From an uncultured Gammaproteobacteria bacterium (lineage in GTDB: Bacteria; Patescibacteriota; Patescibacteriia; Patescibacteriales; UBA12465): 64,000 nt of DNA. Both the position numbers and the translations under genes were made by a program. The DNA lies in contig CAZPKN010000002.1 in NCBI GenBank assembly GCA_964587195.1, forward strand, positions 772 to 64,771. The letters are read 5' to 3'. Positions 1 through 64,000 of the stretch are shown here, piece by piece; position 1 is the stretch's first letter; every line of letters starts with the position of its first letter. Under the pieces are notes generated by a model, which saw only the letters and a list, made by a program, of their open reading frames with translations, was not told the DNA's origin and ran no database searches.

Positions 1-128
1 AAACCGCTAGCGGCGGTTCTAAATAATCGCAAAATAGCGCATTTATCTAGAATCGCTTTTTAACATAGTTTAATAACTGTGTGCTCATAATATTGACGGC
101 TTTTAAAGCCCTGTTTTAACTGTTAGTA

Positions 129-156
129 ATTATAGCGTTTTTAAAAATAATGTCAA
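129..156 (-). promoter_or_regulatory. sigma70-type promoter firing leftward (TTGACA-16-TATAAT)
   Basis: On the minus strand, TTGACA at 156-151 and TATAAT at 134-129. No ORF longer than ~13 codons lies between it and the window edge. Confidence 0.5.
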
Positions 157-172
157 GGGGGAGAATAAAAAC

Positions 173-202
173 AAAAAATACTAGAAATTACTAGTATTTT
201 TA
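173..202 (-). terminator. rho-independent terminator after pilT (bidirectional hairpin)
   Basis: Stem aatactag/ctagtatt (177-184 / 191-198), flanked by an A-run and a T-run. Confidence 0.7.
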
Positions 203-267
203 GGCAAAAAATCTATTAATAATAATCTTTTCAACAGCTTTATTAACAGGTCGCTGAAAGGCCCGCT

Positions 268-1323
268 TTACTCATCTAAAAAATCTGGATCATCCATGTG
301 GCGCTGAGCATCGTCATGTTCAATTTCTCCAGCGTTATACAACTCTTTAATATGGCGATCAATAGTGATCATTCCAAATGAGGAGCCGGTTTCCATGGCA
401 CTTTTAATCTGCTCTATTTTTCCCTCCCTGATTAGATTAGCAACGGCACTGTTGTTAATTAATATTTCACGAGCAGCAATCCTACCTCCCGAACGACGCG
501 GCAGTAGGCGTTGAGAAATAACCGCCGACAAAGCTGAAGAGAGCTGAGATTTTATCTGCCCCTGCTGATGAGGAGGAAAACTATCAATAATTCTATCAAT
601 TGTTTGAGCGGCGCTACGAGTATGAAGAGTTGCTAAAACTAAATGTCCGGTTTCTGCCAAAGTAACTGCTGTGGCGATAGTTTCCGGATCACGCATTTCT
701 CCTAACATAATAACATTAGGATCTTGTCTTAGAACATGTTTTAAACCGGATGCGAAACTAAGCATGTCTGTTCCTAACTGACGCTGAGAAATAATGCTTT
801 TATTAGATTTAAAAATATATTCAATTGGATCTTCTAGCGTAATTATATTTCTAACATGGTTGTCATTAATATAATTAATCATAGCTGCTAAGCTGGTCGA
901 CTTTCCACAACCGGTTGGCCCAGTAATTAAAACAAATCCCTGCGGCAAATCTAACAATTGGCGAACTAGGGGCGGAAATCCAATATCATCCAGAGTGGGC
1001 TTAGACTCATCAATAATTCTAGCCACTATCATTACTTGATTTTTTTCATAAGCGCAATTGACGCGATAGCGATAAGAGTCGACTTGATAACCTAAATCTA
1101 AATCGCGTTTGTCAATAAAACGATTTTTTTGTTCTTTGGTTAATAAATCATTTAGAAATCCGTCCAAATCACTATTGGTTAATTCTGAAAAGCCATCTAA
1201 TCCTATCTGACTAGCTTCGGTTAAAACTCCGTTAATACGAAAAATTGGCATATGCCCCACTAGCAAATGGACATCGGAAGCCATTTTCTCAGCAGCTAAT
1301 TTAAAAATAGTATTTATATCCAT
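268..1323 (-). CDS. pilT: type IV pilus retraction ATPase PilT family
   Basis: Walker A GPTGCGKST, Walker B VIMLGEMRD, His box TGHLVLATLHT. Length is typical of PilT. Confidence 0.85.
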   Translation of the reverse strand: MDINTIFKLAAEKMASDVHLLVGHMPIFRINGVLTEASQIGLDGFSELTNSDLDGFLNDLLTKEQKNRFIDKRDLDLGYQVDSYRYRVNCAYEKNQVMIVARIIDESKPTLDDIGFPPLVRQLLDLPQGFVLITGPTGCGKSTSLAAMINYINDNHVRNIITLEDPIEYIFKSNKSIISQRQLGTDMLSFASGLKHVLRQDPNVIMLGEMRDPETIATAVTLAETGHLVLATLHTRSAAQTIDRIIDSFPPHQQGQIKSQLSSALSAVISQRLLPRRSGGRIAAREILINNSAVANLIREGKIEQIKSAMETGSSFGMITIDRHIKELYNAGEIEHDDAQRHMDDPDFLDE

Positions 1324-1327
1324 AAAA

Positions 1328-2041
1328 TTACCAATTCATTTTTTGTAAACCATTGGCGGCGGCCTCAACTTGAGCTTCCTGTTTTGAAGAACCTTGACCG
1401 GTAGTGATTAATTCTTCTCCTAGATAGAGTCCGACTGTAAAAATCTTAGCATGATCGGGGCCGGTTTCATCCAGAATGTCATAATGAGGAGTAACTCCTC
1501 TCTCTTCTTGCGCCTTCTCTTGAAAATGTGATTTAGGATCAAGATAGGCTTGATTTTTTAAAATATTATCCAGTTTAGAAACAACATTTTTTAAAATAAA
1601 TTCCTTAGCGACTTCCATTCCTTGATCTAAATACAAGGCGCCAATAATTGCCTCGACCGCATCGGCTAAAATAAACTGCCGCGATTTTTTATTCTTATCG
1701 CGCGCCTCTCCTTTTGATAGATATAAATAGTCTTCAATCCCTAATTCGGCCGCTACTTCATAAAGCATTTTAGCGTTAACCAATGAGGCTCGCCAGTTAG
1801 TTAGATCTCCTTCGGGAGTTTCTTGAAAATTAACATACAAAAATTCCGTTACCACTATTTCTAAGACTGCGTCGCCTAAAAATTCTAATCTCTCATTGTG
1901 TCCTAATTTAAAATCCGGATGTTCATTCAAATAGGAGCGGTGGACGAGCGCCTGCTTTATTAAGCTTTCGTCATTAAAAGTAAAACCGATTTTTTTCTGT
2001 AATTTTATTAAATCATTAGTGGTCATAATTGTGATAAACAA
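1328..2041 (-). CDS. rnc: ribonuclease III
   Basis: RNase III signature NERLEFLGDAVLE, plus a C-terminal dsRBD-like region. Confidence 0.9.
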   Translation of the reverse strand: MFITIMTTNDLIKLQKKIGFTFNDESLIKQALVHRSYLNEHPDFKLGHNERLEFLGDAVLEIVVTEFLYVNFQETPEGDLTNWRASLVNAKMLYEVAAELGIEDYLYLSKGEARDKNKKSRQFILADAVEAIIGALYLDQGMEVAKEFILKNVVSKLDNILKNQAYLDPKSHFQEKAQEERGVTPHYDILDETGPDHAKIFTVGLYLGEELITTGQGSSKQEAQVEAAANGLQKMNW

Positions 2042-2072
2042 AGGGCGCCGGTAATAAGAGCGCCTCTTTCGA

Positions 2073-2603
2073 TTATTCTTGTTCAGTTTTCTCTTCTTCG
2101 AGACTCTCAGCGCTTTCTTCAGCAGTCGCTTTTTCTTTTTCTAAAGATGCCTTGAGCGCCTCAACCTCTTCTTTATTATCTCGCTTCTGAATTTCCGGCT
2201 CGTCATTATATAAAGATCCTAAAACTCCATTAACAAACTTGCCGGAGGCGTCCCCGCCAAAGCTTTTAGCAATCTCAATCGCCTCGTTGATAACAACGCG
2301 AGGAGGAACTTCTGTATAAAGAAGCTCATAAAGCCCGAGGCGCAGAATATTGCGATCTACGGCGGTTATCTGATCAAGCGGCCATTCAGTCGCATATTTA
2401 ACAATGTATTTATCTATCTCTGAATAAGTTTTTGCTACGCCCTTAACTAAGTCGGAGACAAACCCGCCATCATCAAAATTAGGAGCGAAATTAGAAAAGT
2501 TATCAGCGATGAGGCTGTTTAGATTGTCATCTTTTTTGCCATTAAAATCCCAGGCGAACAAAGTTTGCAAGGCGATCGTCCGGGACAAGTGCCGGTTAGA
2601 CAT
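2073..2603 (-). CDS. nusB: transcription antitermination factor NusB with acidic C-terminal tail
   Basis: NusB-like N-terminus RTIALQTLFAWDF and DRNILRLGLYEL. The last ~45 aa are Glu/Lys-rich. Confidence 0.8.
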   Translation of the reverse strand: MSNRHLSRTIALQTLFAWDFNGKKDDNLNSLIADNFSNFAPNFDDGGFVSDLVKGVAKTYSEIDKYIVKYATEWPLDQITAVDRNILRLGLYELLYTEVPPRVVINEAIEIAKSFGGDASGKFVNGVLGSLYNDEPEIQKRDNKEEVEALKASLEKEKATAEESAESLEEEKTEQE

Positions 2604-2608
2604 AAAGA

Positions 2609-2815
2609 TTATTTTTTAGCCGCTTTAGTTTTCGGAGCGGCTTTAGTCTTTAAAACTTCGCGACCCTTATAAGTCCCGCAAAAAGTACAAACAGTATGCG
2701 GCTTGCGCATCTTCCCACACTTTGAACACTTGGTTAGAGTCGTCTTTTTAAGAGCTAAATGGGCGCGGCCTTTATGGGTAGCGGAATGAGTTTTTTGTTT
2801 CTTTGGATTAGCCAT
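2609..2815 (-). CDS. rpmF: 50S ribosomal protein L32
   Basis: Small basic protein with the zinc-ribbon pattern CSKCG...CTFCG. Confidence 0.8.
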   Translation of the reverse strand: MANPKKQKTHSATHKGRAHLALKKTTLTKCSKCGKMRKPHTVCTFCGTYKGREVLKTKAAPKTKAAKK

Positions 2816-2879
2816 AGAATTATTAATTAATATTTACTTTTTTAGTATAACTTAAAAGCGTTATTAGTCAAACAGACCG

Positions 2880-4709
2880 TTAGGCGACAATCGGCTTTGG
2901 TCCGACAATAAGTTCAAACTCATCTTTCTCTATCGTTTCTTTTGCCAGTAGTGCCTCCACAATTTTTTCTAAGACAGCTTGATGCTTCTCAATAATAGCG
3001 ACCGCTTTATTTTCGCCCTGTTTAATAAAGCTGCTTATTTCTTCGTCAATTCTTTCAGCAGTTCTTTCACTATAATTTCTCTGTTCATGAATTTCCCGGC
3101 CCAGGAAAATCATCTCTTCTTTTTCGCCATAAGTGCGCGGACCAAGATTATCGCTCATGCCATAATCAGTAACCAGACTGCGCGCTAAAGCGGTTGCTCG
3201 GCGCAAATCAGAAGTTGCCCCCGTCGTTACTTCGCCGAAGATTTTCTTTTCAATTAAATGTCCGGCTAAAAGAACCGCTATTTCGGAAATAAATTCCGAA
3301 CGGGAATGCATGTGTTTATCTTCAGAGGGCGCTTTTAAAGTATAGCCGCCGGCGCTACCCCGAGAAATAATAGAGACTTTATGGACCGGATCGGCGTCCG
3401 GAAGAAAGTGAGAAACCAGAGCGTGGCCAGCTTCATGGTACGCCGTAATCTTTTTTTCCTTATCGTTAATAACTCGGCTTTTTCTTTCCGGACCGATCAT
3501 GACTTTTTCAATCGCTTCAAATAAATGCTCATTAACGATTTCTTTTTTGTTTTCTCGCGCTGCTAAAATTGCCGCTTCATTTAAAATATTAGCCAGATCA
3601 GCGCCCGAAAAACCAGCCGTGCGAGCGGCAATCTTTTTTAAGTCAACATTCTTGGCTAAAGGCTTCTTGCGGGCATGGACTGATAGAATATCCTCTCTGT
3701 CTTTTAAGTCGGGCAAATCTATCATGACTCGCCTATCAAAACGTCCGGGACGAAGCAAGGCGGGATCTAAAACATCCGGTCTATTAGTCGCCGCAATAAC
3801 GATAATATTTTGAGTTGGCTCAAAACCGTCCATCTCGACTAGAATTTGATTAAGCGTCTGCTCACGCTCGTCGTGGCTGCCGCCTAAACCAGCGCCGCGG
3901 CGACGACCGACCGCATCAATTTCGTCAATAAATATAATACACGGCGCTACTTTCTTTGCTTTTTCAAATAAAGAGCGGACGCGCGAAGCACCAACTCCAA
4001 CAAACATTTCGACAAATTCTGAACCGGACATATGGAGGAAAGGAACCTTTGCTTCTCCGGCGACTGAACGAGCTAGCAAGGTTTTGCCGGTTCCTGGCGC
4101 TCCTAATAATAGAACACCACGCGGAATCTTTGCTCCGAGCTCATGGAATTTTTTTGGAAATTTTAAAAACTCCACTATTTCCTGTAATTCCTCTTTAGCC
4201 TCTTTCGCGCCAGCAACGTCCTTAAAAGTCGTCCGGTTATTAGCATCGGCTTTAAAATCCTTAGCGCTTGATTGGCCGAAGCTAATCGCTCGATTATTAG
4301 CGCCTTGGACACCGCGCATCATAAAGAAGATAAAAAACCCGATGATCAGGAAAGGAAACAAGAAAGGAGCAACGTTAACCAAGAAATAAGCCCAAGAGCT
4401 TTCTTGCTTGACTATTGTTTTAACCGCCAAAACTTTCTCGGTATCAACTTGATAGTTTCTGATTAAGTCCGATAAAGACTCCCCCGACTCTTTTAAAACA
4501 ATTATTTGCGAACTGTCTCTAAGGGAAATGTTTAGCTTATTACCATCTATTACAATCTCTGAAACTTGATCATTGTTAATATGGCTAATAAGTTCCTCTA
4601 TCCCGACTATCTGGCTTTTCTTCCCGCTATCAGTCAGGGCGCTAAAAACAGCGGCAATCAGCAGAAAAATGACAAAAAAAACCAGAAAATTTTGAATTAA
4701 TTTTTTCAT
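2880..4709 (-). CDS. ftsH: ATP-dependent zinc metalloprotease FtsH
   Basis: N-terminal TM helices, Walker A GAPGTGKT, Walker [10 protein letters not shown], zinc site HEAGHAL. Confidence 0.95.
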
Positions 4710-4789
4710 TATATTAAGATTAATTTTTATATTCGAGTACTTTTATTATAGATTATAAAAACAGTTTAGGCAATTAAGCCAAAACGCAG

Positions 4790-4818
4790 AAAAGCGCCCG
4801 AATTAGACGGGCGCTTTT
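4790..4818 (-). terminator. rho-independent terminator after rpsA
   Basis: Stem aaaagcgcccg/cgggcgctttt with a 7-nt loop. A U-run follows on the minus strand. Confidence 0.75.
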
Positions 4819-4841
4819 CATTTTTCAGTAAAATTAAGAGT

Positions 4842-6083
4842 TTATTTTTTTTCTGCCTTAACCTTCTTTTCTTTCTTATCTTTTTTTACTTCTTCTGCGG
4901 CAGCCTCATCAACTGTCTCCTCGGAATCAGCTGATTTTTTAGTCTTAGTCGCTTTTTTTGGCTTTTCTTCGCCATCTTCAACTGATTTTGCTTTAGCGTC
5001 TCCGGCTAGTTTTAGGCCTAGGCGATGTTCAGACGGAGAAATACTAACGATTTCGAAATCTCTAATTTCATCAGCTTTATACAAATCAGAAATCTTATCT
5101 TTAGCGGCGATGTTAAGCAGACTGATATGGGCTAAACCATGAATTTCTTCATCGAGCTTAACAAATAGACCAAACGGATTAACTTTCAAAATAGTGCCGG
5201 CAACAGTCTGTCCAACTTGATATTTAGAGCTGGCCTCTAGCCATGGATCGACTAAGAGTTTTTTAGCGCTTAAGAAAACCTTAGCGCCATCGATAGAAAT
5301 TATTTCCGCCTTGATGCTATCGCCAACCTTATACATCTCGCTTGGGGAATCGATTCTTTGCCAAGCTAGCTCGGAAATATGAATTAAACCTTCGATATCT
5401 TCGCCAAAAGTTACAAAAACTCCAAAATTAGTAATGGCGGTAATCTTCCCATCAACTTGCGAGCCAATTTTGTATTTATCAAGAGCTGGTTTTTGACGCT
5501 TGTTCCAAACATCTTTCTCGCTGAAAATGATTTTGCCATCTTCTTCGCTTAAAGTAATAACGGCCACTTCAAATTCTTGTCCAACAAAAGATTTTAATTT
5601 TTCTAAAATTTTACTCTTATCGCCGCCGGAAATACGCGGATAATTTTCTGGAGCTAACTGAGAAACCGGCAAGAAGCCGTCGATTTGGCAATAACGGCTC
5701 AGTAAGCCACCCTTATTAGCGTCAGCAATTTTAACTTTAACCGTTGTTTTATCTTTATAAGCTTGGCGTAATTTAATCCAGGCTTTTTCTTGGCCGACTA
5801 AGCGGAAAGATAATTCTAATTGGCCTTTTTCATTTTCAACATCAATCACGGCCGCCTCGATTTCATCGCCCGGTTTTAAAGAAGCGAATTCTTCAACCTC
5901 ATTATAAAGTTCCGGGCCACGAACGATACCCATAGAAATACCATTGATATCCAGCATGACCTCAGACTTTGAGGCGCTAATGACCTTGCCTTTAACAATG
6001 TCGCCGATTTGCGGGACTTGAGTCTGGTCTTTATCGAGTAATTTAGCGAACTCACTAGAGTCCAAGTTTTTTTGATCTTCCAT
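4842..6083 (-). CDS. rpsA: 30S ribosomal protein S1 (four S1 domains, Lys-rich tail)
   Basis: Repeated S1/OB motifs (GDIVKGKV..., GQTVAGTILKVNPFGLFVKL). Confidence 0.85.
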   Translation of the reverse strand: MEDQKNLDSSEFAKLLDKDQTQVPQIGDIVKGKVISASKSEVMLDINGISMGIVRGPELYNEVEEFASLKPGDEIEAAVIDVENEKGQLELSFRLVGQEKAWIKLRQAYKDKTTVKVKIADANKGGLLSRYCQIDGFLPVSQLAPENYPRISGGDKSKILEKLKSFVGQEFEVAVITLSEEDGKIIFSEKDVWNKRQKPALDKYKIGSQVDGKITAITNFGVFVTFGEDIEGLIHISELAWQRIDSPSEMYKVGDSIKAEIISIDGAKVFLSAKKLLVDPWLEASSKYQVGQTVAGTILKVNPFGLFVKLDEEIHGLAHISLLNIAAKDKISDLYKADEIRDFEIVSISPSEHRLGLKLAGDAKAKSVEDGEEKPKKATKTKKSADSEETVDEAAAEEVKKDKKEKKVKAEKK

Positions 6084-6239
6084 ATATTTTTTCCCTAATA
6101 TTAGGGGACAAACTTTCTCTAAGAAATAAAAAAAGCTTGCTTAACAAGGTCTTGCGACCAAGTCTTCCGGCCACCTCAGCTTTTAAAAGCCTTAAAATCC
6201 GAAAGTTTTCTAAAGGTGAATATTTAATTGACTGTGTAT

Positions 6240-6268
6240 ATTATACATCAAGACTTGTCTTCTGTCAA
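6240..6268 (-). promoter_or_regulatory. rpsA promoter, TTGACA-17-TATAAT
   Basis: On the minus strand, TTGACA at 6268-6263 and TATAAT at 6245-6240. Both hexamers are perfect. Confidence 0.75.
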
Positions 6269-6285
6269 TGATAACTAAAAGCATT

Positions 6286-7818
6286 TTAATGATTAAGATT
6301 AAGCATCTCCTCGATTAAACTCCTATCATTCATTAAACGCGGAATTTTATTTTGTCCGCCTAATTTATTTTTTGAAGCTAACCAATCACGGAATAAGCCT
6401 GGCCTTGCTTTCACTAATTTTAATCTCCCTAAAGTTATGTCCTTATACCGCTTTGCTTCATAATCTGAATTAACTTTTTGCAGTTCTTTATCTAAAATAT
6501 CGGCGAACTGCTCTAAATCACTAGGTTCATGAGTAAACTCGATTAGCCATTCATGGCAGCCTTTAACATTCTCTTCGGTGAAGACTGGAGCAGCGCTATA
6601 CTCCTGAACGGCAACACCTGTAATAGCACAAGCACTCGCTAAAGCCCGATTAGCATTATCAACCATTAGCTCTTCGCCAAAAACATTGATAAAACTTTTA
6701 GTCCGACCGCTGATAATAAAGCGATATGGTTTTAAATTAGTAAACTTAATTGTATCACCGATAATATAGCGCCACAGCCCACCGCTAGTTGAAATAACAA
6801 TCGCATAATTACGATTTAATTCAACTTCGCCTATCGAATAAGCTTTAGGATTAGGGCCATCCAATTCTTCTAGAGGAACAAACTCATAAAAAATTTCGTA
6901 ATCAAGCATAAGCAGCATATCATCTCTATCTTTTTCATCGCCAACACCGAAAAATCCTTCCGCCGAACCATAGGTTTCTAAATATCTCATCTTCTCCCCA
7001 CAAATTTTTTTGTATTGTTCGCGATAAGGGCCGATAGCCACGCCGCCATAAATCAACATTTCCAAATTTGGCCATAGATCGGTAATCTTTTTACCGGTTT
7101 CACTTTCCATTTTTCGAAGCAAAACTAAAACCCAGGCCGGAACACCGGCTAAACCGACCACGTTTTTATTTTTTGTATCATCCGTAATAGCTTTTAATTT
7201 GCTTTCCCATTCTGCCATGAGAGCAATATCCCTTTTTGGAACACGCATTAACTGTATCCAGGCAGGTAGATTGGCCATAATAATTGCCGAGACGTCGCCA
7301 CAGATATTATTAAAATTTAATTCATCAGAACGCATTGAGCCCCCTAAACTAAGGATCTTACCGGTAAACAATCGGGAATCGGGATAATTTTTAAAATAGG
7401 CCGCAAAAGCGTCTTTACCGGCCGCATAATGACAACGCTCCAGCGAGTGCCTAGTAACGGGAATAAATTTGCTTTTATCGCTAGTCGTGCCGGAGGATTT
7501 AGAAAACATTTTTATTTTTCCTGGCCAAATAATATTCTTTTCGCCAAGGCGCGATCTGGTTATCCAATCTTTAAAATCATCGTAGTTAAATAAAGGGACC
7601 TGTTCTTTAAAAATTTGATAAGCCTGAGAAAAATCTTTTTCCTGAGTAATGCGTTCAAAATTATAAGTACTGCCAAAGGTAGTCTTTTTAGCTGTTTTTA
7701 AAAGATAAAAAAAGTTTTTTGCCTGAACACCAGTCGGATTTTTTTTAAAAGTCTCTATTCTAAGCAGGCGGCTCTTAAATATTCTAATCATTAAAAGATT
7801 AATCAAATTCATAATCAT
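6286..7818 (-). CDS. GH3-family (auxin-responsive-promoter family) acyl-adenylate-forming enzyme
   Basis: SSGTTS phosphate-binding loop and overall GH3-like layout. The ORF-track start at 7869 is a TTG inside the promoter, so I start at the ATG at 7818. Confidence 0.7.
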   Translation of the reverse strand: MIMNLINLLMIRIFKSRLLRIETFKKNPTGVQAKNFFYLLKTAKKTTFGSTYNFERITQEKDFSQAYQIFKEQVPLFNYDDFKDWITRSRLGEKNIIWPGKIKMFSKSSGTTSDKSKFIPVTRHSLERCHYAAGKDAFAAYFKNYPDSRLFTGKILSLGGSMRSDELNFNNICGDVSAIIMANLPAWIQLMRVPKRDIALMAEWESKLKAITDDTKNKNVVGLAGVPAWVLVLLRKMESETGKKITDLWPNLEMLIYGGVAIGPYREQYKKICGEKMRYLETYGSAEGFFGVGDEKDRDDMLLMLDYEIFYEFVPLEELDGPNPKAYSIGEVELNRNYAIVISTSGGLWRYIIGDTIKFTNLKPYRFIISGRTKSFINVFGEELMVDNANRALASACAITGVAVQEYSAAPVFTEENVKGCHEWLIEFTHEPSDLEQFADILDKELQKVNSDYEAKRYKDITLGRLKLVKARPGLFRDWLASKNKLGGQNKIPRLMNDRSLIEEMLNLNH

Positions 7819-7840
7819 AAAATTAAATTTATCTATTTGA

Positions 7841-7869
7841 ATTATACCCCGAGCCTCGTAACTGGTCAA
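7841..7869 (-). promoter_or_regulatory. promoter of the GH3 gene, TTGACC-17-TATAAT
   Basis: On the minus strand, TTGACC at 7869-7864 and TATAAT at 7846-7841. Confidence 0.65.
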
Positions 7870-7903
7870 AATAAAAAACCCCTGTCTATTTTAAAACAAG
7901 GGT

Positions 7904-8452
7904 TTAATCTCCAAGTAGCTCAAATATTTTTTGGGCTATTTGAGACTTCAAATTCGTTTCAAATGACGCTTTTTTAAACAGCGCAATATAATCCTGAAGA
8001 CTTTCTGCTTCATTATACTGCTCTTCTAAAATAGCGTTTTTTCGTTCATGGGCTAAAATTCTGGCCCGCCCCGCTTTTGGCCCCCTATTGCAAGCGGTTT
8101 TTATCTCTTCATAAGAGGAGGCTTTATTAACCTCTTCTAAAGATAAATCATCCCAAGCTTGCAGCGCTTTGAGCTTCGTTTTTTCAAGCTCTAACTCAAG
8201 AGCTAAAAAATAAGCATCGCGAATTCTATTAAACACGCCGGAGCTTATTTCTATTTCCAGACGGCGCTCAAGCTCCTTCTGGATAAAGTATTCCTCTTCG
8301 CTATCTGGTGCAGAATCGCGAAAATCAATCTTCAACTCATTATCGCTTGAAGAAGAATAATCTTTATCACAACCAATCCCCAAAGCTTCTTTAATGCGCC
8401 AAACTGGCTCACCTAATAATTCGGCGAGTTTCTTTATTTTTTCTTTATCCAT
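7904..8452 (-). CDS. hypothetical helical, charged protein
   Basis: 182-aa ORF with no motif I recognise. Confidence 0.45.
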   Translation of the reverse strand: MDKEKIKKLAELLGEPVWRIKEALGIGCDKDYSSSSDNELKIDFRDSAPDSEEEYFIQKELERRLEIEISSGVFNRIRDAYFLALELELEKTKLKALQAWDDLSLEEVNKASSYEEIKTACNRGPKAGRARILAHERKNAILEEQYNEAESLQDYIALFKKASFETNLKSQIAQKIFELLGD

Positions 8453-8708
8453 GATAATATTTTTTAAGGTTCTATTTTTAAATTAAGTCTTATAGTAAAA
8501 ATTGTCAATTTCTCACAACCTTGACTTAAAATAATTTATATTGCAAAATAGAAAGTCGGCAACTCGAATAGTTCCTTAAAAATACTAATATTAGTTTAAT
8601 TACTAAGCACATCGCTATATTTAGCGGTTTTTTTAGTAATTAAACTAATATTAAACAAAAAAAAACGGAGGCCGCTCGTGAGTAAAAGTAAAAGAGCGGA
8701 AATCAATC

Positions 8709-9476
8709 ATGGAAGAAAAAAAAATGGCGCAAGACATCGCCGAAAAAGTGTCTTTAGAAAAAAAAGTTGAACGGGGACTCAAAAGTAGCTCTCGAGCCAT
8801 GGTCTTTATTATTTGTGTGATTAGTTTGGCGGTTTTCCTATTTATCTGGATGGGGTCAATTTATTACAACGGAAAAGAAACTTTTTTTTGGGGAGTGCTC
8901 TTTATGTCTTGTCTGGCGGTATCTATTGTCGCTATCATTAATGCCGATAAATTAGTTCCAAAAGAAAAAACTTTAAAATATTACCTAACCGATTTAAATC
9001 ATGAGAAAGACTGGCTCGGTAGCATGATTTTAAAGTTAAAAGAAGAAAAAAGGTTTTTGGAAGCTGTCGACCCTATAGAGCTCCCGCCATATTCTCAGAT
9101 AAATGAAATCTATCAAGAAATATCTCAGCAGGCGAAAATGATGCTGCTTCAAATTGCAGGCGAAAACGATCAGGCCGCCCTAGAGATATTAGATAAAATT
9201 CACGAGGCCCATATCAGCCTCACCTTTGAATCCGAAGAGGGCTGGCTTCCTGAAAAAATAGATTTTCTAGAAAAATCTCAGGAAGAAAAACTCAAGAGCA
9301 TTAATTTGCTTATTGAGATAATCGGCGAAAAAAAAGCCATCTGCGCAAACATGGCCGCGCAGAATAAAAAAAGAAAGATTTTTGAAATCGCTCTGCAGAT
9401 CAAAAATGATGAGCAAGCGATTGAAGAAATAAGCGCTCAGATTGAAATTGTAAAAAATCAATTGAGTATTTGCTAA
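8709..9476 (+). CDS. hypothetical membrane-anchored coiled-coil protein
   Basis: Two N-terminal hydrophobic helices followed by a long charged helical region. Confidence 0.5.
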   Translation: MEEKKMAQDIAEKVSLEKKVERGLKSSSRAMVFIICVISLAVFLFIWMGSIYYNGKETFFWGVLFMSCLAVSIVAIINADKLVPKEKTLKYYLTDLNHEKDWLGSMILKLKEEKRFLEAVDPIELPPYSQINEIYQEISQQAKMMLLQIAGENDQAALEILDKIHEAHISLTFESEEGWLPEKIDFLEKSQEEKLKSINLLIEIIGEKKAICANMAAQNKKRKIFEIALQIKNDEQAIEEISAQIEIVKNQLSIC

Positions 9477-9511
9477 AAAATATTTATTAAAGAGATCTGC
9501 GGGTCTCTTTT

Positions 9512-9892
9512 TTATTTGGAAATATCCAGAGTGTTAATTAATATTTTGTTTTCTAACTCCAAAATATCAGCGTCTTGATTACAAAAATATCGATAACGTT
9601 TATTAAAATCTGCTTCGTTATCGGCTATAAATAGATTTTCAATATTTTTAGATAAAACTTTTATCCGGTTAAGGTCCAATTCCGGATTTTCTGACTCCAA
9701 GTCTAAAGAGGTGATTATTTCTGAAAGCGTTCTTAGCCAACGAAAATCATCGTGATTAACTACTAATTGAAAATACTCATGATTATTGGAAATCGGGCCA
9801 TTCTTTTTTTCATAAATCCCTCTTTCGAGGTCTAATAATCTCTTATGAAAATCTAACAAGAGTTTTATTAAACTGTTCAATTTTTCTTTCAT
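9512..9892 (-). CDS. hypothetical protein
   Basis: 126-aa ORF with no recognisable motif. Confidence 0.4.
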   Translation of the reverse strand: MKEKLNSLIKLLLDFHKRLLDLERGIYEKKNGPISNNHEYFQLVVNHDDFRWLRTLSEIITSLDLESENPELDLNRIKVLSKNIENLFIADNEADFNKRYRYFCNQDADILELENKILINTLDISK

Positions 9893-9956
9893 ATTTGGAG
9901 TGGTTAATAATTAATTTTTATATTTTAGGTTATTTTTTTAAAAAAGTAAAAAGGAT

Positions 9957-9987
9957 AAAAAGAACTAGTTAGGCTAGTTCTTTTTTG
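9957..9987 (-). terminator. hairpin + U-run terminator after the tRNA-like element
   Basis: Stem agaactag/ctagttct (9961-9968 / 9974-9981), flanked by A- and T-runs. Confidence 0.65.
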
Positions 9988-9990
9988 ATT

Positions 9991-10190
9991 TGGAGCGGGT
10001 AACGGGAACCTGCCTGCCGGCAGGCAGGTTCCGCGCTCGCTTTTCTTCCGAAAAGCTCACTTGTCCAGAGTTGGCGTCCGATATGCCCCCGGCATATCGT
10101 CCGACATTCGTCTGCATCCTCGCCGCTCAAAATAGCGGCTCGGATTTGACTCATTTCCAACTAGTTCGATTCCCGTAATTATCCAAACAA
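9991..10190 (-). ncRNA. unclassified GC-rich structured RNA or miniature element ending in a tRNA-Gly-like 3' end with CCA
   Basis: 9993-10008 is identical to 10228-10243, which is the reverse complement of the tRNA-Gly T-stem 3' half plus acceptor 3' strand. There are four strong hairpins. GC content is far above the surroundings. There is no credible ORF. Confidence 0.45.
10005..10032. repeat. perfect 28-nt GC-rich palindrome (ggaacctgcctgcc/ggcaggcaggttcc)
   Basis: Read directly from the sequence. The core 20-mer recurs at 62764-62783 with 2 substitutions. Confidence 0.9.
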
Positions 10191-10193
10191 AAC

Positions 10194-10223
10194 AAAAAGA
10201 GATAGCAATGCTATCTCTTTTTG
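10194..10223 (-). terminator. hairpin + U-run directly after tRNA-Gly
   Basis: Stem agagatagc/gctatctct (10198-10206 / 10210-10218), flanked by A- and T-runs. Confidence 0.65.
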
Positions 10224-10228
10224 TTTTG

Positions 10229-10300
10229 AGCGGGTAACGGGAATCGAACCCGTCTCTCGACCTTGGCAAGGTCGCATAATAACCACTATACGATACCCGC
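10229..10300 (-). tRNA. tRNA-Gly (anticodon GCC)
   Basis: Cloverleaf folded by hand. Acceptor gcgggta/tacccgc, anticodon loop ttGCCaa, T-loop ttcgatt. CCA is not encoded. Confidence 0.9.
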
Positions 10301-10319
10301 AATCTTACTTTACGTTGGG

Positions 10320-10403
10320 TGCCGCGGGCGGGAATCGAACCCGCACTGTATCGCTACAACTGGATTTTAAGTCCAGCGCGTCTACCAGTTCCGCCACCGC
10401 GGC
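10320..10403 (-). tRNA. tRNA-Leu (anticodon UAA)
   Basis: 84 nt with a long variable arm. Acceptor gccgcgg/ccgcggc, anticodon loop ctTAAaa. Confidence 0.9.
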
Positions 10404-10407
10404 ATTG

Positions 10408-10795
10408 TGGAGATGATGGGAGTTGAACCCATGTCCAACCGGTTTTCCTAAATACATTTACAAGGGTAGATCGATTTATTTTGTTTAACTTTAACCATCA
10501 AAAACCGAACGAAAAGCGATTAAAGCGATCTTAATTTTGTTTCGAAATAATCCGTTAAGCGCAAATTATTTCTATCTTCAGTTAAAATGACACCGACGAA
10601 CCGTTATGAAGACTGGCGGCTAGTCGATGGTTACAGCCTTATTTATTAGGCCATAACTGGAGCATAACTTGGGGTTGCCCAAGTGAAAGCTCTTGCCGTT
10701 TTGGCATTTGTGTTTTTTTAGCCAGTTTAACGTGATTAACTAAGCACGCCTTGAATACCTAGAAAAAGATCCGACTGTCGATGCCTAGCATCCCC
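10408..10795 (-). ncRNA. ssrA: tmRNA (SsrA)
   Basis: The 5' end is GGGGATGCTAGGCATCGACAGTCGGATC. The 3' tRNA-like end is GGACATGGGTTCAACTCCCATCATCTCCA. It lies 10 nt downstream of smpB. The candidate tag frame ends ...TPSYAPVMA with TAATAA. Confidence 0.9.
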
Positions 10796-10805
10796 AGATA
10801 ATTTT

Positions 10806-11267
10806 CTACTTACCTCTTTTTGTTAACGAGCGCAGGCGCCGATCGACCTCCCGTTTCTTAATAGTTTCACGCTTATCATATTTCTTTTTACCCTTGGCGA
10901 CGGCGAACTCCAGCTTCAGAAAACTATGATTAGTATATATTTTCAAAGGGATAAGTGTCAAGCCTTCGGTCAGTTTCTTTCCTAATAAATGGTCAATTTC
11001 CCGTCTTTTCAGAAGCAGCTTACGCTCTCTTAAAGGATTATAATTTGGTAGCGGACCGGCGTTTTTATAAGGCGGAATCTGGCAATTAATTAAATATAGT
11101 TCCGGCTTCCCGTTTTTTGTTCTAATGCTAATAAAACTTCCTTTTAAACTAGCTTGTCCGGCTTTAACCGCTTTAACCTCAAAACCAAGCAAAACCAAGC
11201 CCGCCTCGTATTTATCGCGGACCTCATAATCAAAATTAGCTTTTTTGTTGTTCGCTAGCGCCGGCAT
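10806..11267 (-). CDS. smpB: SsrA-binding protein SmpB
   Basis: NKKANFDYEV motif, basic C-terminal tail, adjacent tmRNA. Confidence 0.9.
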   Translation of the reverse strand: MPALANNKKANFDYEVRDKYEAGLVLLGFEVKAVKAGQASLKGSFISIRTKNGKPELYLINCQIPPYKNAGPLPNYNPLRERKLLLKRREIDHLLGKKLTEGLTLIPLKIYTNHSFLKLEFAVAKGKKKYDKRETIKKREVDRRLRSLTKRGK

Positions 11268-12546
11268 AGTTCCATTCTTTTAGCTTACTAATAACTTTTT
11301 CGTTAGTTAAAATATTACTTAAATATGAGTGATAACCTTCTTCATGAAGCATTTTCTGAATTTCTGGATTATTAGCATATTGCTTTTCGAGTTCATCAAT
11401 TTTTTCATGAATATCCTCATGAGTCACTTGAATTTTTTCGGCAACCGCAATTTCGCGAATCACTAAGGCCGACTTAACTCTTTTAATTGCATTCGGAAGC
11501 ATTTCTAACATTAACTCATCTTTAGTTTTTTTAATATGAGCTAAATAGTCTTCAAATTTTCCGCCTTGGCGAATAACACTTTGTTCAAGCTCAGATAACA
11601 TATGATGGCTTTCACTATCGATGATTACTTCCGGCAAATCGCCAAATTTCGTATCGTCAACAATCTTCCCTAACATTTCCGATTCATTTTTTAAATCAAC
11701 ATTCCTCTTTTTTTCTTGAAGCAAACTCTCGGCTAAATTTTTCTTTAGCTCAGCCATATCCTTAAGCTGAAAAAATTTAGCAAATTCATCATTAAGCTCG
11801 GGCTTCTGTCTTTCGGCCACTTCTTTGACTTTTACCTCGAAAGAAACATTTTTTCCGGCGATGCTTTTCTGATGATGGTTTTCAGGATAAACTAAATCAA
11901 ACTTTTTCTCCTCGTCTTTTTTAGCGCCAATAATTTTTTCATCAAAGCCGGGAACAAAATAATTTTTGCCTAAGATAATCGCTAAGTCTTTATGTTGGCC
12001 ATCTTCAAGTGGGACCTTATCTAAAGACATCTTAATATCTAAGACAACTTTATCACCTTCTTTAGCCGCTCTTTCAACTGGTTTTTCTTGAGCGCGCATT
12101 TCGCGTAAATCTTCAAAAGCCTTATCAAGCTCTTTATCTTCAATTTTTGCTTCTTCAGCTTTTAGGCCAAGATCTTTATATTTTCCTAAAGTAATTTCTG
12201 GTAAAACAGACACGGTAACCTTATACTCAAACGGGTTTTCAGGGGCTAGTTTAGTAATGCTGACTTGAGGTTGGCCAATCGCTTGGCGATCGCCAGAATT
12301 ATTTTGGACCGCTTCATCGATAGTTTTTTTAATAGCGATATTGGCCGCCTCTTCTAAAATAGTCATCTCGCCAATTTTCTTTTTTAAAATATCAACCGGG
12401 ACTTTACCGGGGCGGAAGCCTTCGATTTTAACCTGTTCAGAAACTTTTTGGGCGCCTTTTTCAACATACGGAGAAAATTCTTCCGCACTAAGCTCAACGG
12501 TAATTTCAATTTGTGATTTTTCCAAGTCTTTTTTACTGATTTGCAT
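11236..12546 (-). CDS. tig: trigger factor
   Basis: Three-domain trigger-factor layout of N-terminal ribosome-binding region, FKBP-like middle and helical C-terminus. The 3' end overlaps smpB by 32 nt. Confidence 0.85.
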   Translation of the reverse strand: MQISKKDLEKSQIEITVELSAEEFSPYVEKGAQKVSEQVKIEGFRPGKVPVDILKKKIGEMTILEEAANIAIKKTIDEAVQNNSGDRQAIGQPQVSITKLAPENPFEYKVTVSVLPEITLGKYKDLGLKAEEAKIEDKELDKAFEDLREMRAQEKPVERAAKEGDKVVLDIKMSLDKVPLEDGQHKDLAIILGKNYFVPGFDEKIIGAKKDEEKKFDLVYPENHHQKSIAGKNVSFEVKVKEVAERQKPELNDEFAKFFQLKDMAELKKNLAESLLQEKKRNVDLKNESEMLGKIVDDTKFGDLPEVIIDSESHHMLSELEQSVIRQGGKFEDYLAHIKKTKDELMLEMLPNAIKRVKSALVIREIAVAEKIQVTHEDIHEKIDELEKQYANNPEIQKMLHEEGYHSYLSNILTNEKVISKLKEWNYAGASEQQKS

Positions 12547-12607
12547 ATTGATTCTTATGGTTAACAGAAGCGGGCCATGGCCCGCTCTTAATTAATTAAT
12601 CGACTAT

Positions 12608-12635
12608 ATTATATCATATTTAAGGCAAAAATCAA
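12608..12635 (-). promoter_or_regulatory. promoter of the tig-smpB-ssrA-tRNA unit, TTGATT-16-TATAAT
   Basis: On the minus strand, TTGATT at 12635-12630 and TATAAT at 12613-12608. An 18-nt perfect palindrome (agcgggccatggcccgct, 12569-12586) lies in the leader. Confidence 0.6.
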
Positions 12636-12641
12636 GGTAAT

Positions 12642-12667
12642 AAAAAAGCAACCGTTTAAGGTTGCTA
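12642..12667 (-). terminator. rho-independent terminator after the 12674-13660 gene
   Basis: Stem agcaacc/ggttgct. A U-run follows on the minus strand. Confidence 0.7.
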
Positions 12668-12673
12668 GATATG

Positions 12674-13660
12674 TTAGAATTTCAAAACTTCTTCATTTAA
12701 TTTTTGAAGAAGCTTCAAAAAATCAAGTTTGGCGGCTTCATAATCTTTAACCAAATCATGAATTGGCAGGTATTTTGAAGCGTAGGCAACAAAATTTCTT
12801 TTTCCTATCTTATAGGACAATATACACAACCAAGGGAATTTCTCGAGCCCTTTGTCCATTACCGCTCCGGCATCAAAATAATCCTCAACTTGGTTTAATA
12901 CTAAACACCCAACTGATCGGCCTCGCCTTTTAGCTTCCGAAAAAATCGGATGTTGATCGGAAAAATTTTCTGCCCACAATGAAGCTTTGCCCATAACCTC
13001 ATTAAATTCTCGCTCTCCGGCGGTTAAGCCAAAATTTTCCTGACCAGAAATAAGCTCGATTACAATCGAGTTAAAGAGCACGAATTTTTCCACCTCATTA
13101 TTATCTTCTGGGCCTTGAAGATTTTCAATCATCAAAAAACTTTTTAAATAGCGCCCCGCTAAAGCATTATTGATGTTTTTTTGAATCATTGCTTCTTCGG
13201 CTAACAACCATTCATCTTTTATCTCTCGTATTCTCTTCAGCCCCTGAAGACAACTAAATTCTGGGTTGATGCAAATAAGTTGGCTCTGAGAATAGAGAAA
13301 AGAGAGGAGATTATCCGGCCAAATATGATCATCAAACCAGCCCAAAATATTATCGGAATTTTTATCAAAGAAAAAAGCAATTTCCCTAGCATCAGCCTCA
13401 TCTTTAGGATAAATTCCAAACAGAACATACTTATCACCAGAACAGTTTGCCCTTCCGTTAAAATGTGTATTACCGATAACTGTTAATAATTTCTTATCAA
13501 ATTCTTCTTGAACGGCTGCTAAATCTTTATTAAGTCCTTTTGGCTCAAACGGCATAATCAAACATTGCTCAGAATAATATTCTTGTTTTATGTTTGATAT
13601 AAAAGCGGCCACTGCAAATACCAACTCTGGATAATCCGGATTAACTAAAATATGTATCAT
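12674..13660 (-). CDS. hypothetical protein
   Basis: 328-aa ORF with its own promoter and terminator. No motif I recognise. Confidence 0.5.
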   Translation of the reverse strand: MIHILVNPDYPELVFAVAAFISNIKQEYYSEQCLIMPFEPKGLNKDLAAVQEEFDKKLLTVIGNTHFNGRANCSGDKYVLFGIYPKDEADAREIAFFFDKNSDNILGWFDDHIWPDNLLSFLYSQSQLICINPEFSCLQGLKRIREIKDEWLLAEEAMIQKNINNALAGRYLKSFLMIENLQGPEDNNEVEKFVLFNSIVIELISGQENFGLTAGEREFNEVMGKASLWAENFSDQHPIFSEAKRRGRSVGCLVLNQVEDYFDAGAVMDKGLEKFPWLCILSYKIGKRNFVAYASKYLPIHDLVKDYEAAKLDFLKLLQKLNEEVLKF

Positions 13661-13733
13661 GGCAATATGTTTTGTGAGTAATGAAATCTTCCTTACTCTG
13701 GTTAATATTTATTTTTAAATAACTAGAAAAACT

Positions 13734-13762
13734 ATTATGATATAATTAAAAGATTTTGTCAA
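13734..13762 (-). promoter_or_regulatory. promoter, TTGACA-17-CATAAT
   Basis: On the minus strand, TTGACA at 13762-13757 and CATAAT at 13739-13734. Confidence 0.65.
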
Positions 13763-13834
13763 TACTAGAAAAAATACTAAAAAGCCCGAGGAAAACTCGA
13801 GCTTTTTTATAATCTAAATTCGCTTAAAAAATTA

Positions 13835-15847
13835 TTACATCATCAACAAGCCAACAATCAATAGAGCAACAATGTTTAGAACCTTAATCATTGGATTAAT
13901 CGCTGGGCCGGCAGTATCCTTATAAGGATCGCCAACCGTGTCGCCAGTAACGGCTGCCTTATGAGCATCAGAACCTTTACCGCCGAAGAAGCCGGATTCA
14001 ATATATTTCTTAGCGTTATCCCAAGCGCCGCCGCCAGAAGTCATCGAGACCGCAACAAAAATTCCGGTAACAATAGAGCCGACTAATAATCCGCCCAAAG
14101 CTTCAAGGCCAGCGCCTGGCTTGATCATATTAAAACCAAAACCAACTAAAATAGGAACAATAACCGGAATAAGAGCCGGAATAATCATTTCGCGAATTGC
14201 CGCTTTAGTAACAATATCAACCGTGCGTCCATAGTCTGGTTTTTCTGTTCCAGCCATAATGCCTAATTTCTCCTTAAATTGAGCGCGAACGTCTTCAACA
14301 ACTGATCCGGCCGCCTTGCCAACCGCTTGCATAGACATAGCGCCGAAAATATATGGCAAAGCGCCACCGATAAATAATCCAATTAAGACGAATGGGTTAT
14401 CAATTAAAAATTCCGCACTGCCGCCGGATTCTTTAATCTTATAGGTAAAGTCGGCGAACAAAACTAAAGCGGCTAAAGCAGCTGAACCGATGGCATAGCC
14501 CTTAGTAACTGCTTTGGTGGTATTACCAACTGCATCTAATGGGTCGGTAACATTTCTAACATCCTCTCCTAATTCGGCCATTTCCGCGATACCGCCCGCA
14601 TTATCAGTAATTGGACCATAGGCATCGATGGTAACAATAATTCCCGCCATTGATAACATAGCCATGGCAGCGATAGCAATTCCATATAATCCAGCCAAAG
14701 AATAGGCCCCGAAGATAGCTAAACAAATAACAATAATCGGAGCGGCGGTTGATTTCATAGAAACTGCTAACCCGGCAATAACGTTAGTGCCGTGGCCAGT
14801 ATTAGAGGCTTCGGCAATACTCTTAACCGGTTTATAGGCGGTAGAGGTATAATATTCTGTAATAACAACTAACAAACCGGTAACTGCTAAACCAATTAAA
14901 GCTGAAAAATAAATCTTTAAGCTTAATCCGCCGCTAATCATGTACTTAGTAATTGGATAAAAAGCAATGGCCGCTAAAACACCGGAAGCAATCAACCCCT
15001 TATAGAGCGCTTGCATGATATTATTTTTCTTTCCTAACCGGATAAAGAAGATGCCAATAATGGATACCAAGATAGAAACGCCTCCCAGCATTAAAGGATA
15101 TAAAAGGATATTGCTGTTACCAATAAAAGTTAATGAACCTAAAACCATGGCGGCAATCAAAGTAACCGCATAAGTTTCAAATAAATCGGCGGCCATTCCA
15201 GCGCAATCACCAACGTTATCACCAACGTTATCAGCAATTACCGCTGGGTTACGAGGATCATCTTCTGGGATAGAAGCTTCAACTTTTCCAACTAAGTCAG
15301 CGCCCACATCAGCCGCTTTAGTATAAATACCGCCGCCAAGTCGGGCAAAAATAGAAATTAATGATCCGCCGAAAGCAAAACCAATCAAGGCATGTAGATC
15401 TTTAGTTATAAAATAGAAACCAGCCGTTCCAATAAGAGCTAAACCAACAACTAACATCCCGGTTACGCTCCCGCCTTTAACGGCGACATTTAGAGCTTTT
15501 TTAAGTCCGCCGCGAGCAGCTTCAGTCGTTCTGACGTTAGCGCGCACGCTGACAAACATACCAATATAACCGGTTAAAGCCGACAAAGCCGCACCGATTA
15601 TAAAAGCAAGGGCGGTTTTCCAACCTAAAGCCGGAATAAAGCCAATCACCAAAAATAAAATCACGGCCACAATCGCCACTGACTTATACTGGCGATTTAA
15701 AAAAGCCTTGGCCCCGGCCTGAATAGCCTTGGCAATTTCTTTCATTTTGTCGCTTCCTTCCGGCAAGCGTAGAGTCGAGGCAATTACTAACGCCCCGTAA
15801 ACGATAGCGATTAGCGCACACCCGAGAATGAATAAAGTCATCATCAT
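13835..15847 (-). CDS. hppA: membrane-bound proton/sodium-translocating pyrophosphatase
   Basis: [20 protein letters not shown] and [19 protein letters not shown] motifs. Polytopic membrane protein. Confidence 0.95.
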
Positions 15848-15872
15848 AGATTTTTCGATTTATTCTTTTATA

Positions 15873-17216
15873 TTATTTTTTAGATTTTTTAGTTTTTGGT
15901 TTTTCTTCAGTTTCAGTTTCAGCTTCGCTAGACTCTTTAACTTCAATATTTTCTTCACTAACTGCGACTACAGGAGCATTATTTTGCTCATCATTTAAAA
16001 GCTCCGTGCTTTCTCCGTCACTAGCGACAATTTTTTTCTCTTCACCATCTTCGGCGGCTTCAATGATATCGATTTTCCAGCCAGTCAAACGAGCCGCTAA
16101 ACGGACATTTTGACCATTTTTACCGATGGCTAAAGATAATTTATCAGAACTTACTTTAACAACTGCCTTGTGTTCTTCTTCATCTAAATCGATAGAAATT
16201 ACTTTGGCTGGGGCTAAAGCATTAGCAATAAACTTATTTTGGTCTTCACTGTACTCAATAATATCAATTTTTTCACCGCCGAGCTCACTAATAATAGTTT
16301 GGATACGGCTGCCGCGCTGGCCGACGCAAGAGCCAACCGGGTCGACGTTCTCGGCTTCTGTCCAAATAGCGACCTTCGAGCGAGAACCTGCTTCACGAGC
16401 CACTCCTTTTATCTCGACTAAACCATTGGCGATTTCCGGAATTTCTAAGTAAAAAACTTTCTTTAAAATTTCTTCACTGCGGCGTGATAAAACTATTTCT
16501 GGCCCCTTATGACCTTCGCGAACCTCTTTAATAAAAACCTTAACTCTGTCATTAGGATTATATCTTTCACTATAGATTTGCTCTTCAGCCGGCAAAATAC
16601 CAATCGCTTTTCCTAAATCAACAAACACAAAGCGGCCTTCGCGGCGTTGAACAATACCGGAAACAACTTCATTTTCCTTATCCTTAAACTCACCAAAAAT
16701 CATATCCCGCTCCATCTCTCTAAGTTTCTGGATAATGACTTGTTTGGCGGTCTGGGCGGCCATGCGGCCATAGCTATCGGGAATAGGCAAGTCAGTGACA
16801 ACTTCATCGCCGACTTTAGCGTCATGCTTTAGAATCATCGCTTCTTTAATTTGAATATCAGTTTTTGGATTGAACTTTTTCTTGTCGTCTTCATCGGCTG
16901 AATCTTCGACTTCATGAAAACTGCGCGTCTCTTCGCGGTACTCTTCCTTCTTCGGTTCACGAGGAGCAGGATTATATAAATTTTGAAGCATTTCCGCCTC
17001 TTCTTGTTCTGGTAAATTTTCGACAACCGTTTTTACGTCATAAATCTTTGAGGATCCGTCTTGCGGATTGAATTGAACGCGCACGTTTTGATTGCGTTCT
17101 CCGTAATCTTTACGGTAAGCGGCGGCTAGAGCGAGCTCGATGGCGGAGATGACTGAGTTATAATCGAGATTCTTTTCCTCGCAAAGCTGCTTAATAGCGG
17201 TGCTAATGTCTGACAT
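15873..17216 (-). CDS. nusA: transcription termination/antitermination factor NusA
   Basis: S1 domain plus two KH motifs (GSCVGQRGSRIQTI, AIGKNGQNVRLAARLTGWKIDI). It also has an acidic insert and an acidic tail. Confidence 0.9.
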   Translation of the reverse strand: MSDISTAIKQLCEEKNLDYNSVISAIELALAAAYRKDYGERNQNVRVQFNPQDGSSKIYDVKTVVENLPEQEEAEMLQNLYNPAPREPKKEEYREETRSFHEVEDSADEDDKKKFNPKTDIQIKEAMILKHDAKVGDEVVTDLPIPDSYGRMAAQTAKQVIIQKLREMERDMIFGEFKDKENEVVSGIVQRREGRFVFVDLGKAIGILPAEEQIYSERYNPNDRVKVFIKEVREGHKGPEIVLSRRSEEILKKVFYLEIPEIANGLVEIKGVAREAGSRSKVAIWTEAENVDPVGSCVGQRGSRIQTIISELGGEKIDIIEYSEDQNKFIANALAPAKVISIDLDEEEHKAVVKVSSDKLSLAIGKNGQNVRLAARLTGWKIDIIEAAEDGEEKKIVASDGESTELLNDEQNNAPVVAVSEENIEVKESSEAETETEEKPKTKKSKK

Positions 17217-17302
17217 ATGTTTTTTATTATCCCTAAATAGGGGTCTAACTTTTAATTTAAGAGAAAAAGCTAATTGTATTAAACAACTAGCTTTCTGAAT
17301 CC

Positions 17303-17330
17303 ATTATAGCATTTTTTGGTAATTTGTCAA
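17303..17330 (-). promoter_or_regulatory. nusA-hppA promoter, TTGACA-16-TATAAT
   Basis: On the minus strand, TTGACA at 17330-17325 and TATAAT at 17308-17303. Confidence 0.7.
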
Positions 17331-17361
17331 AACCAGAGTCATAAAGTCGCTAAGCGCCAAA

Positions 17362-17799
17362 CTATCTATCCCAAATCTGCGCATTATTATTAACCGCTCT
17401 GGTTATATACCTTAGAACGGCGGTAGTAATTAGCCAGGAAGTTAAAACAATCGCCAAACCGATAACGGCATCTTTAATCTGCGAGAGAGCTTTCTTGGTT
17501 TGGTCCTCATTGCCGGCTGAGGTCATATATCTAAACCCGGCGAAAACTAATAAAGAAACAAAAATTATTCCTAGTAAACCAAGAATGATTTTAATAATAT
17601 TAACGATAATAACCCTAATATCAGGGTTCTCCTCGCTCCAGCCAAAAGCCCTTTTCATATCCGATATTCCTTCTTGACTTTCGAATAAACTCTCGGTAGC
17701 AAAAGCTGATTGAGTGGAAAAACTGAAAATAGCAATCTGTAGTCCTCCCAACAACATCACTAGCAATAGAGATAGAAGATATTTTCGAGTCCGGGTCAT
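17362..17799 (-). CDS. small secreted two-TM protein, TrbC/VirB2-like (T4SS-pilin-like) topology
   Basis: Signal peptide ending SAFA, then two hydrophobic helices separated by a short polar loop (FRYMTSAGNEDQTKK). The call rests on topology and my recollection of a CPR pilin family. Confidence 0.45.
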   Translation of the reverse strand: MTRTRKYLLSLLLVMLLGGLQIAIFSFSTQSAFATESLFESQEGISDMKRAFGWSEENPDIRVIIVNIIKIILGLLGIIFVSLLVFAGFRYMTSAGNEDQTKKALSQIKDAVIGLAIVLTSWLITTAVLRYITRAVNNNAQIWDR

Positions 17800-17894
17800 A
17801 AATATGATATAATTTAAGTTAGATTGACAATTTGCTTTTCTAGCCCTAAAGTCATATCCTTATTATATTAAATTGCGCCTAAAAATACAAGAAA

Positions 17895-19373
17895 ATGAGC
17901 CTAGCTAAAAAAGTTGCCCATAATACCTTAATCCAGGCCGTCGGAAAAATAATTTCAACGGCCTTAGGGCTTTTTTCTTTGGCACTGATAACGCGCCATC
18001 TCGGTCAAGATGGTTTTGGAGAGTATACAACTATTTATACTTTTTTAACTTTTTTTGCCGTCATCGCTGACTTAGGGTTAACGCTAATAACTGTTCAAAT
18101 GATTAGCGGTGAAACGGCCAATGAAAGTCGAATTTTAAACAATTTATTTAGCCTGCGCTTCATATCGGCAATTTTCTTTATAGGACTAGCCCCGATTATC
18201 GTTAGTTTTTTACCATATAGCCCAGCGGTGAAATTGGGAGTTTTAATCACTGCGGCCGCTTTTGTCTTCCCAGCTCTGAACCAAATTCTAGTCGGTTTAT
18301 TTCAAAAGCGTTTAAGCATGGACAGAGCTTCAATAGCTGAAATCGCCAGCCGTATCGTTCTGCTTTTAGGAATTATTATCAGCCATAGATTAAATGGCGG
18401 CTTAAACGGCGTTTTGATAGCGACAGTTGCTTCTGGAGCGGTTAACTTTGCTTTACATTATATTCTCGCTTTGAAATTTACTTTTTTAAAGTTTGCCTTT
18501 GATTTATCTTTATGGAAAAAAATTATTAAAAAATCTTGGCCGTTAGCTTTAACGATTATTCTAAATTTAATTTACCTACGCGCCGATACCCTGATTTTAT
18601 CTTTATTTAAAGATCCTGGCGAAGTGGGCCTATATGGAGCGGCTTATCGAATTATCGACGTTGTGACGACTTTGCCGTTTATGTTTGCCGGATTAATCCT
18701 CCCGATTTTAACAGCAGTCTGGTTAGAAAAAAAACAAGAATCATTTCATAAAATTCTCCAAAAATCTTTTGATTTTATGGCCATCATCGCCATCCCCTTA
18801 TTAATCGGCGCTCAATTCCTAGCCGGTCCGATTATGACTTCTATTGCTGGGAAAGATTTTGCCGCCGCCGGACCGATTTTGCGCATTTTAATCTTTTCTG
18901 TCGCTGCTATCTTCTTAGGAACTATTTTTACCCATGCTGCCATTGCGCTTGATAAACAAAAAAAATTAATTGGCTTTTATGCTTTTACTAGTATCAGTTC
19001 TTTATTAGCTTATTTATTCTTAATCCCTCGCTATTCATATTTTGGAGCGGCGGCGGTTACTATTTATAGCGAAGTTTTAATTATGATCTTTTCGGCTTAT
19101 TGCGTTTACAAGTACAGTCGGTTCCGCCCCAATCTACAAGTATCAGGGAAGTCTCTGCTAGCCAGCTTAATTATGGGGGTCTTCCTTTATTTTTTGCCCC
19201 CCGCTTTACTTGCTTCTTTAAACGGCTTATTAATTAGCTTGGCAGCGGCTATTTTTCTGTATTTTTTGCTGTTGTATTTCTTGGGGGGAATTAAATCAGA
19301 AGAATTGAGAGTTATTTTAAGTAAACAATCAAAAGGCGGGGCTCCGACTTATGATCCGGGCAGTAATTTTTAA
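17895..19373 (+). CDS. polysaccharide/lipid-linked oligosaccharide flippase (Wzx/MurJ-like MOP superfamily)
   Basis: About 12-14 predicted TM helices, with an N-terminus typical of PST-family flippases. Confidence 0.65.
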   Translation: MSLAKKVAHNTLIQAVGKIISTALGLFSLALITRHLGQDGFGEYTTIYTFLTFFAVIADLGLTLITVQMISGETANESRILNNLFSLRFISAIFFIGLAPIIVSFLPYSPAVKLGVLITAAAFVFPALNQILVGLFQKRLSMDRASIAEIASRIVLLLGIIISHRLNGGLNGVLIATVASGAVNFALHYILALKFTFLKFAFDLSLWKKIIKKSWPLALTIILNLIYLRADTLILSLFKDPGEVGLYGAAYRIIDVVTTLPFMFAGLILPILTAVWLEKKQESFHKILQKSFDFMAIIAIPLLIGAQFLAGPIMTSIAGKDFAAAGPILRILIFSVAAIFLGTIFTHAAIALDKQKKLIGFYAFTSISSLLAYLFLIPRYSYFGAAAVTIYSEVLIMIFSAYCVYKYSRFRPNLQVSGKSLLASLIMGVFLYFLPPALLASLNGLLISLAAAIFLYFLLLYFLGGIKSEELRVILSKQSKGGAPTYDPGSNF

Positions 19374-19383
19374 ATAATCATGT

Positions 19384-20154
19384 ATGGAAAATTTCAAAAA
19401 CATAAAAATCATCTTTGAGAATTCCGACTATCTGGTAATTGATAAACCGGCCGGTTTAGCGGTTCATGGCGGCGGCAATATTAAAGAAAAAACTCTAGCT
19501 GATTGGCTGGTTGATAATTATCCGGAAATAGCTTCTGTCGGAGAAGATTCTTTGCGTCCCGGCATCGTCCATCGTCTTGATAAAGAAGTTAGCGGTTTAA
19601 TGGTCGTTGCGCGCAATAATGACAGTTTCAAGCACTTGAAAAGCCAGTTTAAAGACCGTGATATCAATAAAGAATATGTGGCCTTGGCGCACGGGCAGAT
19701 GATAAATGATTTTGGGACTATTAATTTCCCGATTAAACGCGCTAAAGATGGATATAAAATGGCCGCCATGCCTCTTAACACCTTTGATCTACTTAGCCGG
19801 AGCCATCCCACTAGCCGTGACCAAGGAAATCTAGACGGTATTTTTAAGGCGCGAGAAGCGATTACTGAATATTCCGTTATTAAAAAATTCATTAACTACA
19901 CGCTCTTAGACGTTAAAATATTAACCGGCCGCACCCACCAAATCCGTGTCCATTTTTTTGCTCTCGGCCATCCCCTAGCAGGAGACAATTTATATTATAA
20001 CAAGAAGTCTAAGGTCCAGAATCAAAAAATAAATCTCGGTCGCATTTTTCTCTTTGCTAAAGCCTTAAGCTTTAAAGACCGGCAAGGAGAGATGCATCAC
20101 TTTGAAATAGAGATGCCCCGGGAACTGTCAGATTTTCTCAAAAATCTAAAATAG
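19384..20154 (+). CDS. RluA-family pseudouridine synthase
   Basis: Catalytic motif HRLDKEVSGLMV and GRTHQIRVHF. Confidence 0.85.
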   Translation: MENFKNIKIIFENSDYLVIDKPAGLAVHGGGNIKEKTLADWLVDNYPEIASVGEDSLRPGIVHRLDKEVSGLMVVARNNDSFKHLKSQFKDRDINKEYVALAHGQMINDFGTINFPIKRAKDGYKMAAMPLNTFDLLSRSHPTSRDQGNLDGIFKAREAITEYSVIKKFINYTLLDVKILTGRTHQIRVHFFALGHPLAGDNLYYNKKSKVQNQKINLGRIFLFAKALSFKDRQGEMHHFEIEMPRELSDFLKNLK

Positions 20155-20279
20155 CCTAGCCGCTTAAAAAAATCACTTACTCCCGAATAGCGGCGGTCTC
20201 TAATATCTAAAAAGGCTTTGACGCTTTCCCTTATTTTTACTATAATTAAGAAGCTAATAAAAATTAATAATAAAACGAT

Positions 20280-21311
20280 ATGAAGAAACTAGTTTCTCAC
20301 TTGAAACAAAAAAAGAACTGGTCAACTCTGTTAATAGCCTTGGCCGTTCTAGTTGTTTTAGGGTTTATTACTACCATGTCTTTGAAAAAAGACGAACCGA
20401 AGAAAAGCGAAGTAAAGCCGGGTAAAACTTTGAGCGTCGAAGAGGCCAGCCTTAAAGCGGAAGAATTTATTAATACCTTCTTAATGTCTAGCGGCAGCAC
20501 TGCCAAAGTAAAAGAAGTAGTTAGTGAATACGGGATGTATAAATTAAGCATCGATATTACTAGCGATGTCGTCGAATCATACCTTACTAAGGATGGTCGA
20601 TTATTTTTCCCCCAGGCTTTAGACATCGATGAAATAACCTCCGAAAGCCAAGCGCCAGCCTCCAGCGGAGGTGCTCAAGCCTCAGTGACTGTTTCCAATA
20701 AAACTGCTAAACCGGTTGTTGAGTTATTCGTTATGAGCCATTGCCCATTCGGCACTCAAATGGAAAAAGGTATTTTGCCGGTCATTGATTTATTAGGCGA
20801 CAAGATAGATTTCGAGATTAAATTCAATGATTACGCCATGCACGGTGAAAAAGAGCTGGTTGAACAGTTAAACCAATACTGTATTCAAAAAGAACAGACT
20901 AATAAATACAGTGATTATTTATCTTGTTTCTTAGGATCAAGTGATTCGGCAGCTTGCTTAACAGAGGCTAATATTGATCAAAAAGCTTTAACCGCTTGTT
21001 ACTCTAAAACCGACAAAGAGTTTAAAGTTATGGATAACTTTAAAAACAACGTTGGTTATCAGGGTAGCTACCCGGGTTTTGATATCTATGCCTCCGATAA
21101 CGCTAAATATAATGTTGGTGGTTCTCCAACTCTAGTTATTAATGGTGAAACAATCCAAAGTAGCCGCGACTCTGCCTCTCTTCTGTCAACTATTTGTAGC
21201 GCTTTCTCCAGCGCTCCAGCAGAATGTTCCGCTTCTTTATCTAGCGCCTCCCCTTCAGCCGGATTCGGCTACGGGACAGCCGCCGCCGGGACGGACGCTT
21301 CTTGCGAATAA
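20280..21311 (+). CDS. secreted/membrane-anchored thioredoxin-fold (DsbA-like) protein with a monothiol CPFG motif
   Basis: N-terminal TM anchor, then VELFVMSHCPFGTQ at the position of a CxxC motif. The C-terminal half is Cys-rich. Confidence 0.5.
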   Translation: MKKLVSHLKQKKNWSTLLIALAVLVVLGFITTMSLKKDEPKKSEVKPGKTLSVEEASLKAEEFINTFLMSSGSTAKVKEVVSEYGMYKLSIDITSDVVESYLTKDGRLFFPQALDIDEITSESQAPASSGGAQASVTVSNKTAKPVVELFVMSHCPFGTQMEKGILPVIDLLGDKIDFEIKFNDYAMHGEKELVEQLNQYCIQKEQTNKYSDYLSCFLGSSDSAACLTEANIDQKALTACYSKTDKEFKVMDNFKNNVGYQGSYPGFDIYASDNAKYNVGGSPTLVINGETIQSSRDSASLLSTICSAFSSAPAECSASLSSASPSAGFGYGTAAAGTDASCE

Positions 21312-21328
21312 TTATTTCTCTAAGAAAT

Positions 21329-21359
21329 AAAAAAGACCCGTTTAAAACGGGTCTTTTTT
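21329..21359. terminator. bidirectional terminator between convergent genes
   Basis: Stem aaaaagacccg/cgggtcttttt. Confidence 0.8.
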
Positions 21360-21383
21360 ATTGACTTAATTTGAGCTATACAA

Positions 21384-21713
21384 TTATAGGTGGGCAGTTA
21401 AATCTCCTTTAAGCGACTCTTTATTTCTTAAACCGATAAATTCCGCCGCAACTTTCCCCCCCTTAAACAGCTTCATATTTGGAATACTCTGAATCTGATA
21501 CTGCATCGCCAAATCCTGATTCTCGCCATCTTCAGTATTAACCTTAACGATTTTAACTTGGCCAGCCATTTCTACCGAAAGCTCATCTAAAATTGGGGCC
21601 ATCATCTGGCAAGGCATACACCACGGCGCCCAGAAATCAACTAAAACCGGGACGTCGCTATTTAAGACTTCCGCTTCAAAATTACTTTTGATAACATCTT
21701 GTGCTTTTGACAT
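21384..21713 (-). CDS. trxA: thioredoxin
   Basis: WAPWCMPCQ active site. 109 aa. Confidence 0.9.
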   Translation of the reverse strand: MSKAQDVIKSNFEAEVLNSDVPVLVDFWAPWCMPCQMMAPILDELSVEMAGQVKIVKVNTEDGENQDLAMQYQIQSIPNMKLFKGGKVAAEFIGLRNKESLKGDLTAHL

Positions 21714-21725
21714 AGAATTATTATT

Positions 21726-21968
21726 TTATTTTTTAATTATTTCTTTGAAGAATTTTTGTAAGTCACTTTTATTTCGGCTCCCTTTCTCTAATAAGCATTT
21801 ATCAAACTCCGCGCTCATAATAGACTCCATTAATGAAGCGGTCCCCGACTTAATTGCCTTCAACTGAGTAATGAGAGCAAAACAATCTAACTTCTTAGAA
21901 CTGAGTTTTTTCTTAACCCCTTCGAGCTGGCCGATAATAATATTGATTCTTTGTTCGTTAGTTTTCAT
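21726..21968 (-). CDS. CsoR/RcnR/FrmR-family (DUF156) transcriptional repressor
   Basis: 80 aa with an N-terminal GQLEGVKK-type helix. Cys29 and Cys58 sit at the family's ligand positions, and Glu54 sits where CsoR has His. Confidence 0.7.
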   Translation of the reverse strand: MKTNEQRINIIIGQLEGVKKKLSSKKLDCFALITQLKAIKSGTASLMESIMSAEFDKCLLEKGSRNKSDLQKFFKEIIKK

Positions 21969-21993
21969 ATAATAACTTTAACAGACAAGCTTA

Positions 21994-22023
21994 ATTATAT
22001 CACATACCCCCCAGGGGTGTCAA
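21994..22023 (-). promoter_or_regulatory. promoter TTGACA-18-TATAAT with embedded CsoR-type operator
   Basis: On the minus strand, TTGACA at 22023-22018 and TATAAT at 21999-21994. The GC-rich inverted repeat ATACCCC-cca-GGGGTGT (22004-22020) fills the spacer. Confidence 0.7.
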
Positions 22024-22054
22024 GAAGAGGGGAAAAAAGAATATATTACCATGA

Positions 22055-22750
22055 CTATTTAACGATTTCCAACCAAAAATTATAAGCGTCTTTCTGGTAG
22101 TTATTAATTTTTAAGCCCGCGTCTTTTGCTAATTGTTGTAGTTCTCGGCTCGTGAAAGCATGATAATAGCGCAAACCTTTTTCTTGGCCTAAAGAATCCT
22201 TCCAGGGAAAAACTAAATCATTCCAATCATCTTTATTAAATCCTAAAAATTTTAAAAAATATCTTTTAAGCAAAGTTCGGCGGTACTTAACTTTAGTAAA
22301 CAAGTTCCAATTACTAATTACTAGTCGCCCGCCATCAGTTAATTTTGCGGCCATATTTTTTAAAGCCTTAACTCTCAGCTCGCGGCTCGGAATATGCTGC
22401 AGAGCGGCTAGACAAAAAATATGATCAAACTGTTTATTGCCAAGATTATCGAGTGTTAGCATATCGGAAACAACAAACTTATTATCTGGATAATTATGAC
22501 GGGCTAAATTTAAAAGTTCGATACTATTATCAACTCCGAGATAGTCAATTTTTTTATCCATTAAAGCTTCGAGCAAGCGTCCGTTGCCACAAGCTAAATC
22601 TAAAACTTTATCACCGTCTTTAACAGAAGCGGCGAACTCATAAATCTCCGGCCAAAGCGCTTTTTTTCTAGTCATATCAAAATCAGCTGCAATTTCATCA
22701 TAGCCGCTTCTAACAATTTCTAGTAATTCGTGAGCGCGAACGCTGTTCAT
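22055..22750 (-). CDS. class I SAM-dependent methyltransferase
   Basis: Motif I VLDLACGNGRL. Confidence 0.8.
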   Translation of the reverse strand: MNSVRAHELLEIVRSGYDEIAADFDMTRKKALWPEIYEFAASVKDGDKVLDLACGNGRLLEALMDKKIDYLGVDNSIELLNLARHNYPDNKFVVSDMLTLDNLGNKQFDHIFCLAALQHIPSRELRVKALKNMAAKLTDGGRLVISNWNLFTKVKYRRTLLKRYFLKFLGFNKDDWNDLVFPWKDSLGQEKGLRYYHAFTSRELQQLAKDAGLKINNYQKDAYNFWLEIVK

Positions 22751-22751
22751 A

Positions 22752-24536
22752 TTAAAAACTTAGATATTCATTTTTAGTATAGTCTTCTCGGCCCTTCGCC
22801 TGGTTAGCGCTTCTCTTTAAACAAGAATCACACTGCCCGCAAGGCCTGGCATTCAAGTCACCGAAATATTTTAAAATATATTCCTGGCGACAGCCGAGCG
22901 TATGGACATAATTTTCCATCTCATTTAACTTCTCATACGCCCGCTCGGCTTTACTACGTAAAGCCTTAAAATCAAGCTCTAAATCGCTTGACTCGACTAT
23001 CTTTAAAATTTTAATTTCCGTCCCCCGAAACGGCGGCTTATACTCTAGGCTTTCTTTTTCCGCCAGTTTTTTAACCGCTCTAAGTAATGAATCTTTTTTA
23101 ACTTTAATAACTACCGCGACTTCTTCAGGGTTGAATTCCCAGCCGGATTTAAGCTCGCTTAAATATTTCTCACCTAGCTTTTCCATTATCTCTTTCTGGC
23201 TTTTGGCTCGCGGGCTGATTGAACTTAACAATTCGTCCCAGTCTTTTTTTAACTTTAAAAATGAACTAGCGGTTTTTTCATTAGGCCGAGAAATATACCC
23301 TTCTTTTTCTAAAATTTTTAAAGCTGTCCCGATGGCCATTTCGGGAACGGATTCCGATAGATGTTGAGCAATCTCTGCATAAGTAACTAAAACTGAGGCC
23401 TTAGTATCGATTTCTAAACCAACTCGACCAACTAAAAAATCATAAATTTCAATAATCATGTTTGGATCGGGGTTATCGCCTTTGATAAAAAACTCGCGCA
23501 GATATCTATCCTGCTGATGGTAAAATAATAAACAAAAACTCGGCTGGCCGTCGCGTCCGGCCCGACCGGCCTCTTGATAATAAGCCTCGATAGTACCGGG
23601 AATATCATGATGAATAACAAACCTAATATTTTTTTTATCAATTCCTAGGCCGAAGGCATTGGTCGCAACGACAACTTGTGCCTCGCCCTTCATAAAGCTT
23701 TCTTGAACCCAGCTACGACTTTCATTGTCCATGCCGGCGTGATAAACAACCGCCCTAACGCCGTGGTCAGTTAAGGCTTCGACGATTTCATCGGCTTTAT
23801 TACGCGTTCCGACATAAATTATGCCTGAGCCTAAATCAGGATTAGTCGTTAATAGATTAATAATATTTTCAATCTTCTGACCATTGGCGGCCGGAACAAC
23901 CGCTAGTTGTAAATTAGGACGGGCGAAGCCGGTAATAACAATTTCCGGATCTTTTAAATTAAGCTGTCTAATAATATCATCGCGGACTTCTGGCGTCGCT
24001 GTCGCTGTTAAAGCAACGACGGTCGGTGAGCCAGTTAATTTAATCGCCTCTTTAAGGCGTAAAAAACTCGGACGAAAATCATGCCCCCATTGGCTAATAC
24101 AATGCGCTTCATCAATCGCAAATAAAGATACTTTAATATTTTTTAATTCCGCGATAAAAGCTTGATTGTAAAAACGCTCTGGAGCGATGTAAATAATTTT
24201 ATAAAAACCGCTTTTTACTTTTTCCAAACGACGGGCGGTTTCAACTGGGGAAATTGAGGAGTTAATAAAGGTCGCTGGGATGCCGACCGTCTCTAAAGAA
24301 TCAACCTGATCTTTCATTAAAGCAATTAGCGGCGAAATAACAATCGTCACGCCCTCTAAAATCAAGGCGGGTAACTGATAAATTAAAGACTTTCCGCCGC
24401 CAGTCGGGAGAACTACTAAAGTCGGCCGCCCGTGTAAAATATTATCAATAGCTGCTTCTTGCCCAGGACGAAAAGACCCATAGTTGAAATGGATCTTTAA
24501 AAGTTCTTTCAGTTGTTCTTTTTGCTTTTGAATCAT
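22752..24536 (-). CDS. recQ: ATP-dependent DNA helicase RecQ
   Basis: PTGGGKS, DEAH box ([18 protein letters not shown]), and zinc-binding Cys cluster CGQCDSC. Confidence 0.9.
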
Positions 24537-25336
24537 GATGATAAATTATGGCGGCGCTTAAAGATTTCTAAAACATTCTTGAACAAGAAAGCGATTGTCA
24601 TCGGCCCGATTCCGCCCGGGACAGGGGTGAGATAGGTGGCTTTTTCTTTAACACTTTCAAAATCAATATCGCCTAAAACCTGCCCATCGACTTTAGTAGT
24701 TCCAATATCAATTAAAACCGCTTTATTTTTTATAACCTTGGCTGTTACTGCCCGTGGCACGCCTAGAGCGCTAACTAAAACATCGGCTTGTTCTGATTTT
24801 TCAGCTGGTAGAATAGTAAAGCCTTTTTTAGCTAGCATAGTCTGAGCAGACGAGCCAAAAACTTCGGAATTAAAGAAAATACAAGCTGATTTTCCAGCAG
24901 CTGAAAAGTTAATCTCTTCTAAACAAGCCGAAATAGCCGCCAGTACCGGAGAAGTAATATAACTAGGATGCTCAGGATGAAAACCATCAACGTCTTTATT
25001 AGGATCAAGAGTCGCAATAATTTTGTCAGTATCTAAATGCGCCGGCAAAGGCAGTTGAATAAGAATCCCGTCAACAGTCGCATCGGCATTCAAAAAATCA
25101 ATAATTTTTAAGAGCTCATCTTCTGAAACTTTTTCGTCTAATTTATAGGTATGAGTATCAACGCCGACTAAAACCGCTTCTTTTTCTTTTAAGGAAACAT
25201 AAAGCTTTGAGTCTTCTCTTTCGCCAACTAGAATAATCGCTAAATTAGGCCTTGAACCTTTAAGCTGATAAATTTCTCGCGCAATCTCGTCCTTAACTCG
25301 GGTGGCGATTTTTTTTCCATCAATTCTTTCAAGCAT
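24533..25336 (-). CDS. folD: bifunctional methylenetetrahydrofolate dehydrogenase/cyclohydrolase
   Basis: [10 protein letters not shown] motif. The length is right for FolD. Confidence 0.9.
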
Positions 25337-25345
25337 ATTTATGTA

Positions 25346-26590
25346 TTAAGCGGTCGGAATTTTAAAGCGCTCGCAAAGCTCAAGAACGGCTTGCTTGATT
25401 TTTAACAATTCCTCGTCATTATCTTTATTCATTAACGCCTTGTCAATGTATTCGGCGATTAGAACCATCTCGGCTTCTTTCAGTCCGCGCGTGGTAATAG
25501 CCGGTGTTCCTAATCTAATCCCAGACGGATTCATGGGCGGATTCGGATCATTAGGAATAGTCGAGCGAGAAATAGACATACCGATTTTCTCGAGCGTTTT
25601 CTCCGCTTCTTTCCCAACTAAATTTTTAGAACTTAAATCAACCACCATTAAATGATTATCGGTTCCGCCGGAAATAATTCTATAACCGCGATTTATTAAT
25701 TCACTGGCGAGCGCCTTAGCGTTTAGAATAACCTGGTGGCTATAAGATTTAAATTCTGGCTTAAGCGCTTCGCCAAAAGCAACTGCTTTAGCGGCGGTAA
25801 TATGATCATGGGGGCCGCCCTGCATACCAGGAAAAACCGCGCTGTTAACTTGCTTGGCATATTTTTCTTTACACATAATAATCGCCCCACGCGGACCGCG
25901 CAAAGTTTTATGAGTCGTCGTCGAGACAACATCAAAAATCGGCACAGGATTAGCTAATTCGCCAGCGGCAATTAAACCGGCGATATGGGCAATATCGGCG
26001 AAAGTATAGGCGCCAATTTCATCAGCAATCTCTTTAAATTTCTGCCAGTCAATTTCTCGAGAGTAAGCGGAAAATCCAGCGACTATCATTTTCGGTTTTT
26101 CTCTTAAAGCGATTTCTCTAACTTCGTCCATATCAATTAACCCCGTTTCCGGATTAACACCATACTGAATAAATTCATACAGGCGTCCAGAAAAATTAAC
26201 GCTATGGCCGTGTGATAAATGGCCGCCATGATCAAGCTTTAACCCTAAAACCTTATCGCCGGGATTTAAAAAGGCCATATAAACAGCGGCATTAGCCGGC
26301 GAACCGGATAAAGGCTGGACATTAACATGCTCAGCCTTAAACAACTCTTTAGCTCTACTAATAGCTAAATCTTCAATTTCATCAATATTATAATTGCCGC
26401 CATAATAACGCTTACCGCTATAACCTTCACTATATTTATTCGTCAAAACCGTCGCCATCGCTTCTAAAACCGCTGGACTAACGTAATTTTCCGAAGCAAT
26501 AAGTTCTAGTTCCTCGTCTTGGCGCTTTTCTTCTTTCTTAATCATCTCCCAAAGAGCCGGGTCTTGCGCCGGCAAGTAATCATATTTCAT
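25346..26590 (-). CDS. glyA: serine hydroxymethyltransferase
   Basis: PLP-lysine motif TTTHKTLRGPRG. Confidence 0.95.
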   Translation of the reverse strand: MKYDYLPAQDPALWEMIKKEEKRQDEELELIASENYVSPAVLEAMATVLTNKYSEGYSGKRYYGGNYNIDEIEDLAISRAKELFKAEHVNVQPLSGSPANAAVYMAFLNPGDKVLGLKLDHGGHLSHGHSVNFSGRLYEFIQYGVNPETGLIDMDEVREIALREKPKMIVAGFSAYSREIDWQKFKEIADEIGAYTFADIAHIAGLIAAGELANPVPIFDVVSTTTHKTLRGPRGAIIMCKEKYAKQVNSAVFPGMQGGPHDHITAAKAVAFGEALKPEFKSYSHQVILNAKALASELINRGYRIISGGTDNHLMVVDLSSKNLVGKEAEKTLEKIGMSISRSTIPNDPNPPMNPSGIRLGTPAITTRGLKEAEMVLIAEYIDKALMNKDNDEELLKIKQAVLELCERFKIPTA

Positions 26591-26647
26591 ATTTTAATGA
26601 TTAATTGATTATAAAAATAAGGATGTTTTACTTTATTTTACTCTTTA

Positions 26648-26676
26648 ATCTTAGTTTAGCGAGGGGCTTTTGTCAA
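26648..26676 (-). promoter_or_regulatory. glyA operon promoter, TTGACA-17-TAAGAT
   Basis: On the minus strand, TTGACA at 26676-26671 and TAAGAT at 26653-26648. Confidence 0.55.
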
Positions 26677-26746
26677 AACAATTTAAAAGGATACATGACA
26701 TAATACTCAGCCTTCTTTTTAATTCTTCTTTATCTAGAAAAGAGTC

Positions 26747-28339
26747 TTAAATCCCCTTTTCTAAATAAGTATTTTTTAATTTATAACCTTTCTTCTTATA
26801 GTATCCCCTCACTCCTACACCGGAGATAACGCTGATTTTTTTAGCGCCATTTTCTTTGGCTATTTTTTCAGCTAGCTTAATTAATTCTCTACCCAGGCCT
26901 CTATGCTGAGTCTTTCTCTCTCCTCCTATACTAACGAGTTCTCCGTAAACATGAAGCTCTCTAATAATAGCTGGCGAAACTGGGCTACTGAAATCTAAGC
27001 GTAAACGACAAAAACCAAATAAAGTTTTTTTATCCGGGCTGTCAGCGCTAATAAAATACTCTTGGCCACCAGAGGATGGATACTGTAAAACATTCAAATG
27101 ATAGTTATTAACCAACTTATCCTTTGCCTCACGGCAACGTATACAATTACACTTAACCCCCCTCTGCTGCATAACTTGGCGGAGGTTAGTAATTTTATTA
27201 CCGGCAATAATAGATTCTGAAGGAATGTCTCTGATTAAGCGAATAATTCTAACATAAGTTGGTACAAATGTTTTACAATCAACAATGAGTTTTTGTAAAG
27301 CTTTATCGGAATATGGTTTATATTTTCCTTGTCTATGCCACTCATACAATAAACTGCCTTGTGTTACAACGGTCGGATAGAATTTTATTTGGTCCGGCTG
27401 AAAGCGTTCATCAGAAAATAATTGTTTAAACATTTCTAAGTCGCGTTTTGGCGTCGCTCCTGGTAGAGCGGGCATTAAATGATAAGTAACTTTAAAACCA
27501 AATTGTTTTAAGGCTTTAGTAGCCGCGGCGATTTCATCAACTCCATGACCGCGCTTATTAAGCGCTAAAATTTTATCGTCTATCGCCTGAACGCCAATTT
27601 CCACACGTGTACAACCTAAATCGCGCATCTCGAGTAGCTCTTTATGGCTAATGTAATCTGGTCTAGTTTCAAGAGTAAGCCCAATAATTTGATATTTAGT
27701 GGTTTCATTTTTCTTCTGTTCAAGTTTTAAAAAATATTTTAACTTGTCCAGACCTAAATTTTTCGGATAGAAACTTTTTAACCCGCTTAACTTATCTTTA
27801 TTTTCATATTTTTTAAAATCATTAGCCGCTCTAAAGCAGTTTAAAATATACCAGTAGCGATATTTAATCGGCAGATAGCTCCAAGTCCCGCCAATCACAA
27901 TAATTTCTATTTTTGTTGGCTCATGCCCATTATTAACTAGGGTTTTAAGGCGATGAACTGTTTGAATATACGGATCGTAATCACAGCGAATAGCTCTCAT
28001 TACTGCTGGCTCATTAGACAAATAGCTGACCGGAACATCTTTTTCATGAGGGCAATAAGCACATTCTCCAGGGCAAGGATAAGACTTTGTTAAAACTGCG
28101 ACTGGCGCAATTCCCGATAAGGTTCGAATGCCGCGTTTACGGAGTAAACTCGCTAAAATTTCTGATGGAGCTATTTCTTTCTTATCTAAAAGCTGACGAT
28201 ATATTTTTAAAATATCCGCATTTAAAATAGAACCAACTTTAAATTGTTTACAGACCGCTCGTTTAGCAACTTCTAAGTCCTCGCGGCTTTTTATTTTCGA
28301 TCCGTATTTTTTTAATAAATATATGATTGCCTCCGACAT
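26747..28339 (-). CDS. elp3: Elp3-like radical SAM / GNAT acetyltransferase (tRNA U34 modification family)
   Basis: Radical-SAM cluster CPGECAYC (Cx3Cx2C) and a C-terminal GNAT motif HRGLGRELI. At 530 aa it is collinear with Elp3. Confidence 0.8.
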   Translation of the reverse strand: MSEAIIYLLKKYGSKIKSREDLEVAKRAVCKQFKVGSILNADILKIYRQLLDKKEIAPSEILASLLRKRGIRTLSGIAPVAVLTKSYPCPGECAYCPHEKDVPVSYLSNEPAVMRAIRCDYDPYIQTVHRLKTLVNNGHEPTKIEIIVIGGTWSYLPIKYRYWYILNCFRAANDFKKYENKDKLSGLKSFYPKNLGLDKLKYFLKLEQKKNETTKYQIIGLTLETRPDYISHKELLEMRDLGCTRVEIGVQAIDDKILALNKRGHGVDEIAAATKALKQFGFKVTYHLMPALPGATPKRDLEMFKQLFSDERFQPDQIKFYPTVVTQGSLLYEWHRQGKYKPYSDKALQKLIVDCKTFVPTYVRIIRLIRDIPSESIIAGNKITNLRQVMQQRGVKCNCIRCREAKDKLVNNYHLNVLQYPSSGGQEYFISADSPDKKTLFGFCRLRLDFSSPVSPAIIRELHVYGELVSIGGERKTQHRGLGRELIKLAEKIAKENGAKKISVISGVGVRGYYKKKGYKLKNTYLEKGI

Positions 28340-28439
28340 ATTTTTCTTGGTATACTGAAATTAGTTAATATTTATGGGTTAATTATTAAGATTTGCCCCG
28401 TTAATTAAGGATATCTCATTTTCTTTTATTAAACAATTT

Positions 28440-29585
28440 ATGAAAAGCTATTTTATTAAATTTTCCCTATTATTAGCCGTTTTATTTCTAACGGCCACTC
28501 CCGCCCAGGCTAAAGACGACCAGGTGAAGAATGTATTACATGTCCAAGCTAATGAAATAATTACTAGAAATATATATACACTCTCTGATGAAATAATTAT
28601 TGACGGGACTATTAATGGTGATCTAGTCGCCATAGCGGACGAGATCATTATTAACGGCCAACTTGAGGGCGACTTAATCGCCTTTTCTCCAAAAATATCC
28701 ATAAATGGAACTATAGGAGGTAATGTTAGAGTTATTGGAGTTGACTTCGAGCTCAACTCAACCATCTCTCGCAATTTAACTATTTTTGCAGAAAAAATTA
28801 ATTTAACTGAAGATAGTCGCATACTATGGGACGCTGCCATGATAGGAACAAGTGTTTCGAGCTCAGGAAAAATAGACGGATCACTAAATATTATATCTAA
28901 TCAAGTATTGTTATCTGGCGAAGTAAATAATAATGTTGATGTAAAATTACACACCAATAAAAAAAATCCTGGTAGCTTACGGTTAATAATGTTTACTACA
29001 GGCGGAGACTTGAACTACCGTTCGACTACTCCGATTAAAATAGACGAAGCGTCAATCATTGGCGGGCAAGTTCGTGCTGATTTAATCCAACCGCCAAAAA
29101 CATTTCTAATCCCTAATTTTTCCTGGGGAATGTTAATATATAAAATTATTAGCGCTTTGATTTTTGGATTGCTTATTATTCTAGTAGGCAAAAAATATCT
29201 CTTAGGCTTAGAAGAAAAAATAAAAAACAACCCAAAAAAATTAATCATACCCAGCTTAATTATTTTCTTCGGCATTCCTTTCGCTAGTATAATTTTATTT
29301 ATAACCATCATCGGAATCCCGCTTTCCTTAACTATTATCGCTCTTTGGCTGATTCTGCAATATCTAGCAAAAATATTAATTATGATGTTGGGCGGCCAAA
29401 TAATTATTAAATTTTTTAGAAAAGACCGGCCTTTCCATATTATCTGGGCCTTGGTGCTGGGCGTTATTATTTCTTATTTATTATTTTCTCTTCCTGTAAT
29501 CGGTGGCTTGCTGAGTGTACTGGCAAGCTTAGCCGGCTTAGGCGGACTATATTTATATGTTACCGATAAACCCCGACGTATTTAA
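28440..29585 (+). CDS. signal-peptide protein with bactofilin-like beta-helical repeats fused to a C-terminal multi-TM domain
   Basis: Signal peptide ending PAQA. Repeated I-x-G-x-(I/V)-x-GDL units. About 5 hydrophobic helices in the last 160 aa. Confidence 0.5.
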   Translation: MKSYFIKFSLLLAVLFLTATPAQAKDDQVKNVLHVQANEIITRNIYTLSDEIIIDGTINGDLVAIADEIIINGQLEGDLIAFSPKISINGTIGGNVRVIGVDFELNSTISRNLTIFAEKINLTEDSRILWDAAMIGTSVSSSGKIDGSLNIISNQVLLSGEVNNNVDVKLHTNKKNPGSLRLIMFTTGGDLNYRSTTPIKIDEASIIGGQVRADLIQPPKTFLIPNFSWGMLIYKIISALIFGLLIILVGKKYLLGLEEKIKNNPKKLIIPSLIIFFGIPFASIILFITIIGIPLSLTIIALWLILQYLAKILIMMLGGQIIIKFFRKDRPFHIIWALVLGVIISYLLFSLPVIGGLLSVLASLAGLGGLYLYVTDKPRRI

Positions 29586-30930
29586 AGCTTACGACATTCG
29601 TGGCATCTACGGCCAAGATTTCGATAATGAAATTGCTTACCGACTTGGCTTAGCCTTTGTTGAACTTAGGCGTGAAGACGGCGATTTAGATATTAATAAA
29701 AAATTAACCATCGCTGTCGCAGCTGACATGCGTTTGTCGTCACCGGCTCTTAAAGAAAACTTAATCCGCGGCTTAATGGATGCTGGGGCAGACATTGTTG
29801 ACTTAGGTCTAGCCGCTACACCAACCTTCTATTTTGCGGTAGGGAAATATAATTACGATGGAGGCATTATGGTTTCCGCTTCGCACAACCCTAAAGAATG
29901 GAACGGTTTTAAGGTTGTAAGAGCTAAGGGGGTTCCTGTGAGTGGTGAAACTGGTTTAATAACTCTAAGGGATAAGGTTTTGGCTAATCGATTCTTATTA
30001 GCCGAAGATAAGGGTTTTATTAATAAGAATCAATCAGCTTTAAATGATGAATTAACTTATACTTGGTCGCTAACTAATAAATCAAAACTAAAAAACTTTA
30101 AAATTGTTGCCGACACGGCCAGCGGCATGGGCGCTTTATACCTAGATAAATTACTTAAAGATTTACCGGGCGAACATATTCGTCTAAACTTTCCTTTAGA
30201 CGGAACCTTTCCAGCACATGAAGCCGATCCTTTAAAAGAGGAGAATTTAGAAGAATTAAAAAAAGCGGTTATTACCCATCAAGCCGATTTAGGCATCGCA
30301 ACAGATGGAGATGGCGATAGGGTATTTTTTGTTGATAATAACGGAAAAGTAATTAATCAAGCGATTGTTCGTGGACTACTTGCGAAAGCCTTTCTAAAAA
30401 TAAAACCAAGCTCAAAAATAGGTTATGATGTCCGGCCAGGAAAAATTACCGCTGATTTAATTACTGAAAATGGCGGCGAAGCAGTTATAACTCGCGTCGG
30501 GCATTCTTTGATTAAAGAACAGATGATAAAAGAAAATATTTTCTTCGCCGGCGAATCATCGGGACATTTTTATTTCAATAGCGAAATGGGTTGTTTCGAA
30601 TTTCCGTCTTTAATGATTTTAAAACTAATGGAAATATTTTCAGCTTCAAACGAACCAACCAGCGACCAAATTAAACCTTATGAAAAATATTTCTTATCAG
30701 GAGAAATAAATCGCGAGGTTAATAATAAAAAAGCGGTCTTTGACCGCTTAAAAGAAAAATACTCCGAAGGAACTATTAATGAGCTTGATATTTTTACTAT
30801 TACTTATCCTGATTTCTGGTTTAATGTCCGCGGCTCTAATACGGAAGCAAAAATTCGTCTCAATCTAGAAGCGGTTAGCCAGAAAATTATGGAACAAAAA
30901 AGAGACGAGATTCTAGAATTAATTAACTAG
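29557..30930 (+). CDS. phosphomannomutase/phosphoglucomutase
   Basis: Active-site SASHNP and metal site DGDGDR. The 5' end overlaps the upstream gene by 29 nt. Confidence 0.85.
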   Translation: MLPINPDVFKAYDIRGIYGQDFDNEIAYRLGLAFVELRREDGDLDINKKLTIAVAADMRLSSPALKENLIRGLMDAGADIVDLGLAATPTFYFAVGKYNYDGGIMVSASHNPKEWNGFKVVRAKGVPVSGETGLITLRDKVLANRFLLAEDKGFINKNQSALNDELTYTWSLTNKSKLKNFKIVADTASGMGALYLDKLLKDLPGEHIRLNFPLDGTFPAHEADPLKEENLEELKKAVITHQADLGIATDGDGDRVFFVDNNGKVINQAIVRGLLAKAFLKIKPSSKIGYDVRPGKITADLITENGGEAVITRVGHSLIKEQMIKENIFFAGESSGHFYFNSEMGCFEFPSLMILKLMEIFSASNEPTSDQIKPYEKYFLSGEINREVNNKKAVFDRLKEKYSEGTINELDIFTITYPDFWFNVRGSNTEAKIRLNLEAVSQKIMEQKRDEILELIN

Positions 30931-30942
30931 CCTAACATATAC

Positions 30943-30977
30943 AAAAAACCGGTCTAATAATGAACTGGTTTTTTTAT
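30943..30977. terminator. bidirectional terminator
   Basis: Stem aaccgg/ctggtt with A- and T-runs on either side. Confidence 0.6.
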
Positions 30978-30988
30978 TAAAAGAAAAA

Positions 30989-31429
30989 TTATTTTTTTTC
31001 TCTTCTTATCCTATACATCTGCTTTGACTTATTAGTAACAACTAAAATAGTTAACACGGCAATATAAGAAGAAACAATCGAATTAGGAATTTGGTAATAA
31101 TTATTAAATACCAAGCTACAAATTAAAAGTAAAAATATTATCAGCGACCAAATAATCACAAAAATTTCGCCAGGATGTTTTTCAGAATGTTTATTGTACC
31201 AGCGTTCGAATTCTTTATCGCCGACATAAATAGCTAAAACACCGACATAAATGGCGGCGATAACGTTTAATAAACTTGACAAGCGATTGCCCTGCTGTAA
31301 ATCAATAATAATCGCCGTAAAGAAAAAGATGGACCAGAAGTTTATCAAGTAGCGCCAAAAATTAATTTTTTTAGAAACTTTATTTGGTCTTTTTAAAGCC
31401 AAGCGGCTAGTTTTTTTTAATTTATTCAT
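30989..31429 (-). CDS. hypothetical 4-TM membrane protein
   Basis: Hydrophobic helices only. No motif. Confidence 0.45.
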   Translation of the reverse strand: MNKLKKTSRLALKRPNKVSKKINFWRYLINFWSIFFFTAIIIDLQQGNRLSSLLNVIAAIYVGVLAIYVGDKEFERWYNKHSEKHPGEIFVIIWSLIIFLLLICSLVFNNYYQIPNSIVSSYIAVLTILVVTNKSKQMYRIRREKK

Positions 31430-31432
31430 ATT

Positions 31433-33064
31433 TTAAGAATAAGCCTTCTTAATATAGTCATTTAAAACTCTATCCATATTAAAATAAGAAGCATTTAGGG
31501 CAATAGTTGCTCGCATCATTTTCAGCCATTTTTCCGGATAATGATAATAAAGGGGCAAGACTTTTTTTTCTAATGTTTCGTATAAGTCAGGCGCCTCATT
31601 AATAGTCCAGCCCGTTTTATTTTTAACATACCCTTCCGGCCACCAACCATCGAAGGTGCTAATTTGCATAATGCCGTTGTGAGCCGCTTTCATGCCGCTA
31701 GTGGCCGAGGCTTCATTGGGCAGGGCGGGATTGTTCAGCCAAACATCCGAACCGGAAACTAGAAGCTTCGCCATCTCTAAATCATAATTTTCCAAAAAAA
31801 CAATTTTTACTTCCGGAAAAAGTTGTTTAATTCTCTTATTTGTCTCGCTAATTAAAGTGCGTCCGATTTCGTCATCTGGATGAGCTTTACCAGCGTAGAT
31901 AATCTGAATAGGGCCGGATTTTTTATTTATTTCTTTTACTCTCTCTAAATCAGATAATAACATCGTCGGCCTTTTATAGGGGGCAAAACGGCGGGCAAAA
32001 GTTATAATTAGAGCTTCTTCAGAAAAATTAACTTTTTTCTGGCGGGCAATAAATTTAATTAATCTTTGCTTTGCCAATAGATGCGCCTGTTTAATTTCGC
32101 CTAAAGAAATACCGGCGGCTTTTTTGAGCTGGCGGTTATCTTGTCGCCAGTTAGGAATAAATTTATCAAATAAGGCGCTCATTTCCGGCGACACCCAAAA
32201 AGAAGATTCGACGCCGTTAGTAATAGCTTCAATATTGAAATCAGAAAACATTTCGCGAGAAACGCGACCATGTTTTTTAGATACGCCATTAGCATAAGAA
32301 CTAAAGAAAAGCGCTAATTTTGTAAAATTAACCGTATCATTTTCCATTATTTCTTTTATCTGCGTCGGAAAATCCGGCTGATACTTTAATAAAAATTCTC
32401 CGAAGAAAACGTCATGTCCGGCCGGAATAGGTGTATGGGTTGTAAAAACTAGTTTATCTCTAACTTCTTTTATTTTTTGCGCTTCACTGTCTTTTTTAGA
32501 ATTTAAAAACAACTCTACTCCAGCTAAAGCGCCGTGGCCCTCATTAAGATGGATTTTAGAAATTTTTTCTAAACCAAGTTTCTTTAAAAATTTAACCCCG
32601 CCCCGGCCGAGTAAAATTGCTTGCTTTAGTTTTTTACGTTTATCGCCGGGATATAAATTTTCACATAAACGACGATGTTTTTCACGATTCTCTGGCCAAT
32701 CGGTATCTAAGAAATAAATCGGTATTTTTAAACCATTATTATGTTGTAAGAAGTAGCGCCAAACTCTAAACAAAACTTTATCCGCACTAATATTTAAATA
32801 CATTTTCCCAGGCAGAAGCTCTAATTTTTTAAGATTACTTTTGTCGGCTTGCTCTTCTTGTTTTCCTTTAGGACTAATAACCTGTTTAAAATAACCATGC
32901 TTATTTAAAAGAGTTATCCCTATCATAGGAAATTTCCGACGAGAAGCGGCGCGCAAAATATCGCCCGCTAAAACTCCTAACCCGCCGGCATAAGTTTTTA
33001 AATCTTTTTCAAGAGCTATTTCCATACTGAAATAGGCGACCGATTGATTTATTTTTTTATTCAT
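31433..33064 (-). CDS. glgP: alpha-glucan (glycogen/maltodextrin) phosphorylase, GT35 short form
   Basis: PLP-lysine region EASATSGMKAAHNG. Confidence 0.8.
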   Translation of the reverse strand: MNKKINQSVAYFSMEIALEKDLKTYAGGLGVLAGDILRAASRRKFPMIGITLLNKHGYFKQVISPKGKQEEQADKSNLKKLELLPGKMYLNISADKVLFRVWRYFLQHNNGLKIPIYFLDTDWPENREKHRRLCENLYPGDKRKKLKQAILLGRGGVKFLKKLGLEKISKIHLNEGHGALAGVELFLNSKKDSEAQKIKEVRDKLVFTTHTPIPAGHDVFFGEFLLKYQPDFPTQIKEIMENDTVNFTKLALFFSSYANGVSKKHGRVSREMFSDFNIEAITNGVESSFWVSPEMSALFDKFIPNWRQDNRQLKKAAGISLGEIKQAHLLAKQRLIKFIARQKKVNFSEEALIITFARRFAPYKRPTMLLSDLERVKEINKKSGPIQIIYAGKAHPDDEIGRTLISETNKRIKQLFPEVKIVFLENYDLEMAKLLVSGSDVWLNNPALPNEASATSGMKAAHNGIMQISTFDGWWPEGYVKNKTGWTINEAPDLYETLEKKVLPLYYHYPEKWLKMMRATIALNASYFNMDRVLNDYIKKAYS

Positions 33065-33161
33065 AGTATTTGAGTAGAGATATTATTATAACATTTTTTT
33101 GACTTTATAAAAAATAAAAAAGAGCTCGGTTAAAAGCTCTTTTAAAAACAAGTTATAATTA

Positions 33162-33755
33162 TCACAGCCAGTCTTCGATAACTTTAAGTTCTTCTAATAA
33201 GCTATTGGAAGAATTTAAAACAATCGTTCCCGCTTGATTATTAACTACGTCCCAGACTGTTTTTTTAGAGACCGGAGTCTCGTCTGAATCAGGCGGCAAG
33301 ATTTGTTCCTTTAGCTCCAACTCCGCCCTTAGAAAATAACTGGCGGACATCTTTTTAAAGCCCTTTACATCTCCTGATAAATAAATGGAATATTTATCAG
33401 GTTTTTTTCCGGGAATGGTAAGATTCACTTCATTATTACCGTAAGCCTCATCTGCCTTTTTTTGCAGATTTTTTAAGCTGCTTACTAACGCAGAAATTTG
33501 CCCGTAATCTCTTTTCTCCAAATGGCTAATCAGCCCGTCAAGTCGATTAGTCCTCTGAAGCGGATAAATAATTTGGTAGAATCTGACGATTGCCTCCACC
33601 TTATTAGTCATAAAGTAGAGAGATCTCAAATTGGCTTGCAATTCATAAAGAAATTTTCTTTTTTCTCTTATGAACTTATAGTGCCCGGAAAAAAGACAAA
33701 CAATAAAGGCAATGATTTTTTTCATAACAATATATTTTATGAATAAGAGCAACAT
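33162..33755 (-). CDS. hypothetical N-terminally anchored protein
   Basis: ORF with one N-terminal TM helix. The true start is possibly Met11 at 33725. Confidence 0.4.
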   Translation of the reverse strand: MLLLFIKYIVMKKIIAFIVCLFSGHYKFIREKRKFLYELQANLRSLYFMTNKVEAIVRFYQIIYPLQRTNRLDGLISHLEKRDYGQISALVSSLKNLQKKADEAYGNNEVNLTIPGKKPDKYSIYLSGDVKGFKKMSASYFLRAELELKEQILPPDSDETPVSKKTVWDVVNNQAGTIVLNSSNSLLEELKVIEDWL

Positions 33756-33793
33756 GCTCTTGTTCTGGTTAATATTTCAAAGAACGATACTCT

Positions 33794-33822
33794 AATTTAG
33801 CTAATCATTGGATAATTGTCAA
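33794..33822 (-). promoter_or_regulatory. promoter, TTGACA-17-TAAATT
   Basis: On the minus strand, TTGACA at 33822-33817 and TAAATT at 33799-33794. Confidence 0.55.
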
Positions 33823-33825
33823 ATA

Positions 33826-33880
33826 GGCGCCTGATACAAAATCTAGAAATTTTTTTAATGGAATATTTGATAAATTGATA
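33826..33880 (-). repeat. cassette-boundary repeat copy D (tRNA-His 3'-end-like core ggcgcct + conserved arm)
   Basis: About 70-75% identity to 34527-34580 by hand alignment. Confidence 0.6.
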
Positions 33881-34007
33881 TAAAGAAGACCCACCTTGTT
33901 ATTGTGGGTCAAATATATTTTGAGAAATCTACTCTCTTAATCCCCTGGAAAAATCCAAAAGTTAAACGGAGCATTAAGTACTGTTAATCCGACAACATAG
34001 CCAACCC

Positions 34008-34283
34008 CTATTTATGATTTTTATAACACATTCTCCAAATTGCTGCAGCTGAAATAAACACACCAATGCCAATACATATACACCCAACAACCTTGTAATC
34101 TGTTTCTAGCAAAAATAAAACCCCAACAAATAAAATTAAAAGTGATTGGATTAGTATTATGAACCTGGTCTTTTTTCCACCATATTTAACATCCATAGGC
34201 ATCCTTCCTCCAGTGTAGTGACCTGGGGAATACATATTATTATTCCATTCCTTAAGATCATCAATATAACTTTTTTTAGACAT
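34008..34283 (-). CDS. hypothetical small 2-TM protein
   Basis: 91-aa ORF with two hydrophobic helices. Confidence 0.4.
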   Translation of the reverse strand: MSKKSYIDDLKEWNNNMYSPGHYTGGRMPMDVKYGGKKTRFIILIQSLLILFVGVLFLLETDYKVVGCICIGIGVFISAAAIWRMCYKNHK

Positions 34284-34484
34284 ATTTTGTTGTAGATTAT
34301 ATATAGCAGAACATAAACCTTGTTTAATCTTCTATTTAATCCTCAATTAGCTGCTTTTCTTCTTAATAATGTCTTAACGAATTTATTATTTATTATTTTC
34401 TTGTCTCTTTGCACAACTTTTAGTTTGACCTATAATCAATTAAATTATATCATTCTAACCGTAAAGCTCAACTTCACACCCTAC

Positions 34485-34580
34485 ATCAAAGAAAAACGAG
34501 CTTTTAGACTTGTCTTTTCCAAATGGGGTGGCTAAGCACAAAACTTGGAAAACTTTTTTAATAGAATATTTGGTAAATTA
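34485..34580 (-). repeat. cassette-boundary repeat copy A (arm + tRNA-His 3'-end-like core + decayed copy of the tRNA-His trailer/terminator)
   Basis: 34485-34524 is about 80% identical to the tRNA-His trailer at 35431-35470. 34525-34580 is about 77% identical to copy B. Confidence 0.7.
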
Positions 34581-34582
34581 TC

Positions 34583-34942
34583 CTAATTAATCATCCCTCT
34601 ACAACTTTGACTGCCACAATTACATTTTGAGCCAGGATCCAAGTAAAAAGATGTTATTTCTTCTCCTGATTTAATATCTCTTGTGGCCACATCGGACTTA
34701 TTTATAGATTTAGTATTTGGGTCACATGAATGATTAACAAATTTTTCTGGCGATTGCATCAAGAAGTAATTTCCATCCTGATTCATTAAATACTGATTAT
34801 TTTCTTTTGTTAAATCTTCGAATTCTTTTTTACTAATTATTTTTGGGTGCCACAAGATTACCACCTCTCCTTTTTTAAAATCACGAGCAGCAAAAACCCC
34901 TTTATTATTTATTTTTGACTTTTTTATAACGATGTTTTCCAT
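34583..34942 (-). CDS. SET-domain protein (putative protein-lysine methyltransferase)
   Basis: NHSCDPN, EEITSFY, and a Cys-rich post-SET CNCGSQSCRG. Confidence 0.75.
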   Translation of the reverse strand: MENIVIKKSKINNKGVFAARDFKKGEVVILWHPKIISKKEFEDLTKENNQYLMNQDGNYFLMQSPEKFVNHSCDPNTKSINKSDVATRDIKSGEEITSFYLDPGSKCNCGSQSCRGMIN

Positions 34943-34948
34943 TTAATA

Positions 34949-34957
34949 ATTATAACA
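34949..34957 (-). promoter_or_regulatory. extended -10 element (TGtTATAAT) 6 nt upstream of the SET ATG
   Basis: The minus strand reads aaaaTGtTATAATtattaaATG. This implies a leaderless or near-leaderless mRNA. Confidence 0.5.
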
Positions 34958-35029
34958 TTTTTAATTTAGTTTGCCTTCCCATCATGGCTAAAACAAAAAT
35001 AACCCCAAAAAATGGGGTTATTTTTATAT

Positions 35030-35078
35030 GGGTGGCTAATCGAAAAACTTGGCAAACTTTTTTGATGGATTATTTAGT
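35030..35078 (-). repeat. cassette-boundary repeat copy B (arm + tRNA-His 3'-end-like core gggtggcta)
   Basis: The first 10 nt of the compared core (gggtggctaa, 35030-35039) are identical to copy A at 34526-34535, and the arm is about 77% identical. It overlaps the stop of the 35070 gene. Confidence 0.7.
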
Positions 35079-35360
35079 TACTTTTTTAACAGACAAATAA
35101 ATTGCTGTAATAATAGCTACAAAAAAAGAGATAAATGAAATAGCACCTGTTGTCAGACAAAAGTATAGGTCATATCCTGAATAACAATGAGACAAAAGAG
35201 ACTGCAGTACTGTGTCGTCGCAAGGATTGAATCTATTAATTATGGCTCCTATGCTAGGCATTTCATTACTGACAAGAACATACATTAATAGAAATAACAA
35301 GCTAATCAGAATAGAAATTTTAAACGTTTTGTTGTTACACAGCTTTTTAAGTAATTGCAT
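35070..35360 (-). CDS. hypothetical small Cys-containing membrane protein
   Basis: 96-aa ORF with two hydrophobic helices. Confidence 0.4.
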   Translation of the reverse strand: MQLLKKLCNNKTFKISILISLLFLLMYVLVSNEMPSIGAIINRFNPCDDTVLQSLLSHCYSGYDLYFCLTTGAISFISFFVAIITAIYLSVKKVTK

Positions 35361-35435
35361 AATTTAAAGATTATTTATATCTTACTAAACTATAACAAAA
35401 TATTTTGTAAAACTCAATTTTATATCTTATATCAA

Positions 35436-35460
35436 AGAAAAAACGAGCCTGAAAGCTCAT
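35436..35460 (-). terminator. terminator after tRNA-His
   Basis: Minus-strand stem augagc/gcucgu followed by a U-run. Confidence 0.6.
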
Positions 35461-35473
35461 CTTTTCAAAAGGG

Positions 35474-35545
35474 GGTGCCTAGAGAGAATCGAACTCTCGC
35501 TAGCTGGACCACAACCAGCCGTTCTACCATTAAACTATAGGCACC
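35474..35545 (-). tRNA. tRNA-His (anticodon GUG) with encoded G-1
   Basis: Acceptor gtgccta/taggcac preceded by an extra G. Anticodon loop ttGTGgt. Confidence 0.9.
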
Positions 35546-35554
35546 ATACTTTAT

Positions 35555-36037
35555 TTATATTTTTTCATTAAAATTATGAACCAAAAAATGACAATTCCAA
35601 CACAGCCAAACTAAATTACTAATATCATTATTCTTTCTATTGTGATCTTTATGATGAATTAGTAAGACTCTTCTATCCTTCATCCCACACAATACACATA
35701 AGGGGGTAACTTTATTTTCCTTCATTATTCTATGGTAAGTAAACTCCCCTCCGCGCCAATTAATATGTCTATTACCTATGTATTTTTTATTTCTCCAAAC
35801 CGTCTGACATGTTTTACTACAAAAAAATTTGCCACTTTTAGAATGTTTTAAGTCCTTTTGAGTCTTCCAAGCCTCCTTACCACACACATCACAGGCAATA
35901 AATTTACCAGTTTTTTGACCTTCATACTGACAAATAGTTGAACAAAATTTGCCATAACCCCTTTTTAATTGACTAGGCTTAGCATAAAACTCTTTACTAC
36001 AAATTTTACATTTAACGTTTGGCATATGTAATGCCAT
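35555..36037 (-). CDS. HNH endonuclease with two N-terminal zinc-ribbon repeats
   Basis: HHKDHNRKNNDISNLVWLCWNCH, plus duplicated C-x2-C...C-x3-C units. The ORF-track start at 36064 is a TTG, so I use the first ATG at 36037. Confidence 0.75.
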   Translation of the reverse strand: MALHMPNVKCKICSKEFYAKPSQLKRGYGKFCSTICQYEGQKTGKFIACDVCGKEAWKTQKDLKHSKSGKFFCSKTCQTVWRNKKYIGNRHINWRGGEFTYHRIMKENKVTPLCVLCGMKDRRVLLIHHKDHNRKNNDISNLVWLCWNCHFLVHNFNEKI

Positions 36038-36089
36038 TGTATTGTGAAACAACCCAGTTGTCAACCATTAACACATCAACCTTAAGACG

Positions 36090-36161
36090 TACGCCCGGGG
36101 GGAATCGAACCCTCATTAAGAGCTTAGAAGGCTCCCGTTCTATCCATTGAACTACGGGCGC
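36090..36161 (-). tRNA. tRNA-Arg (anticodon UCU)
   Basis: Hand-folded cloverleaf with anticodon loop ctTCTaa. There is one A-C mismatch in the T stem and a G1-U72 pair. Confidence 0.8.
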
Positions 36162-36206
36162 AAATTAAAAACCAATTCTAAATAAATAGGAATCGATTCT
36201 GGTTTT

Positions 36207-36235
36207 ATACTAATAAAAATACTGCCTTCTGTCAA
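36207..36235 (-). promoter_or_regulatory. promoter of the tRNA-Arg/HNH/tRNA-His unit, TTGACA-17-TAGTAT
   Basis: On the minus strand, TTGACA at 36235-36230 and TAGTAT at 36212-36207. Confidence 0.6.
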
Positions 36236-36236
36236 C

Positions 36237-37022
36237 TTAACCATTTCTTTGCCTAACTGCCTCATAAATGAGAATAGCAGCTGAAACTGATACATTTAGG
36301 GAGTCCATCCCTTTAGTCATTGGTATTTTTACCAACTTATCCGCCGCTTTAAGCCAATTAGCACTTAGCCCGTCAGCCTCTGATCCAAGAACTATAGCCG
36401 CTGATTTTTTGAGGTTCGCCTTAATATAATTGATTTTTCCGGTTGTAGCGGCGGCATAACTAACTATCTTGTTATTTGTTAACCAGGTGGTTGTTTCTTG
36501 AAAAGAGGTGCTAACTATCTTTTGTTTAAAAATAAAACCCTCGCTTGCCCGGATAACATTGGGGTTATAGATATCCGTTTGATTATCGTTGATAATTATT
36601 AAATCAACTCCGGCCGCATATGATGTTCTTATTATCGCCCCTAAATTACCCGGTTTCTCTATATTCTCCAAGATAACTATAAGGGGGTTTTTATTCAATT
36701 TAACGTTCGCTAGTGTCTTAGAATTGGTCTTGATTAAGGCCAAGCAACCATCAGGATTCTCTTTATAACTAATCTTTCTAAAAGCAGCTTCGGAAACTTC
36801 ACAAACAAGATCAGTGTTGATTTTGAGCTGTTTAAAATTATGATTTTTGTCTAAAGATTGACAAAAGAAAAGCTCTTTGATTTCTAAACCCGATTCTAAA
36901 GCTGATAGTGTTTCCCGAAAGCCATCAACCAAAAAAACTCCTTGCTCTTTTCTAGCACTAGCCTTTTTCAATTTAACCAACTCTTTAATTTTTTTATTAT
37001 CCACACTATCAATCTTATTCAT
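36237..37022 (-). CDS. TrmH/SpoU-family RNA 2'-O-methyltransferase
   Basis: LGSEADGLS and IPMTKGMDSLNVSVSAAILIYE motifs. Confidence 0.8.
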   Translation of the reverse strand: MNKIDSVDNKKIKELVKLKKASARKEQGVFLVDGFRETLSALESGLEIKELFFCQSLDKNHNFKQLKINTDLVCEVSEAAFRKISYKENPDGCLALIKTNSKTLANVKLNKNPLIVILENIEKPGNLGAIIRTSYAAGVDLIIINDNQTDIYNPNVIRASEGFIFKQKIVSTSFQETTTWLTNNKIVSYAAATTGKINYIKANLKKSAAIVLGSEADGLSANWLKAADKLVKIPMTKGMDSLNVSVSAAILIYEAVRQRNG

Positions 37023-37102
37023 AAAACAATAATAGTTATTTTATAAAAATTCTAAAAACTTCGGTTTTCTGATATAATAATTCTATCTTAATAATATATT
37101 TT

Positions 37103-39961
37103 ATGCCAATTCCTCAATTAAAACCCCGCCGAAGCGTCTCCTGGAAGGAAAATCACTCCTCCCTCAAGAAAACAGCCTCGCCTAATTATTCCCGAAAAAA
37201 AGCTAAAAAACAACTAAAAACAACTTTAGTAAAAATCGCTCTATACCTAGTGGCCTTTTTTGCTTTAATCACCCTAATTACCATGTTATGGCTTTCTCGA
37301 GACCTGCCAAACCCTAATCAGTTAATGGAAAGAGAGGTCGCTCAAAGTACTAAAATTTACGACCGAACAGGGGAAAACATTATTTATGAAATTAGTGGTG
37401 AACAGCGACGCACTCTAATTAAATTAGAAGATCTGCCAGACTATGTGAAGAATGCTACTATTGCCATTGAGGATAAGAATTTTTATAAGCATGGCGGCTT
37501 CAGTATTTGGGCAATGTTTAGAACAGCGATCACTAATGTAATTTATAGACGCAGCGCCGGCGGCTCAACTCTTACCCAACAATTTATTAAAAATGCCGTC
37601 TTAACTAATGAGAAAAAAATTAGCCGTAAATTAAAAGAACTGATTCTTGCCTATCGTCTAGAACAAAAATTTTCCAAAGATGAAATACTACAGATGTACC
37701 TTAATGAAATCCCTTATGGTTCTAACGCTTATGGAGTAGAAGCAGCCAGTCAAAAATATTTCGGCAAAAGTAGCCGTGACCTAACAATTGCTGAAGCCGC
37801 CACCTTAGCCGCTCTAACTCAATCACCTAGTCGTTACTCTCCATATGGACCGAATAAAGATATTCTCTTAGGAAGAAAAGATTATGTCTTAGACTTAATG
37901 ACTGAACAAGGATATATTTCTGAAGAAGAACGAGACGCAGCTAAAGAAGAAGAGTTGTCTTTTAAAGGACGTGACAATAATATGATTGCTCCTCACTTCG
38001 TCATGTATATTAAGGGACTCCTTTCAGAAAAATATGGAGAGAAAACCGTCGAACAAGGCGGATTAAAAATTTATACAACCCTTGATCTTTATAAGCAACA
38101 AATTGCCGAAGAAATAATTACTGAAAAAACTAAAGACTATCCCCAAAAATACAATGCGAGCAATGCTGCTTTAATTTCTATTGATCCAAAAACTGGAGAA
38201 GTTTTAGCGATGGTGGGTTCGCGTGATTATTTTGACGATTCTATAGACGGGCAAGTTAACGTAACCATTCGTCCTCGCCAACCAGGATCATCAATGAAAC
38301 CGATTGTCTACGCGGCCTTATTTGAAAAAGGCTACACTCCAAATACCTTGCTTTACGACGTAATAACTAATTTTTCAACCAACCCAGCTGATCCATACAC
38401 CCCAAAAAATTATGATGGATCTGAGCGCGGCCCAGTTACTATTCGGCAAGCTCTCGCTGGATCTTTAAATATCCCCGCTGTTAAAGCTATTTATTTAGCT
38501 GATATTAATAATGTCCTTGATTTGGCTGATAATATGGGTTACACGACTTTAACTCAACGTAATCGTTTTGGACTCGCTTTAGTTTTAGGCGGTGGTGAAG
38601 TTAAAATGATAGAACATGTTAATGCTTACAGCGCCTTCGCTCGCGATGGACAAGTTAACTCAATAATTAGCATTCTCAAAGTTGAAGATAAAGATGGAAA
38701 AACTTTAGAGGAAAACAAGCCAGTTGAGAAGAAGGTTTTAAGCTCACAGGTCGCCCGAATGATTAATAGCGTCCTGAGCGACAATGAAGCCCGCTCTTAC
38801 GTCTTTGGTGCTAAAAACTATCTAACCCTCGGTAATCGACCGGTAGCGGCTAAAACAGGAACTACTAATAACTTCCATGACGCCTGGACGATTGGCTACA
38901 CCCCCTCACTAGTAACCGGGGTCTGGGTTGGAAATAGCAATAATAAGCCGATGACTGGAAAAGCTGATGGTAGCGTCGTAGCCGCTCCAATTTGGCAAGA
39001 ATTCATGTCTAAGGTTCTTGGGGATACACCAGTAGAATCGTTTAAGGAACCTGATGATTATACAACCGGCAAGGCGGTTTTAGATGGAGAGTTAGACTAT
39101 ACTAATATCCAAATTGATAAAGAAACGGGACTATTGGCTTCTCCGGAAACACCTTTAGAAAATTTAGAAGATGTTTCTATTCCTAGACACCACAGCATAC
39201 TTTTTCACGTTAATAAAGATGATCCTCGCGGAGAAAAACCATCTAATCCAGAAAATGACCCTCAATTTTCTATCTGGGAAGAAGCTATAAAAAAATGGGC
39301 AGAAAAAAATTCCACCTCATCAATTTCTCTACCAGATGGCTACGACGAGAGAAATAATGAAGATAATAAACCAACCATTAAAATAATTAGCCCGGCTAAT
39401 AACAGCATTGTTGATAGCACCTTATTAGAAATATCTCTAGAATCAGAGGCCAAGCGCGGAATTTCGCGGACAGATTATTATTTAAATAATGTTCTATGGC
39501 AAACAAAAACTGGCGAGAACAAATTATTAACCACTTATCTCCCCCCGCTTAATAATGGCTACCAAAAACTTAAAGTCCGAGTTTGCGATGATGTTCAAAA
39601 CTGTTCTATTCATGAAGTTAATTTTAATCTACTCATTAAGGACAACCCCGTTTCAAACAGTAAAAACTATCTATCACTAGTCTCCCCACATTCCGGAATT
39701 GCTGTTAACCAGCAAGACTTCCCCCTAACAATTACTTTTAGTTTACCTGCTCCCGGTCGAGCCGCCCAAATAAAATTATTTCAAAAAAATTCATCAGGAG
39801 AAATAAAACAATTAACTAGCCTAAGTAATAATATTAATTTTCAAAATTCTCTAGAATGGGTTAACCCTGGGGCAACAGGAACTTACCAAATTTTTGGTGA
39901 GTTGTATGACTGGAACGGTGATGTTATAAAAAGTGAAGAAATAAGCGCTATTGTAAACTAA
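37103..39961 (+). CDS. class A penicillin-binding protein (PBP1A type) with a long C-terminal extension
   Basis: GT51 motifs EDKNFYKHGGF and GGSTLTQQ. Transpeptidase motifs SSMKP (SxxK) and KTGTT. About 250 extra C-terminal residues. Confidence 0.9.
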   Translation: MPIPQLKPRRSVSWKENHSSLKKTASPNYSRKKAKKQLKTTLVKIALYLVAFFALITLITMLWLSRDLPNPNQLMEREVAQSTKIYDRTGENIIYEISGEQRRTLIKLEDLPDYVKNATIAIEDKNFYKHGGFSIWAMFRTAITNVIYRRSAGGSTLTQQFIKNAVLTNEKKISRKLKELILAYRLEQKFSKDEILQMYLNEIPYGSNAYGVEAASQKYFGKSSRDLTIAEAATLAALTQSPSRYSPYGPNKDILLGRKDYVLDLMTEQGYISEEERDAAKEEELSFKGRDNNMIAPHFVMYIKGLLSEKYGEKTVEQGGLKIYTTLDLYKQQIAEEIITEKTKDYPQKYNASNAALISIDPKTGEVLAMVGSRDYFDDSIDGQVNVTIRPRQPGSSMKPIVYAALFEKGYTPNTLLYDVITNFSTNPADPYTPKNYDGSERGPVTIRQALAGSLNIPAVKAIYLADINNVLDLADNMGYTTLTQRNRFGLALVLGGGEVKMIEHVNAYSAFARDGQVNSIISILKVEDKDGKTLEENKPVEKKVLSSQVARMINSVLSDNEARSYVFGAKNYLTLGNRPVAAKTGTTNNFHDAWTIGYTPSLVTGVWVGNSNNKPMTGKADGSVVAAPIWQEFMSKVLGDTPVESFKEPDDYTTGKAVLDGELDYTNIQIDKETGLLASPETPLENLEDVSIPRHHSILFHVNKDDPRGEKPSNPENDPQFSIWEEAIKKWAEKNSTSSISLPDGYDERNNEDNKPTIKIISPANNSIVDSTLLEISLESEAKRGISRTDYYLNNVLWQTKTGENKLLTTYLPPLNNGYQKLKVRVCDDVQNCSIHEVNFNLLIKDNPVSNSKNYLSLVSPHSGIAVNQQDFPLTITFSLPAPGRAAQIKLFQKNSSGEIKQLTSLSNNINFQNSLEWVNPGATGTYQIFGELYDWNGDVIKSEEISAIVN

Positions 39962-40037
39962 TAGTTATCATTTATGCTTTAAAACACAAAACCCTTCAAG
40001 TTGGAGGGTTTTGTTATTAGGTAGTCTTGCTCTAAAA

Positions 40038-41165
40038 CTATTGTCTAATCGGCATAACTATATAAAGATAACTATCATCTTTTTCTGGTCTAACCACACA
40101 AGGGGTCATATTATTTAAAACACTAAGGCGGACAAAGCTTCCCTCTATATTATTTAAACCATCAAGCAAATAACGATAATTAATAGTAACTTCATTATCA
40201 TCACCATTAACCTCGCATTCTAATTCAACTTGGCTCTCCCCGCTAGTCCCGGAAAATGACGAAACTAATAGTTTAGACTTAGAAAAGATAAGAGTAATAT
40301 CATTTATTCCCGCCTTAGAGAATAAAGCGGCCGCCTTAACCGCTCTAATCAACTCACCTCTTTCCACTAAAATATTAGTTTGGCTTTTACTAGGAATAAT
40401 CTGCTTATAATCAGGGTAGTGTCCGTTTATCAGACGAGAAATTAATTCAACAGAATCAAAAGTGAATAGTATTTGATTATCTGACAAATAAAAATTTATT
40501 TCCGCCGCTTGCCCATCAATCTCATCTTCAAAATTATTCAGAATTCTAAGTAATTCTTGAATGGTTTTAGCGGGAACAATAATTTTTTGTTCCTCATCCT
40601 TAAAACCATTTCTTTTTACCTTAATTTCCTTCTCCGCTAATCTGTAACTATCCGTTGCCGCTAAAAATAGTTGTTCACCAATAAAAGAAAACAATACTCC
40701 AGTTAGCTCAGCCCTGTTTTCACTACTAGAAACAGCAAACACTACACTATTTAAAGATTTTCTAAGCTCTTTAAGATTACAGGAAAAATAATTATCACGA
40801 GAAATACTAGGAATAAGGGGGTAGTCCTTAGCCGACTCCCCTTTTATTTTTGTTTTATAATTTCCACACTCAATACTAAGATCATCACCCTTTAAATCAA
40901 CTTTAACCTTTTCTCCACTACTTAATAATCCAATATATTCATTTATTAACTTAGAATCGACCGTAAACTCTCCCTCTTCCTCAACCTTACCCCTTATTTG
41001 ATGGTTTATACCTATTTCTAAGTTTGTGCTAATAAACTCTATCGTCGAAGACTTAGCTTTTATTAGGATATTATTTAGGATTGGTAAATTAATATTTTTA
41101 GAACTAACGTGTCCAGTGATGTTTAATCCTCTTTTCAAGTTTTCCTGCAGACTAATGAATTTCAT
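40038..41165 (-). CDS. dnaN: DNA polymerase III beta sliding clamp
   Basis: 375 aa, three-domain clamp length, located immediately downstream of dnaA. Confidence 0.85.
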   Translation of the reverse strand: MKFISLQENLKRGLNITGHVSSKNINLPILNNILIKAKSSTIEFISTNLEIGINHQIRGKVEEEGEFTVDSKLINEYIGLLSSGEKVKVDLKGDDLSIECGNYKTKIKGESAKDYPLIPSISRDNYFSCNLKELRKSLNSVVFAVSSSENRAELTGVLFSFIGEQLFLAATDSYRLAEKEIKVKRNGFKDEEQKIIVPAKTIQELLRILNNFEDEIDGQAAEINFYLSDNQILFTFDSVELISRLINGHYPDYKQIIPSKSQTNILVERGELIRAVKAAALFSKAGINDITLIFSKSKLLVSSFSGTSGESQVELECEVNGDDNEVTINYRYLLDGLNNIEGSFVRLSVLNNMTPCVVRPEKDDSYLYIVMPIRQ

Positions 41166-41218
41166 ATAGCTATTTTATTATATATTTATATATAAATAAT
41201 TAATAACAATAATAAGGG

Positions 41219-41227
41219 GGGTGGATA
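41219..41227. promoter_or_regulatory. DnaA box, 8/9 match (reverse complement TTATCCACC)
   Basis: ggtggataa read in the dnaA-dnaN spacer. Confidence 0.6.
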
Positions 41228-41416
41228 ACTACTATTTTATTGATATTTTTTAGTATTTACTGGGGTAAATAAGGGTTTCTCTGTTGAAAAAATTAGGGAT
41301 ACAAAAGGGAATAAATTTAATAACTTGTTGTTAACTTTATAATTATTTATTTTATTAACAAATCATTAAAAGTTTTACTTAGGATATTAACAATTTTATT
41401 AACAGTATTTGGCGGG

Positions 41417-41425
41417 CTTATCCAC
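41417..41425. promoter_or_regulatory. DnaA box, perfect TTATCCACA
   Basis: Read directly. It lies at the edge of the AT-rich dnaA-dnaN spacer. Confidence 0.75.
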
Positions 41426-41428
41426 AAA

Positions 41429-42838
41429 TTAATAAGAGCGGTTAAAAAGTTGGCGGATTGATTCAAGGTCTTGTTTCATTCTTTCGTTACCCTTTTCTTT
41501 TATCTCTTGATAAATTTTATTGTAGGCATGCATGGCGGTTGTGTGATCGCGGCCACCTAACTCATTTCCGATACTGGGGTAGGATGCATTTAATTCTTCT
41601 CTAATTAAATAAATAGCGATTTGTCTTGGTCCGACTAACTCTTTTTTGCGGCTTTCGCTGATTAATTCCTTAGAGCTGATATTGTAAAACTTAGCGACCG
41701 CTTCGATAATTTCTTTTGGTGTTAGGGATTTTGCTTGGATACTCGAAATATAATCCCCTAACACATCTTTAATGGTTTTTAAATTCGGCTCTATTTCTTT
41801 AAATTGGTGGAAGGCGATTACTTTAATAAGAGCCCCCTCTAGTTCTCTGATATTATTTTGAACGTGTTCGGCAATATAAGCTAATAATTCACGCTCTAAA
41901 TGAAAGTTCTTTTCATTAGCTTTTTTTTCTAAAATAGCAATTTTTGTTTCAATATCTGGTTTTCCGACATCAGCAACCATACCGGCCTCAAAGCGAGAGA
42001 CTAAACGCTTTTCGATGGCGGGAATTGATTTAGGCGCACGATCAGAGGTTAAGACTATTTGCTTATCGTTTTGGAGGAGTTCGTTGAAAGTATGAAAGAA
42101 TTCTTCTTGTGTTCCATCTTTACCGCCCATAAACTGAACATCATCTACTAATAATAGATCAACGTTGCGATAGAGATTTTTAAACTCCTTGGCTTTTCCA
42201 GTAGTTACGGCCTGAATGTAATTATTAGTGAATTTTTCACTAGTTGTATATAAGATTTTACCGTTTGTTTTAGCCACTTCATTACCAATCGCTTGTAAGA
42301 GATGGGTTTTACCTAAACCAACGCCACCATAAATAAAGAGGGGGTTATAAGCCCGTCCTAAATTATTAACAACTGCTAGACAAGCAGCGTGAGCTAGTTC
42401 GTTTCCCTTTCCAACAATAAAACTCTCAAAAACGTAACGAGGATTTAAACCATGTTTTCCGGGCGCAGCTGAATTATTATTATTTACTAGAGGTGAGGTT
42501 TTTGGTAAGACCGGCTTTTCTTCAATAGAAACACTATCATTAGCTGTTTCAGTCGGAGTATTAATTTGAAAAGTAGCCTGTGGTCCTTTCTTTAACTCTA
42601 TTTTATAAATTATTTCCTGAATTTTTTGTTTACTAACATTTTCTAAGGCGCTTAAAATATTTTTATGATATTTTTCCTCTAGCCATTTTTTAACAAACGC
42701 GTTCGGCACACAAATAACTACTCGTTCGTTTTCAAAAGAGGAAATAAAAGTATCCTTAAACCAGGTAATAAAGTTAGCCCGTGATAAGTTGAGTTCTATT
42801 TCTCCTAAAACAGCCTGCCAAACTTGTTCGTTATTCAT
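41429..42838 (-). CDS. dnaA: chromosomal replication initiator DnaA
   Basis: Walker A GGVGLGKTHL, DDVQFMGGK, and C-terminal DNA-binding RDHTTAMHAY. The start is moved to the ATG at 42838. Confidence 0.95.
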   Translation of the reverse strand: MNNEQVWQAVLGEIELNLSRANFITWFKDTFISSFENERVVICVPNAFVKKWLEEKYHKNILSALENVSKQKIQEIIYKIELKKGPQATFQINTPTETANDSVSIEEKPVLPKTSPLVNNNNSAAPGKHGLNPRYVFESFIVGKGNELAHAACLAVVNNLGRAYNPLFIYGGVGLGKTHLLQAIGNEVAKTNGKILYTTSEKFTNNYIQAVTTGKAKEFKNLYRNVDLLLVDDVQFMGGKDGTQEEFFHTFNELLQNDKQIVLTSDRAPKSIPAIEKRLVSRFEAGMVADVGKPDIETKIAILEKKANEKNFHLERELLAYIAEHVQNNIRELEGALIKVIAFHQFKEIEPNLKTIKDVLGDYISSIQAKSLTPKEIIEAVAKFYNISSKELISESRKKELVGPRQIAIYLIREELNASYPSIGNELGGRDHTTAMHAYNKIYQEIKEKGNERMKQDLESIRQLFNRSY

Positions 42839-42960
42839 AAGCAAGGGATTAATTTAAACAAAAAACCACATAAATTAAAAGCAGTTTTGCAATATTTCTA
42901 TTATATTAAATATAGTACTTATTAACAAGCCGAAGCATTGTTAAAAATATGTTAATAAAT

Positions 42961-42969
42961 AGTGGATAA
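42961..42969. promoter_or_regulatory. DnaA box, 8/9 match (reverse complement TTATCCACT)
   Basis: agtggataa between dnaA and rpmH. Confidence 0.6.
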
Positions 42970-43059
42970 TTATATTAGAGAGCTTTTTATTTAAATTGAC
43001 TTTAATAAATAAAGGTGTTATCCTTTCTAGCAGAATAGTAAATTAAAGAATATTTAGTT

Positions 43060-43197
43060 ATGCCCCAAAGAACTTATCAGCCAAGCAAGCGCCGGGCTAG
43101 TAAAAAACACGGATTTCTAAAGAGAATGTCAACCGCTACCGGTCGGGCCGTTCTTAAGAAACGCCGCGATAAAGGCCGTAAAACCCTATCCAAATAG
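43060..43197 (+). CDS. rpmH: 50S ribosomal protein L34
   Basis: Hand translation gives [45 protein letters not shown]. It is too short to appear in the ORF track. Confidence 0.9.
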
Positions 43198-43210
43198 TAA
43201 GCGAGTTTGC

Positions 43211-43552
43211 ATGTTAGATAAAAAAAATCGAATACGCCTTAATAAAGAGTTTGACCAGATTTTTAAAACTGGCCAATCTTTTTATGGTAAAGCTTTTGGC
43301 GTTAAGGTTATTAAGACCTCTAATGAAAAAACCCGCCTAGGACTGCTTGTTGGTACTAAAATTAGCAAAAAAGCTGTCGTTAGGAACAAAATAAAAAGAC
43401 AAATCAGAGAAATAGTCCGCGCAGAACTACCTTTGTTAAGGGGGTCGCATGATCTAGCAGTGATTGCCCTGCCTCTGTCGGCCGAAAGCGACTTTTCTTT
43501 TTTAAAGTCTGACTTACAGGCCGCTTTTAAAAAGCTAAGATTATATAGATAA
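43211..43552 (+). CDS. rnpA: ribonuclease P protein component
   Basis: Basic protein with an RNR-type motif [15 protein letters not shown]. It follows rpmH. Confidence 0.85.
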
Positions 43553-43553
43553 T

Positions 43554-43820
43554 ATGAATAGGTTTGGTACATTTTTATTTAATATTCCTAAAAAAGTTGT
43601 TATATTAATTATAAAATTTTACCAAAAAACCCTATCTTTTGATCACGGTCCGCTTAAAAATATCTATCCCCATGGCTTTTGTCGTTTTTATCCAAGTTGT
43701 TCGGAATATGGGATTCAAGCCTTTGAGAAATATGGAGTTATTAAGGGAGGAATTTTAACTATTTGGAGAATTTTGAGGTGTAATCCTTGGAATAAAGGGG
43801 GAAATGATCCATTAAAATAA
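43554..43820 (+). CDS. yidD: membrane protein insertion efficiency factor YidD
   Basis: [11 protein letters not shown] motif. Confidence 0.85.
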
Positions 43821-43842
43821 GTTTAATATAAGTTAAATATAT

Positions 43843-44592
43843 ATGGGCAATTTTTTTACAGCCATTTTTTATCAGCCGATTCTTAACCTTTTGGTTTTCT
43901 TATATAATACGGTTTCTTTTCAGGATTTAGGAGTCGCTATTATTCTCTTAACGGTTATTATTAAGGCGATTCTCTGGCCTTTTGGTAAACAATCAATTAA
44001 ATCTCAAAAAGCCCTTCAAGAGCTCCAGCCGAAACTTGATGAATTGAAGAAACAATACGGCGACGACAAGGTCGGTTTAAGTCGGGCGACCATGGATTTA
44101 TATAAAGAAAGTAAGATCAATCCCCTTTCTTCTTGTTTTCCTCTTTTAATTCAACTCCCGTTTCTATTTGCAGTTTATCGAGTATTTAGAGATGGACTAA
44201 ATAATAAGTTAGATTTAGTTTATTCCTTCATCCATAAGCCGGAAGTTATCCAAGGAATGTTTTTAGGATTCTTAGATCTTAATAAGCCAAATATTTATTT
44301 AGCAGTTTTAGCCGGTCTAGCTCAGTTTTGGCAGGCAAAAATGATGTCGACTAAAAAACCGGTTATAAAAACAGACGGTTCAAAGGACGAAAGTATGACG
44401 GCTATTATGAATAAGCAGATGTTATACTTTATGCCGGCGATTACTGTTTTTATTGGAGCCTCTTTGCCGGGCGGCTTAACTCTTTATTGGTTTATAATTA
44501 CGCTTTTAACTGCTCTGCAACAAGTACTTATTTTTAAGAATATTGATAAAAACAAGAAAGAAGTAAAGACTGTTGAAGGAGAAATTATTTAA
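43843..44592 (+). CDS. yidC: membrane protein insertase YidC (short form)
   Basis: Conserved C-terminal TM region LPGGLTLYWFIITLLTALQQ. Confidence 0.85.
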   Translation: MGNFFTAIFYQPILNLLVFLYNTVSFQDLGVAIILLTVIIKAILWPFGKQSIKSQKALQELQPKLDELKKQYGDDKVGLSRATMDLYKESKINPLSSCFPLLIQLPFLFAVYRVFRDGLNNKLDLVYSFIHKPEVIQGMFLGFLDLNKPNIYLAVLAGLAQFWQAKMMSTKKPVIKTDGSKDESMTAIMNKQMLYFMPAITVFIGASLPGGLTLYWFIITLLTALQQVLIFKNIDKNKKEVKTVEGEII

Positions 44593-44611
44593 ATATTTAA
44601 ACAGGTATTAT

Positions 44612-44641
44612 AAAACGCCTCCGATTTTTCGGAGGCGTTTT
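44612..44641. terminator. bidirectional terminator
   Basis: 13-bp stem aaaacgcctccga/tcggaggcgtttt. Confidence 0.85.
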
Positions 44642-44659
44642 AATTTTAGAAGATAATAT

Positions 44660-46576
44660 TTATTGAGAGGAATCGGTAGTTGAGGACGTATTATTCGACG
44701 GATTTTCCACTACAGTTTCGTTAGTAGGCGCTTCGTTTGAAGTAGATTCTGCAATAGGCTTAAGTGTTTCTTCTGGCAAGGCTTTACCGATTAAACAAAC
44801 TTCGCGCCAAGGGACATAATGCGAGTTAAATCTTTTTTCGACAACTGGGGTTGTAGTTGAATTTTCTGGATAGGTAACTTTATAATCGAAATAAGCATCA
44901 GCGCCGTTATGGGCTTTTTCAGTACACTTTTTTTCTCCTGGAGCGAGCTCATCAGTTTCTACGTATTTAGTCGGAGCGGGTTTTACAATATTATAAATAA
45001 CCGGTTCGCCAACCTCGACTGTTCGCCCATCTTTTTTACCCCAGAAATCAAAATAAATATCATCCTTAGTAAGGCGAGCTTGGATTAAGATGTAATTAGG
45101 AGTGTCATTAATAAAGCGAACATCAGGGTTAGGAATATAAACAGCCGCGTCCGTTCCGGCCGGCTCATAGTAAGAGACCCGATAAGAATGGTTTCGCCTA
45201 GCGGTAATCGGTAAACCGGATTGAATAGCGGAGCGGAATATAGTAGTCGCAATTTGGCAGAGGCCGCCACCATATTCAGGAATTGTTTTATTGTCTTTAA
45301 TAACTAACTCTGGAAAATATCCGGTCTCGGCGCTAACATCGCCTAAAACTTTAACTAACGAGAACTCTTCTCCAGGGGCTAATAAGACACCATTAACAGC
45401 GTCTGCTCCGACCTGGATATTTTTACGGCGATTAGTGGGCGACCCAGCAAAATTAGAGTGGCCAATGCCAATAATCTCTTGAATATTATAAGTTTCTTCG
45501 CCGCTTGGGTCTTCACTCACTACCTCTTCAATAGCGAGCACAACATCCTTCTGTTCTGACAAGAAGGCGCTGCTAATTAGATTAGTAGAAGAGGCGATGT
45601 CGAGCTTTTGCCCGCTTATGCCCTTTTGCCAGGCGCTCACTTTACCATTTTTCATTTCAAAGCGTGGCCTAGTTGCTTCAATATTAACCTCCGGAGCGAT
45701 AGTGTTTTCTAGATAATCAATAATTTTTGTTTCATCGAAAGCTAAAGCTAAATTTCGTCCAGAGCCAGACACGGACAACCAAGTAGCTATTTTTTCTGGG
45801 CCAATTGTCCAGAGCTTAGAAGTTGTTTCTGAATTTATTTTTTTATAACGCAATTTTAAAGCTTGACCATTTATTAAGCGGCGAGCCTCTTCCTCAAAAT
45901 CTTGTAAATCGGCGCTCTTTATTTCCGGGTATTTGGATTGAGTTTTTAGAGCGATGGGGTTGTTCTCTAGATATTTTAAGTTGTCATCTAGCCCTTCTAG
46001 AACTAGGCGGTAATTTATTTCTTTGCCAACTTTCTCCGGGCTAATGTTAAGTTTTTCGGCACCTTTTTCAAAAGTGAAAAAAGCATTAGCCGGGGCAATA
46101 ACTAGTTCAGAGAAGGCGGTATTAATAATTTCTTTAAGACGTTCATCTTCTAAGTCGTAGATGATGGTAAAATTTTTATTATTTTCTCCGGATAATTTAT
46201 AAAGCAGATAAAGGAAATAGTTGTTATTTCCAGTTTCGGAAATAATTTTTTGGATTGTTTCTTCGGTATTAAAAGTTAGCAGGCGATATGACAGGTCAGG
46301 CTCAAAAGAGTCGCTAGCCAGCTCTATCGTCGCTACTCTCTCGCCATAAGAAAAAGTCAGGCCATTTTCTATTAAGTTCTCTGCTTTAGTATTAATAATA
46401 TCTCTAGCCTCAGCCGGGGTTTTTCCTGATAAGTCTAAATTACCGATGTGCACGCCAGGATAAAAACGGTTTTCATACTGTGTTTTAAAACGGTAGAAGG
46501 AAAATAAAAAAATCGCGCCTAGTAAAGCGATAACTAAGGCGATTAACAGTTTAAGTAATTTTTTGCGGTTTTTCAT
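44660..46576 (-). CDS. VanW-domain cell-wall associated protein
   Basis: N-terminal TM anchor and VanW core GGGLCQIATTIFRSAIQSG. Confidence 0.7.
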   Translation of the reverse strand: MKNRKKLLKLLIALVIALLGAIFLFSFYRFKTQYENRFYPGVHIGNLDLSGKTPAEARDIINTKAENLIENGLTFSYGERVATIELASDSFEPDLSYRLLTFNTEETIQKIISETGNNNYFLYLLYKLSGENNKNFTIIYDLEDERLKEIINTAFSELVIAPANAFFTFEKGAEKLNISPEKVGKEINYRLVLEGLDDNLKYLENNPIALKTQSKYPEIKSADLQDFEEEARRLINGQALKLRYKKINSETTSKLWTIGPEKIATWLSVSGSGRNLALAFDETKIIDYLENTIAPEVNIEATRPRFEMKNGKVSAWQKGISGQKLDIASSTNLISSAFLSEQKDVVLAIEEVVSEDPSGEETYNIQEIIGIGHSNFAGSPTNRRKNIQVGADAVNGVLLAPGEEFSLVKVLGDVSAETGYFPELVIKDNKTIPEYGGGLCQIATTIFRSAIQSGLPITARRNHSYRVSYYEPAGTDAAVYIPNPDVRFINDTPNYILIQARLTKDDIYFDFWGKKDGRTVEVGEPVIYNIVKPAPTKYVETDELAPGEKKCTEKAHNGADAYFDYKVTYPENSTTTPVVEKRFNSHYVPWREVCLIGKALPEETLKPIAESTSNEAPTNETVVENPSNNTSSTTDSSQ

Positions 46577-46588
46577 AGGTTTATCCGC

Positions 46589-47005
46589 TTAATCTTTGAC
46601 TTTAACTTCTATTTTACTAGGCAAGCTCTTGTATAGAGAAATAGTTAAAACGCCATTTTCTAAGTCGGCCTCGACTTTTTTGTTATCAACTTCGCTCGGC
46701 AATATTATGGAGCGGGAAAATGGACCCCAATAACATTCCCGGTATAAGTAATCTTCTTCGCTAACGGTTTCTTTAAGATTACGTCGCCCTTTTATGGTAA
46801 GCAGATCATTATGGAGGGATATTTTTAAATTTTCCGGCTTAACACCAGCAATCGTTGACTTAATAATTATTTTTTTATCGGTTTGGAAAACGTCAACCGC
46901 TAATTGCCCTTCAATCTCTCCGTCTTCATAATTTATCCAATCATTAATCGACGGTTCCTCGCTTTCTTTTACTAAGGAATATTTGTTTTTTTTATGAAAA
47001 ATCAT
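46589..47005 (-). CDS. Hsp20/alpha-crystallin small heat-shock protein
   Basis: Alpha-crystallin domain (LTIKGRR ... FSRSIILPSEVD ... ENGVLTISL). Confidence 0.85.
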   Translation of the reverse strand: MIFHKKNKYSLVKESEEPSINDWINYEDGEIEGQLAVDVFQTDKKIIIKSTIAGVKPENLKISLHNDLLTIKGRRNLKETVSEEDYLYRECYWGPFSRSIILPSEVDNKKVEADLENGVLTISLYKSLPSKIEVKVKD

Positions 47006-47062
47006 ATAGTTTGTTCTTTCTTCTAATTTACCAATTTTTTCACTTAATGTAAATGTCTCTAT

Positions 47063-47094
47063 AAAAAAATCCCCATTAATACTGGGGATTTTTT
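47063..47094 (-). terminator. terminator after the tRNA-Ile/tRNA-Val pair
   Basis: Stem atcccca/tggggat with flanking A- and T-runs. Confidence 0.7.
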
Positions 47095-47095
47095 G

Positions 47096-47169
<74 letters not shown>

Positions 47170-47181
47170 ATAATGTATGGG

Positions 47182-47254
47182 TGGGCATAGATGGATTTGA
47201 ACCATCGACCCCCGCTTTATAAGAGCGGTGCTCTAACCACTGAGCTATATGCCC
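47182..47254 (-). tRNA. tRNA-Ile (anticodon UAU)
   Basis: Acceptor gggcata/tatgccc, anticodon stem ccgct/agcgg, loop ctTATaa, T-loop ttcaaat. The body resembles bacterial tRNA-Ile. Confidence 0.8.
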
Positions 47255-47319
47255 ATTATAATGGGTCAAATTAAAGATTTCAAGAGGCGTGTAGCATGAC
47301 CTTGCTTTTGTTTATACCA

Positions 47320-48471
47320 CTAAGCCCCTAATTTTTCAAGTTTCTTTTTTAGCTCAGGAATTATCATGGTGCTGGCTGTTTCTAAGTCTTGTTTTACTAT
47401 TGCAGTAGCTAATCGGCCATTCCCTTGGAAAGCATATTCCTTTAATATATCCAAGGCGTCGATATTTTTCAGAGAATATAAAATTAACTCAGTTTCACTA
47501 ATAGACTTTTCATAAAAGACGACTACTAGGCTGGCTCGCGGAATATTAATAATTAACTCGTCGACGACTTCATCGAGATCTTTTAAAGAGGCCTCGGCTT
47601 CTCGTAAATGCTTCGCGGTTAATTTTGACCAAATTAAACTTTCATTATTTTCAGCATGAAGATGGCTGAGAAACTTTCCCCAAAGCCTGAGCGTTTTAAT
47701 GTTACGAGAACGATAAAGATGAGTGATAATTTCTTCACGTCGCGCCTGATAGGCAATTAACTCAGAACTGGCTAGTAAAGTGCGTGGAGTTAGATTAGTA
47801 CTTTTAAAATTTTTAGTTTTTTGGATTATTCCGGTTAAGAGACAAGTCGCGACATCTCCGCTAAGTAATTCGGGGCGGTAATTTTTCAGAAGATAGAAGA
47901 CTATTTCTGAGAGAGCAACTGCATTCAAGTCAACAAAATTAATCTGGCCAAAGTCTTCGTTATTTGGCTGGTTATCAATATTTATAATCGGCGTCTTATA
48001 GAAAAACTCGATATTTTGATCATAAATAGCGCCTAGAGACTCTAATTCGTTTACTCCGATAGTAATGATTAAATCATATCGAAATTCCCCGGCGCGAGTA
48101 TTAACATCTTCCGCCTTAAACCAACCCTCGGATGGAGAAATAATAAAATCCAAACGATTGTTTTCAACAGCGTATTTTATTTGGCTAATTTTTGCTTGGC
48201 TAATATCAACAGAGACAATAAAGCGGCGCAAGTTGCTTAAAGATTTTTCAATTACAGTATAATTAGGCAAAAAAGAAAAAAGATTGTTTTCTTGGACGGT
48301 TTGTCCAGCGATAGAGACTGAGCGCCCCTCTTGTTTTAACAATGTCAAAAGAGCCAAGGCGGCAGCAATAGCGTCCCCGTCCTGGTTTTTAGAAAAAGCA
48401 ATCAAAATATTTTTAGATTTCTCAATTTGCTTGAAAATTTGCTGTTCCAGATTTAACATTTTAGTCACCAA
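47320..48471 (-). CDS. DHH/DHHA1-family (NrnA-like) protein with degenerate catalytic motifs
   Basis: Motif I DGDAIAA is present. DHH is replaced by DNQ (IINIDNQPNNEDFG). Motifs II and IV and the GGGH motif are also altered. Confidence 0.65.
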   Translation of the reverse strand: MVTKMLNLEQQIFKQIEKSKNILIAFSKNQDGDAIAAALALLTLLKQEGRSVSIAGQTVQENNLFSFLPNYTVIEKSLSNLRRFIVSVDISQAKISQIKYAVENNRLDFIISPSEGWFKAEDVNTRAGEFRYDLIITIGVNELESLGAIYDQNIEFFYKTPIINIDNQPNNEDFGQINFVDLNAVALSEIVFYLLKNYRPELLSGDVATCLLTGIIQKTKNFKSTNLTPRTLLASSELIAYQARREEIITHLYRSRNIKTLRLWGKFLSHLHAENNESLIWSKLTAKHLREAEASLKDLDEVVDELIINIPRASLVVVFYEKSISETELILYSLKNIDALDILKEYAFQGNGRLATAIVKQDLETASTMIIPELKKKLEKLGA

Positions 48472-48544
48472 AAAAAGTTGTTTAAGCGATAGGCTAACTA
48501 ATAAATATAGCGCTGTTTTTAGGTAAAGTCAAGCCGCTTATGGT

Positions 48545-48573
48545 TTGACTTAGGGCGGTTTTTTTGGTAATTT
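48545..48573 (+). promoter_or_regulatory. valS promoter, TTGACT-17-TAATTT, ending 6 nt before the ATG
   Basis: TTGACT at 48545-48550, TAATTT at 48568-48573, ATG at 48580. Confidence 0.5.
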
Positions 48574-48579
48574 TAAGTT

Positions 48580-51192
48580 ATGAAAAATGAATTAGACAAA
48601 GTTTATAATCCCGGAGAACATGAGGACAACACCTATCGTCTTTGGGAAGAATCAGGGTTTTTTAATCCTGATAATTTAAATTGCGCGCCAGAGGCGCCAA
48701 CGTATACCATAGTTCTCCCTCCTCCAAATATTACCGATAAACTCCATATCGGCCATAGCTGTATGCTAGCAGTCGAAGACTTGCTAATCCGTTATCGTCG
48801 TATGGCTGGCTTTAGGACTTTATGGATTCCGGGGACTGATCATGCCGCCATTGCTACTCAAATGGTCGTTGAAAAGCGTATTTTTAAAGAAACTGGCCAA
48901 ACCAGACATGATTTAGGAAAGGAGCGCCTGTTAGAGGAAGTTTGGAATTTTTTAAGAAGTACTCAAAAAACCATTCTTCATCAGACCAGAAAGATGGGGT
49001 CTTCTTTGGACTGGTCCAGAGAAGCCTTTACTCTTGATGATCAGAGACGGCGCGCCGTTAACCGTCTATTTGTTGACATGTATAACGAAGGGATTATTTA
49101 TCGCGGCGAAAGAATTGTTAATTGGTGCCCGCATTGCCATTCGACCTTAGCTGACGATGAAGTTGAGTATAAAGAACAAAATGCTAAGTTATATACGTTT
49201 AAATATAGCCCAGATTTCCCGATGGCCATTTCAACTACTCGCCCAGAGACCAAGCTAGGCGATACTGCCGTGGCTGTTAATCCTAAAGATGAGCGCTATA
49301 AAAAATATATTGGCCAAGAATTTTCTGTTAATTTTTGCGGGCAAGATTTAAAAATAAAAATAATTGGTGATAGAAACGTCGAAATGGAATTTGGAACAGG
49401 CGCCTTAGGCGTTACCCCGGCTCATTCTATGATTGATTGGCAGATGGCGCAGACTAATAATTTAGAAATTATTAAAGTTATTGATGAGAATGCGCTAATC
49501 AGGCCAGGCTTTGGTCGGTATTCCGGTTTAAAAGCCTCTGAAGCTCGTGAATTAATTGTTGAAGAATTACGTAATCAAGGATTAATGGTGTCTGAAGAAG
49601 ACTTAGTTAATAATCTATCGATTTGTTATCGTTGTGATACTCCGGTTGAACCTTTGCCATCCAAACAATGGTTTGTTTCTGTTGATAAAAAACTAGACAG
49701 ATTAGGCGGCCAGTCTCTTAAGGAAAAAGCGATTACGGTTGCTAAGGAAGGGGCGATAGAATTTATTCCTGATCGTTTTGGTAAGCGCTATCTGCATTGG
49801 ATGGAAAATTTGCATGATTGGTGTATATCAAGACAGATTTGGTTCGGCCATAGTATCCCAGTTTGGTATAAAGACGAAGAAGTGTATTGCGGAGAAGTCG
49901 CGCCAGAAGGGACCGGCTGGAAGCAAGATGAGGATACACTCGATACTTGGTTTTCTTCAGGGATGTGGACATTTTCGACATTAGGCTGGCCCAATACTTA
50001 TCAAAACGGCGTAAAAAGCGGCGATTTAGCCCGTTTTCACCCAACACAAGCTCTTGATACTGGTCATGAAATTTTAACTCTCTGGGTTTCACGCATGGTT
50101 ATGATGTCTTTTTTTGCACTAGGCGAAATTCCTTTTGAAAAAGTTTATCTACACGGAACTATTGTCGATATGAAAGGAAAGAAAATGAGTAAAAGCAAGG
50201 GAAACGGCATCGATCCTTTAGAGGTTATCGAAAAATACGGAACAGATTCTTTAAGGCTGTCGTTATTGATGGGAGCAACTCCGGGAAATGATAATCGTTA
50301 TAGTGAGGAGAAGAACGAATCAAAAAGAAATTTAGTAAATAAAATTTGGAACATCTCACGCTTTATCTTAAATGAAGTTGATGAAAAAGCTTTGGCTACC
50401 CCTAAAGACATTGCGCCAGAGTTAAAAACCCTAGCTGATAAATGGATAGTCGGCGAGCTGGAAGCAACCATTAGTGGCGTAACCAGCCGCTTAGATAGTT
50501 ATGAATTTTCTTTGGCCGCCGAAGAGCTAACTGATTTTACTTGGAATAAGCTAGCGGATTGGTATTTGGAAATATCCAAAGTTGAAAAGGGTAAAGATGA
50601 AATATTAGTTTATATCTTAAAAAATCTACTTTCCCTCTGGCATCCCTTTATTCCTTTTGTAACTGAAGCGATTTGGCAAAGTTTCAACACGGATTTATTA
50701 ATGGTTAGTGCTTGGCCGAAAGCTCCTGGAGCCGAATCAGTCGCGGCAGAGTTTGAAATTATCAAAAAAGTCATTATCGAAATACGCAATGCCCGCAGCC
50801 AGAATAAACTTGAGCCATCACGTCGAATAAAAGCGGTTATTTATTCTCCTCGAGATTTTCAGTTGATTAATGATAACCAAGAAATTATTAAAAGATTAAA
50901 AACTGGCGTAGAAGAAATAACTGTTCTTGAAAAAGGTGATGAGCCAGCCAAGGCTATTATTGTTCCTTTAGGAGAGCTAACTATTTGTTTATTAGGGGCG
51001 ATTGATGAAGAAAAGGAAAAAGAACGTCTTTTAAAAGAAAAGATTAATTTAGAAAAATTAATTTCTTCTCAAGAGGCTAAATTAGCCAATCAGGATTTTA
51101 TTGGGCGAGCCCCGGCTAATATAGTAGCTGCCGAACAAGACAAGCTTGCTAATTATCGTCGCGAATTAGAAAAAATAAACAGCATTAACTAA
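48580..51192 (+). CDS. valS: valine--tRNA ligase
   Basis: HIGH region (LHIGH), KMSKS, and a C-terminal coiled coil. Confidence 0.95.
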   Translation: MKNELDKVYNPGEHEDNTYRLWEESGFFNPDNLNCAPEAPTYTIVLPPPNITDKLHIGHSCMLAVEDLLIRYRRMAGFRTLWIPGTDHAAIATQMVVEKRIFKETGQTRHDLGKERLLEEVWNFLRSTQKTILHQTRKMGSSLDWSREAFTLDDQRRRAVNRLFVDMYNEGIIYRGERIVNWCPHCHSTLADDEVEYKEQNAKLYTFKYSPDFPMAISTTRPETKLGDTAVAVNPKDERYKKYIGQEFSVNFCGQDLKIKIIGDRNVEMEFGTGALGVTPAHSMIDWQMAQTNNLEIIKVIDENALIRPGFGRYSGLKASEARELIVEELRNQGLMVSEEDLVNNLSICYRCDTPVEPLPSKQWFVSVDKKLDRLGGQSLKEKAITVAKEGAIEFIPDRFGKRYLHWMENLHDWCISRQIWFGHSIPVWYKDEEVYCGEVAPEGTGWKQDEDTLDTWFSSGMWTFSTLGWPNTYQNGVKSGDLARFHPTQALDTGHEILTLWVSRMVMMSFFALGEIPFEKVYLHGTIVDMKGKKMSKSKGNGIDPLEVIEKYGTDSLRLSLLMGATPGNDNRYSEEKNESKRNLVNKIWNISRFILNEVDEKALATPKDIAPELKTLADKWIVGELEATISGVTSRLDSYEFSLAAEELTDFTWNKLADWYLEISKVEKGKDEILVYILKNLLSLWHPFIPFVTEAIWQSFNTDLLMVSAWPKAPGAESVAAEFEIIKKVIIEIRNARSQNKLEPSRRIKAVIYSPRDFQLINDNQEIIKRLKTGVEEITVLEKGDEPAKAIIVPLGELTICLLGAIDEEKEKERLLKEKINLEKLISSQEAKLANQDFIGRAPANIVAAEQDKLANYRRELEKINSIN

Positions 51193-51197
51193 GAATT

Positions 51198-51581
51198 ATG
51201 ACTCTTAAAAACTATCTCTTTGTCATGGGTGCGCTTACAGCGGTTTGCTGGGGGATTTTCTTTTTTACCGCCTCCCTAATAGACCCGACTATCACTAATT
51301 GGTTTGGATTATCTTTATTTTATCTAGCGCTTTTCTTAGCTCTTTCAGGAACGATTGCTATTTTTGGTTTTGTTTTTAGATTTTTCGCTTTAAAAAAAGA
51401 ATTAGCTTTTAATCTAGTAAAGAAATCTTTTCATCAATCATTCGTTTTTTCTCTGTTTATTGTTATTTTATTGGTACTAAAATCTAATGGGTTATTTAAT
51501 TGGCTGAATCTGGCCTTATTAATTATAATTTTTATTGTCGGAGAATTATTTTTTACTGGTTATAGAAAAACACGCGGCTAG
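51198..51581 (+). CDS. hypothetical 4-TM membrane protein
   Basis: Hydrophobic helices only. Confidence 0.45.
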   Translation: MTLKNYLFVMGALTAVCWGIFFFTASLIDPTITNWFGLSLFYLALFLALSGTIAIFGFVFRFFALKKELAFNLVKKSFHQSFVFSLFIVILLVLKSNGLFNWLNLALLIIIFIVGELFFTGYRKTRG

Positions 51582-51593
51582 TTATATAAATAT

Positions 51594-52622
51594 ATGAAAA
51601 ATAAAATAGAAAAACTAAAAGAAGAGGTTTTGCGTCAATTAGCAGAAGTTAAAGACGACAATCGCTTGCGAGAAATAGAACTGCGCTATTTATCACGTAA
51701 GGGAGAGTTTAATGAGATAATGCATAGCCTTAAAGATTTAAGCTTAGAATTAAAAAGAGACTTAGGGGAACTAGCTAATTCGGCCAAGAAAGAGATTCAA
51801 GCTCGCTTTCAAGAAGTAAAAGCGCGTTTTGATAATAATCAAAATGAACAAGGCATGGTTGATGTTACTTTGCCCGGCGAAAAATTTCCGCATGGCCATT
51901 TACATCCGTTAACAATGGTTCAAAATGAATTAGAAGATATTTTTACTTCCCTCGGATTTATTGTTGGCGACGGTCCAGAGTTAGAAAGCGATTATTATAA
52001 TTTTACCGCTTTAAATGTTGATCCTTTGCACCCAGCCCGCGACATGCAAGATACTTTTTATATTGATTTAAAAAATAAAGATGGCCAGCATGATTTGTTA
52101 ATGCGGACTCAAACTTCCCCGGTCCAGATTAGATTAATGAAAAAATATGGCGCGCCCTTAAAAGCGATTATCCCCGGCCGCTGTTTCCGCAACGAAGCAA
52201 CCGATGCTCGCCATGAACATACTTTTTATCAGTTCGAAGGTTTAATGATAGGGGAAAATATTAATTTTGCTAATTTAAAGAGTTTATTAGAATTAGTTGG
52301 TAAAAAACTATTTGGCGAGAATACTCAACTGAGAATGCGTCCGAAATTTTTTCCTTTTGTTGAACCGGGAAATAATGGCGAATATACTTGTTTCTTGTGC
52401 CAAGGAAAAGGGTGTCGAGTCTGTAAATATACGGGCTGGTTAGAAATAGTCGGCGCTGGTTTAGTTCATCCCGATGTTTTACGGGCCGGCGGGATTGACC
52501 CAGAAAAATATTCTGGCCTCGCCTTCGGTTTCGGGCTTAGTCGTTTAGTGATGTTAAAATATAATATTACCGATGTCCGTTTTTTTAACAGCGGCGATTT
52601 AAAATTTCTAGAACAATTTTAA
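51594..52622 (+). CDS. pheS: phenylalanine--tRNA ligase alpha subunit
   Basis: Class II motif 2 FRNEATDARHEHTFYQFEG. Confidence 0.95.
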   Translation: MKNKIEKLKEEVLRQLAEVKDDNRLREIELRYLSRKGEFNEIMHSLKDLSLELKRDLGELANSAKKEIQARFQEVKARFDNNQNEQGMVDVTLPGEKFPHGHLHPLTMVQNELEDIFTSLGFIVGDGPELESDYYNFTALNVDPLHPARDMQDTFYIDLKNKDGQHDLLMRTQTSPVQIRLMKKYGAPLKAIIPGRCFRNEATDARHEHTFYQFEGLMIGENINFANLKSLLELVGKKLFGENTQLRMRPKFFPFVEPGNNGEYTCFLCQGKGCRVCKYTGWLEIVGAGLVHPDVLRAGGIDPEKYSGLAFGFGLSRLVMLKYNITDVRFFNSGDLKFLEQF

Positions 52623-52626
52623 TTAT

Positions 52627-55056
52627 ATGTATATTTCTCTTAATTGGCTGAAAGATTTTATAAATGTTCCAAGTAAAATAACTCCAGCGGATATTGCTCA
52701 AAAATTGACCGCTCATACCGCCGAAGTTGAAGGTTTCATTGATCAAAGCAAACAATTCGATAAGGTTGTGGTTGGGAAAGTCTTGGAGGTTAAAAAACAC
52801 CCCAACGCCGATCGTTTGCGCTTAGCTTTGGTTGACGTTAAAACAGAAAAGTTAGCGATTGTCTGCGGGGCGCCTAATTTAGCAGAAGGGCAATTAGTCC
52901 CGGTTGCTCTTGTCGGGGCAATCTTACCGGGAGGATTAGAGATTAAAGAGTCGGAAATCAGAGGCGAAAAATCATCTGGCATGATTTGTGCTGAGGACGA
53001 GCTTGGCTTAGGCAAAAATCATGAAGGAATTATTGTTCTCAAAAGCACTGCTAAAGTCGGCGAAAGTTTTGCTAAATATTTAAAAGTCGACGACACGATT
53101 TTCGAGCTTGATAATAAGTCTTTATCTAATCGTCCCGATTTACTTAATCACTACGGGATAGCCCGTGAACTAGGAGTAACGCTTAATTTAGCCTTGAAAC
53201 CATATAATAAATTTATTGATAAAACGATTCAGTTCCCGGTTGATAAAAAAAGCGAGTTGAATGTTAAGGTTGAAGATAAAGATGCCTGCCCGCGGTACAT
53301 GGCTGTAAAAATAGATAATATAGAGATAAAGGAATCACCGGCCTGGCTTAAAGATCGTTTAATTGCGGTTAATCAAAAACCAATTAATAATATTGTCGAT
53401 TTAACGAATTATATTCTATTAGATTTAGGCCAACCTCTACATGCTTTTTGCGCTGATAAGGTAAAAAAGATTGTGGTTCGTTTCGCCCGTAATGGCGAGC
53501 GCCTAGAAACTTTAGACGAGAAAGAACGTATTTTAAATTCTGAGGACTTATTAATTACTGACGGAGAAAAGCCATTAGCTATTGCCGGGATTATGGGCGG
53601 AAAAGATAGTGGAGTGACCCTGGAGACTACTAGTATTATTTTAGAAGCAGCTAATTTCAGTGCTCCTTTTATTAGAAAAACTTCTCAGAAGTTAGGCTTA
53701 AGAACGGAATCTTCAACTCGTTACGAAAAAGCGCTTGACCCATTATTAACCGAGGAGGCTTTGTTTAGATTTATTAATCTATTATTTAAAATGCTTCCTA
53801 AGGCGATAATTAGCAGTCCCTTAACTGATATAAATCAGATTAAACCGGTAAGTAAAGAAATTATATTAGACTTAGACTGGCTGGATAAGAAAATCGGGCA
53901 AGTTATTCCGGAAGAACAAGTTTTGGGTAATTTAGAAAAGCTAGGCTTTGTGGTTAATCGTGTGTCCGACAGACAGCTGAATGTTTTAGTTCCCTCTTGG
54001 CGCGCGACTCGCGACATTTCTATTAAAGAAGATTTAGCAGAAGAAATTTTAAGGATTTACGGTTATGACAATATAACTTCCCAGCTTCCAGTGGAAATGC
54101 TCGCCTGCCCAGAGATTAACCAAGAGCGTTTATTAGAGCGGAGAATTAAGACTTTCTTGGCGCTCAGGCATTCTTTAAGCGAGGCTTATAATTATTCTTT
54201 TGTCGGGGAGGATCAGTTAAAAAAACTGAATATCGATTTTTTTAAGCATCTCCGTCTAGCTAATCCCGCTTCTGATGTGCATACGATGTTAAGACAGTCA
54301 TTAGTTCCTAATCTAGTTAATAATGTTAAAGCCAACCAGGCGAAAGCTGACGATTTTGGCTTATTTGAGATTGGCAGCGTTTTCTTCAACGCTCCGGGCA
54401 GCTTACCTAAAGAGGCCTCGGGCGATGAAACAATTCCTTATCAAGAAAAACATTTAGGGATGGTTTTAGCCGGAGAAGATAAAAATATTTTCCGGCGCGC
54501 TAAAGGGATTATTATTAGTTTACTGGAACATGTTTTAGGGTATGATTTAGAGTCAGAGTTTTTAGAAGTTTTAGAGGCGCCGGGCTGGGTTAATAAGCAG
54601 GAAGCGGCGAGAATTATTGTTGCCGGCCAAGAGATAGGAATAATCGGACGCCTAGATAAAATAGCAGCTAGTAATGTTAATTTAAAAAAGCAAGTTGTTT
54701 TAGCAGAAATCAATTTTCAAAATTTATTTTTATTAGCCACGGGATTAAATAAAGGTAAATTTAAGGAACTGGCTAAATATCCAGCAGTCAGCCGCGACTT
54801 AGCTTTTGTTCTTGATAAAAAAATATTGTATAATGATGTTAGAGCGGAAATTACTAAGTTTGACGCTTTAATTAAACAAGTTGAACTGTTTGATGTTTAT
54901 AGCGGCGATAAGCTTCCCGATAATGAAAAGAGCCTAGCCTTCCATTTAACTTTTCAGTCTGCTGACAGAACTTTAGTAGCTGAAGAAGTCGAAACTCTCA
55001 TTAACGGATTGTTAAAACATCTCCAAGCTAAATTTGAAGCACGCTTAAGAGAATAG
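52627..55056 (+). CDS. pheT: phenylalanine--tRNA ligase beta subunit
   Basis: tRNA-binding domain KHPNADRLRLALVD, collinear B3/4, B5 and FDX-ACB regions. It follows pheS. Confidence 0.95.
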   Translation: MYISLNWLKDFINVPSKITPADIAQKLTAHTAEVEGFIDQSKQFDKVVVGKVLEVKKHPNADRLRLALVDVKTEKLAIVCGAPNLAEGQLVPVALVGAILPGGLEIKESEIRGEKSSGMICAEDELGLGKNHEGIIVLKSTAKVGESFAKYLKVDDTIFELDNKSLSNRPDLLNHYGIARELGVTLNLALKPYNKFIDKTIQFPVDKKSELNVKVEDKDACPRYMAVKIDNIEIKESPAWLKDRLIAVNQKPINNIVDLTNYILLDLGQPLHAFCADKVKKIVVRFARNGERLETLDEKERILNSEDLLITDGEKPLAIAGIMGGKDSGVTLETTSIILEAANFSAPFIRKTSQKLGLRTESSTRYEKALDPLLTEEALFRFINLLFKMLPKAIISSPLTDINQIKPVSKEIILDLDWLDKKIGQVIPEEQVLGNLEKLGFVVNRVSDRQLNVLVPSWRATRDISIKEDLAEEILRIYGYDNITSQLPVEMLACPEINQERLLERRIKTFLALRHSLSEAYNYSFVGEDQLKKLNIDFFKHLRLANPASDVHTMLRQSLVPNLVNNVKANQAKADDFGLFEIGSVFFNAPGSLPKEASGDETIPYQEKHLGMVLAGEDKNIFRRAKGIIISLLEHVLGYDLESEFLEVLEAPGWVNKQEAARIIVAGQEIGIIGRLDKIAASNVNLKKQVVLAEINFQNLFLLATGLNKGKFKELAKYPAVSRDLAFVLDKKILYNDVRAEITKFDALIKQVELFDVYSGDKLPDNEKSLAFHLTFQSADRTLVAEEVETLINGLLKHLQAKFEARLRE

Positions 55057-55079
55057 TTAATTATTATTAACATAAAAAT

Positions 55080-55382
55080 ATGTTTTCTACATCAGCTGAT
55101 ATTTTAAATTTAATTATTGCCGTTTGCGTCCTATTTTTAACAATTTTTATCTGCATTATCTTGTATAATTTGATTGCTAGCTTGCGCCGTTTGAACAAGA
55201 TTACTAAGATTATTGAAACGGGGGTTGTTAAGGTAGAAGAGGTAATTAATCTAGCTAAAGAGAAACTACGTAATAGCTCGGCCTACTTCATGATACTGGC
55301 TGAAGTAGCTAAAAAAGCAATGGAATTTGTAAAAGATAAAAGAGAGTCTTCTCAGGAATCGAAAAAGAAGAAAAAAAAGTAA
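55080..55382 (+). CDS. hypothetical N-terminally anchored helical protein
   Basis: One TM helix followed by a charged helix. Confidence 0.45.
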   Translation: MFSTSADILNLIIAVCVLFLTIFICIILYNLIASLRRLNKITKIIETGVVKVEEVINLAKEKLRNSSAYFMILAEVAKKAMEFVKDKRESSQESKKKKKK

Positions 55383-55398
55383 ACAATACTTTAGATAC

Positions 55399-55427
55399 CA
55401 AAAAACCGGTTTAATCCGGTTTTTTTG
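55399..55427. terminator. bidirectional terminator
   Basis: Stem accgg/ccggt, flanked by A6 and T7 runs. Confidence 0.7.
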
Positions 55428-55441
55428 TTAGGTATACATTA

Positions 55442-57712
55442 CTATTTTTTTGATGATGAGCGCGGTTTTTTAGTTGCTCCTTTTTTCTCACTATAGCCAC
55501 ATTCTTTATTACTACATTTAATCTGGCCAGATTTTGTTTCCTTAATCATTAATCCGCCGCATTCTGGGCAATCCTGTCCAGTCGGTTCGCCCCAATAAGC
55601 ATTTTTACATTTAGGATAGTTATTGCAAGCCCAAAAAGCCCCGCGTTTGCTAAATTTTTTAACTATTTTTCCTTCGCCGCAGACTGGGCAGGAAACTTCA
55701 GGACCGCTACCAGCTTCAGTGATATTCTTAATGTTCTTACATTTCGGGTAGCCGGAACAAGCTAAAAATGGTCCGAATTTTCCCAGGCGAACAACCATAG
55801 CTGAGCCGCATTTTTCACAAGTCTCGCCTTCATATTTTTTTTGCATTTCGGCGATTTTGGGGTCCATTTCTTTTTTTACAGCGCCACCTTCTCCCTGAAA
55901 TTTTTTAATGTTTTTACAATCAGGGTAGCCGGAGCAAGCTAAGAATTTTCCAAATCGGCCGGTTTTAATTATCATTGGCGAGCCGCATTTATCACAAACC
56001 TCTGTTGATTTTTCTTCTGGCATAATATCGCTTTTTTTAATTTCTTCTTCCTTATTTTTTAAATTAGCATGAAAGTCTTCATAAAAATCTTTTATGACGG
56101 GGCGCCATTTTTTCTCGCCGATAGCAATACTATCCAAATCATCTTCTAGTTTAGCCGTAAAATCATAATCAACTATTTTAGGGAAATGATTAATTAATAA
56201 ATCGGTAACGACAAAAGCAATAGCGGTCGGTTTTAACTTTTTATTTTCATCGCGCTCAACATAATTTCTGACAATAATTGTATTAATAGTCGGGGCATAA
56301 GTAGAAGGTCGGCCGATACCATGTTTTTCCATATCCTTGACTAAGCCAGCATCAGAATATCGAGCGGGAGGATTGGTAAAATGTTCGTCGGCCGCCAGGC
56401 CAATTAAATCTAAATCATCTCCTTTAGAAACAGTCGGCAGTAGCTGTTCTTTGGTTTTTTCCGGCCAAATCTTTAAGTAGCCCTCAAATAATAATGATTG
56501 TCCGCTGGCCCTAAAGATATATTCTTCTTTGTCTAATGATGTTAAGGTGTCGATAGTTGTGGCGGCTAATTTAGCGGCCGTCATTTGGCTAGCAACTGCT
56601 CTTTGCCAGATTAAGCGGTAAAGCCGTTCCTGATTCCTGTCTAGTTTGTCAGCAATCTTGTCGGGAGTATTAATAACTTCAGTCGGACGGACAGCCTCAT
56701 GGGCTTCTTGGGCATTTTTGCTTTTTCCCTTAAAAACACGACCGCCAGAATAAGCATATTCTTTACCTAAGTTATTAGTTAACCAGTCGTTAGCTTCTTG
56801 AATAAATTTAGGAGATAAGTTCAAAGAATCGGTTCTCATGTAGGTTATAAAACCGAGTTCGTATAATTTTTGAGCGACCGTCATTGTTTGTTTAGCGCTA
56901 AAACCGAGATGACGGTTAGCGGCTTGCTGAAGGGTTGAAGTTGTAAACGGAGCATTGGGATTTTTAGAAACATCCTTTTTTTCTAGAGCAAAGACTTTAT
57001 AGGCTGAGGTCTTTAACTTTTCTTTTAAATCGCTAGCCAAATTTTTAGTAATGGTTAATTTTCCAAAAGTCTTACCATTTATCTTATAAAGATCAGCAGA
57101 AAACCGTTCCTTTGTTTTTTGAGTTGATAAATTAGCCGTTAAAGTCCAATATTCGTCAACTTTAAAAGCTTGGATTTCTCTTTCTCTTTCAACGATTAAT
57201 CTAGTCGCGACGCTTTGCACGCGGCCAGCCGACAATCCTTTAGCGACTTTTTTCCACAGAAATGGTGATAATTCGTAGCCGACTAATCTATCTAAAACGC
57301 GACGCGCCTGTTGAGCGTCAACCATATTATTATCAAGACGGCGTGGACTAGCTAGCGCTCCTAAAATGGCCTCTTTAGTGATTTCATGAAAGACAATTCG
57401 TTTGGTTTTTTCTGCCTCAAGGCCCAAGGCCTCTATTAAATGCCAGGCAATCGCCTCTCCTTCTCGGTCTTCATCAGAGGCGAGAATAACTTCAGTTGAT
57501 TTTTTAGCGGCGGCCTTTAAACTAGCCACGGTTTTCTTTGCCTTTTCGGGGATTAAATAGGTCGGCTCAAAATCAGCCTTAACATCAACCCCTAGCTTGC
57601 TGGCTGGCAAATCGCGAATATGACCGAATGATGATTCGACCTTATAGTCTTTATTTAAAAATTTGGCGATTGTTTTAGCTTTAGTCGGAGACTCGACAAT
57701 AATTAAATTCAT
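55442..57712 (-). CDS. topA: DNA topoisomerase I
   Basis: Toprim N-terminus LIIVESPTKAKTI, active-site Tyr region ITYMRTDS, and four C-terminal C4 zinc ribbons. Confidence 0.95.
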   Translation of the reverse strand: MNLIIVESPTKAKTIAKFLNKDYKVESSFGHIRDLPASKLGVDVKADFEPTYLIPEKAKKTVASLKAAAKKSTEVILASDEDREGEAIAWHLIEALGLEAEKTKRIVFHEITKEAILGALASPRRLDNNMVDAQQARRVLDRLVGYELSPFLWKKVAKGLSAGRVQSVATRLIVEREREIQAFKVDEYWTLTANLSTQKTKERFSADLYKINGKTFGKLTITKNLASDLKEKLKTSAYKVFALEKKDVSKNPNAPFTTSTLQQAANRHLGFSAKQTMTVAQKLYELGFITYMRTDSLNLSPKFIQEANDWLTNNLGKEYAYSGGRVFKGKSKNAQEAHEAVRPTEVINTPDKIADKLDRNQERLYRLIWQRAVASQMTAAKLAATTIDTLTSLDKEEYIFRASGQSLLFEGYLKIWPEKTKEQLLPTVSKGDDLDLIGLAADEHFTNPPARYSDAGLVKDMEKHGIGRPSTYAPTINTIIVRNYVERDENKKLKPTAIAFVVTDLLINHFPKIVDYDFTAKLEDDLDSIAIGEKKWRPVIKDFYEDFHANLKNKEEEIKKSDIMPEEKSTEVCDKCGSPMIIKTGRFGKFLACSGYPDCKNIKKFQGEGGAVKKEMDPKIAEMQKKYEGETCEKCGSAMVVRLGKFGPFLACSGYPKCKNIKNITEAGSGPEVSCPVCGEGKIVKKFSKRGAFWACNNYPKCKNAYWGEPTGQDCPECGGLMIKETKSGQIKCSNKECGYSEKKGATKKPRSSSKK

Positions 57713-57721
57713 AACTTAATT

Positions 57722-58867
57722 TTAATTGAGGCGGTAATTTAATCCATCGCTTTTAACTATCCCGCGCAATTCTAATATACTTAGTGTACTATTTATGACC
57801 GCTGTGTCAAGTTGACTAATTTGCATAATTTCTTCGCCGCTAATTAATTCTCCTTGTGTGCCAGCCTTATTTAATAACTCTAAAATTGTTTTTTCGATAT
57901 TATTTTCAAAGCATAAAATGGGATTTTTAATATTTTCTTGAGAAGTAATTGGATTCTTATCGGTTAAATTATAAACTTCTAAGATGTCACTCTCGCTCGT
58001 GACTAATTTTGCGCCGGATTTTAATAAATTGTTCACGCCGCCAGATAATGATGAAAAAATATTGCCCGGGACGGCCAAAACTTCGCGATTCTGCTCTAAA
58101 GCACGAGCGGCGGTAATTAAAGAGCCGGATTTTTCTTGGGCTTGAATAATTAAAGTTGCCTGACAGAGACCGGAGATAATACGATTTCTTCTGGGGAAAT
58201 TTTGTGGCCGACCTATAGTTCCAGGCGGAAATTCAGACAATAATAAGCCAGATTGATTAATAATTTTTTCAGCAATCGGCCAATTACTGCGCGGATAAAA
58301 AGAATCTTTATCAAGACCGGTTCCTAAAATCGCGATTGTTTGCCCGTAGTTTTCTAAGGTTGTTTGATGCGCGAGGGAGTCTATCCCTAGCGCCAACCCG
58401 CTGACAATTTGAATTCCTCGAGAAACCACCCCCGGCAGGAGATTATTGATAACTCTCTCTCCGTAGCTATCCGGCTCTCGTGAGCCGACTATTGCTAAAC
58501 GATTATTATCATCATGTAACAATTTAATATTACCTTTATAGTATAAAACTAGCGGCGGAGAAGATATTTCTTTTAGTAGTTCGGGATAAGATTCATCGCT
58601 TAAAGAAATAAAATTAATTTTTTCTTGCTCTAGCTTATTAAAAATAGCTTGAAAATCAAAAGTATTCCGCCAGGCGATAAAATCAGCGCTAATTTTCTCA
58701 CCTAATCCGGCTATCAGCAGGTTATTAAGGGTAGCATTAAAAATCTCAAGGTAACTGCCAAAGTAGCCTTTAAGTTTTTTAATACTTTTAAAGCCTAGTT
58801 TGTCGAAACAATTAAAACCCAAGAGAGCTTCGCGGTCGGTTTTAATGAAAAAAATGAAATTATTCAT
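57722..58867 (-). CDS. dprA: DNA-processing protein DprA
   Basis: Rossmann-like core GLALGIDSLAHQ and the classic dprA-topA pairing. Confidence 0.85.
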   Translation of the reverse strand: MNNFIFFIKTDREALLGFNCFDKLGFKSIKKLKGYFGSYLEIFNATLNNLLIAGLGEKISADFIAWRNTFDFQAIFNKLEQEKINFISLSDESYPELLKEISSPPLVLYYKGNIKLLHDDNNRLAIVGSREPDSYGERVINNLLPGVVSRGIQIVSGLALGIDSLAHQTTLENYGQTIAILGTGLDKDSFYPRSNWPIAEKIINQSGLLLSEFPPGTIGRPQNFPRRNRIISGLCQATLIIQAQEKSGSLITAARALEQNREVLAVPGNIFSSLSGGVNNLLKSGAKLVTSESDILEVYNLTDKNPITSQENIKNPILCFENNIEKTILELLNKAGTQGELISGEEIMQISQLDTAVINSTLSILELRGIVKSDGLNYRLN

Positions 58868-58912
58868 AAGTATAAATAAAAAACCCCTAAATTTTTTAGG
58901 AGTTTTTTATGT

Positions 58913-59461
58913 TTATTTTATTATTTCTATATTTATTTTTGAAAAAATGTTAGGCAATTGGTTTTTTTCGTCTGGCTTAAATTTCTGGAGGACGAACTTT
59001 TCTGACGGGATGGGCTGGCGTAATTCTTTGTTTTTAATGCCGATTCTTAAGCGATGAAATTTCTGAGTTTTTAAGATATTAATTGTTGATTGGACGCCGC
59101 GATGGCCGGCGCTACTAGAATCGCTAGTTTCTTTAACTGTTCCGAAATCAATATCTAAGTCATCATGGATAACCGTTAAGACGTCTTTTAAATCAGCCTC
59201 TTTTTTAGGAAGCAGACCGAATCTTTTAGGGATTAGCTTATAATAGTCTAAGACTTTTCTAATGACTTCGCCAGAACTATTCATAAAGCTTAGCGGTTTT
59301 ATGTAAAGACAACCGCCTTGTTCGTAAACTAAAGCCGACCATTTTTTGTTTTCCGACCATTTAACGTCGCCCAGTAGATAGTCGAGATATAACCAGGCAA
59401 CATTATGGCGAGTTTGTGTATATTGTTCCCCGGGGTTACCGAGTCCGACAATAATTCTCAT
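58913..59461 (-). CDS. pth: peptidyl-tRNA hydrolase
   Basis: GLGNPG ... TRHNV motifs. Confidence 0.9.
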   Translation of the reverse strand: MRIIVGLGNPGEQYTQTRHNVAWLYLDYLLGDVKWSENKKWSALVYEQGGCLYIKPLSFMNSSGEVIRKVLDYYKLIPKRFGLLPKKEADLKDVLTVIHDDLDIDFGTVKETSDSSSAGHRGVQSTINILKTQKFHRLRIGIKNKELRQPIPSEKFVLQKFKPDEKNQLPNIFSKINIEIIK

Positions 59462-59484
59462 GGTTTTATTATAACACTACCAAA

Positions 59485-60885
59485 TTAATTATTATAAGTA
59501 GTATGAGATTTTCTTTCTTTAGTAACGCTGGTTTTAATTGGCGTTCCGGTAAAGCCATATTTTTCCCGTAAACGGTTTTCTAAAAATCGTAAGTAAGAAA
59601 AATGTAAATTATCATTTGGACCGATGCGAACGGTAAAGATTGGCGGGTTGTATTTTATCTGTTTAAATTCATAGATACGCGGCGCTTTTAAGCCTTTGCC
59701 TTTAGCTGGTTTATGAATTTTAACAACATAGTTTAAGAATTTATTACACTTCGAGTCGCTTAATTGTAAGGATCTTTCAGTAGCGATCTTGACTATTAAA
59801 TCCATAATCTTATTAACCTTTTCGCCCGTTTTAGCTGATAAAAATTGCAAAGGGGCCCAAGCAGCGAAAGGCAGTTTGTCGTAAATTGCCGTGGTCCATT
59901 TTTTTGTGTCCCGATTTTCTATTTTATCCCATTTATTGGCGATAAAGATTAAACTTTTTTGGCGATCAACAATTTCTTGAATAATTTTTGCGTCTTGATG
60001 AGTAATAGGCTCGCTGATATCCATCACTAAAATCGCAATATCCGCTCTATCAAGAGATTTCAGAGATTTTAAAATTCCATGCTTTTCTAAACCGCTACCC
60101 TTTTTCCCCTGTTTAGATATTCCGGCCGTATCAACTAGAGTTATAGTCCGTCCATTGTAAACTAAATCGGTATTTTGCGGCTCGCGAGTAGTATGGGCAA
60201 CAGGACTAACAATCACTCTTTCATATCCCAAAATAGCGTTTAAGAGAGAGGATTTTCCGACATTAGGCTTGCCAATAATACAAGCAGTAATTTTATTTTC
60301 TTCTTCATCTGTTTTGGGTTTTTTGTTTTTCCTCTTTTTATCTAGACGATTAATAATAACATCAAGTAAATCCCCGGTCCCTAAGCTGCTGGCCGCTGAG
60401 ACCACTAAAGGCTCTCCTAGCCCAAGCTTATTAAAAGAAGCAGTTTCTCCGGCAAAACGGAAATTATCAACTTTATTTGCGACCAATAAAACTTTTTTAG
60501 AGTAGCGCACATTCTTTTGCAGAGCTTTGGCGATTTCTTTGTCTTCTGGCAAAAGTCCGGTCTTATTATCAACAATAAATAAAATTAAATCGGCTTGGTC
60601 GAGATAGCTAATAGCCTGTTTTTGAGTTTGGGCATCAATATCATTGCCAGGATTTTTTTTAGATAATAAATATTGCCAGTCAATGATTCCGGCTGTATCA
60701 ACTAACTCAAAGGCGCTATTGTCCCATTCAACCAAGCCTAAATTACTATCGCGAGTCGTTCCGTGGATATCAGAAACCAAGGCTTGCCTCTTTTCAGTTA
60801 AGCAGTTAAATAAAGTTGATTTGCCGACATTAGTTCTTCCACATAGGGCGACTAAAGGCAATTGGTTTTTTATATTTTTTGGCAT
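59485..60885 (-). CDS. der: ribosome-associated GTPase Der (EngA)
   Basis: Two G domains (GRTNVGKSTLFN and GKPNVGKSSLLN) plus a KH-like C-terminus. Confidence 0.95.
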   Translation of the reverse strand: MPKNIKNQLPLVALCGRTNVGKSTLFNCLTEKRQALVSDIHGTTRDSNLGLVEWDNSAFELVDTAGIIDWQYLLSKKNPGNDIDAQTQKQAISYLDQADLILFIVDNKTGLLPEDKEIAKALQKNVRYSKKVLLVANKVDNFRFAGETASFNKLGLGEPLVVSAASSLGTGDLLDVIINRLDKKRKNKKPKTDEEENKITACIIGKPNVGKSSLLNAILGYERVIVSPVAHTTREPQNTDLVYNGRTITLVDTAGISKQGKKGSGLEKHGILKSLKSLDRADIAILVMDISEPITHQDAKIIQEIVDRQKSLIFIANKWDKIENRDTKKWTTAIYDKLPFAAWAPLQFLSAKTGEKVNKIMDLIVKIATERSLQLSDSKCNKFLNYVVKIHKPAKGKGLKAPRIYEFKQIKYNPPIFTVRIGPNDNLHFSYLRFLENRLREKYGFTGTPIKTSVTKERKSHTTYNN

Positions 60886-60887
60886 AT

Positions 60888-62342
60888 TTATCGATTAGCG
60901 TCAGTTCCTAGAATGAGCAAAAAGTCGGATTTATTTTCGCCAGATTTATATTCTTCGAGCCAATCAGGCGAATTAAATGCTTGAGTTGCTCCGGTTATTT
61001 TTTTTACAGCAGTTAAGGCTTCATTCTTGCCGCCGGTTGTTAGGTCGTAAATAACGCTTTGTTCATAATTTCTTTCCACCGCATTACCGGTACCGATGAT
61101 AGAAAAATTAGCTTGTTTTAGCGTTCCGCTTGTCCGTCCTGCTAAACCCGTAATCCAAGTGCCGTTAGCAATGAATAACGAAGCAGCTTCGTTTATATTT
61201 TGAGAGCGGCTATCTGTTTTTGAATAGTTATCAAGGTTATTAAAAATGTCTCGTAACATAGTGCGTATCTCGGAAAAGTTTCCGGTACGCGGAGTCAAAA
61301 TATAGGCGCCGTCTTGCCCTTTGCCAGCAACTAAATAATTATCAGGCGCATCATTTAGAACTTTATTAATTATTTGACTGCGGTCAATATCTTTAGAGAT
61401 GTCCCATAGGCGCAGCAACTCCCAAGCGCTAAGATTAGTAGTTAAGTTTTTATTTAATTCATTAACTAATTTTCCAATAGTAACAGGGTTGAGTAGGGTT
61501 TGATGAGAAAGGAGTTTGTTCTTTATCGCCTCGAGTAATAATTGTTGTCGTCTGGCTCGGGCAAAATCTGATCCTTCTATACCAGCTGCATGTCGGCTGC
61601 GGGCATATTTTAAAGCCAGCTCTCCGTCCATTTTTGTCGGCCCAGCCGTAAAAGAGAGTTTTTCAAAACGTGAATAATAGTCGGGGTCGTCTTCTCTTCC
61701 TCTAATCGGATACATATAATCAGTAAAAGAATTCTCAACATTTATCTGTACTCCGCCTAGTTCGTCAATAATTTTTTCAAAACCATTGAAGTCGACACGA
61801 ATGTAATAATGAATAGGTAGTTGTAGAAGCTCGCCAATTGATTCAGCTGTTTTTTCTCCGCCTGAGCCCGGGTCATCTTTTTCAGCATAAGCATTAATGC
61901 TGTTTATTTTTCGCCAACCGTTCAGGGGTGATATTAAATCACGAGGCAAGGAGACCATGGAGACCTGCTTGGTTGACGGTTTAAGACTCGCAATAATAAT
62001 TGTATCAGTCAGATTTCCCGCTTCATGCGTTTCCCCGCCAACTCCTAAAAGTAAAATATTAACTCGGTCATCCTCTTCTCCTTCCAGGTGCTTTTCGGCA
62101 ATGGGAACAAAATTAAGTAAACGATTAAAAAAATTAATGCCTGGCATCCAGCTAGTGGCATTTTGGCTCGACATGATGATTTTTCCAGAGAATACTAAGG
62201 CAACAACGACAACGGCGATGATATAGTTTCTTATTTTCTTCTTTTTCTGGCTAATATTAATCAAATCGTCTTCTAAATCATCCGAAGAGTCTTTGCCTTC
62301 TAGTCTATCCAGTTCCTGCATTTTTTTCTTAAAATCTATCAT
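60888..62342 (-). CDS. LytR-CpsA-Psr (LCP) family cell-envelope phosphotransferase
   Basis: N-terminal TM anchor and LCP core LLLGVGGETHEAGNLTDTIIIASL ... VSLPRDL. Confidence 0.8.
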   Translation of the reverse strand: MIDFKKKMQELDRLEGKDSSDDLEDDLINISQKKKKIRNYIIAVVVVALVFSGKIIMSSQNATSWMPGINFFNRLLNFVPIAEKHLEGEEDDRVNILLLGVGGETHEAGNLTDTIIIASLKPSTKQVSMVSLPRDLISPLNGWRKINSINAYAEKDDPGSGGEKTAESIGELLQLPIHYYIRVDFNGFEKIIDELGGVQINVENSFTDYMYPIRGREDDPDYYSRFEKLSFTAGPTKMDGELALKYARSRHAAGIEGSDFARARRQQLLLEAIKNKLLSHQTLLNPVTIGKLVNELNKNLTTNLSAWELLRLWDISKDIDRSQIINKVLNDAPDNYLVAGKGQDGAYILTPRTGNFSEIRTMLRDIFNNLDNYSKTDSRSQNINEAASLFIANGTWITGLAGRTSGTLKQANFSIIGTGNAVERNYEQSVIYDLTTGGKNEALTAVKKITGATQAFNSPDWLEEYKSGENKSDFLLILGTDANR

Positions 62343-62399
62343 AACAATAAAAAAATTCTACTAGTTTGAAGAATTGTGTAAAGATTATTTCTAACTTCA

Positions 62400-62428
62400 A
62401 TTATAATTGTCAGAAGCCCTTTTGTCAA
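62400..62428 (-). promoter_or_regulatory. promoter of the LCP-der-pth unit, TTGACA-17-TATAAT
   Basis: On the minus strand, TTGACA at 62428-62423 and TATAAT at 62405-62400. Both hexamers are perfect. Confidence 0.75.
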
Positions 62429-62463
62429 AACTTTGAAAAAATGTTTTTTCATTAAAATCTTTT

Positions 62464-62492
62464 AAAAAAACGGCTCCTTTAGAGCCGTTTCT
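62464..62492 (-). terminator. terminator after tRNA-Ala
   Basis: Stem aacggctc/gagccgtt. A U-run follows on the minus strand. Confidence 0.75.
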
Positions 62493-62494
62493 TG

Positions 62495-62567
62495 TGGACT
62501 TGAGGAGACTCGAACTCCTTGCCTCCGCAATGCGAATGCGGCGCTCTACCAGATGAGCTACAAGCCC
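62495..62567 (-). tRNA. tRNA-Ala (anticodon CGC)
   Basis: Acceptor gggcttg/caagtcc gives the G3-U70 alanine identity pair. Anticodon loop ttCGCat. Confidence 0.9.
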
Positions 62568-62575
62568 TTTATCAA

Positions 62576-62649
62576 TGGTCGGGCTGCCCGGAATCGAACC
62601 GGGATTACACGAACCCGAATCGTGCGTAATACCACTATACCACAGCCCG
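62576..62649 (-). tRNA. tRNA-Pro (anticodon CGG), CCA encoded
   Basis: Acceptor cgggctg/cagcccg, anticodon loop ttCGGgt, 3' ACCA. Confidence 0.9.
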
Positions 62650-62760
62650 TTGTTATTATTCTTAAACAAACTAAGACAACTTGTCAATTCACATATTTTA
62701 AGTTTTGACAGTTAGAATATGTCTCAGACTATGACAAACCATGTCGCCTTCACCAAGATT

Positions 62761-62787
62761 ACGCCTGCCCGCCGGTAGGCAGGGCGT
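62761..62787. repeat. GC-rich imperfect palindrome (acgcctgcccgccggtaggcagggcgt) 7 nt 3' of tRNA-Pro(GGG)
   Basis: The core at 62764-62783 matches 10009-10028 at 18 of 20 positions. Confidence 0.85.
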
Positions 62788-62794
62788 ACCAAAG

Positions 62795-62865
62795 TCGGGC
62801 TGCCCGGAATCGAACCGGGGCTACATGCACCCCATGCACGCGTACTACCATTATACTACAGCCCG
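62795..62865 (-). tRNA. tRNA-Pro (anticodon GGG)
   Basis: Same acceptor and T arm as the CGG isoacceptor. Anticodon loop atGGGgt. Confidence 0.85.
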
Positions 62866-62990
62866 TTTTAACTATTTTATCTTAACATAAGGTCTTTATT
62901 TTTCAAGGTTTAGCAGGATTACTAATACTCATTGGATTTGCTAAAAATAAGTGCTTAACATACAATAATATTATAATAAGATAAAAATAT

Positions 62991-63977
62991 ATGGATAAAA
63001 AGAGAATCTTTTCCGGTGTTCAGCCGAGTGGGAATTTAAGCATTGGTAATTATATAGGAGCTATTTCTCAGTGGGTAGCCATGCAAGATAAATATGAATG
63101 TATTTTCTCCGTCGTTGATTACCACGCTATAACCATTAAACAAGATCCGGAAGAATTACGTCGCCGTATTATTGAAATTACTAAAATTTATTTAGCAGCC
63201 GGTATAGATCCGAAAAAATCAATTATCTTTCAACAGTCAGCCGTCCCAGCACATACCGAGCTAGCCTGGATTTTAAATTGTTATGGTGCGCGCATGTCTG
63301 ATTTAAATAAAATGACGCAGTTTAAAGATAAGGCTGGTAAAAATCAGGAGAATGTTTCTGTTGGTTTATTTGATTATCCGGTTTTAATGGCGGCTGATAT
63401 ATTATTGTATGATACAGAAGTTGTTCCTGTCGGCGAAGATCAAAAACAACATGTCGAGCTAGCTCGCGACTTGGCGCGTCGTTTTAATAACGACTTTGGT
63501 AATATTTTCACTATCCCGCAAGTCGTTATTAGACCGGAAGGAGCTCGTATTATGTCTTTACAGGATCCATTAAAGAAAATGAGTAAAAGTGATAATAATC
63601 AAGGAAACTTTATCGCCTTATTAGAGGATATTGAGGCGGCTAAGAAAAAAATTATGCGCGCTATAACTGACTCCGGCTCGGTAATTGATTATGATATGGA
63701 AGAAAAGCCGGCTATTTCTAATCTATTAACTATTTACGCTATTTTAGGGAATCGAGAAATAAAGCGCTTGGTTAAAGACTATAAAGACAAGGGTTACGGT
63801 GACTTTAAAAAAGACTTAGCGGAAGTTGTTGCCAAATTCTTAACTGATTTTCAAGCTAAATATAATAAGATTAGCGATGCTGAAGTGATAAAAATTCTAA
63901 AAGAGGGCGGTAAGCGCGTTAACGAAATGGCTGAGCAGAAGATGGCAGTTATTAGAAAAACAATTGGAGTCCGATAA
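62991..63977 (+). CDS. trpS: tryptophan--tRNA ligase
   Basis: N-terminal GVQPSGNLSIGNYIGA (HIGH-like) and KMSKS. Confidence 0.95.
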   Translation: MDKKRIFSGVQPSGNLSIGNYIGAISQWVAMQDKYECIFSVVDYHAITIKQDPEELRRRIIEITKIYLAAGIDPKKSIIFQQSAVPAHTELAWILNCYGARMSDLNKMTQFKDKAGKNQENVSVGLFDYPVLMAADILLYDTEVVPVGEDQKQHVELARDLARRFNNDFGNIFTIPQVVIRPEGARIMSLQDPLKKMSKSDNNQGNFIALLEDIEAAKKKIMRAITDSGSVIDYDMEEKPAISNLLTIYAILGNREIKRLVKDYKDKGYGDFKKDLAEVVAKFLTDFQAKYNKISDAEVIKILKEGGKRVNEMAEQKMAVIRKTIGVR

Positions 63978-64000
63978 TTAAAATTTATATTAAAAAACCA

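Follow-up and report, generated by a model that had tools for sequence, protein, structure and literature searches.

The segment spanning 10243..9991 on the minus strand of the window, the whole 64-kb stretch of DNA that was analysed, was found to belong to a large and uncatalogued family of insertions without protein genes, which sit at the 3' ends of tRNA and tmRNA genes in Patescibacteria. The family matched no catalogued RNA or mobile-element family among Rfam, the phage and plasmid collections and the literature searched. It represents a widespread structured nucleic-acid family in a phylum whose genomes are so small that selection probably acts on any conserved stretch of 200 bp, and it accounts for a recurrent annotation puzzle, in which the 3' ends of tRNA genes appear twice, GC-rich islands lie behind tRNA genes and permuted tmRNAs are called spuriously.

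The insert behind tRNA-Gly in the window

The functional tRNA-Gly(GCC) gene was located at 10300..10228 on the minus strand (ARAGORN; Rfam tRNA, 60 bits), and its final 16 nt (10243..10228, minus strand) form the proximal copy of a direct repeat. The sequence following the 3' end of this gene reads CAA instead of CCA. The distal copy, UUCCCGUUACCCGCUC, was found at 9991..10008 on the minus strand and corresponds to tRNA positions 59-73 plus one base, followed by CA, which completes CCA. The 16-nt sequence GAGCGGGTAACGGGAA has two exact occurrences in the 64 kb, at 9993-10008 and 10228-10243, compared to a chance expectation of approximately 0.01. An earlier sequence-only reading had described this exact duplicate of the tRNA-Gly 3' end, and both copies were found where it had placed them; its statement that the duplicate (9993-9991) encodes the CCA lacking from the real tRNA-Gly was also correct. 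Similarity between the flanks of the two copies, which it had likewise pointed out, was present but amounted to only approximately 70%. A hairpin followed by a T-run was detected after each repeat copy by fold, terminator scan and inverted repeats. The insert is approximately 235 bases long in the window, within a family whose units measure approximately 215-235 bp. It is far richer in GC than its surroundings (57% GC in the core vs. 37% for the window), and no sensible ORF was found across it, the ORF list consisting of short overlapping frames of 47-81 aa, in agreement with what had been seen from the letters. The window contains one copy of the element only, which matched the covariance model over its full length (117.8 bits, E = 8e-37).

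Read from 5' to 3' on the minus strand, the insert begins with a trailer and an 18-bp A-tract/hairpin/U-tract, the first terminator-like hairpin (10189..10227; fold, inverted repeat and comparison with contig L267). Since L267 and the window have an almost identical module, this hairpin was probably brought in by the insert. Behind it lies a spacer at 10177..10188, which in the upstream listings of the copies is 10-14 nt long and differs from copy to copy, and then the 5' arm (anti-T), ACGGGAAUCGAAC, at 10164..10176. The arm, detected as an inverted repeat, is the inverted T-loop/T-stem copy that had been recognized previously; its 13 nt are the exact complement of tRNA-Gly positions 53-65, that is, the T-loop and the 3' strand of the T-stem. 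The 5' part of the arm is paired with the distal repeat, which supplies the 3' strand, to form helix P1. The conserved folded core occupies 10029..10163 on the same strand, as delimited by the alignment, the covariation test and the covariance-model match. It is composed, according to the alignment, of P2 (10162-10157 with 10074-10069), the GA-rich hairpin P3 (approximately 10154-10104), the P4 hairpin (10105-10075), the joiner CUGGACAAGU (10068-10059), the P5 hairpin with a GGAA loop and a conserved U.G pair (10060-10035) and the 3' block GCGAGCGCGGAA (10040-10029). All three hairpins listed in the sequence-only reading were present in the minimum-free-energy fold, which had a z-score of -11 compared to shuffles.

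The perfect 28-nt palindrome reported at 10005-10032 was confirmed and consists of a 20-nt GC palindrome, CCTGCCTGCCGGCAGGCAGG (10009..10028, no strand), plus the flanking GGAA and TTCC. Judged by comparison with other copies, the 20-nt palindrome is a secondary insertion into the window copy, because it is absent from most family members and occurs elsewhere at four positions in at least 8 other copies. The second hairpin terminator, found at 9957..9985 on the minus strand by terminator scan and fold, is presumably the original terminator of the smpB-ssrA-tRNA operon.

The region 9991-10227 is not a normal tRNA, as had been stated: ARAGORN and Rfam called no tRNA in it, and neither a cloverleaf nor an acceptor/T-arm minihelix with both acceptor strands was found there. 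A 'permuted tmRNA' called by ARAGORN at 9878-10500 was rejected as an artefact of the tRNA-like ends. Rfam contained no family for the window copy (E ≤ 10) or for ten other members (E ≤ 1), and the gathering-threshold and E-value searches returned only tRNA, tmRNA, rRNA and hairpin noise. The core had no match by BLAST in the phage and plasmid collections. When viral contigs were searched with a strict two-block pattern, two matches were obtained, both by chance within GC-rich coding sequence, and a loose pattern yielded more than 120 chance matches. No description of the element was found by full-text search of the literature, in which the closest subject was the tRNA group I introns of Patescibacteria (PMC13011429).

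Distribution of the family and conservation of its fold

When orthologous loci were compared for the presence or absence of the insert, as the earlier reading had advised, homologues were found 40-60 nt behind tRNA-Gly in 6 of approximately 22 related genomes (L007, L008, L009, L013, L014 and L028), and the tRNA-Gly site was empty in approximately 15 other relatives. At least 77 further copies were detected in at least 62 metagenome contigs; these counts are lower bounds, and the metagenome figures concern the matches listed. The metagenome copies were located behind tmRNA and behind tRNAs for Gly, Ala, Ser, Leu, Val, Glu, Gln, Asp, Cys and His, at a distance of 40-60 nt, and every one among the matches listed was on the same strand as the tRNA. 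Altogether, the element was found behind at least 13 tRNA identities plus tmRNA, and the family probably comprises hundreds of copies or more.

Each copy shares the same layout of a hairpin terminator, a T-loop-complementary arm, a five-helix core of approximately 130 nt and a copy of the tRNA 3' end, and the elements are followed by a terminator. The copy of the cognate tRNA 3' end, 16-29 nt long from position 58/59, was present in 34 of the 43 tRNA-adjacent copies listed, and an exact run of at least 9 nt complementary to the cognate tRNA 3' region was present in 36 of the same 43. The arm is 9-15 nt long across copies and complementary to the T-loop of its own tRNA, and where the T-loop varies outside the repeat, the arm varies with it (GTCCGA opposite TCGGAC, TTCAA opposite TTGAA). 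The P1 column 14/252 was occupied by UA (32), AU (16) and CG (4). CCA after the distal repeat is not a family feature, since other bases stand there in most copies.

The covariation that the sequence-only reading had named as a check was tested on the family alignment and proved strong. In the tested structure of 47 pairs, 89.7% of cells were paired compared to 73.0% in shuffles, 39 of the 47 pairs had changed on both sides, and compensatory changes occurred in every helix. The covariation score was 0.458, compared to 0.174 for shuffles and no more than 0.123 for slid registers. The alignment also contained conserved single-stranded blocks and GNRA-type GGAA loops, and copies end in ...GCGCGA(A/U)A. 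The G.U vs. A.C counts were mixed with regard to strand assignment (73:3 in P5, 43:22 in P1 and 13:39 in P3).

These findings leave very little probability for a dead remnant, whether a decayed second tRNA-Gly or the scar of a deleted integrase island at tRNA-Gly, in which the hairpins would be fortuitous. Tyrosine-integrase islands do occur at the same tRNA-Gly in L001, L012 and L025, and such islands reportedly leave displaced tRNA 3' ends as their normal scar. However, profile and covariance-model searches detected no core in these three islands, the window copy is full length, and a core that stands behind at least 13 tRNA identities with compensatory changes in every helix does not behave as a relic. 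The decaying second tRNA-Gly, which the sequence-only reading had named as the outcome that would speak against it, is excluded by this distribution.

The core sequences point to movement between tRNA genes: among the matches listed, 29 of 47 cores had their nearest counterpart from another contig behind a different tRNA. In one metagenome, the cores at tRNA-Gly and tRNA-Glu were 99% identical and their left modules unrelated; gene conversion between resident copies fits this pair as well as transposition does. Two or three copies per contig were found at 14 loci, and every copy was protein-less. Arrays, tandem as well as of mixed subtypes, were seen in L215, L211, L249, L292 and L322, some of them with cargo genes between the units. 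The cargo near or between copies (L204, L249, L258 and L322) encoded Fic, RhuM, a nucleotidyltransferase and a PEP-utilizer domain protein.

Insertion polarity and the nature of the unit

The distal flank of L309 was orthologous to the empty site L010, and the distal terminator and flank of L250 were orthologous to the empty sites L001 and L003. Moreover, the distal flank of L286 is the proximal module of L272, indicating that accretion takes place at the tRNA end. The empty-site tRNA-Gly genes of L006, L010, L015, L019 and L025 encode CCA. Judged by these orthologies, the distal repeat and flank in relatives are original host sequence. Because they match the empty sites there, the distal CCA-bearing repeat of the window was read as the displaced original 3' end of tRNA-Gly, which is most likely what it is, and CCA is seen in those copies in which the displaced tRNA-Gly end came from a gene with an encoded CCA. 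The proposal that a miniature element with structured noncoding cargo had inserted at the tRNA-Gly 3' end and left att-like repeats is supported, and extended, by the large family at many tRNAs, the empty sites and the host-derived distal flank in relatives.

In the species of the window itself, no excised form or empty allele was recovered among the contigs searched. Same-species contigs in two assemblies end exactly at the repeat, but this was not counted as evidence of a filled/empty polymorphism, since further species in that sample have exactly this tRNA-Gly sequence, which can account for such ends. An origin of the 5' arm by fold-back, as an inverted duplication through the terminator, was rejected: the acceptor strand is not covered by the complementarity, as the 7 nt just ahead of the arm agree with the complement of positions 66-72 at 1.9 of 7 for the cognate tRNA and 1.7 of 7 for non-cognate tRNAs.

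The strong covariation, the conserved single-stranded blocks, the GGAA loops and the conserved U.G pair would also suit a noncoding RNA gene belonging to the host or the cargo, with a role connected to tRNA and expressed by read-through from the tRNA operon, in which the repeats serve the function of the RNA and are not insertion scars. Through its 5' arm, such an RNA would base-pair to the T-arm of the tRNA or pre-tRNA, and with its 3' tail it would imitate the tRNA 3' strand; possible roles are in processing or quality control, as a decoy for tRNA-targeting nucleases or as a sensor. It is consistent with this reading that the arm tracks T-loop positions 53-57, which are partnerless inside the element, that the distal 58-73 copy is intact in those 34 of the 43 copies listed even beside differing sequence, and that the element invariably has the orientation of the tRNA and is then followed by a terminator. 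However, a long hairpin and U-tract separate the tRNA from the fold, a promoter scan before the fold was at chance level, and no conserved promoter was visible by eye in the upstream listings. The patchy occurrence in close relatives, the identity of empty-site flank and distal flank, the tandem and mixed-subtype arrays with cargo genes, the persistence of decayed copies without the 3' tail in L007 and L028 and the lack of conservation of CCA all argue in the same direction, and we consider an RNA gene of this kind unlikely. The sequence-only reading had also put forward an undescribed stable, CCA-tailed RNA co-transcribed with tmRNA. Its structural part stands, the fold being conserved, covarying and absent from Rfam, but the CCA tail is not a family feature, and a terminator with no recognisable promoter precedes the fold.

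Our favoured explanation, which we hold with slightly better than even confidence, is that the unit is a non-autonomous site-specific insertion cassette, the folded module of which, as RNA or ssDNA, is the targeting/recombination site for an enzyme supplied in trans. The sequences themselves show that the insert brings a replacement tRNA 3' end and its own hairpin terminator, then an arm of 11-13 nt complementary to the T-loop of that tRNA and the five-helix module, and that in relatives the original tRNA 3' end (58-73) is left as the distal direct repeat, still with its original trailer and terminator. Fresh units join beside the tRNA and build up arrays, some with intervening cargo genes. 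As accretion sites for gene-less and cargo-bearing cassettes, tRNA 3' ends offer a route of gene gain in organisms thought to be poor in mobile DNA. According to the cassette model, the folded module would be a cis-acting targeting and recombination site rather than a host RNA gene. The 5' arm is able to pair with the target at positions 53-63 of the sense strand, and the 3' segment, carrying the 58-73 sequence, with the opposite strand; arm and segment together would thus enclose the junction from both strands, and in the free form they would be paired to each other as P1. Recombination at the tRNA 3' end would be the work of an enzyme from another part of the genome that uses the module, which may act as RNA or as folded ssDNA of the lagging-strand template. 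The junctions predicted by the cassette model are ...GGTTCGATTCCCGTTACCCGCTCCAAATCAAAAAAG for the empty site and ...GCGAGCGCGGAA[palindrome]TTCCCGTTACCCGCTCAAAACAAAAAG for the circle. Natural transformation, with recombination in which the conserved operon serves as the anchor, may also contribute to spread between genomes.

No partner enzyme was found near the copies. Tyrosine recombinase motifs were absent from the 424 ORFs within 3 kb of copies, and no protein family recurred across loci when these neighbouring ORFs were clustered. Pfam detected no recombinase, transposase or reverse transcriptase among the 40 window ORFs of at least 110 aa that were scanned. The absent enzyme, the mixed strand signal and the missing own-species empty allele are counted against the cassette reading. 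It also gives no account of the tRNA-specific rebuilt 3' end in new copies, and to our knowledge a multi-helix, sequence-conserved core exceeds the needs of any known att site.

If the target-complementary arms serve recognition, the module would be a compact and naturally multi-target guide for site-specific insertion. We tentatively propose, while thinking it more probably wrong than right, that the fold is the guide by which a gene-less cassette programs its own insertion at T-loops: the arm would read the sense strand at 53-63 and the 3' segment the antisense strand at 58-73, and a recombinase encoded elsewhere would exchange the strands and rebuild the tRNA. If true, this would be a new class of nucleic-acid-guided site-specific integration, conceptually parallel to the IS110 bridge RNAs but with guide and enzyme unlinked and with cassettes that pile up as in integrons.

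Comparison with known systems

Genomic islands and prophages at the 3' ends of tRNA and tmRNA genes, and their integrase-less derivatives (CIMEs), likewise rebuild the tRNA from the element and leave the displaced 3' end as a direct repeat from the T-loop. They also share the tmRNA sites, the empty sites in relatives and the accretion of successive units beside the tRNA. In contrast to them, the present units measure only approximately 215-235 bp and no integrase was found in or near more than 60 copies, their only content is a conserved multi-helix fold with a target-complementary arm, and one core family serves many tRNA identities. Of the features used for CIME/MITE-type elements, repeats, a lack of mobility genes and multiple copies were all observed; a cognate autonomous element with the same ends was not found in the loci examined, which are a few kilobases long.

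Integron cassettes with their folded attC and CTX-phi-type elements resemble the present units in forming co-oriented arrays whose units each carry a structured site at the 3' end, in being enzyme-less, some with ORFs and many without, and in having the lagging-strand template as the structure-forming strand. In CTX-phi-type elements, a host recombinase acts on the folded ssDNA site. Integron attC differs in several respects. The RYYYAAC/GTTRRRY boxes are not present here (..ATCGAAC and GTTCGAT are found), no IntI-like ORF lies nearby, the fold is a five-helix multi-branch structure and not a single bulged hairpin, the sequence itself is conserved and not the structure alone, and the repeat is 16-17 nt long.

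The IS110 bridge RNA (PMC11208160) is likewise a structured nucleic acid of approximately 170 nt with segments that covary with the insertion target and are able to pair with opposite target strands, overlapping at the junction. It is located in the non-coding end of a recombinase-bearing element, and a 2-nt core is found at both junctions (PMC11208160, Durrant et al. 2024). In contrast, the present element carries no DEDD or serine recombinase ORF and has a repeat of 16-17 nt, its guides would be placed at the two ends (P1) and not in two internal loops, and no donor-binding loop was identified in it.

The guide RNAs of IS200/IS605 elements (TnpB/IscB omega RNAs) and their protein-less PATE/MITE derivatives also have a scaffold followed by approximately 16 nt identical to the flanking target, and these derivatives are small non-autonomous copies as well. 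The near-universal T-loop TTCGA could act like a TAM. However, there is no TnpA, TnpB or IscB gene here and no Rfam HEARO or IS605-type match, and IS200/IS605 elements neither duplicate nor rebuild their target.

In IStrons, a ribozyme and a guide together can make insertions harmless. An intron-like or trans-acting ribozyme would have the same effect for insertions into any T-loop if the 5' arm were an internal guide aligning 53-57 with 58-63 and the core joined tRNA(1-57) to the distal 58-73(+CCA). The element has the matching order of guide, core and 3' exon copy, the guide spans the junction from 5' to 3' in the P10/P1 order of group I introns, and the distal copy in the window would restore an encoded CCA. 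Nevertheless, we regard such a ribozyme as very unlikely. No Rfam group I or group II match, RF00028 included, was obtained for the window copy or the ten other members at the E-values given above, and the core is just approximately 130 nt. No conserved G is found ahead of the 3' junction, where the ends given above stand, and the putative 5' site has no G.U. Moreover, kilobases of cargo separate some array copies from any tRNA 5' part, and splicing is unnecessary for an upstream tRNA that is already whole and has its terminator.

Group I introns are abundant in the tRNA genes of Patescibacteria (Nakagawa et al. 2026, PMC13011429), which speaks for a ribozyme; these introns occur in the same phylum, are associated with tRNAs and structured and contain no protein gene, and the junction-spanning arm of the present element resembles an internal guide. 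Their insertion points are in the anticodon loop (35/36 and others), so that the gene is interrupted (PMC13011429). The present element differs from them in lying behind a complete tRNA and in having no group I core and no Rfam match.

The host context also fits the cassette model: among the proteins encoded in the window are DprA, an ATPase of the type II/IV secretion family and a pilin-family protein of type IV secretion, and replication from the dnaA/dnaN region at approximately 43 kb runs in the same direction as the element.

The insert behind tRNA-Gly

On the minus strand of the window, smpB (11267..10806), tmRNA (10795..10405; Rfam, 145 bits), tRNA-Leu(UAA) and tRNA-Gly(GCC) (10300..10228) were found in this order. 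The 16-mer GAGCGGGTAACGGGAA has just two occurrences in the window, at the tRNA-Gly end (10228-10243, proximal repeat) and at 9993-10008 (distal repeat), compared to a chance expectation of approximately 0.01 occurrences, and is followed by CCA at the distal copy and CAA at the tRNA-Gly gene itself. The perfect 28-nt palindrome (10005-10032) and the 13-nt inverted copy of the T-loop and T-stem (10164-10176) were also present, so that the repeat, CCA, palindrome, inverted copy and hairpins reported by the sequence-only reading were all recovered in place. The interval folds far above shuffles (z = -11), and the GC content of the element core was 57% compared to 37% for the window. The covariance model of the family, R1, found exactly one copy in the window (117.8 bits).

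Of the Infernal/Rfam and ARAGORN runs proposed in that reading, the Rfam search gave no match in the element interval even at E <= 10, and ARAGORN gave only a permuted tmRNA at 9878-10500. This prediction spans the real tRNAs and the element and is an artefact caused by the duplication of the tRNA-like 3' end.

Family members, their ends and their fold

When 80 loci around SmpB relatives were compared, the smpB-tmRNA-tRNA-Leu-tRNA-Gly order was kept in the closest roughly 25. Clear homologues lay right after tRNA-Gly and its terminator in six loci (L007, L008, L009, L013, L014 and L028), the site was empty in about 15 other related loci, and L001, L012 and L025 carried a tyrosine-integrase island instead of the element. 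The tRNA-Gly site also serves conventional islands, which are without the folded core. In these three loci, reverse-strand integrase genes (motif ...LGHSDIATTMRYAH...) are situated right behind tRNA-Gly, about 100-400 nt after it.

A metagenome collection was then scanned with a three-block DNA pattern built on conserved positions, and the profile search gave at least 77 true copies in at least 62 contigs among the matches listed, with up to three per contig; R1 also recovers copies in related genomes. The element belongs to a large family of inserted units that encode no protein and are specific to tRNA and tmRNA 3' ends, and the earlier proposal of a miniature insertion at the tRNA-Gly 3' end was essentially right, with distal flanks matching empty sites in relatives. 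No match was found in phage and plasmid collections, viral contigs or Rfam, and no description in the full-text literature searched. An intron-like ribozyme is very improbable. The closest literature match, group I introns in the tRNA anticodon loop of Patescibacteria, is a different thing (PMC13011429).

Among the matches listed, copies are always on the strand of the tRNA and 40-60 nt behind it; the tRNAs are Gly(GCC), Ala(CGC), Ser(GCU/UGA/GGA), Leu(CAA), Val(UAC), Glu(UUC/CUC), Gln(UUG/CUG), Asp, Cys and His. In L028, tmRNA takes the place of the tRNA. The tRNA is followed by an A-tract/hairpin/T-tract, a non-conserved spacer of 10-14 nt, a 5' arm, the core and a copy of the tRNA 3' end. 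In the same matches, an exact run of at least 9 nt complementary to the cognate tRNA 3' region was found in 36 of 43 tRNA-adjacent copies, and the 3' copy measured 16-29 nt in 34 of 43, most commonly exactly 17 nt (position 58 to the discriminator). Arm complementarity covers mainly tRNA positions 53-63, with no extension into the acceptor strand, and the arm tracks T-loop variants lying outside the repeat: GTCCGA pairs with TCGGAC in L294, L028 and L276, TTCAA pairs with TTGAA in L211, L238 and tmRNA copies, and complements are also present for GAGT, GACT and GAGC loops. Inspection by eye of the sequence before the arm revealed no conserved promoter.

A variant arm, GGGATGAGAAC, recurs in four separate loci (L204, L249 at 4873, L308 and L313 at 1326) and is not complementary to a normal T-loop. 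In L028 (4943-5314), two decayed copies without 3' repeat lie between tmRNA and tRNA-Leu, and their arm GGGGAATTGAAC matches the tmRNA T-loop GTTCAATTCCC.

Sixty-six distinct copies were aligned with MAFFT (alignment A2), and the structure was derived by RNAalifold and tested by pair counts. The consensus contains 47 pairs in seven helices; 89.7% of cells were paired compared to 73.0 +/- 0.5% in shuffles (0/500 reached the observed value), 39 pairs show changes on both sides, and the covariation score was 0.458 compared to 0.174 shuffled and 0.123 or less in slid registers. P1 pairs the 5' arm with the beginning of the 3' tRNA copy. P3, a long hairpin rich in GA and with a GGAA-type tip, and P4, a simple hairpin, are contained in a junction that P2 closes, and P5 lies 3' of the invariant CUGGACAAGU joiner with a U.G pair conserved in 62/66 copies. 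The conserved unpaired blocks are CGAAC-NRG, GAAGCGAG, GAGCG(U/A)CG and GCGAGCGCGA.

These findings show that the fold of the element is under selection and that its ends match the target. A dead remnant, the scenario of a decaying second tRNA-Gly, is contradicted by this family-wide covariation and is hardly credible. The other earlier proposal, an undescribed stable RNA, was right about the conserved fold and about that alone, and a host tRNA-related ncRNA is unlikely. Consensus folding energy was -82 kcal/mol for the tRNA-sense strand compared to -72 kcal/mol for the opposite strand, and G.U versus A.C counts favour the sense strand in P5 (73:3) and P1 (43:22); P3 (13:39) and P4 (17:21) give no such support. 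Because these counts are mixed, the tRNA-sense strand is probably, not certainly, the folding strand. On present evidence, RNA and folded ssDNA fit the fold alike.

Insertion polarity, arrays and exchange of cores

The stretch that follows the distal repeat in L309 (GCTCCATATGGGGGGATTTATAAAT...CCTTCCAAATTGGAGGGCTTTTGTAATT) is an orthologue of the flank of the L010 empty tRNA-Gly site. The L250 distal terminator is similar to the terminators of empty sites L001, L003 and L011, and the L286 distal flank equals the L272 proximal module. As these comparisons agree, new units enter beside the tRNA, and older material is displaced outward. CCA is encoded by the empty-site tRNA-Gly genes of L006, L010, L015, L019 and L025 and stands at the distal copies of the window, L250, L267 and L309, where the rebuilt tRNA-Gly genes are without it. 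By analogy, the CCA-tailed duplicate in the window would be the displaced original tRNA-Gly end, which would explain the most puzzling detail of the sequence-only reading. The proximal trailer, hairpin and spacer are nearly the same in the window and L267, consistent with their arrival with the insert. In the window, tRNA-Pro(CGG) alone encodes CCA; since nine other tRNA genes do not, CCA addition in the host must be enzymatic.

Units accumulate in arrays. Two near-identical units are in tandem in L215, tandem units of different core subtypes occur in L211 and L286, and three units with ORFs in between lie behind tRNA-Gln in L249, L292 and L322. Cargo ORFs near or between copies (L204, L249, L258 and L322) encode a PEP-utilizer domain protein, a nucleotidyltransferase, and Fic and RhuM-Fic proteins, and where cargo is present a degenerate tRNA-3'-like sequence precedes the hairpin. 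Such pseudo tRNA 3' ends (e.g. CGTTCCAACTACGTCCCACCCTCTCCGC) before a hairpin with cargo ORFs, or other T-loop junction types such as GGAGCTC|TTCGATTCCCG, were noted in L309 (about 1000-960) and upstream of element copies in L264, L265, L300, L313, L249, L292 and L322. This suggests that further cassette or island families may use the same T-loop sites.

Core subtypes are scattered over tRNA identities, and among the matches listed the nearest core in another contig was at a different tRNA in 29/47 cases. In one metagenome, L267 (Gly) and L286 (Glu) are identical but for one base from GAGAATCGAAC to GCGCGAAGTTCCC, with unrelated flanks. This shows that the arm-plus-core block moves or is homogenised without the rebuilt tRNA end following it; transposition and gene conversion account for the sharing alike.

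Between the tandem units of L215 (2262-2320 and 2476-2534), the hairpin loop is inverted (TTTG versus CAAAG) and the stems are identical, a sign of hairpin/cruciform processing or template switching. A 20-nt GC palindrome, CCTGCCTGCCGGCAGGCAGG, usually preceded by GGAA or AATC, occurs at four different positions among element copies (window 10009-10028, L209, L254, L268, L272, L274, L304, L305 and L322) and resembles a very small palindromic insert in its own right. A similar hairpin, ACGCCCTGCCTACCGGCGGGCAGGCGT, with no core nearby, lies just 3' of tRNA-Pro(GGG) at 62764-62783 and matches it at 18/20 positions.

Partner enzyme, known systems and host context

No protein family recurs among 424 ORFs neighbouring copies, and none has tyrosine-recombinase motifs. 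Among 40 window ORFs of at least 110 aa scanned with Pfam, DprA, RecQ, RNase III, a type II/IV secretion-family ATPase and a type IV secretion pilin-family protein were detected, and none was a recombinase, transposase, reverse transcriptase or Cas-like protein. We lean modestly towards a non-autonomous site-specific cassette with its enzyme in trans. The fold would serve the unit itself as a module for targeting and recombination: the 5' arm could pair with the sense strand at tRNA positions 53-63, and the 3' segment, which reads as the sense strand does at positions 58-73, with the opposite one. These two segments would overlap at the junction, and in the free form they would pair together. 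True nucleic-acid-guided recombination is rather doubtful.

Site-specific insertion at tRNA 3' ends is a known broad type; the element's own features are without described counterpart. Integron cassettes and CTX-phi use folded ssDNA sites, which the element geometry recalls. It also recalls the target-binding loop of the IS110 bridge RNA (PMC11208160). The element cannot be placed in the IS110, integron or CTX-phi families because it has no linked enzyme and no box motifs, and its repeat is 16-17 nt.

The dnaA/dnaN/rnpA/yidC origin region lies near 43 kb. Since dnaN and dnaA (minus) face rnpA and yidC (plus) at 40038-44592, the replication origin is probably there. The element is co-directional with replication, and its sense strand would thus be the lagging-strand template. 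The minus strand carries all 11 tRNA and tmRNA genes that ARAGORN found in the window. Between tRNA-Arg(UCU) and tRNA-His(GUG) there is a free-standing HNH endonuclease ORF of 169 aa (35555-36064, minus; Pfam HNH 22.2 bits, cut-off 21.4). Elp3-like enzymes modify the tRNA wobble uridine in other organisms, and one ORF (26747-28339, minus) joins radical-SAM and GNAT acetyltransferase domains in an Elp3-like architecture.

Follow-up and report, generated by a model that had tools for sequence, protein, structure and literature searches.

The array described here spans positions 33826-35545 of a 64,000-nucleotide stretch of DNA (hereafter, the window), and comprises three one-gene units divided by three copies of a ~56-nt repeat that combines an arm (ARM) with a pseudo tRNA-His 3′ end (Table 1). 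The units measure about 434-442, 504 and 700 bp, with one minus-strand ORF apiece, and the 3′ end of tRNA-His itself corresponds to plus-strand positions 35471-35482 (GGGGGTGCCTAG). The array is flanked by SpoU, PBP1A, DnaN and CysK, and lies about 5-8 kb from dnaN/dnaA. An Rfam scan of positions 32000-38000 at E ≤ 1 detected two tRNAs and nothing else. An initial annotation of this stretch had proposed the three repeats, the single gene per unit, and a duplicated tRNA trailer (34485-34524 versus 35431-35470). The repeats and one-gene units held, and the duplicate proved longer than claimed, extending over 34461-34534 versus 35407-35481.

Table 1. Features of the cassette array at tRNA-His (window coordinates).
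Feature	Position	Strand	Evidence
tRNA-His(GTG)	35471..35545	-	ARAGORN; Rfam 35474-35544, 66 bits
Type-1 leader, cassette 1	35361..35470	-	Intrinsic terminator 35466->35437; promoter-like site 35417->35389 (terminator/promoter scan)
Cargo 1: 96-aa Cys-rich membrane protein (ORF96), function unassigned	35070..35360	-	ORF list
ARM B + core (..GATTAGCCACCCA)	35029..35083	-	nhmmer 55 bits, E 1e-15; 81% identical to ARM A
Type-2 leader, cassette 2	34943..35028	-	Terminator hairpin AACCCCAAAAAATGGGGTT at 35001-35019 and promoter region; sequence reading
Cargo 2: 119-aa SET-domain protein	34583..34942	-	Pfam SET, E 3e-15
ARM A + core (..GCTTAGCCACCCC)	34525..34580	-	nhmmer 61 bits, E 1e-17
Type-1 leader, cassette 3	34444..34524	-	Degenerate terminator; promoter-like site 34471->34444 (promoter scan)
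Cargo 3: 91-aa protein (ORF91), two predicted transmembrane segments	34008..34283	-	ORF list
Terminator-like hairpin GACCCACAATAACAAGGTGGGTC, between ORF91 and ARM D	33888..33910	-	Read from sequence
ARM D + decayed core (..ATCAGGCGCCTA)	33826..33877	-	nhmmer 31 bits, E 3e-8

Read in gene orientation, a cassette consists of a leader, the cargo gene(s), and a 56-nt ARM with the core TTAGCCACCC(CA) at its end, and carries its own terminators and promoters. Cassettes 1 and 3 (two of the three units) begin with a common ~75-nt ‘trailer’, termed the type-1 leader, and cassette 2 with a type-2 leader, a class that recurs at many loci either after tRNA-His or after ARMs. Hairpin-plus-T-run motifs similar to the one preceding ARM D are found before many ARMs. 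The ORF96 protein has no significant Pfam match, the SET-domain protein is predicted from that domain to be a putative lysine methyltransferase, and ORF91 shows a weak DUF202 match under the Pfam threshold. The 160-nt spacer at 34284-34443 is possibly the remnant of a lost upstream gene; at locus L032, an ORF96-like gene is positioned directly upstream of the ORF91 homologue. More broadly, the 64 distinct cassette proteins collected from related arrays include GNAT, toxin–antitoxin (TA), R-M, GmrSD, Fic and SET proteins and small membrane proteins, and no recombinase families appear in their Pfam summary.

An ARM profile was built from related copies and used to search the whole window (nhmmer), which contains exactly three copies, all on the minus strand and all within this region. 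ARM A and ARM B align without gaps over 54 nt at 81% identity, with a local alignment score of 58 compared to 22.9 ± 2.7 for shuffled sequences. The score of 48 for A versus D (shuffles 25 ± 3.3) was reached by 1/200 shuffles, making this pair weaker on its own. In addition, a degenerate 21-mer from the arm has three matches versus 0.08 expected by chance, and the duplicated trailer is about 76-77% identical over 75 nt (score 46 versus 23.9 ± 2.9). The possibility that the similarity does not rise above an AT-rich background, which the initial annotation had named as grounds for refutation, is thus not realized, with the A–D pair as the weaker case. ARM D marks the distal end of the array, directly followed by the promoter of a 187-aa ORF (33822->33794; promoter scan), and strain L003 carries an equally weak (31-bit) copy at the same position. 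Genomes with a tRNA-His ending in ..CAGCTACCC or ..GGGCACCC retain a constant ~10-nt core, which is therefore the element’s own conserved sequence and did not arise by decay of the local tRNA end. The earlier reading of three decayed tRNA ends accordingly failed; D is the only decayed copy. Two other origins for ARM were considered and rejected: (i) a decayed tRNA body, as similarity stops beyond the ~10-nt core in a hand alignment, and (ii) a C-terminal tag of the cargo, as read-through occurs in one cargo ORF only and the frames differ.

Overall, about 40 contigs carry 68 ARM copies (52 distinct) that are roughly 90-95% identical. These contigs are mostly labelled Patescibacteria; several MAG labels differ (Gammaproteobacteria, Bacilli), possibly through binning or labelling errors. 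The context is invariant, consisting of SpoU, tRNA-Arg(TCT), tRNA-His and the array, all on one strand and near dnaA/dnaN. Arrays hold from 1 to at least 5 (probably 7) cassettes of 280-6612 bp each (median ~690). Many of the retrieved contigs end at or near arrays, such that cargo may be under-assembled. The SpoU and PBP1A proteins of the hosts are merely 45-62% identical between ARM contigs. Because ARM is conserved at 90-95% across hosts with housekeeping proteins this divergent, the repeats and cassettes are very unlikely to be decaying debris.

Comparison of strains at tRNA-His, as the initial annotation had suggested, revealed precise presence/absence polymorphism at the core. Specifically, L010 lacks window positions 35039-35472, an exact one-cassette absence in which the whole ORF96 cassette is missing, the junction falls at ARM B, and the type-2 leader sequence of cassette 2 directly follows tRNA-His. 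Strains L003 and L007 instead carry one additional cassette of 697 bp with a 145-aa ORF (ORF145). Over about 700 nt, this cassette shows 99.6% identity between L003, where it occupies position 3 in the window’s own species, and L030, where it occupies position 1 in a genome whose SpoU is 48% identical to that of the window’s species; the identity begins and ends at cores. Several further minimal cassettes are common to different species. The one-cassette polymorphism and the sharing of ORF145 provide indirect support for movement of the small unit itself. No circular intermediate was seen: neither an excised circle nor an attP junction was directly observed, and a check of the ORF96 and ORF91 contigs for circular junctions or further variants yielded nothing new. 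A fixed arrangement with no arm copies elsewhere, which would have counted against the cassette model, is clearly excluded by the ~40 contigs and the polymorphism; together with ORF145 sharing, the same observations support the earlier proposal of successive tandem insertions of miniature cassettes targeting a tRNA 3′ end.

The L010 and window sequences allow an att quartet to be reconstructed, with attB (L010) as ..TCTCTAGGCACCC joined to ATATAAAAATAACCCC, attL (window) as ..TCTCTAGGCACCC joined to CCTTTTGAAAAG, and attR (window) as ..GATTAGCCACCC joined to ATATAAAAATAACCCC; attP is inferred from the junctions between ARM and leader. The stretch common to these sites is CACCC, which is the inferred crossover zone, and the criterion of a short shared core with a reconstructable quartet, expected of an element mobilized by a large serine recombinase (LSR), is met. 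Assigned from sequence alone, the tRNA-His 3′ end would be the left half of the attachment site (attB/attL), ARM B would close cassette 1 on the right, corresponding to the attP P half and forming an attR-type junction, and ARM A joined to the next type-1 leader would form an attP-like junction, through which the antisense frame reads ..SFPNGVAKHKTWKTFLIEYLVN.

A candidate parent is present at the same tRNA-His site in three related loci (L038, L070 and L071) as a ~10 kb element, which encodes an LSR (~490-550 aa), a second serine recombinase (247 aa) and a helicase-like AAA_25 ATPase. The LSR combines Resolvase (PF00239), Recombinase (PF07508) and Zn_ribbon_recom (PF13408) domains (Pfam), matches a PHROG integrase (E 7e-73), and finds its nearest solved structures solely among generic catalytic domains of serine recombinases. 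The element terminates in an ARM in L038 and L071, and the far end of the L070 element lies outside the retrieved stretch. The L070 and L071 loci share the dnaA-dnaN-PBP-SpoU synteny of the window, and in L038 cargo-only cassettes follow the full element within one array. In these elements, the LSR gene directly adjoins the att site, and its reading frame runs antisense through the type-1 leader and across the att site. Matching relics are present in the window: residues 462-510 of LSR P0018 align to 35409-35555 (+) in the cassette 1 leader (63% identity, E 3.6e-11; tblastn), and residues 470-486 of P0001 to 34486-34536 (+) in the cassette 3 leader (76% identity, E 0.003; tblastn). A plus-strand window ORF (35355-35540) reading ..TQFYILYQRKNEPESSSFQKGVPRENRT was also compared with LSR C-termini. 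The type-1 leaders of cassettes 1 and 3 are relics of the last ~25 LSR codons and, read antisense (plus strand), would represent the P′ half of attP. By motif, the C-termini of 18 of 56 LSR homologues read into antisense tRNA. At junctions between ARM and type-1 leader in at least 12 loci, the antisense frame remains open and stops at the far edge of ARM, and ARM variability by antisense codon position follows the order 3 > 1 > 2. No database LSR carries an ARM-encoded tail.

No LSR gene was found in the 64 kb window, which contains only relics of ~17-50 codons at the positions given above. The search comprised Pfam/NCBIfam scans of 29 ORFs that were mid-size or lacked annotation, and tblastn queries with seven LSRs, the latter being the only coverage of ORFs longer than about 400 aa. 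The criterion that an LSR element encode its recombinase is therefore met in L038, L070 and L071, but not in the window. Read by eye, the ~300-375-aa ORFs flanking arrays resemble DnaN, CysK or an IS481-like transposase, or are unrecognisable, and none was identified as a site-specific recombinase. The initial statement that the window lacks an integrase thus held within this search, and of the tyrosine or serine recombinases it had suggested seeking, the serine kind is relevant and the tyrosine kind is not. Its suggestion of the HNH gene as a nearby nuclease proved irrelevant, and the gene was rejected as nuclease or recombinase: some species have nothing between tRNA-Arg and tRNA-His, and others have unrelated genes there, which encode either a 176-aa protein without annotation or a Lys-rich protein of 58-62 aa. 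Full elements and LSR relics at one site support its alternative interpretation of cargo-only remnants of larger integrative elements, such that its two interpretations become parts of one explanation. A parent among phages or plasmids was sought without success: IMG/VR contained no match to three ARM patterns or to one leader pattern, and ARM+leader BLAST against GenBank phages and PLSDB plasmids had none. DnaA boxes, dif/Xer sites and IS200/IS605-type ends were dropped on inspection of the sequence, given their misfit in spacing and symmetry and an LSR link that explains the site.

Could the array instead consist of immobile scars, in which full LSR elements integrated repeatedly and were trimmed in place, leaving ARMs and leaders as dead attR and attL debris? 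The LSR pseudogene fragments in leaders, the decayed ARM D (31 bits) and the window without a recombinase are in keeping with this view. However, the ORF145 cassette has the same borders at 99.6% identity in two species with core proteins about 50-60% identical, and at different positions; other minimal cassettes are likewise common to several species, ARM conservation is far above that of neutral debris, and strains of the same species differ by exact single-cassette steps. We consider immobile scars very unlikely. A second alternative is homologous recombination alone, with the ARM+leader junctions (120-150 nt) acting as portable homology blocks for transformation and RecA, and no active site-specific recombinase. 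Consistent with this possibility, the window encodes the competence-type proteins DprA and a PilB/PilT-type ATPase, the additional L003 cassette lies between 118-bp repeats of sufficient length, and identity between L003 and the window falls from 99.2% to 88.6% at the array, like a recombination tract. Moreover, the L031/L033 cassette pair shares a 99%-identity tract with breakpoints inside the leader and inside ARM, not at the core, which probably reflects homologous recombination. Yet junctions on the tRNA side share just 5-9 nt with ARM and are nonetheless exact, both for the ORF96 absence in L010 and for the ORF145 presence in L030, and this model leaves unexplained the 90-95% identity of a 56-nt ARM across very divergent hosts and the presence of LSR gene relics in leaders. 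Homologous recombination is therefore unlikely as the sole process, but likely contributes as a secondary one.

Two further models concern the nature of ARM itself. In an integron-like model, ARM would be an attC site folded as single-stranded DNA and used by a tyrosine integron integrase, with tRNA-His as attI. Same-strand arrays of small, mostly one-gene cassettes with a conserved ~56-nt end repeat would fit, as would cargo typical of integron cassettes (GNAT, toxin–antitoxin, small unknown proteins). However, ARM and ARM+leader as single-stranded DNA fold no better than shuffles (ARM z-scores for the two strands, -0.3 and +1.5), no tyrosine recombinase occurs in the window or beside arrays among the ORFs examined, cassettes have their own terminators and promoters, and the linked recombinase is a serine recombinase. 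Alternatively, ARM could be a functional RNA or regulatory element (a 3′-UTR motif, small RNA or protein-binding operator) and the cassette pattern incidental, as its strong sequence conservation and constant location between gene end and terminator might suggest. Against this, Rfam gives no match at E ≤ 1, no stable fold is predicted, many ARMs follow the cargo gene’s own terminator, and neither the exact indel borders at the core nor the continuity of the LSR frame would be explained. Both models can be all but ruled out.

The preferred reading, which we regard as likely, is that an LSR element gave rise to the three miniature recombinase-less integrative cassettes that the region contains as a stack at the tRNA-His 3′ end. 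The cassettes would be deletion derivatives of the ~10 kb element that kept the two attP halves around a cargo gene, with the type-1 leader supplying, in antisense, the last ~25 LSR codons and the P′ half while doubling as tRNA terminator. In the integrated state, the LSR frame would continue into the antisense of tRNA-His; in an excised circle, it would cross the antisense of ARM (the P half), giving ..GVAKRKTWKTFLMEYLVN with a stop at the far edge of ARM. Since both attP halves are kept, an LSR acting in trans could insert cassettes at the tRNA-His core, with crossover inside CACCC, and could excise them too; LSR catalysis of cassette movement remains an inference, as does any function of the change in C-terminal tail. 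Array growth would proceed by new insertions beside the tRNA that displace older cassettes outward; ARM D, the farthest from tRNA-His, is the most decayed ARM of the array. Homologous recombination between the ~120-150-nt conserved junctions may add shuffling and deletions. Several limits apply to this mechanism. With no LSR gene in the window, local mobilization requires an unseen helper. Canonical large serine integrases recombine attP with attB only; stacking at an occupied junction of tRNA and leader (formally attL) consequently needs relaxed site choice or another route, and tolerance of this target is inferred. Finally, about half of cassettes start with a type-2 leader that has no LSR relic, and whose origin the LSR model leaves unexplained.

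A bolder reading, which we offer tentatively and would not favor on present evidence, is that of a hitherto undescribed, integron-like gene-capture platform of Patescibacteria at tRNA-His combined with a tail-rewriting switch. Its elements would be (i) a fixed site, the tRNA-His 3′ end by oriC, at which mini-cassettes of one gene each accumulate in a stack and pass between very divergent species, (ii) the two ends of a split LSR gene as the building blocks of every mini-cassette, and (iii) an LSR C-terminal tail that is ARM-encoded when excised and tRNA-antisense-encoded when integrated, which might control direction or activity.

Few mobile elements have been recognised in the tiny genomes of Patescibacteria (CPR), whose gene exchange is poorly understood. 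The locus offers a concrete and recurrent route of gene flow in CPR, at one conserved site beside the replication origin, by which genes for defence, toxin–antitoxin, acetyltransferase, methyltransferase and small membrane proteins are swapped as sub-kilobase units across species with core proteins only about 50-60% identical. The occurrence of a cassette stack in many distantly related species makes a shared gene-swapping site the likely interpretation. A testable set of recombinase family (P0001-P0035), 56-nt site and target is now defined, and if the tail swap matters, a serine integrase would have a novel means of sensing its integration state. Compact LSR/att pairs with a tRNA target are potential genome-engineering tools, and hypervariable cargo in CPR metagenomes can be located simply with the ARM profile as a marker.

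No description of this cassette system was found in the literature searched, and its features were compared with those of known systems. Integron gene-cassette arrays, considered here on their generally known features, share the same-strand, small and mostly single-gene cassettes, each with a terminal recombination-site-like repeat, as well as similar cargo classes and a newest cassette adjoining a fixed anchor site. They differ in their IntI tyrosine recombinase, in the attC hairpin that the sequence-conserved ARM lacks, in that cassettes here have their own promoters and terminators, and in that the anchor here is a tRNA gene. Of the defining integron features, neither an intI adjoining the array (window, flanking and cassette ORFs examined) nor a hairpin-folding attC conserved in structure is met, ARM being conserved in sequence. 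The definition of a tyrosine-integrase tRNA island (an integrase by the tRNA and a tRNA-end repeat typically ≥ 15 nt) is not met either, with a match of only 5-9 nt between the ARM core and the tRNA end. The tycheposons of Prochlorococcus (bioRxiv 10.1101/2020.12.28.424599) are likewise tRNA-targeting integrative elements of streamlined genomes, and reportedly integrate in tandem to give variable islands, with partial tRNA repeats left behind and some forms that carry cargo only; their recombinases are reported to be mainly tyrosine recombinases and the elements larger than the units here, and they lack a conserved ARM doubling as the 3′ end of a recombinase gene. The ssrA-specific genomic islands of Dehalococcoides (PMC3146451) also target the 3′ terminus of a gene for a small RNA (tmRNA) by site-specific integration, reportedly through a serine recombinase, and form tandem islands marked by repeated gene 3′ ends. 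However, those islands contain multiple genes and span tens of kb, their repeats genuinely duplicate the ssrA end (~20 bp) rather than representing an element-borne ARM, and they are not known to contain single-gene cassette arrays.

Two further groups of elements offer parallels. SCC/SCCmec composite islands and ccr-less ψSCC elements are considered on their generally known features, and an SCC-related island is described in PMC10581047. Shared with SCC are large serine recombinases, often paired (ccrA/ccrB in SCC), a conserved housekeeping gene near oriC whose 3′ end is the target, a replicative-helicase-like gene, tandem arrays bounded by short direct repeats, and recombinase-less cassettes in the same array, presumably mobilized in trans. 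In contrast, the target here is tRNA-His rather than rlmH/orfX, cassettes are 0.3-2 kb with one gene (SCC, 3-60 kb), the repeat is a 56-nt ARM rather than an ISS of ~15-20 bp, the recombinase gene spans the att site, and the hosts are Patescibacteria. SCC is defined by ccr recombinases and the rlmH (orfX) 3′ end, a definition not met with tRNA-His as target; with no sequence relationship to Ccr established, the resemblance is, by analogy, one of mechanism and layout, not membership. CIMEs, and the tandem accretion of ICE/IME derivatives at tRNA and other att sites, have been reviewed (PMC5704250; ICEberg 2.0, PMC6323972). CIMEs are similarly non-autonomous, keep attL and attR while losing recombination genes, and accumulate in tandem with, or replace, an autonomous element at one site. 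They are kilobases long, derive from conjugative elements and usually involve tyrosine integrases, whereas the units here are miniature, LSR-element-derived and common to very divergent species. Overall, the CIME/ψSCC-like criterion of att-site halves of an autonomous element without its recombinase is met, because ARM matches the far ends of the L038 and L071 elements, the type-1 leader matches the LSR 3′ end, and the cassettes carry no recombinase.

In gene orientation, the tRNA-His gene (ending ..CTAGGCACCC) is followed by three units, each comprising a leader, one small ORF, and a copy of a common repeat, the ARM, with its core. The initial annotation had described the repeats together with a duplicate of the tRNA-His trailer, and both observations held: repeat copies, alignment scores against shuffles, and profile search agree. 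Specifically, a repeat finder grouped the sequences at 33823, 34526, and 35030 into one 54-nt family; ARM A and ARM B are 81% identical, and Smith–Waterman scores of 58 (A/B) and 48 (A/D) compare with ~23–25 ± 3 for shuffles. A degenerate 21-mer of the repeat has three matches in the window versus 0.08 expected, and searching the 64 kb with an ARM profile subsequently derived from related copies gives just three hits, every one at the array (55, 61, and 31 bits). The trailer duplicate pairs 34461–34534 with 35407–35481 (~76–77% over 75 nt), and G+C is 0.30–0.31 at 34–36 kb and ~0.37 elsewhere. The leaders form two classes, and the decayed ARM D directly abuts the promoter of the next gene. No Rfam family matched the ARM. 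An attC-like nature of the ARM was considered and ruled out, as it does not fold as single-stranded DNA. In a related locus (L032:928–1542), an ORF96-like gene lies directly upstream of an ORF91 homologue with no ARM between them, and ORF91 with 60 nt upstream is 86.5% identical between this locus and the window; the 160-nt non-coding spacer of cassette 3 (34284–34443) may be the remnant of an ORF96-like gene.

Features of the tRNA-His array, its attachment sites, and its surroundings (cassettes counted outward from tRNA-His; a slash marks a junction)
Feature	Position	Strand	Description
tRNA-His(GTG)	35471–35545	minus	
96-aa ORF (ORF96)	35070–35360	minus	cassette 1; left of tRNA-His, i.e. downstream in gene orientation
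SET-domain ORF, 119 aa	34583–34942	minus	cassette 2; Pfam E 3e-15
91-aa ORF (ORF91)	34008–34283	minus	cassette 3
ARM B; A; D	35029–35083; 34525–34580; 33826–33877	minus	~45 nt AATTTACCAAATATTCCATYAAAAAAGTTTKCCAAGTTTTGCG, then core MTTAGCCACCC(CA)
Type-1 leader			opens cassettes 1 and 3; terminator GA(C/T)GAG..CTCGTTTTTT, then promoter-like site
Type-2 leader			opens cassette 2; different terminator AACCCCA..TGGGGTT and promoter region
attB			..TCTCTAGGCACCC / ATATAAAAAT
attL			..TCTCTAGGCACCC / CCTTTTGAAAAG
attR			..GATTAGCCACCC / ATATAAAAAT
HNH/zinc-finger ORF	35555–36064	minus	second variable slot, tRNA-Arg (36089–36161) to tRNA-His
dnaN	40038–41165		
dnaA	41429–42844		
YidC	43843–44592		
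DNA uptake-type genes	268–1323, 17362–17799, 57722–58867		PilB/PilT-type ATPase, T4SS-pilin-like protein, DprA
tmRNA	10407–10795	minus	ARAGORN
Permuted 'tmRNA*'	9878–10500	minus	ARAGORN; over tRNA-Gly and tRNA-Leu
SmpB	10806–11267		adjoins tmRNA

Strains of one species differ in their complement of whole cassettes, with the borders at the core. Contigs encoding an identical SET protein show three arrangements, the majority being that of the window. In L010 (SRR8925806), window position 35473 is fused to 35038 (..tctctaggcaccc / atataaaaataacccc); the 434-bp ORF96 cassette is missing, and the SET cassette, beginning with its type-2 leader, directly adjoins tRNA-His. Two further contigs, L003 (SRR27460156) and L007 (SRR27460153), carry an additional 697-bp unit with the SET and ORF91 cassettes on either side, in which a type-1 leader precedes a 145-aa ORF and an ARM; 118-bp ARM-plus-leader repeats flank this unit. 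These arrangements yield an att quartet, in which the ARM and the type-1 leader are the inferred P and P′ halves of attP, and therefore place the crossover inside CACCC. Separately, window and L003 are 99.2% identical from tRNA-Arg through the SET cassette and 88.6% identical over the ORF91 cassette, ARM D, and a 187-aa ORF, the step sitting exactly at the array (window 33000–34580 versus L003:2263–3851). The tRNA-proximal part appears to have been swapped recently between otherwise diverged strains.

An IUPAC pattern drawn to cover every local ARM copy retrieved 17 loci in GTDB species representatives and 23 in JGI/ENA metagenomes. Most carry Patescibacteria labels; the few labelled Gammaproteobacteria or Bacilli probably reflect binning or naming errors, because synteny is identical. 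Wherever the contig extends far enough, the layout is shared: PBP1A, which lies on the other strand, is followed in turn by a SpoU-type methyltransferase, tRNA-Arg(TCT), a slot of variable content, tRNA-His(GTG), and the cassettes. Arrays hold from one to at least five cassettes, all on one strand, and probably seven on one contig (stretches L037 and L039, whose overlap is unchecked), with unit sizes of 280–6612 bp (median ~690 bp, n = 50 measured). The hosts are divergent, as SpoU and PBP1A are 45–62% and 57–61% identical to the window's proteins, respectively, and ~13–22 of 75 positions differ in tRNA-His. Among 68 ARM copies of ≥45 bits (52 distinct), the majority of positions are nearly invariant, and a local tRNA-His ending in ..CAGCTACCC or ..GGGCACCC does not alter the core (TTAGCCACCC); the core is therefore element-borne and no copy of the tRNA. 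The ARM is a conserved site in divergent species rather than debris. At many of the loci L022, L023, L032–L036, L042–L046, L052, and others, only a few hundred bases separate an ARM from one end of the stretch, which for several (L022, L034/L038, L042, L044, and L052 among them) is the contig end. This hypervariable locus may be a systematic breakpoint in metagenome assembly, in which case MAGs probably under-represent its cargo.

No tyrosine or serine recombinase was found among the mid-size or unannotated ORFs of the window, and the ~300–375-aa ORFs beside other arrays were DnaN-, CysK-, or IS481-type-transposase-like, or unrecognisable. A search of IMG/VR, GenBank phages, and PLSDB plasmids for the ARM and the type-1 leader gave no match. 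The probable parent element is present in L038 (this contig, a GTDB representative, is also listed as L034). The L038 sequence begins within tRNA-His and then enters a type-1 leader. On its minus strand lies a full large serine recombinase (LSR; start MDKYYSYYRVSS) with zinc ribbon and coiled coil, whose frame has no stop through the leader into the tRNA antisense. Adjoining it are a second serine recombinase, of 247 aa, with a Pfam Resolvase match (E 1e-33) and part of a Recombinase domain, and an AAA_25 ATPase, followed by six more ORFs, the first ARM at 9.9 kb from the tRNA, and two cargo-only cassettes. Database search returned 56 LSR homologues of 465–547 aa, 35 of them at ≥40% identity, and almost all with PF00239, PF07508, and PF13408. 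Two were placed on contigs (L070 and L071) that share the context of the window (dnaA, dnaN, PBP1A, SpoU, tRNA-Arg, and tRNA-His); there the LSR is followed by the 247-aa recombinase, an AAA_25 protein with PHROG primase/helicase matches, and small unknown ORFs, and the other strand carries defence-like cargo. In L071, the distance from the tRNA to an ARM scoring 59.7 bits is 9.95 kb.

A stretch common to the C-termini of the homologues, WQTxFLxLYxRKNE(L/P)xxSSF(P/Q)xGV, corresponds to the type-1 leader translated in antisense. By motif search, 18 of the 56 run on into tRNA antisense (..GNRT..), and therefore come from integrated copies. In the window, tblastn aligned (i) residues 462–510 of one homologue (P0018) with 35409–35555 on the plus strand (63% identity, E 3.6e-11), and (ii) residues 470–486 of another (P0001) with 34486–34536 (+) (76% identity, E 0.003). 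What had initially been annotated as a tRNA trailer and its decayed duplicate is thus a genuine duplication of revised identity, namely two relics of LSR 3′ ends. Cassette 2, with its type-2 leader, carries no such relic. Junctions of ARM and type-1 leader have the attP arrangement, and in 12 or more loci the LSR frame crosses the ARM uninterrupted, reading ..SSFPNGVA(K/N)(R/H)KTWKTFLMEYLVN with a stop at the distal ARM edge. In its excised, circular form, the element would draw the final ~17 residues of the recombinase (ending ..GVAKRKTWKTFLMEYLVN) from the ARM; on integration, a tRNA-antisense tail would replace these residues. ARM variability by antisense codon position (third, 0.139; first, 0.102; second, 0.066) is compatible with an ARM shaped in part by coding constraint. 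More distant LSR relatives (P0046–P0054, 26–30% identity) also have ends resembling tRNA-antisense translations (..GLEPTT.., ..GRDSNP..), and a wider LSR clade may exist with genes reading across tRNA attachment sites other than tRNA-His.

The ORF145 cassette is the third unit in L003, from the species of the window, and the first in L030, where it directly follows a clearly different tRNA-His and SpoU is 48% identical to that of the window. The two copies differ at three of ~700 positions, over a tract extending from CACCCCA/TTTGG to the next ..CCACCCCA, and cassettes are likely to transfer between species as whole units. Loci also share further cassettes, at differing positions, which encode a 121-aa membrane protein, a 261/281-aa methyltransferase, a GNAT, a 73-aa protein, and a DUF5677 protein. 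For the L031/L033 pair, the near-identical tract ends within the leader and within the ARM, and therefore ordinary homologous recombination between conserved junctions also reshuffles arrays. It is clearly a contributor, and genes for DprA and a PilB-type ATPase lie in the window. These genes and a T4SS-pilin-like protein are consistent with a capacity for DNA uptake and recombination. A scan of 64 distinct cassette proteins revealed four GNAT acetyltransferases, two DUF5677 proteins, two HNH proteins, SMC/AAA-type ATPases, an EcoRI-type methylase, GmrSD, AbiEi/AbiEii, Fic, SET, methyltransferases, and many small membrane or unknown proteins, but no recombinase. The last cassette after the LSR element in L071 (original coordinates 55–640, minus) encodes a 171-aa protein ending ..NCNCGSKNCRGFIN, which resembles the C-terminus (..KCNCGSQSCRGMIN) of the window SET protein, and SET-domain cargo may therefore recur in arrays. 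The sole classical transposase seen beside any array is a 294-aa ORF just past the last ARM of L051 (1969–2853, minus), of IS481/IS3 DDE type by eye.

Cumulative GC skew turns at ~40–44 kb, which, together with the positions of dnaN, dnaA, and YidC, places the array ~5–8 kb from the likely origin. Transcription of the array runs leftwards from the origin region on the minus strand, a direction shared by most ORFs further left. The HNH gene beside tRNA-His was considered as a component of the system and rejected, since it is confined to the species of the window; elsewhere the slot is empty (a 12–22-nt spacer) or holds unrelated genes, i.e. an unannotated 176-aa protein or a 58–62-aa Lys-rich protein ending ..GCDCSxCxHHCG. 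The ARM-like repeat is absent from this slot. Elsewhere in the window (9878–10795, minus), the permuted tmRNA call is likely to be a false positive.

Overall, the array most likely represents three non-autonomous mini-elements around single cargo genes. In the proposed mechanism, all three cassettes retain the P half (ARM) of the attP of a tRNA-His-targeting LSR element, cassettes 1 and 3 also retain the P′ half (type-1 leader), and successive insertion at the tRNA end stacked them, the most distal ARM being the most decayed. LSR catalysis, targeting of an occupied site, the origin of type-2 leaders, and any tail-swap function are inferred; canonical serine integrases would not use attL. Full-text literature searches on cassettes, integrons, serine recombinases, or genomic islands in Patescibacteria/CPR turned up no description of the system, and a 2025 survey of horizontal transfer in Patescibacteria mentions neither tRNA sites nor recombinases. 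The system can be placed among site-specific integrative elements that have non-autonomous derivatives, which are a known kind; its unusual aspects are the small size of the cassettes, the cross-species conservation, and a recombinase gene spanning its own attachment site. The likeness to integrons is in appearance only, and the closest systems in layout and logic are CIME accretion and the SCC/ψSCC composite islands, which likewise feature paired serine recombinases, a helicase-like gene, the 3′ end of a housekeeping gene near oriC, and ccr-less cassettes.
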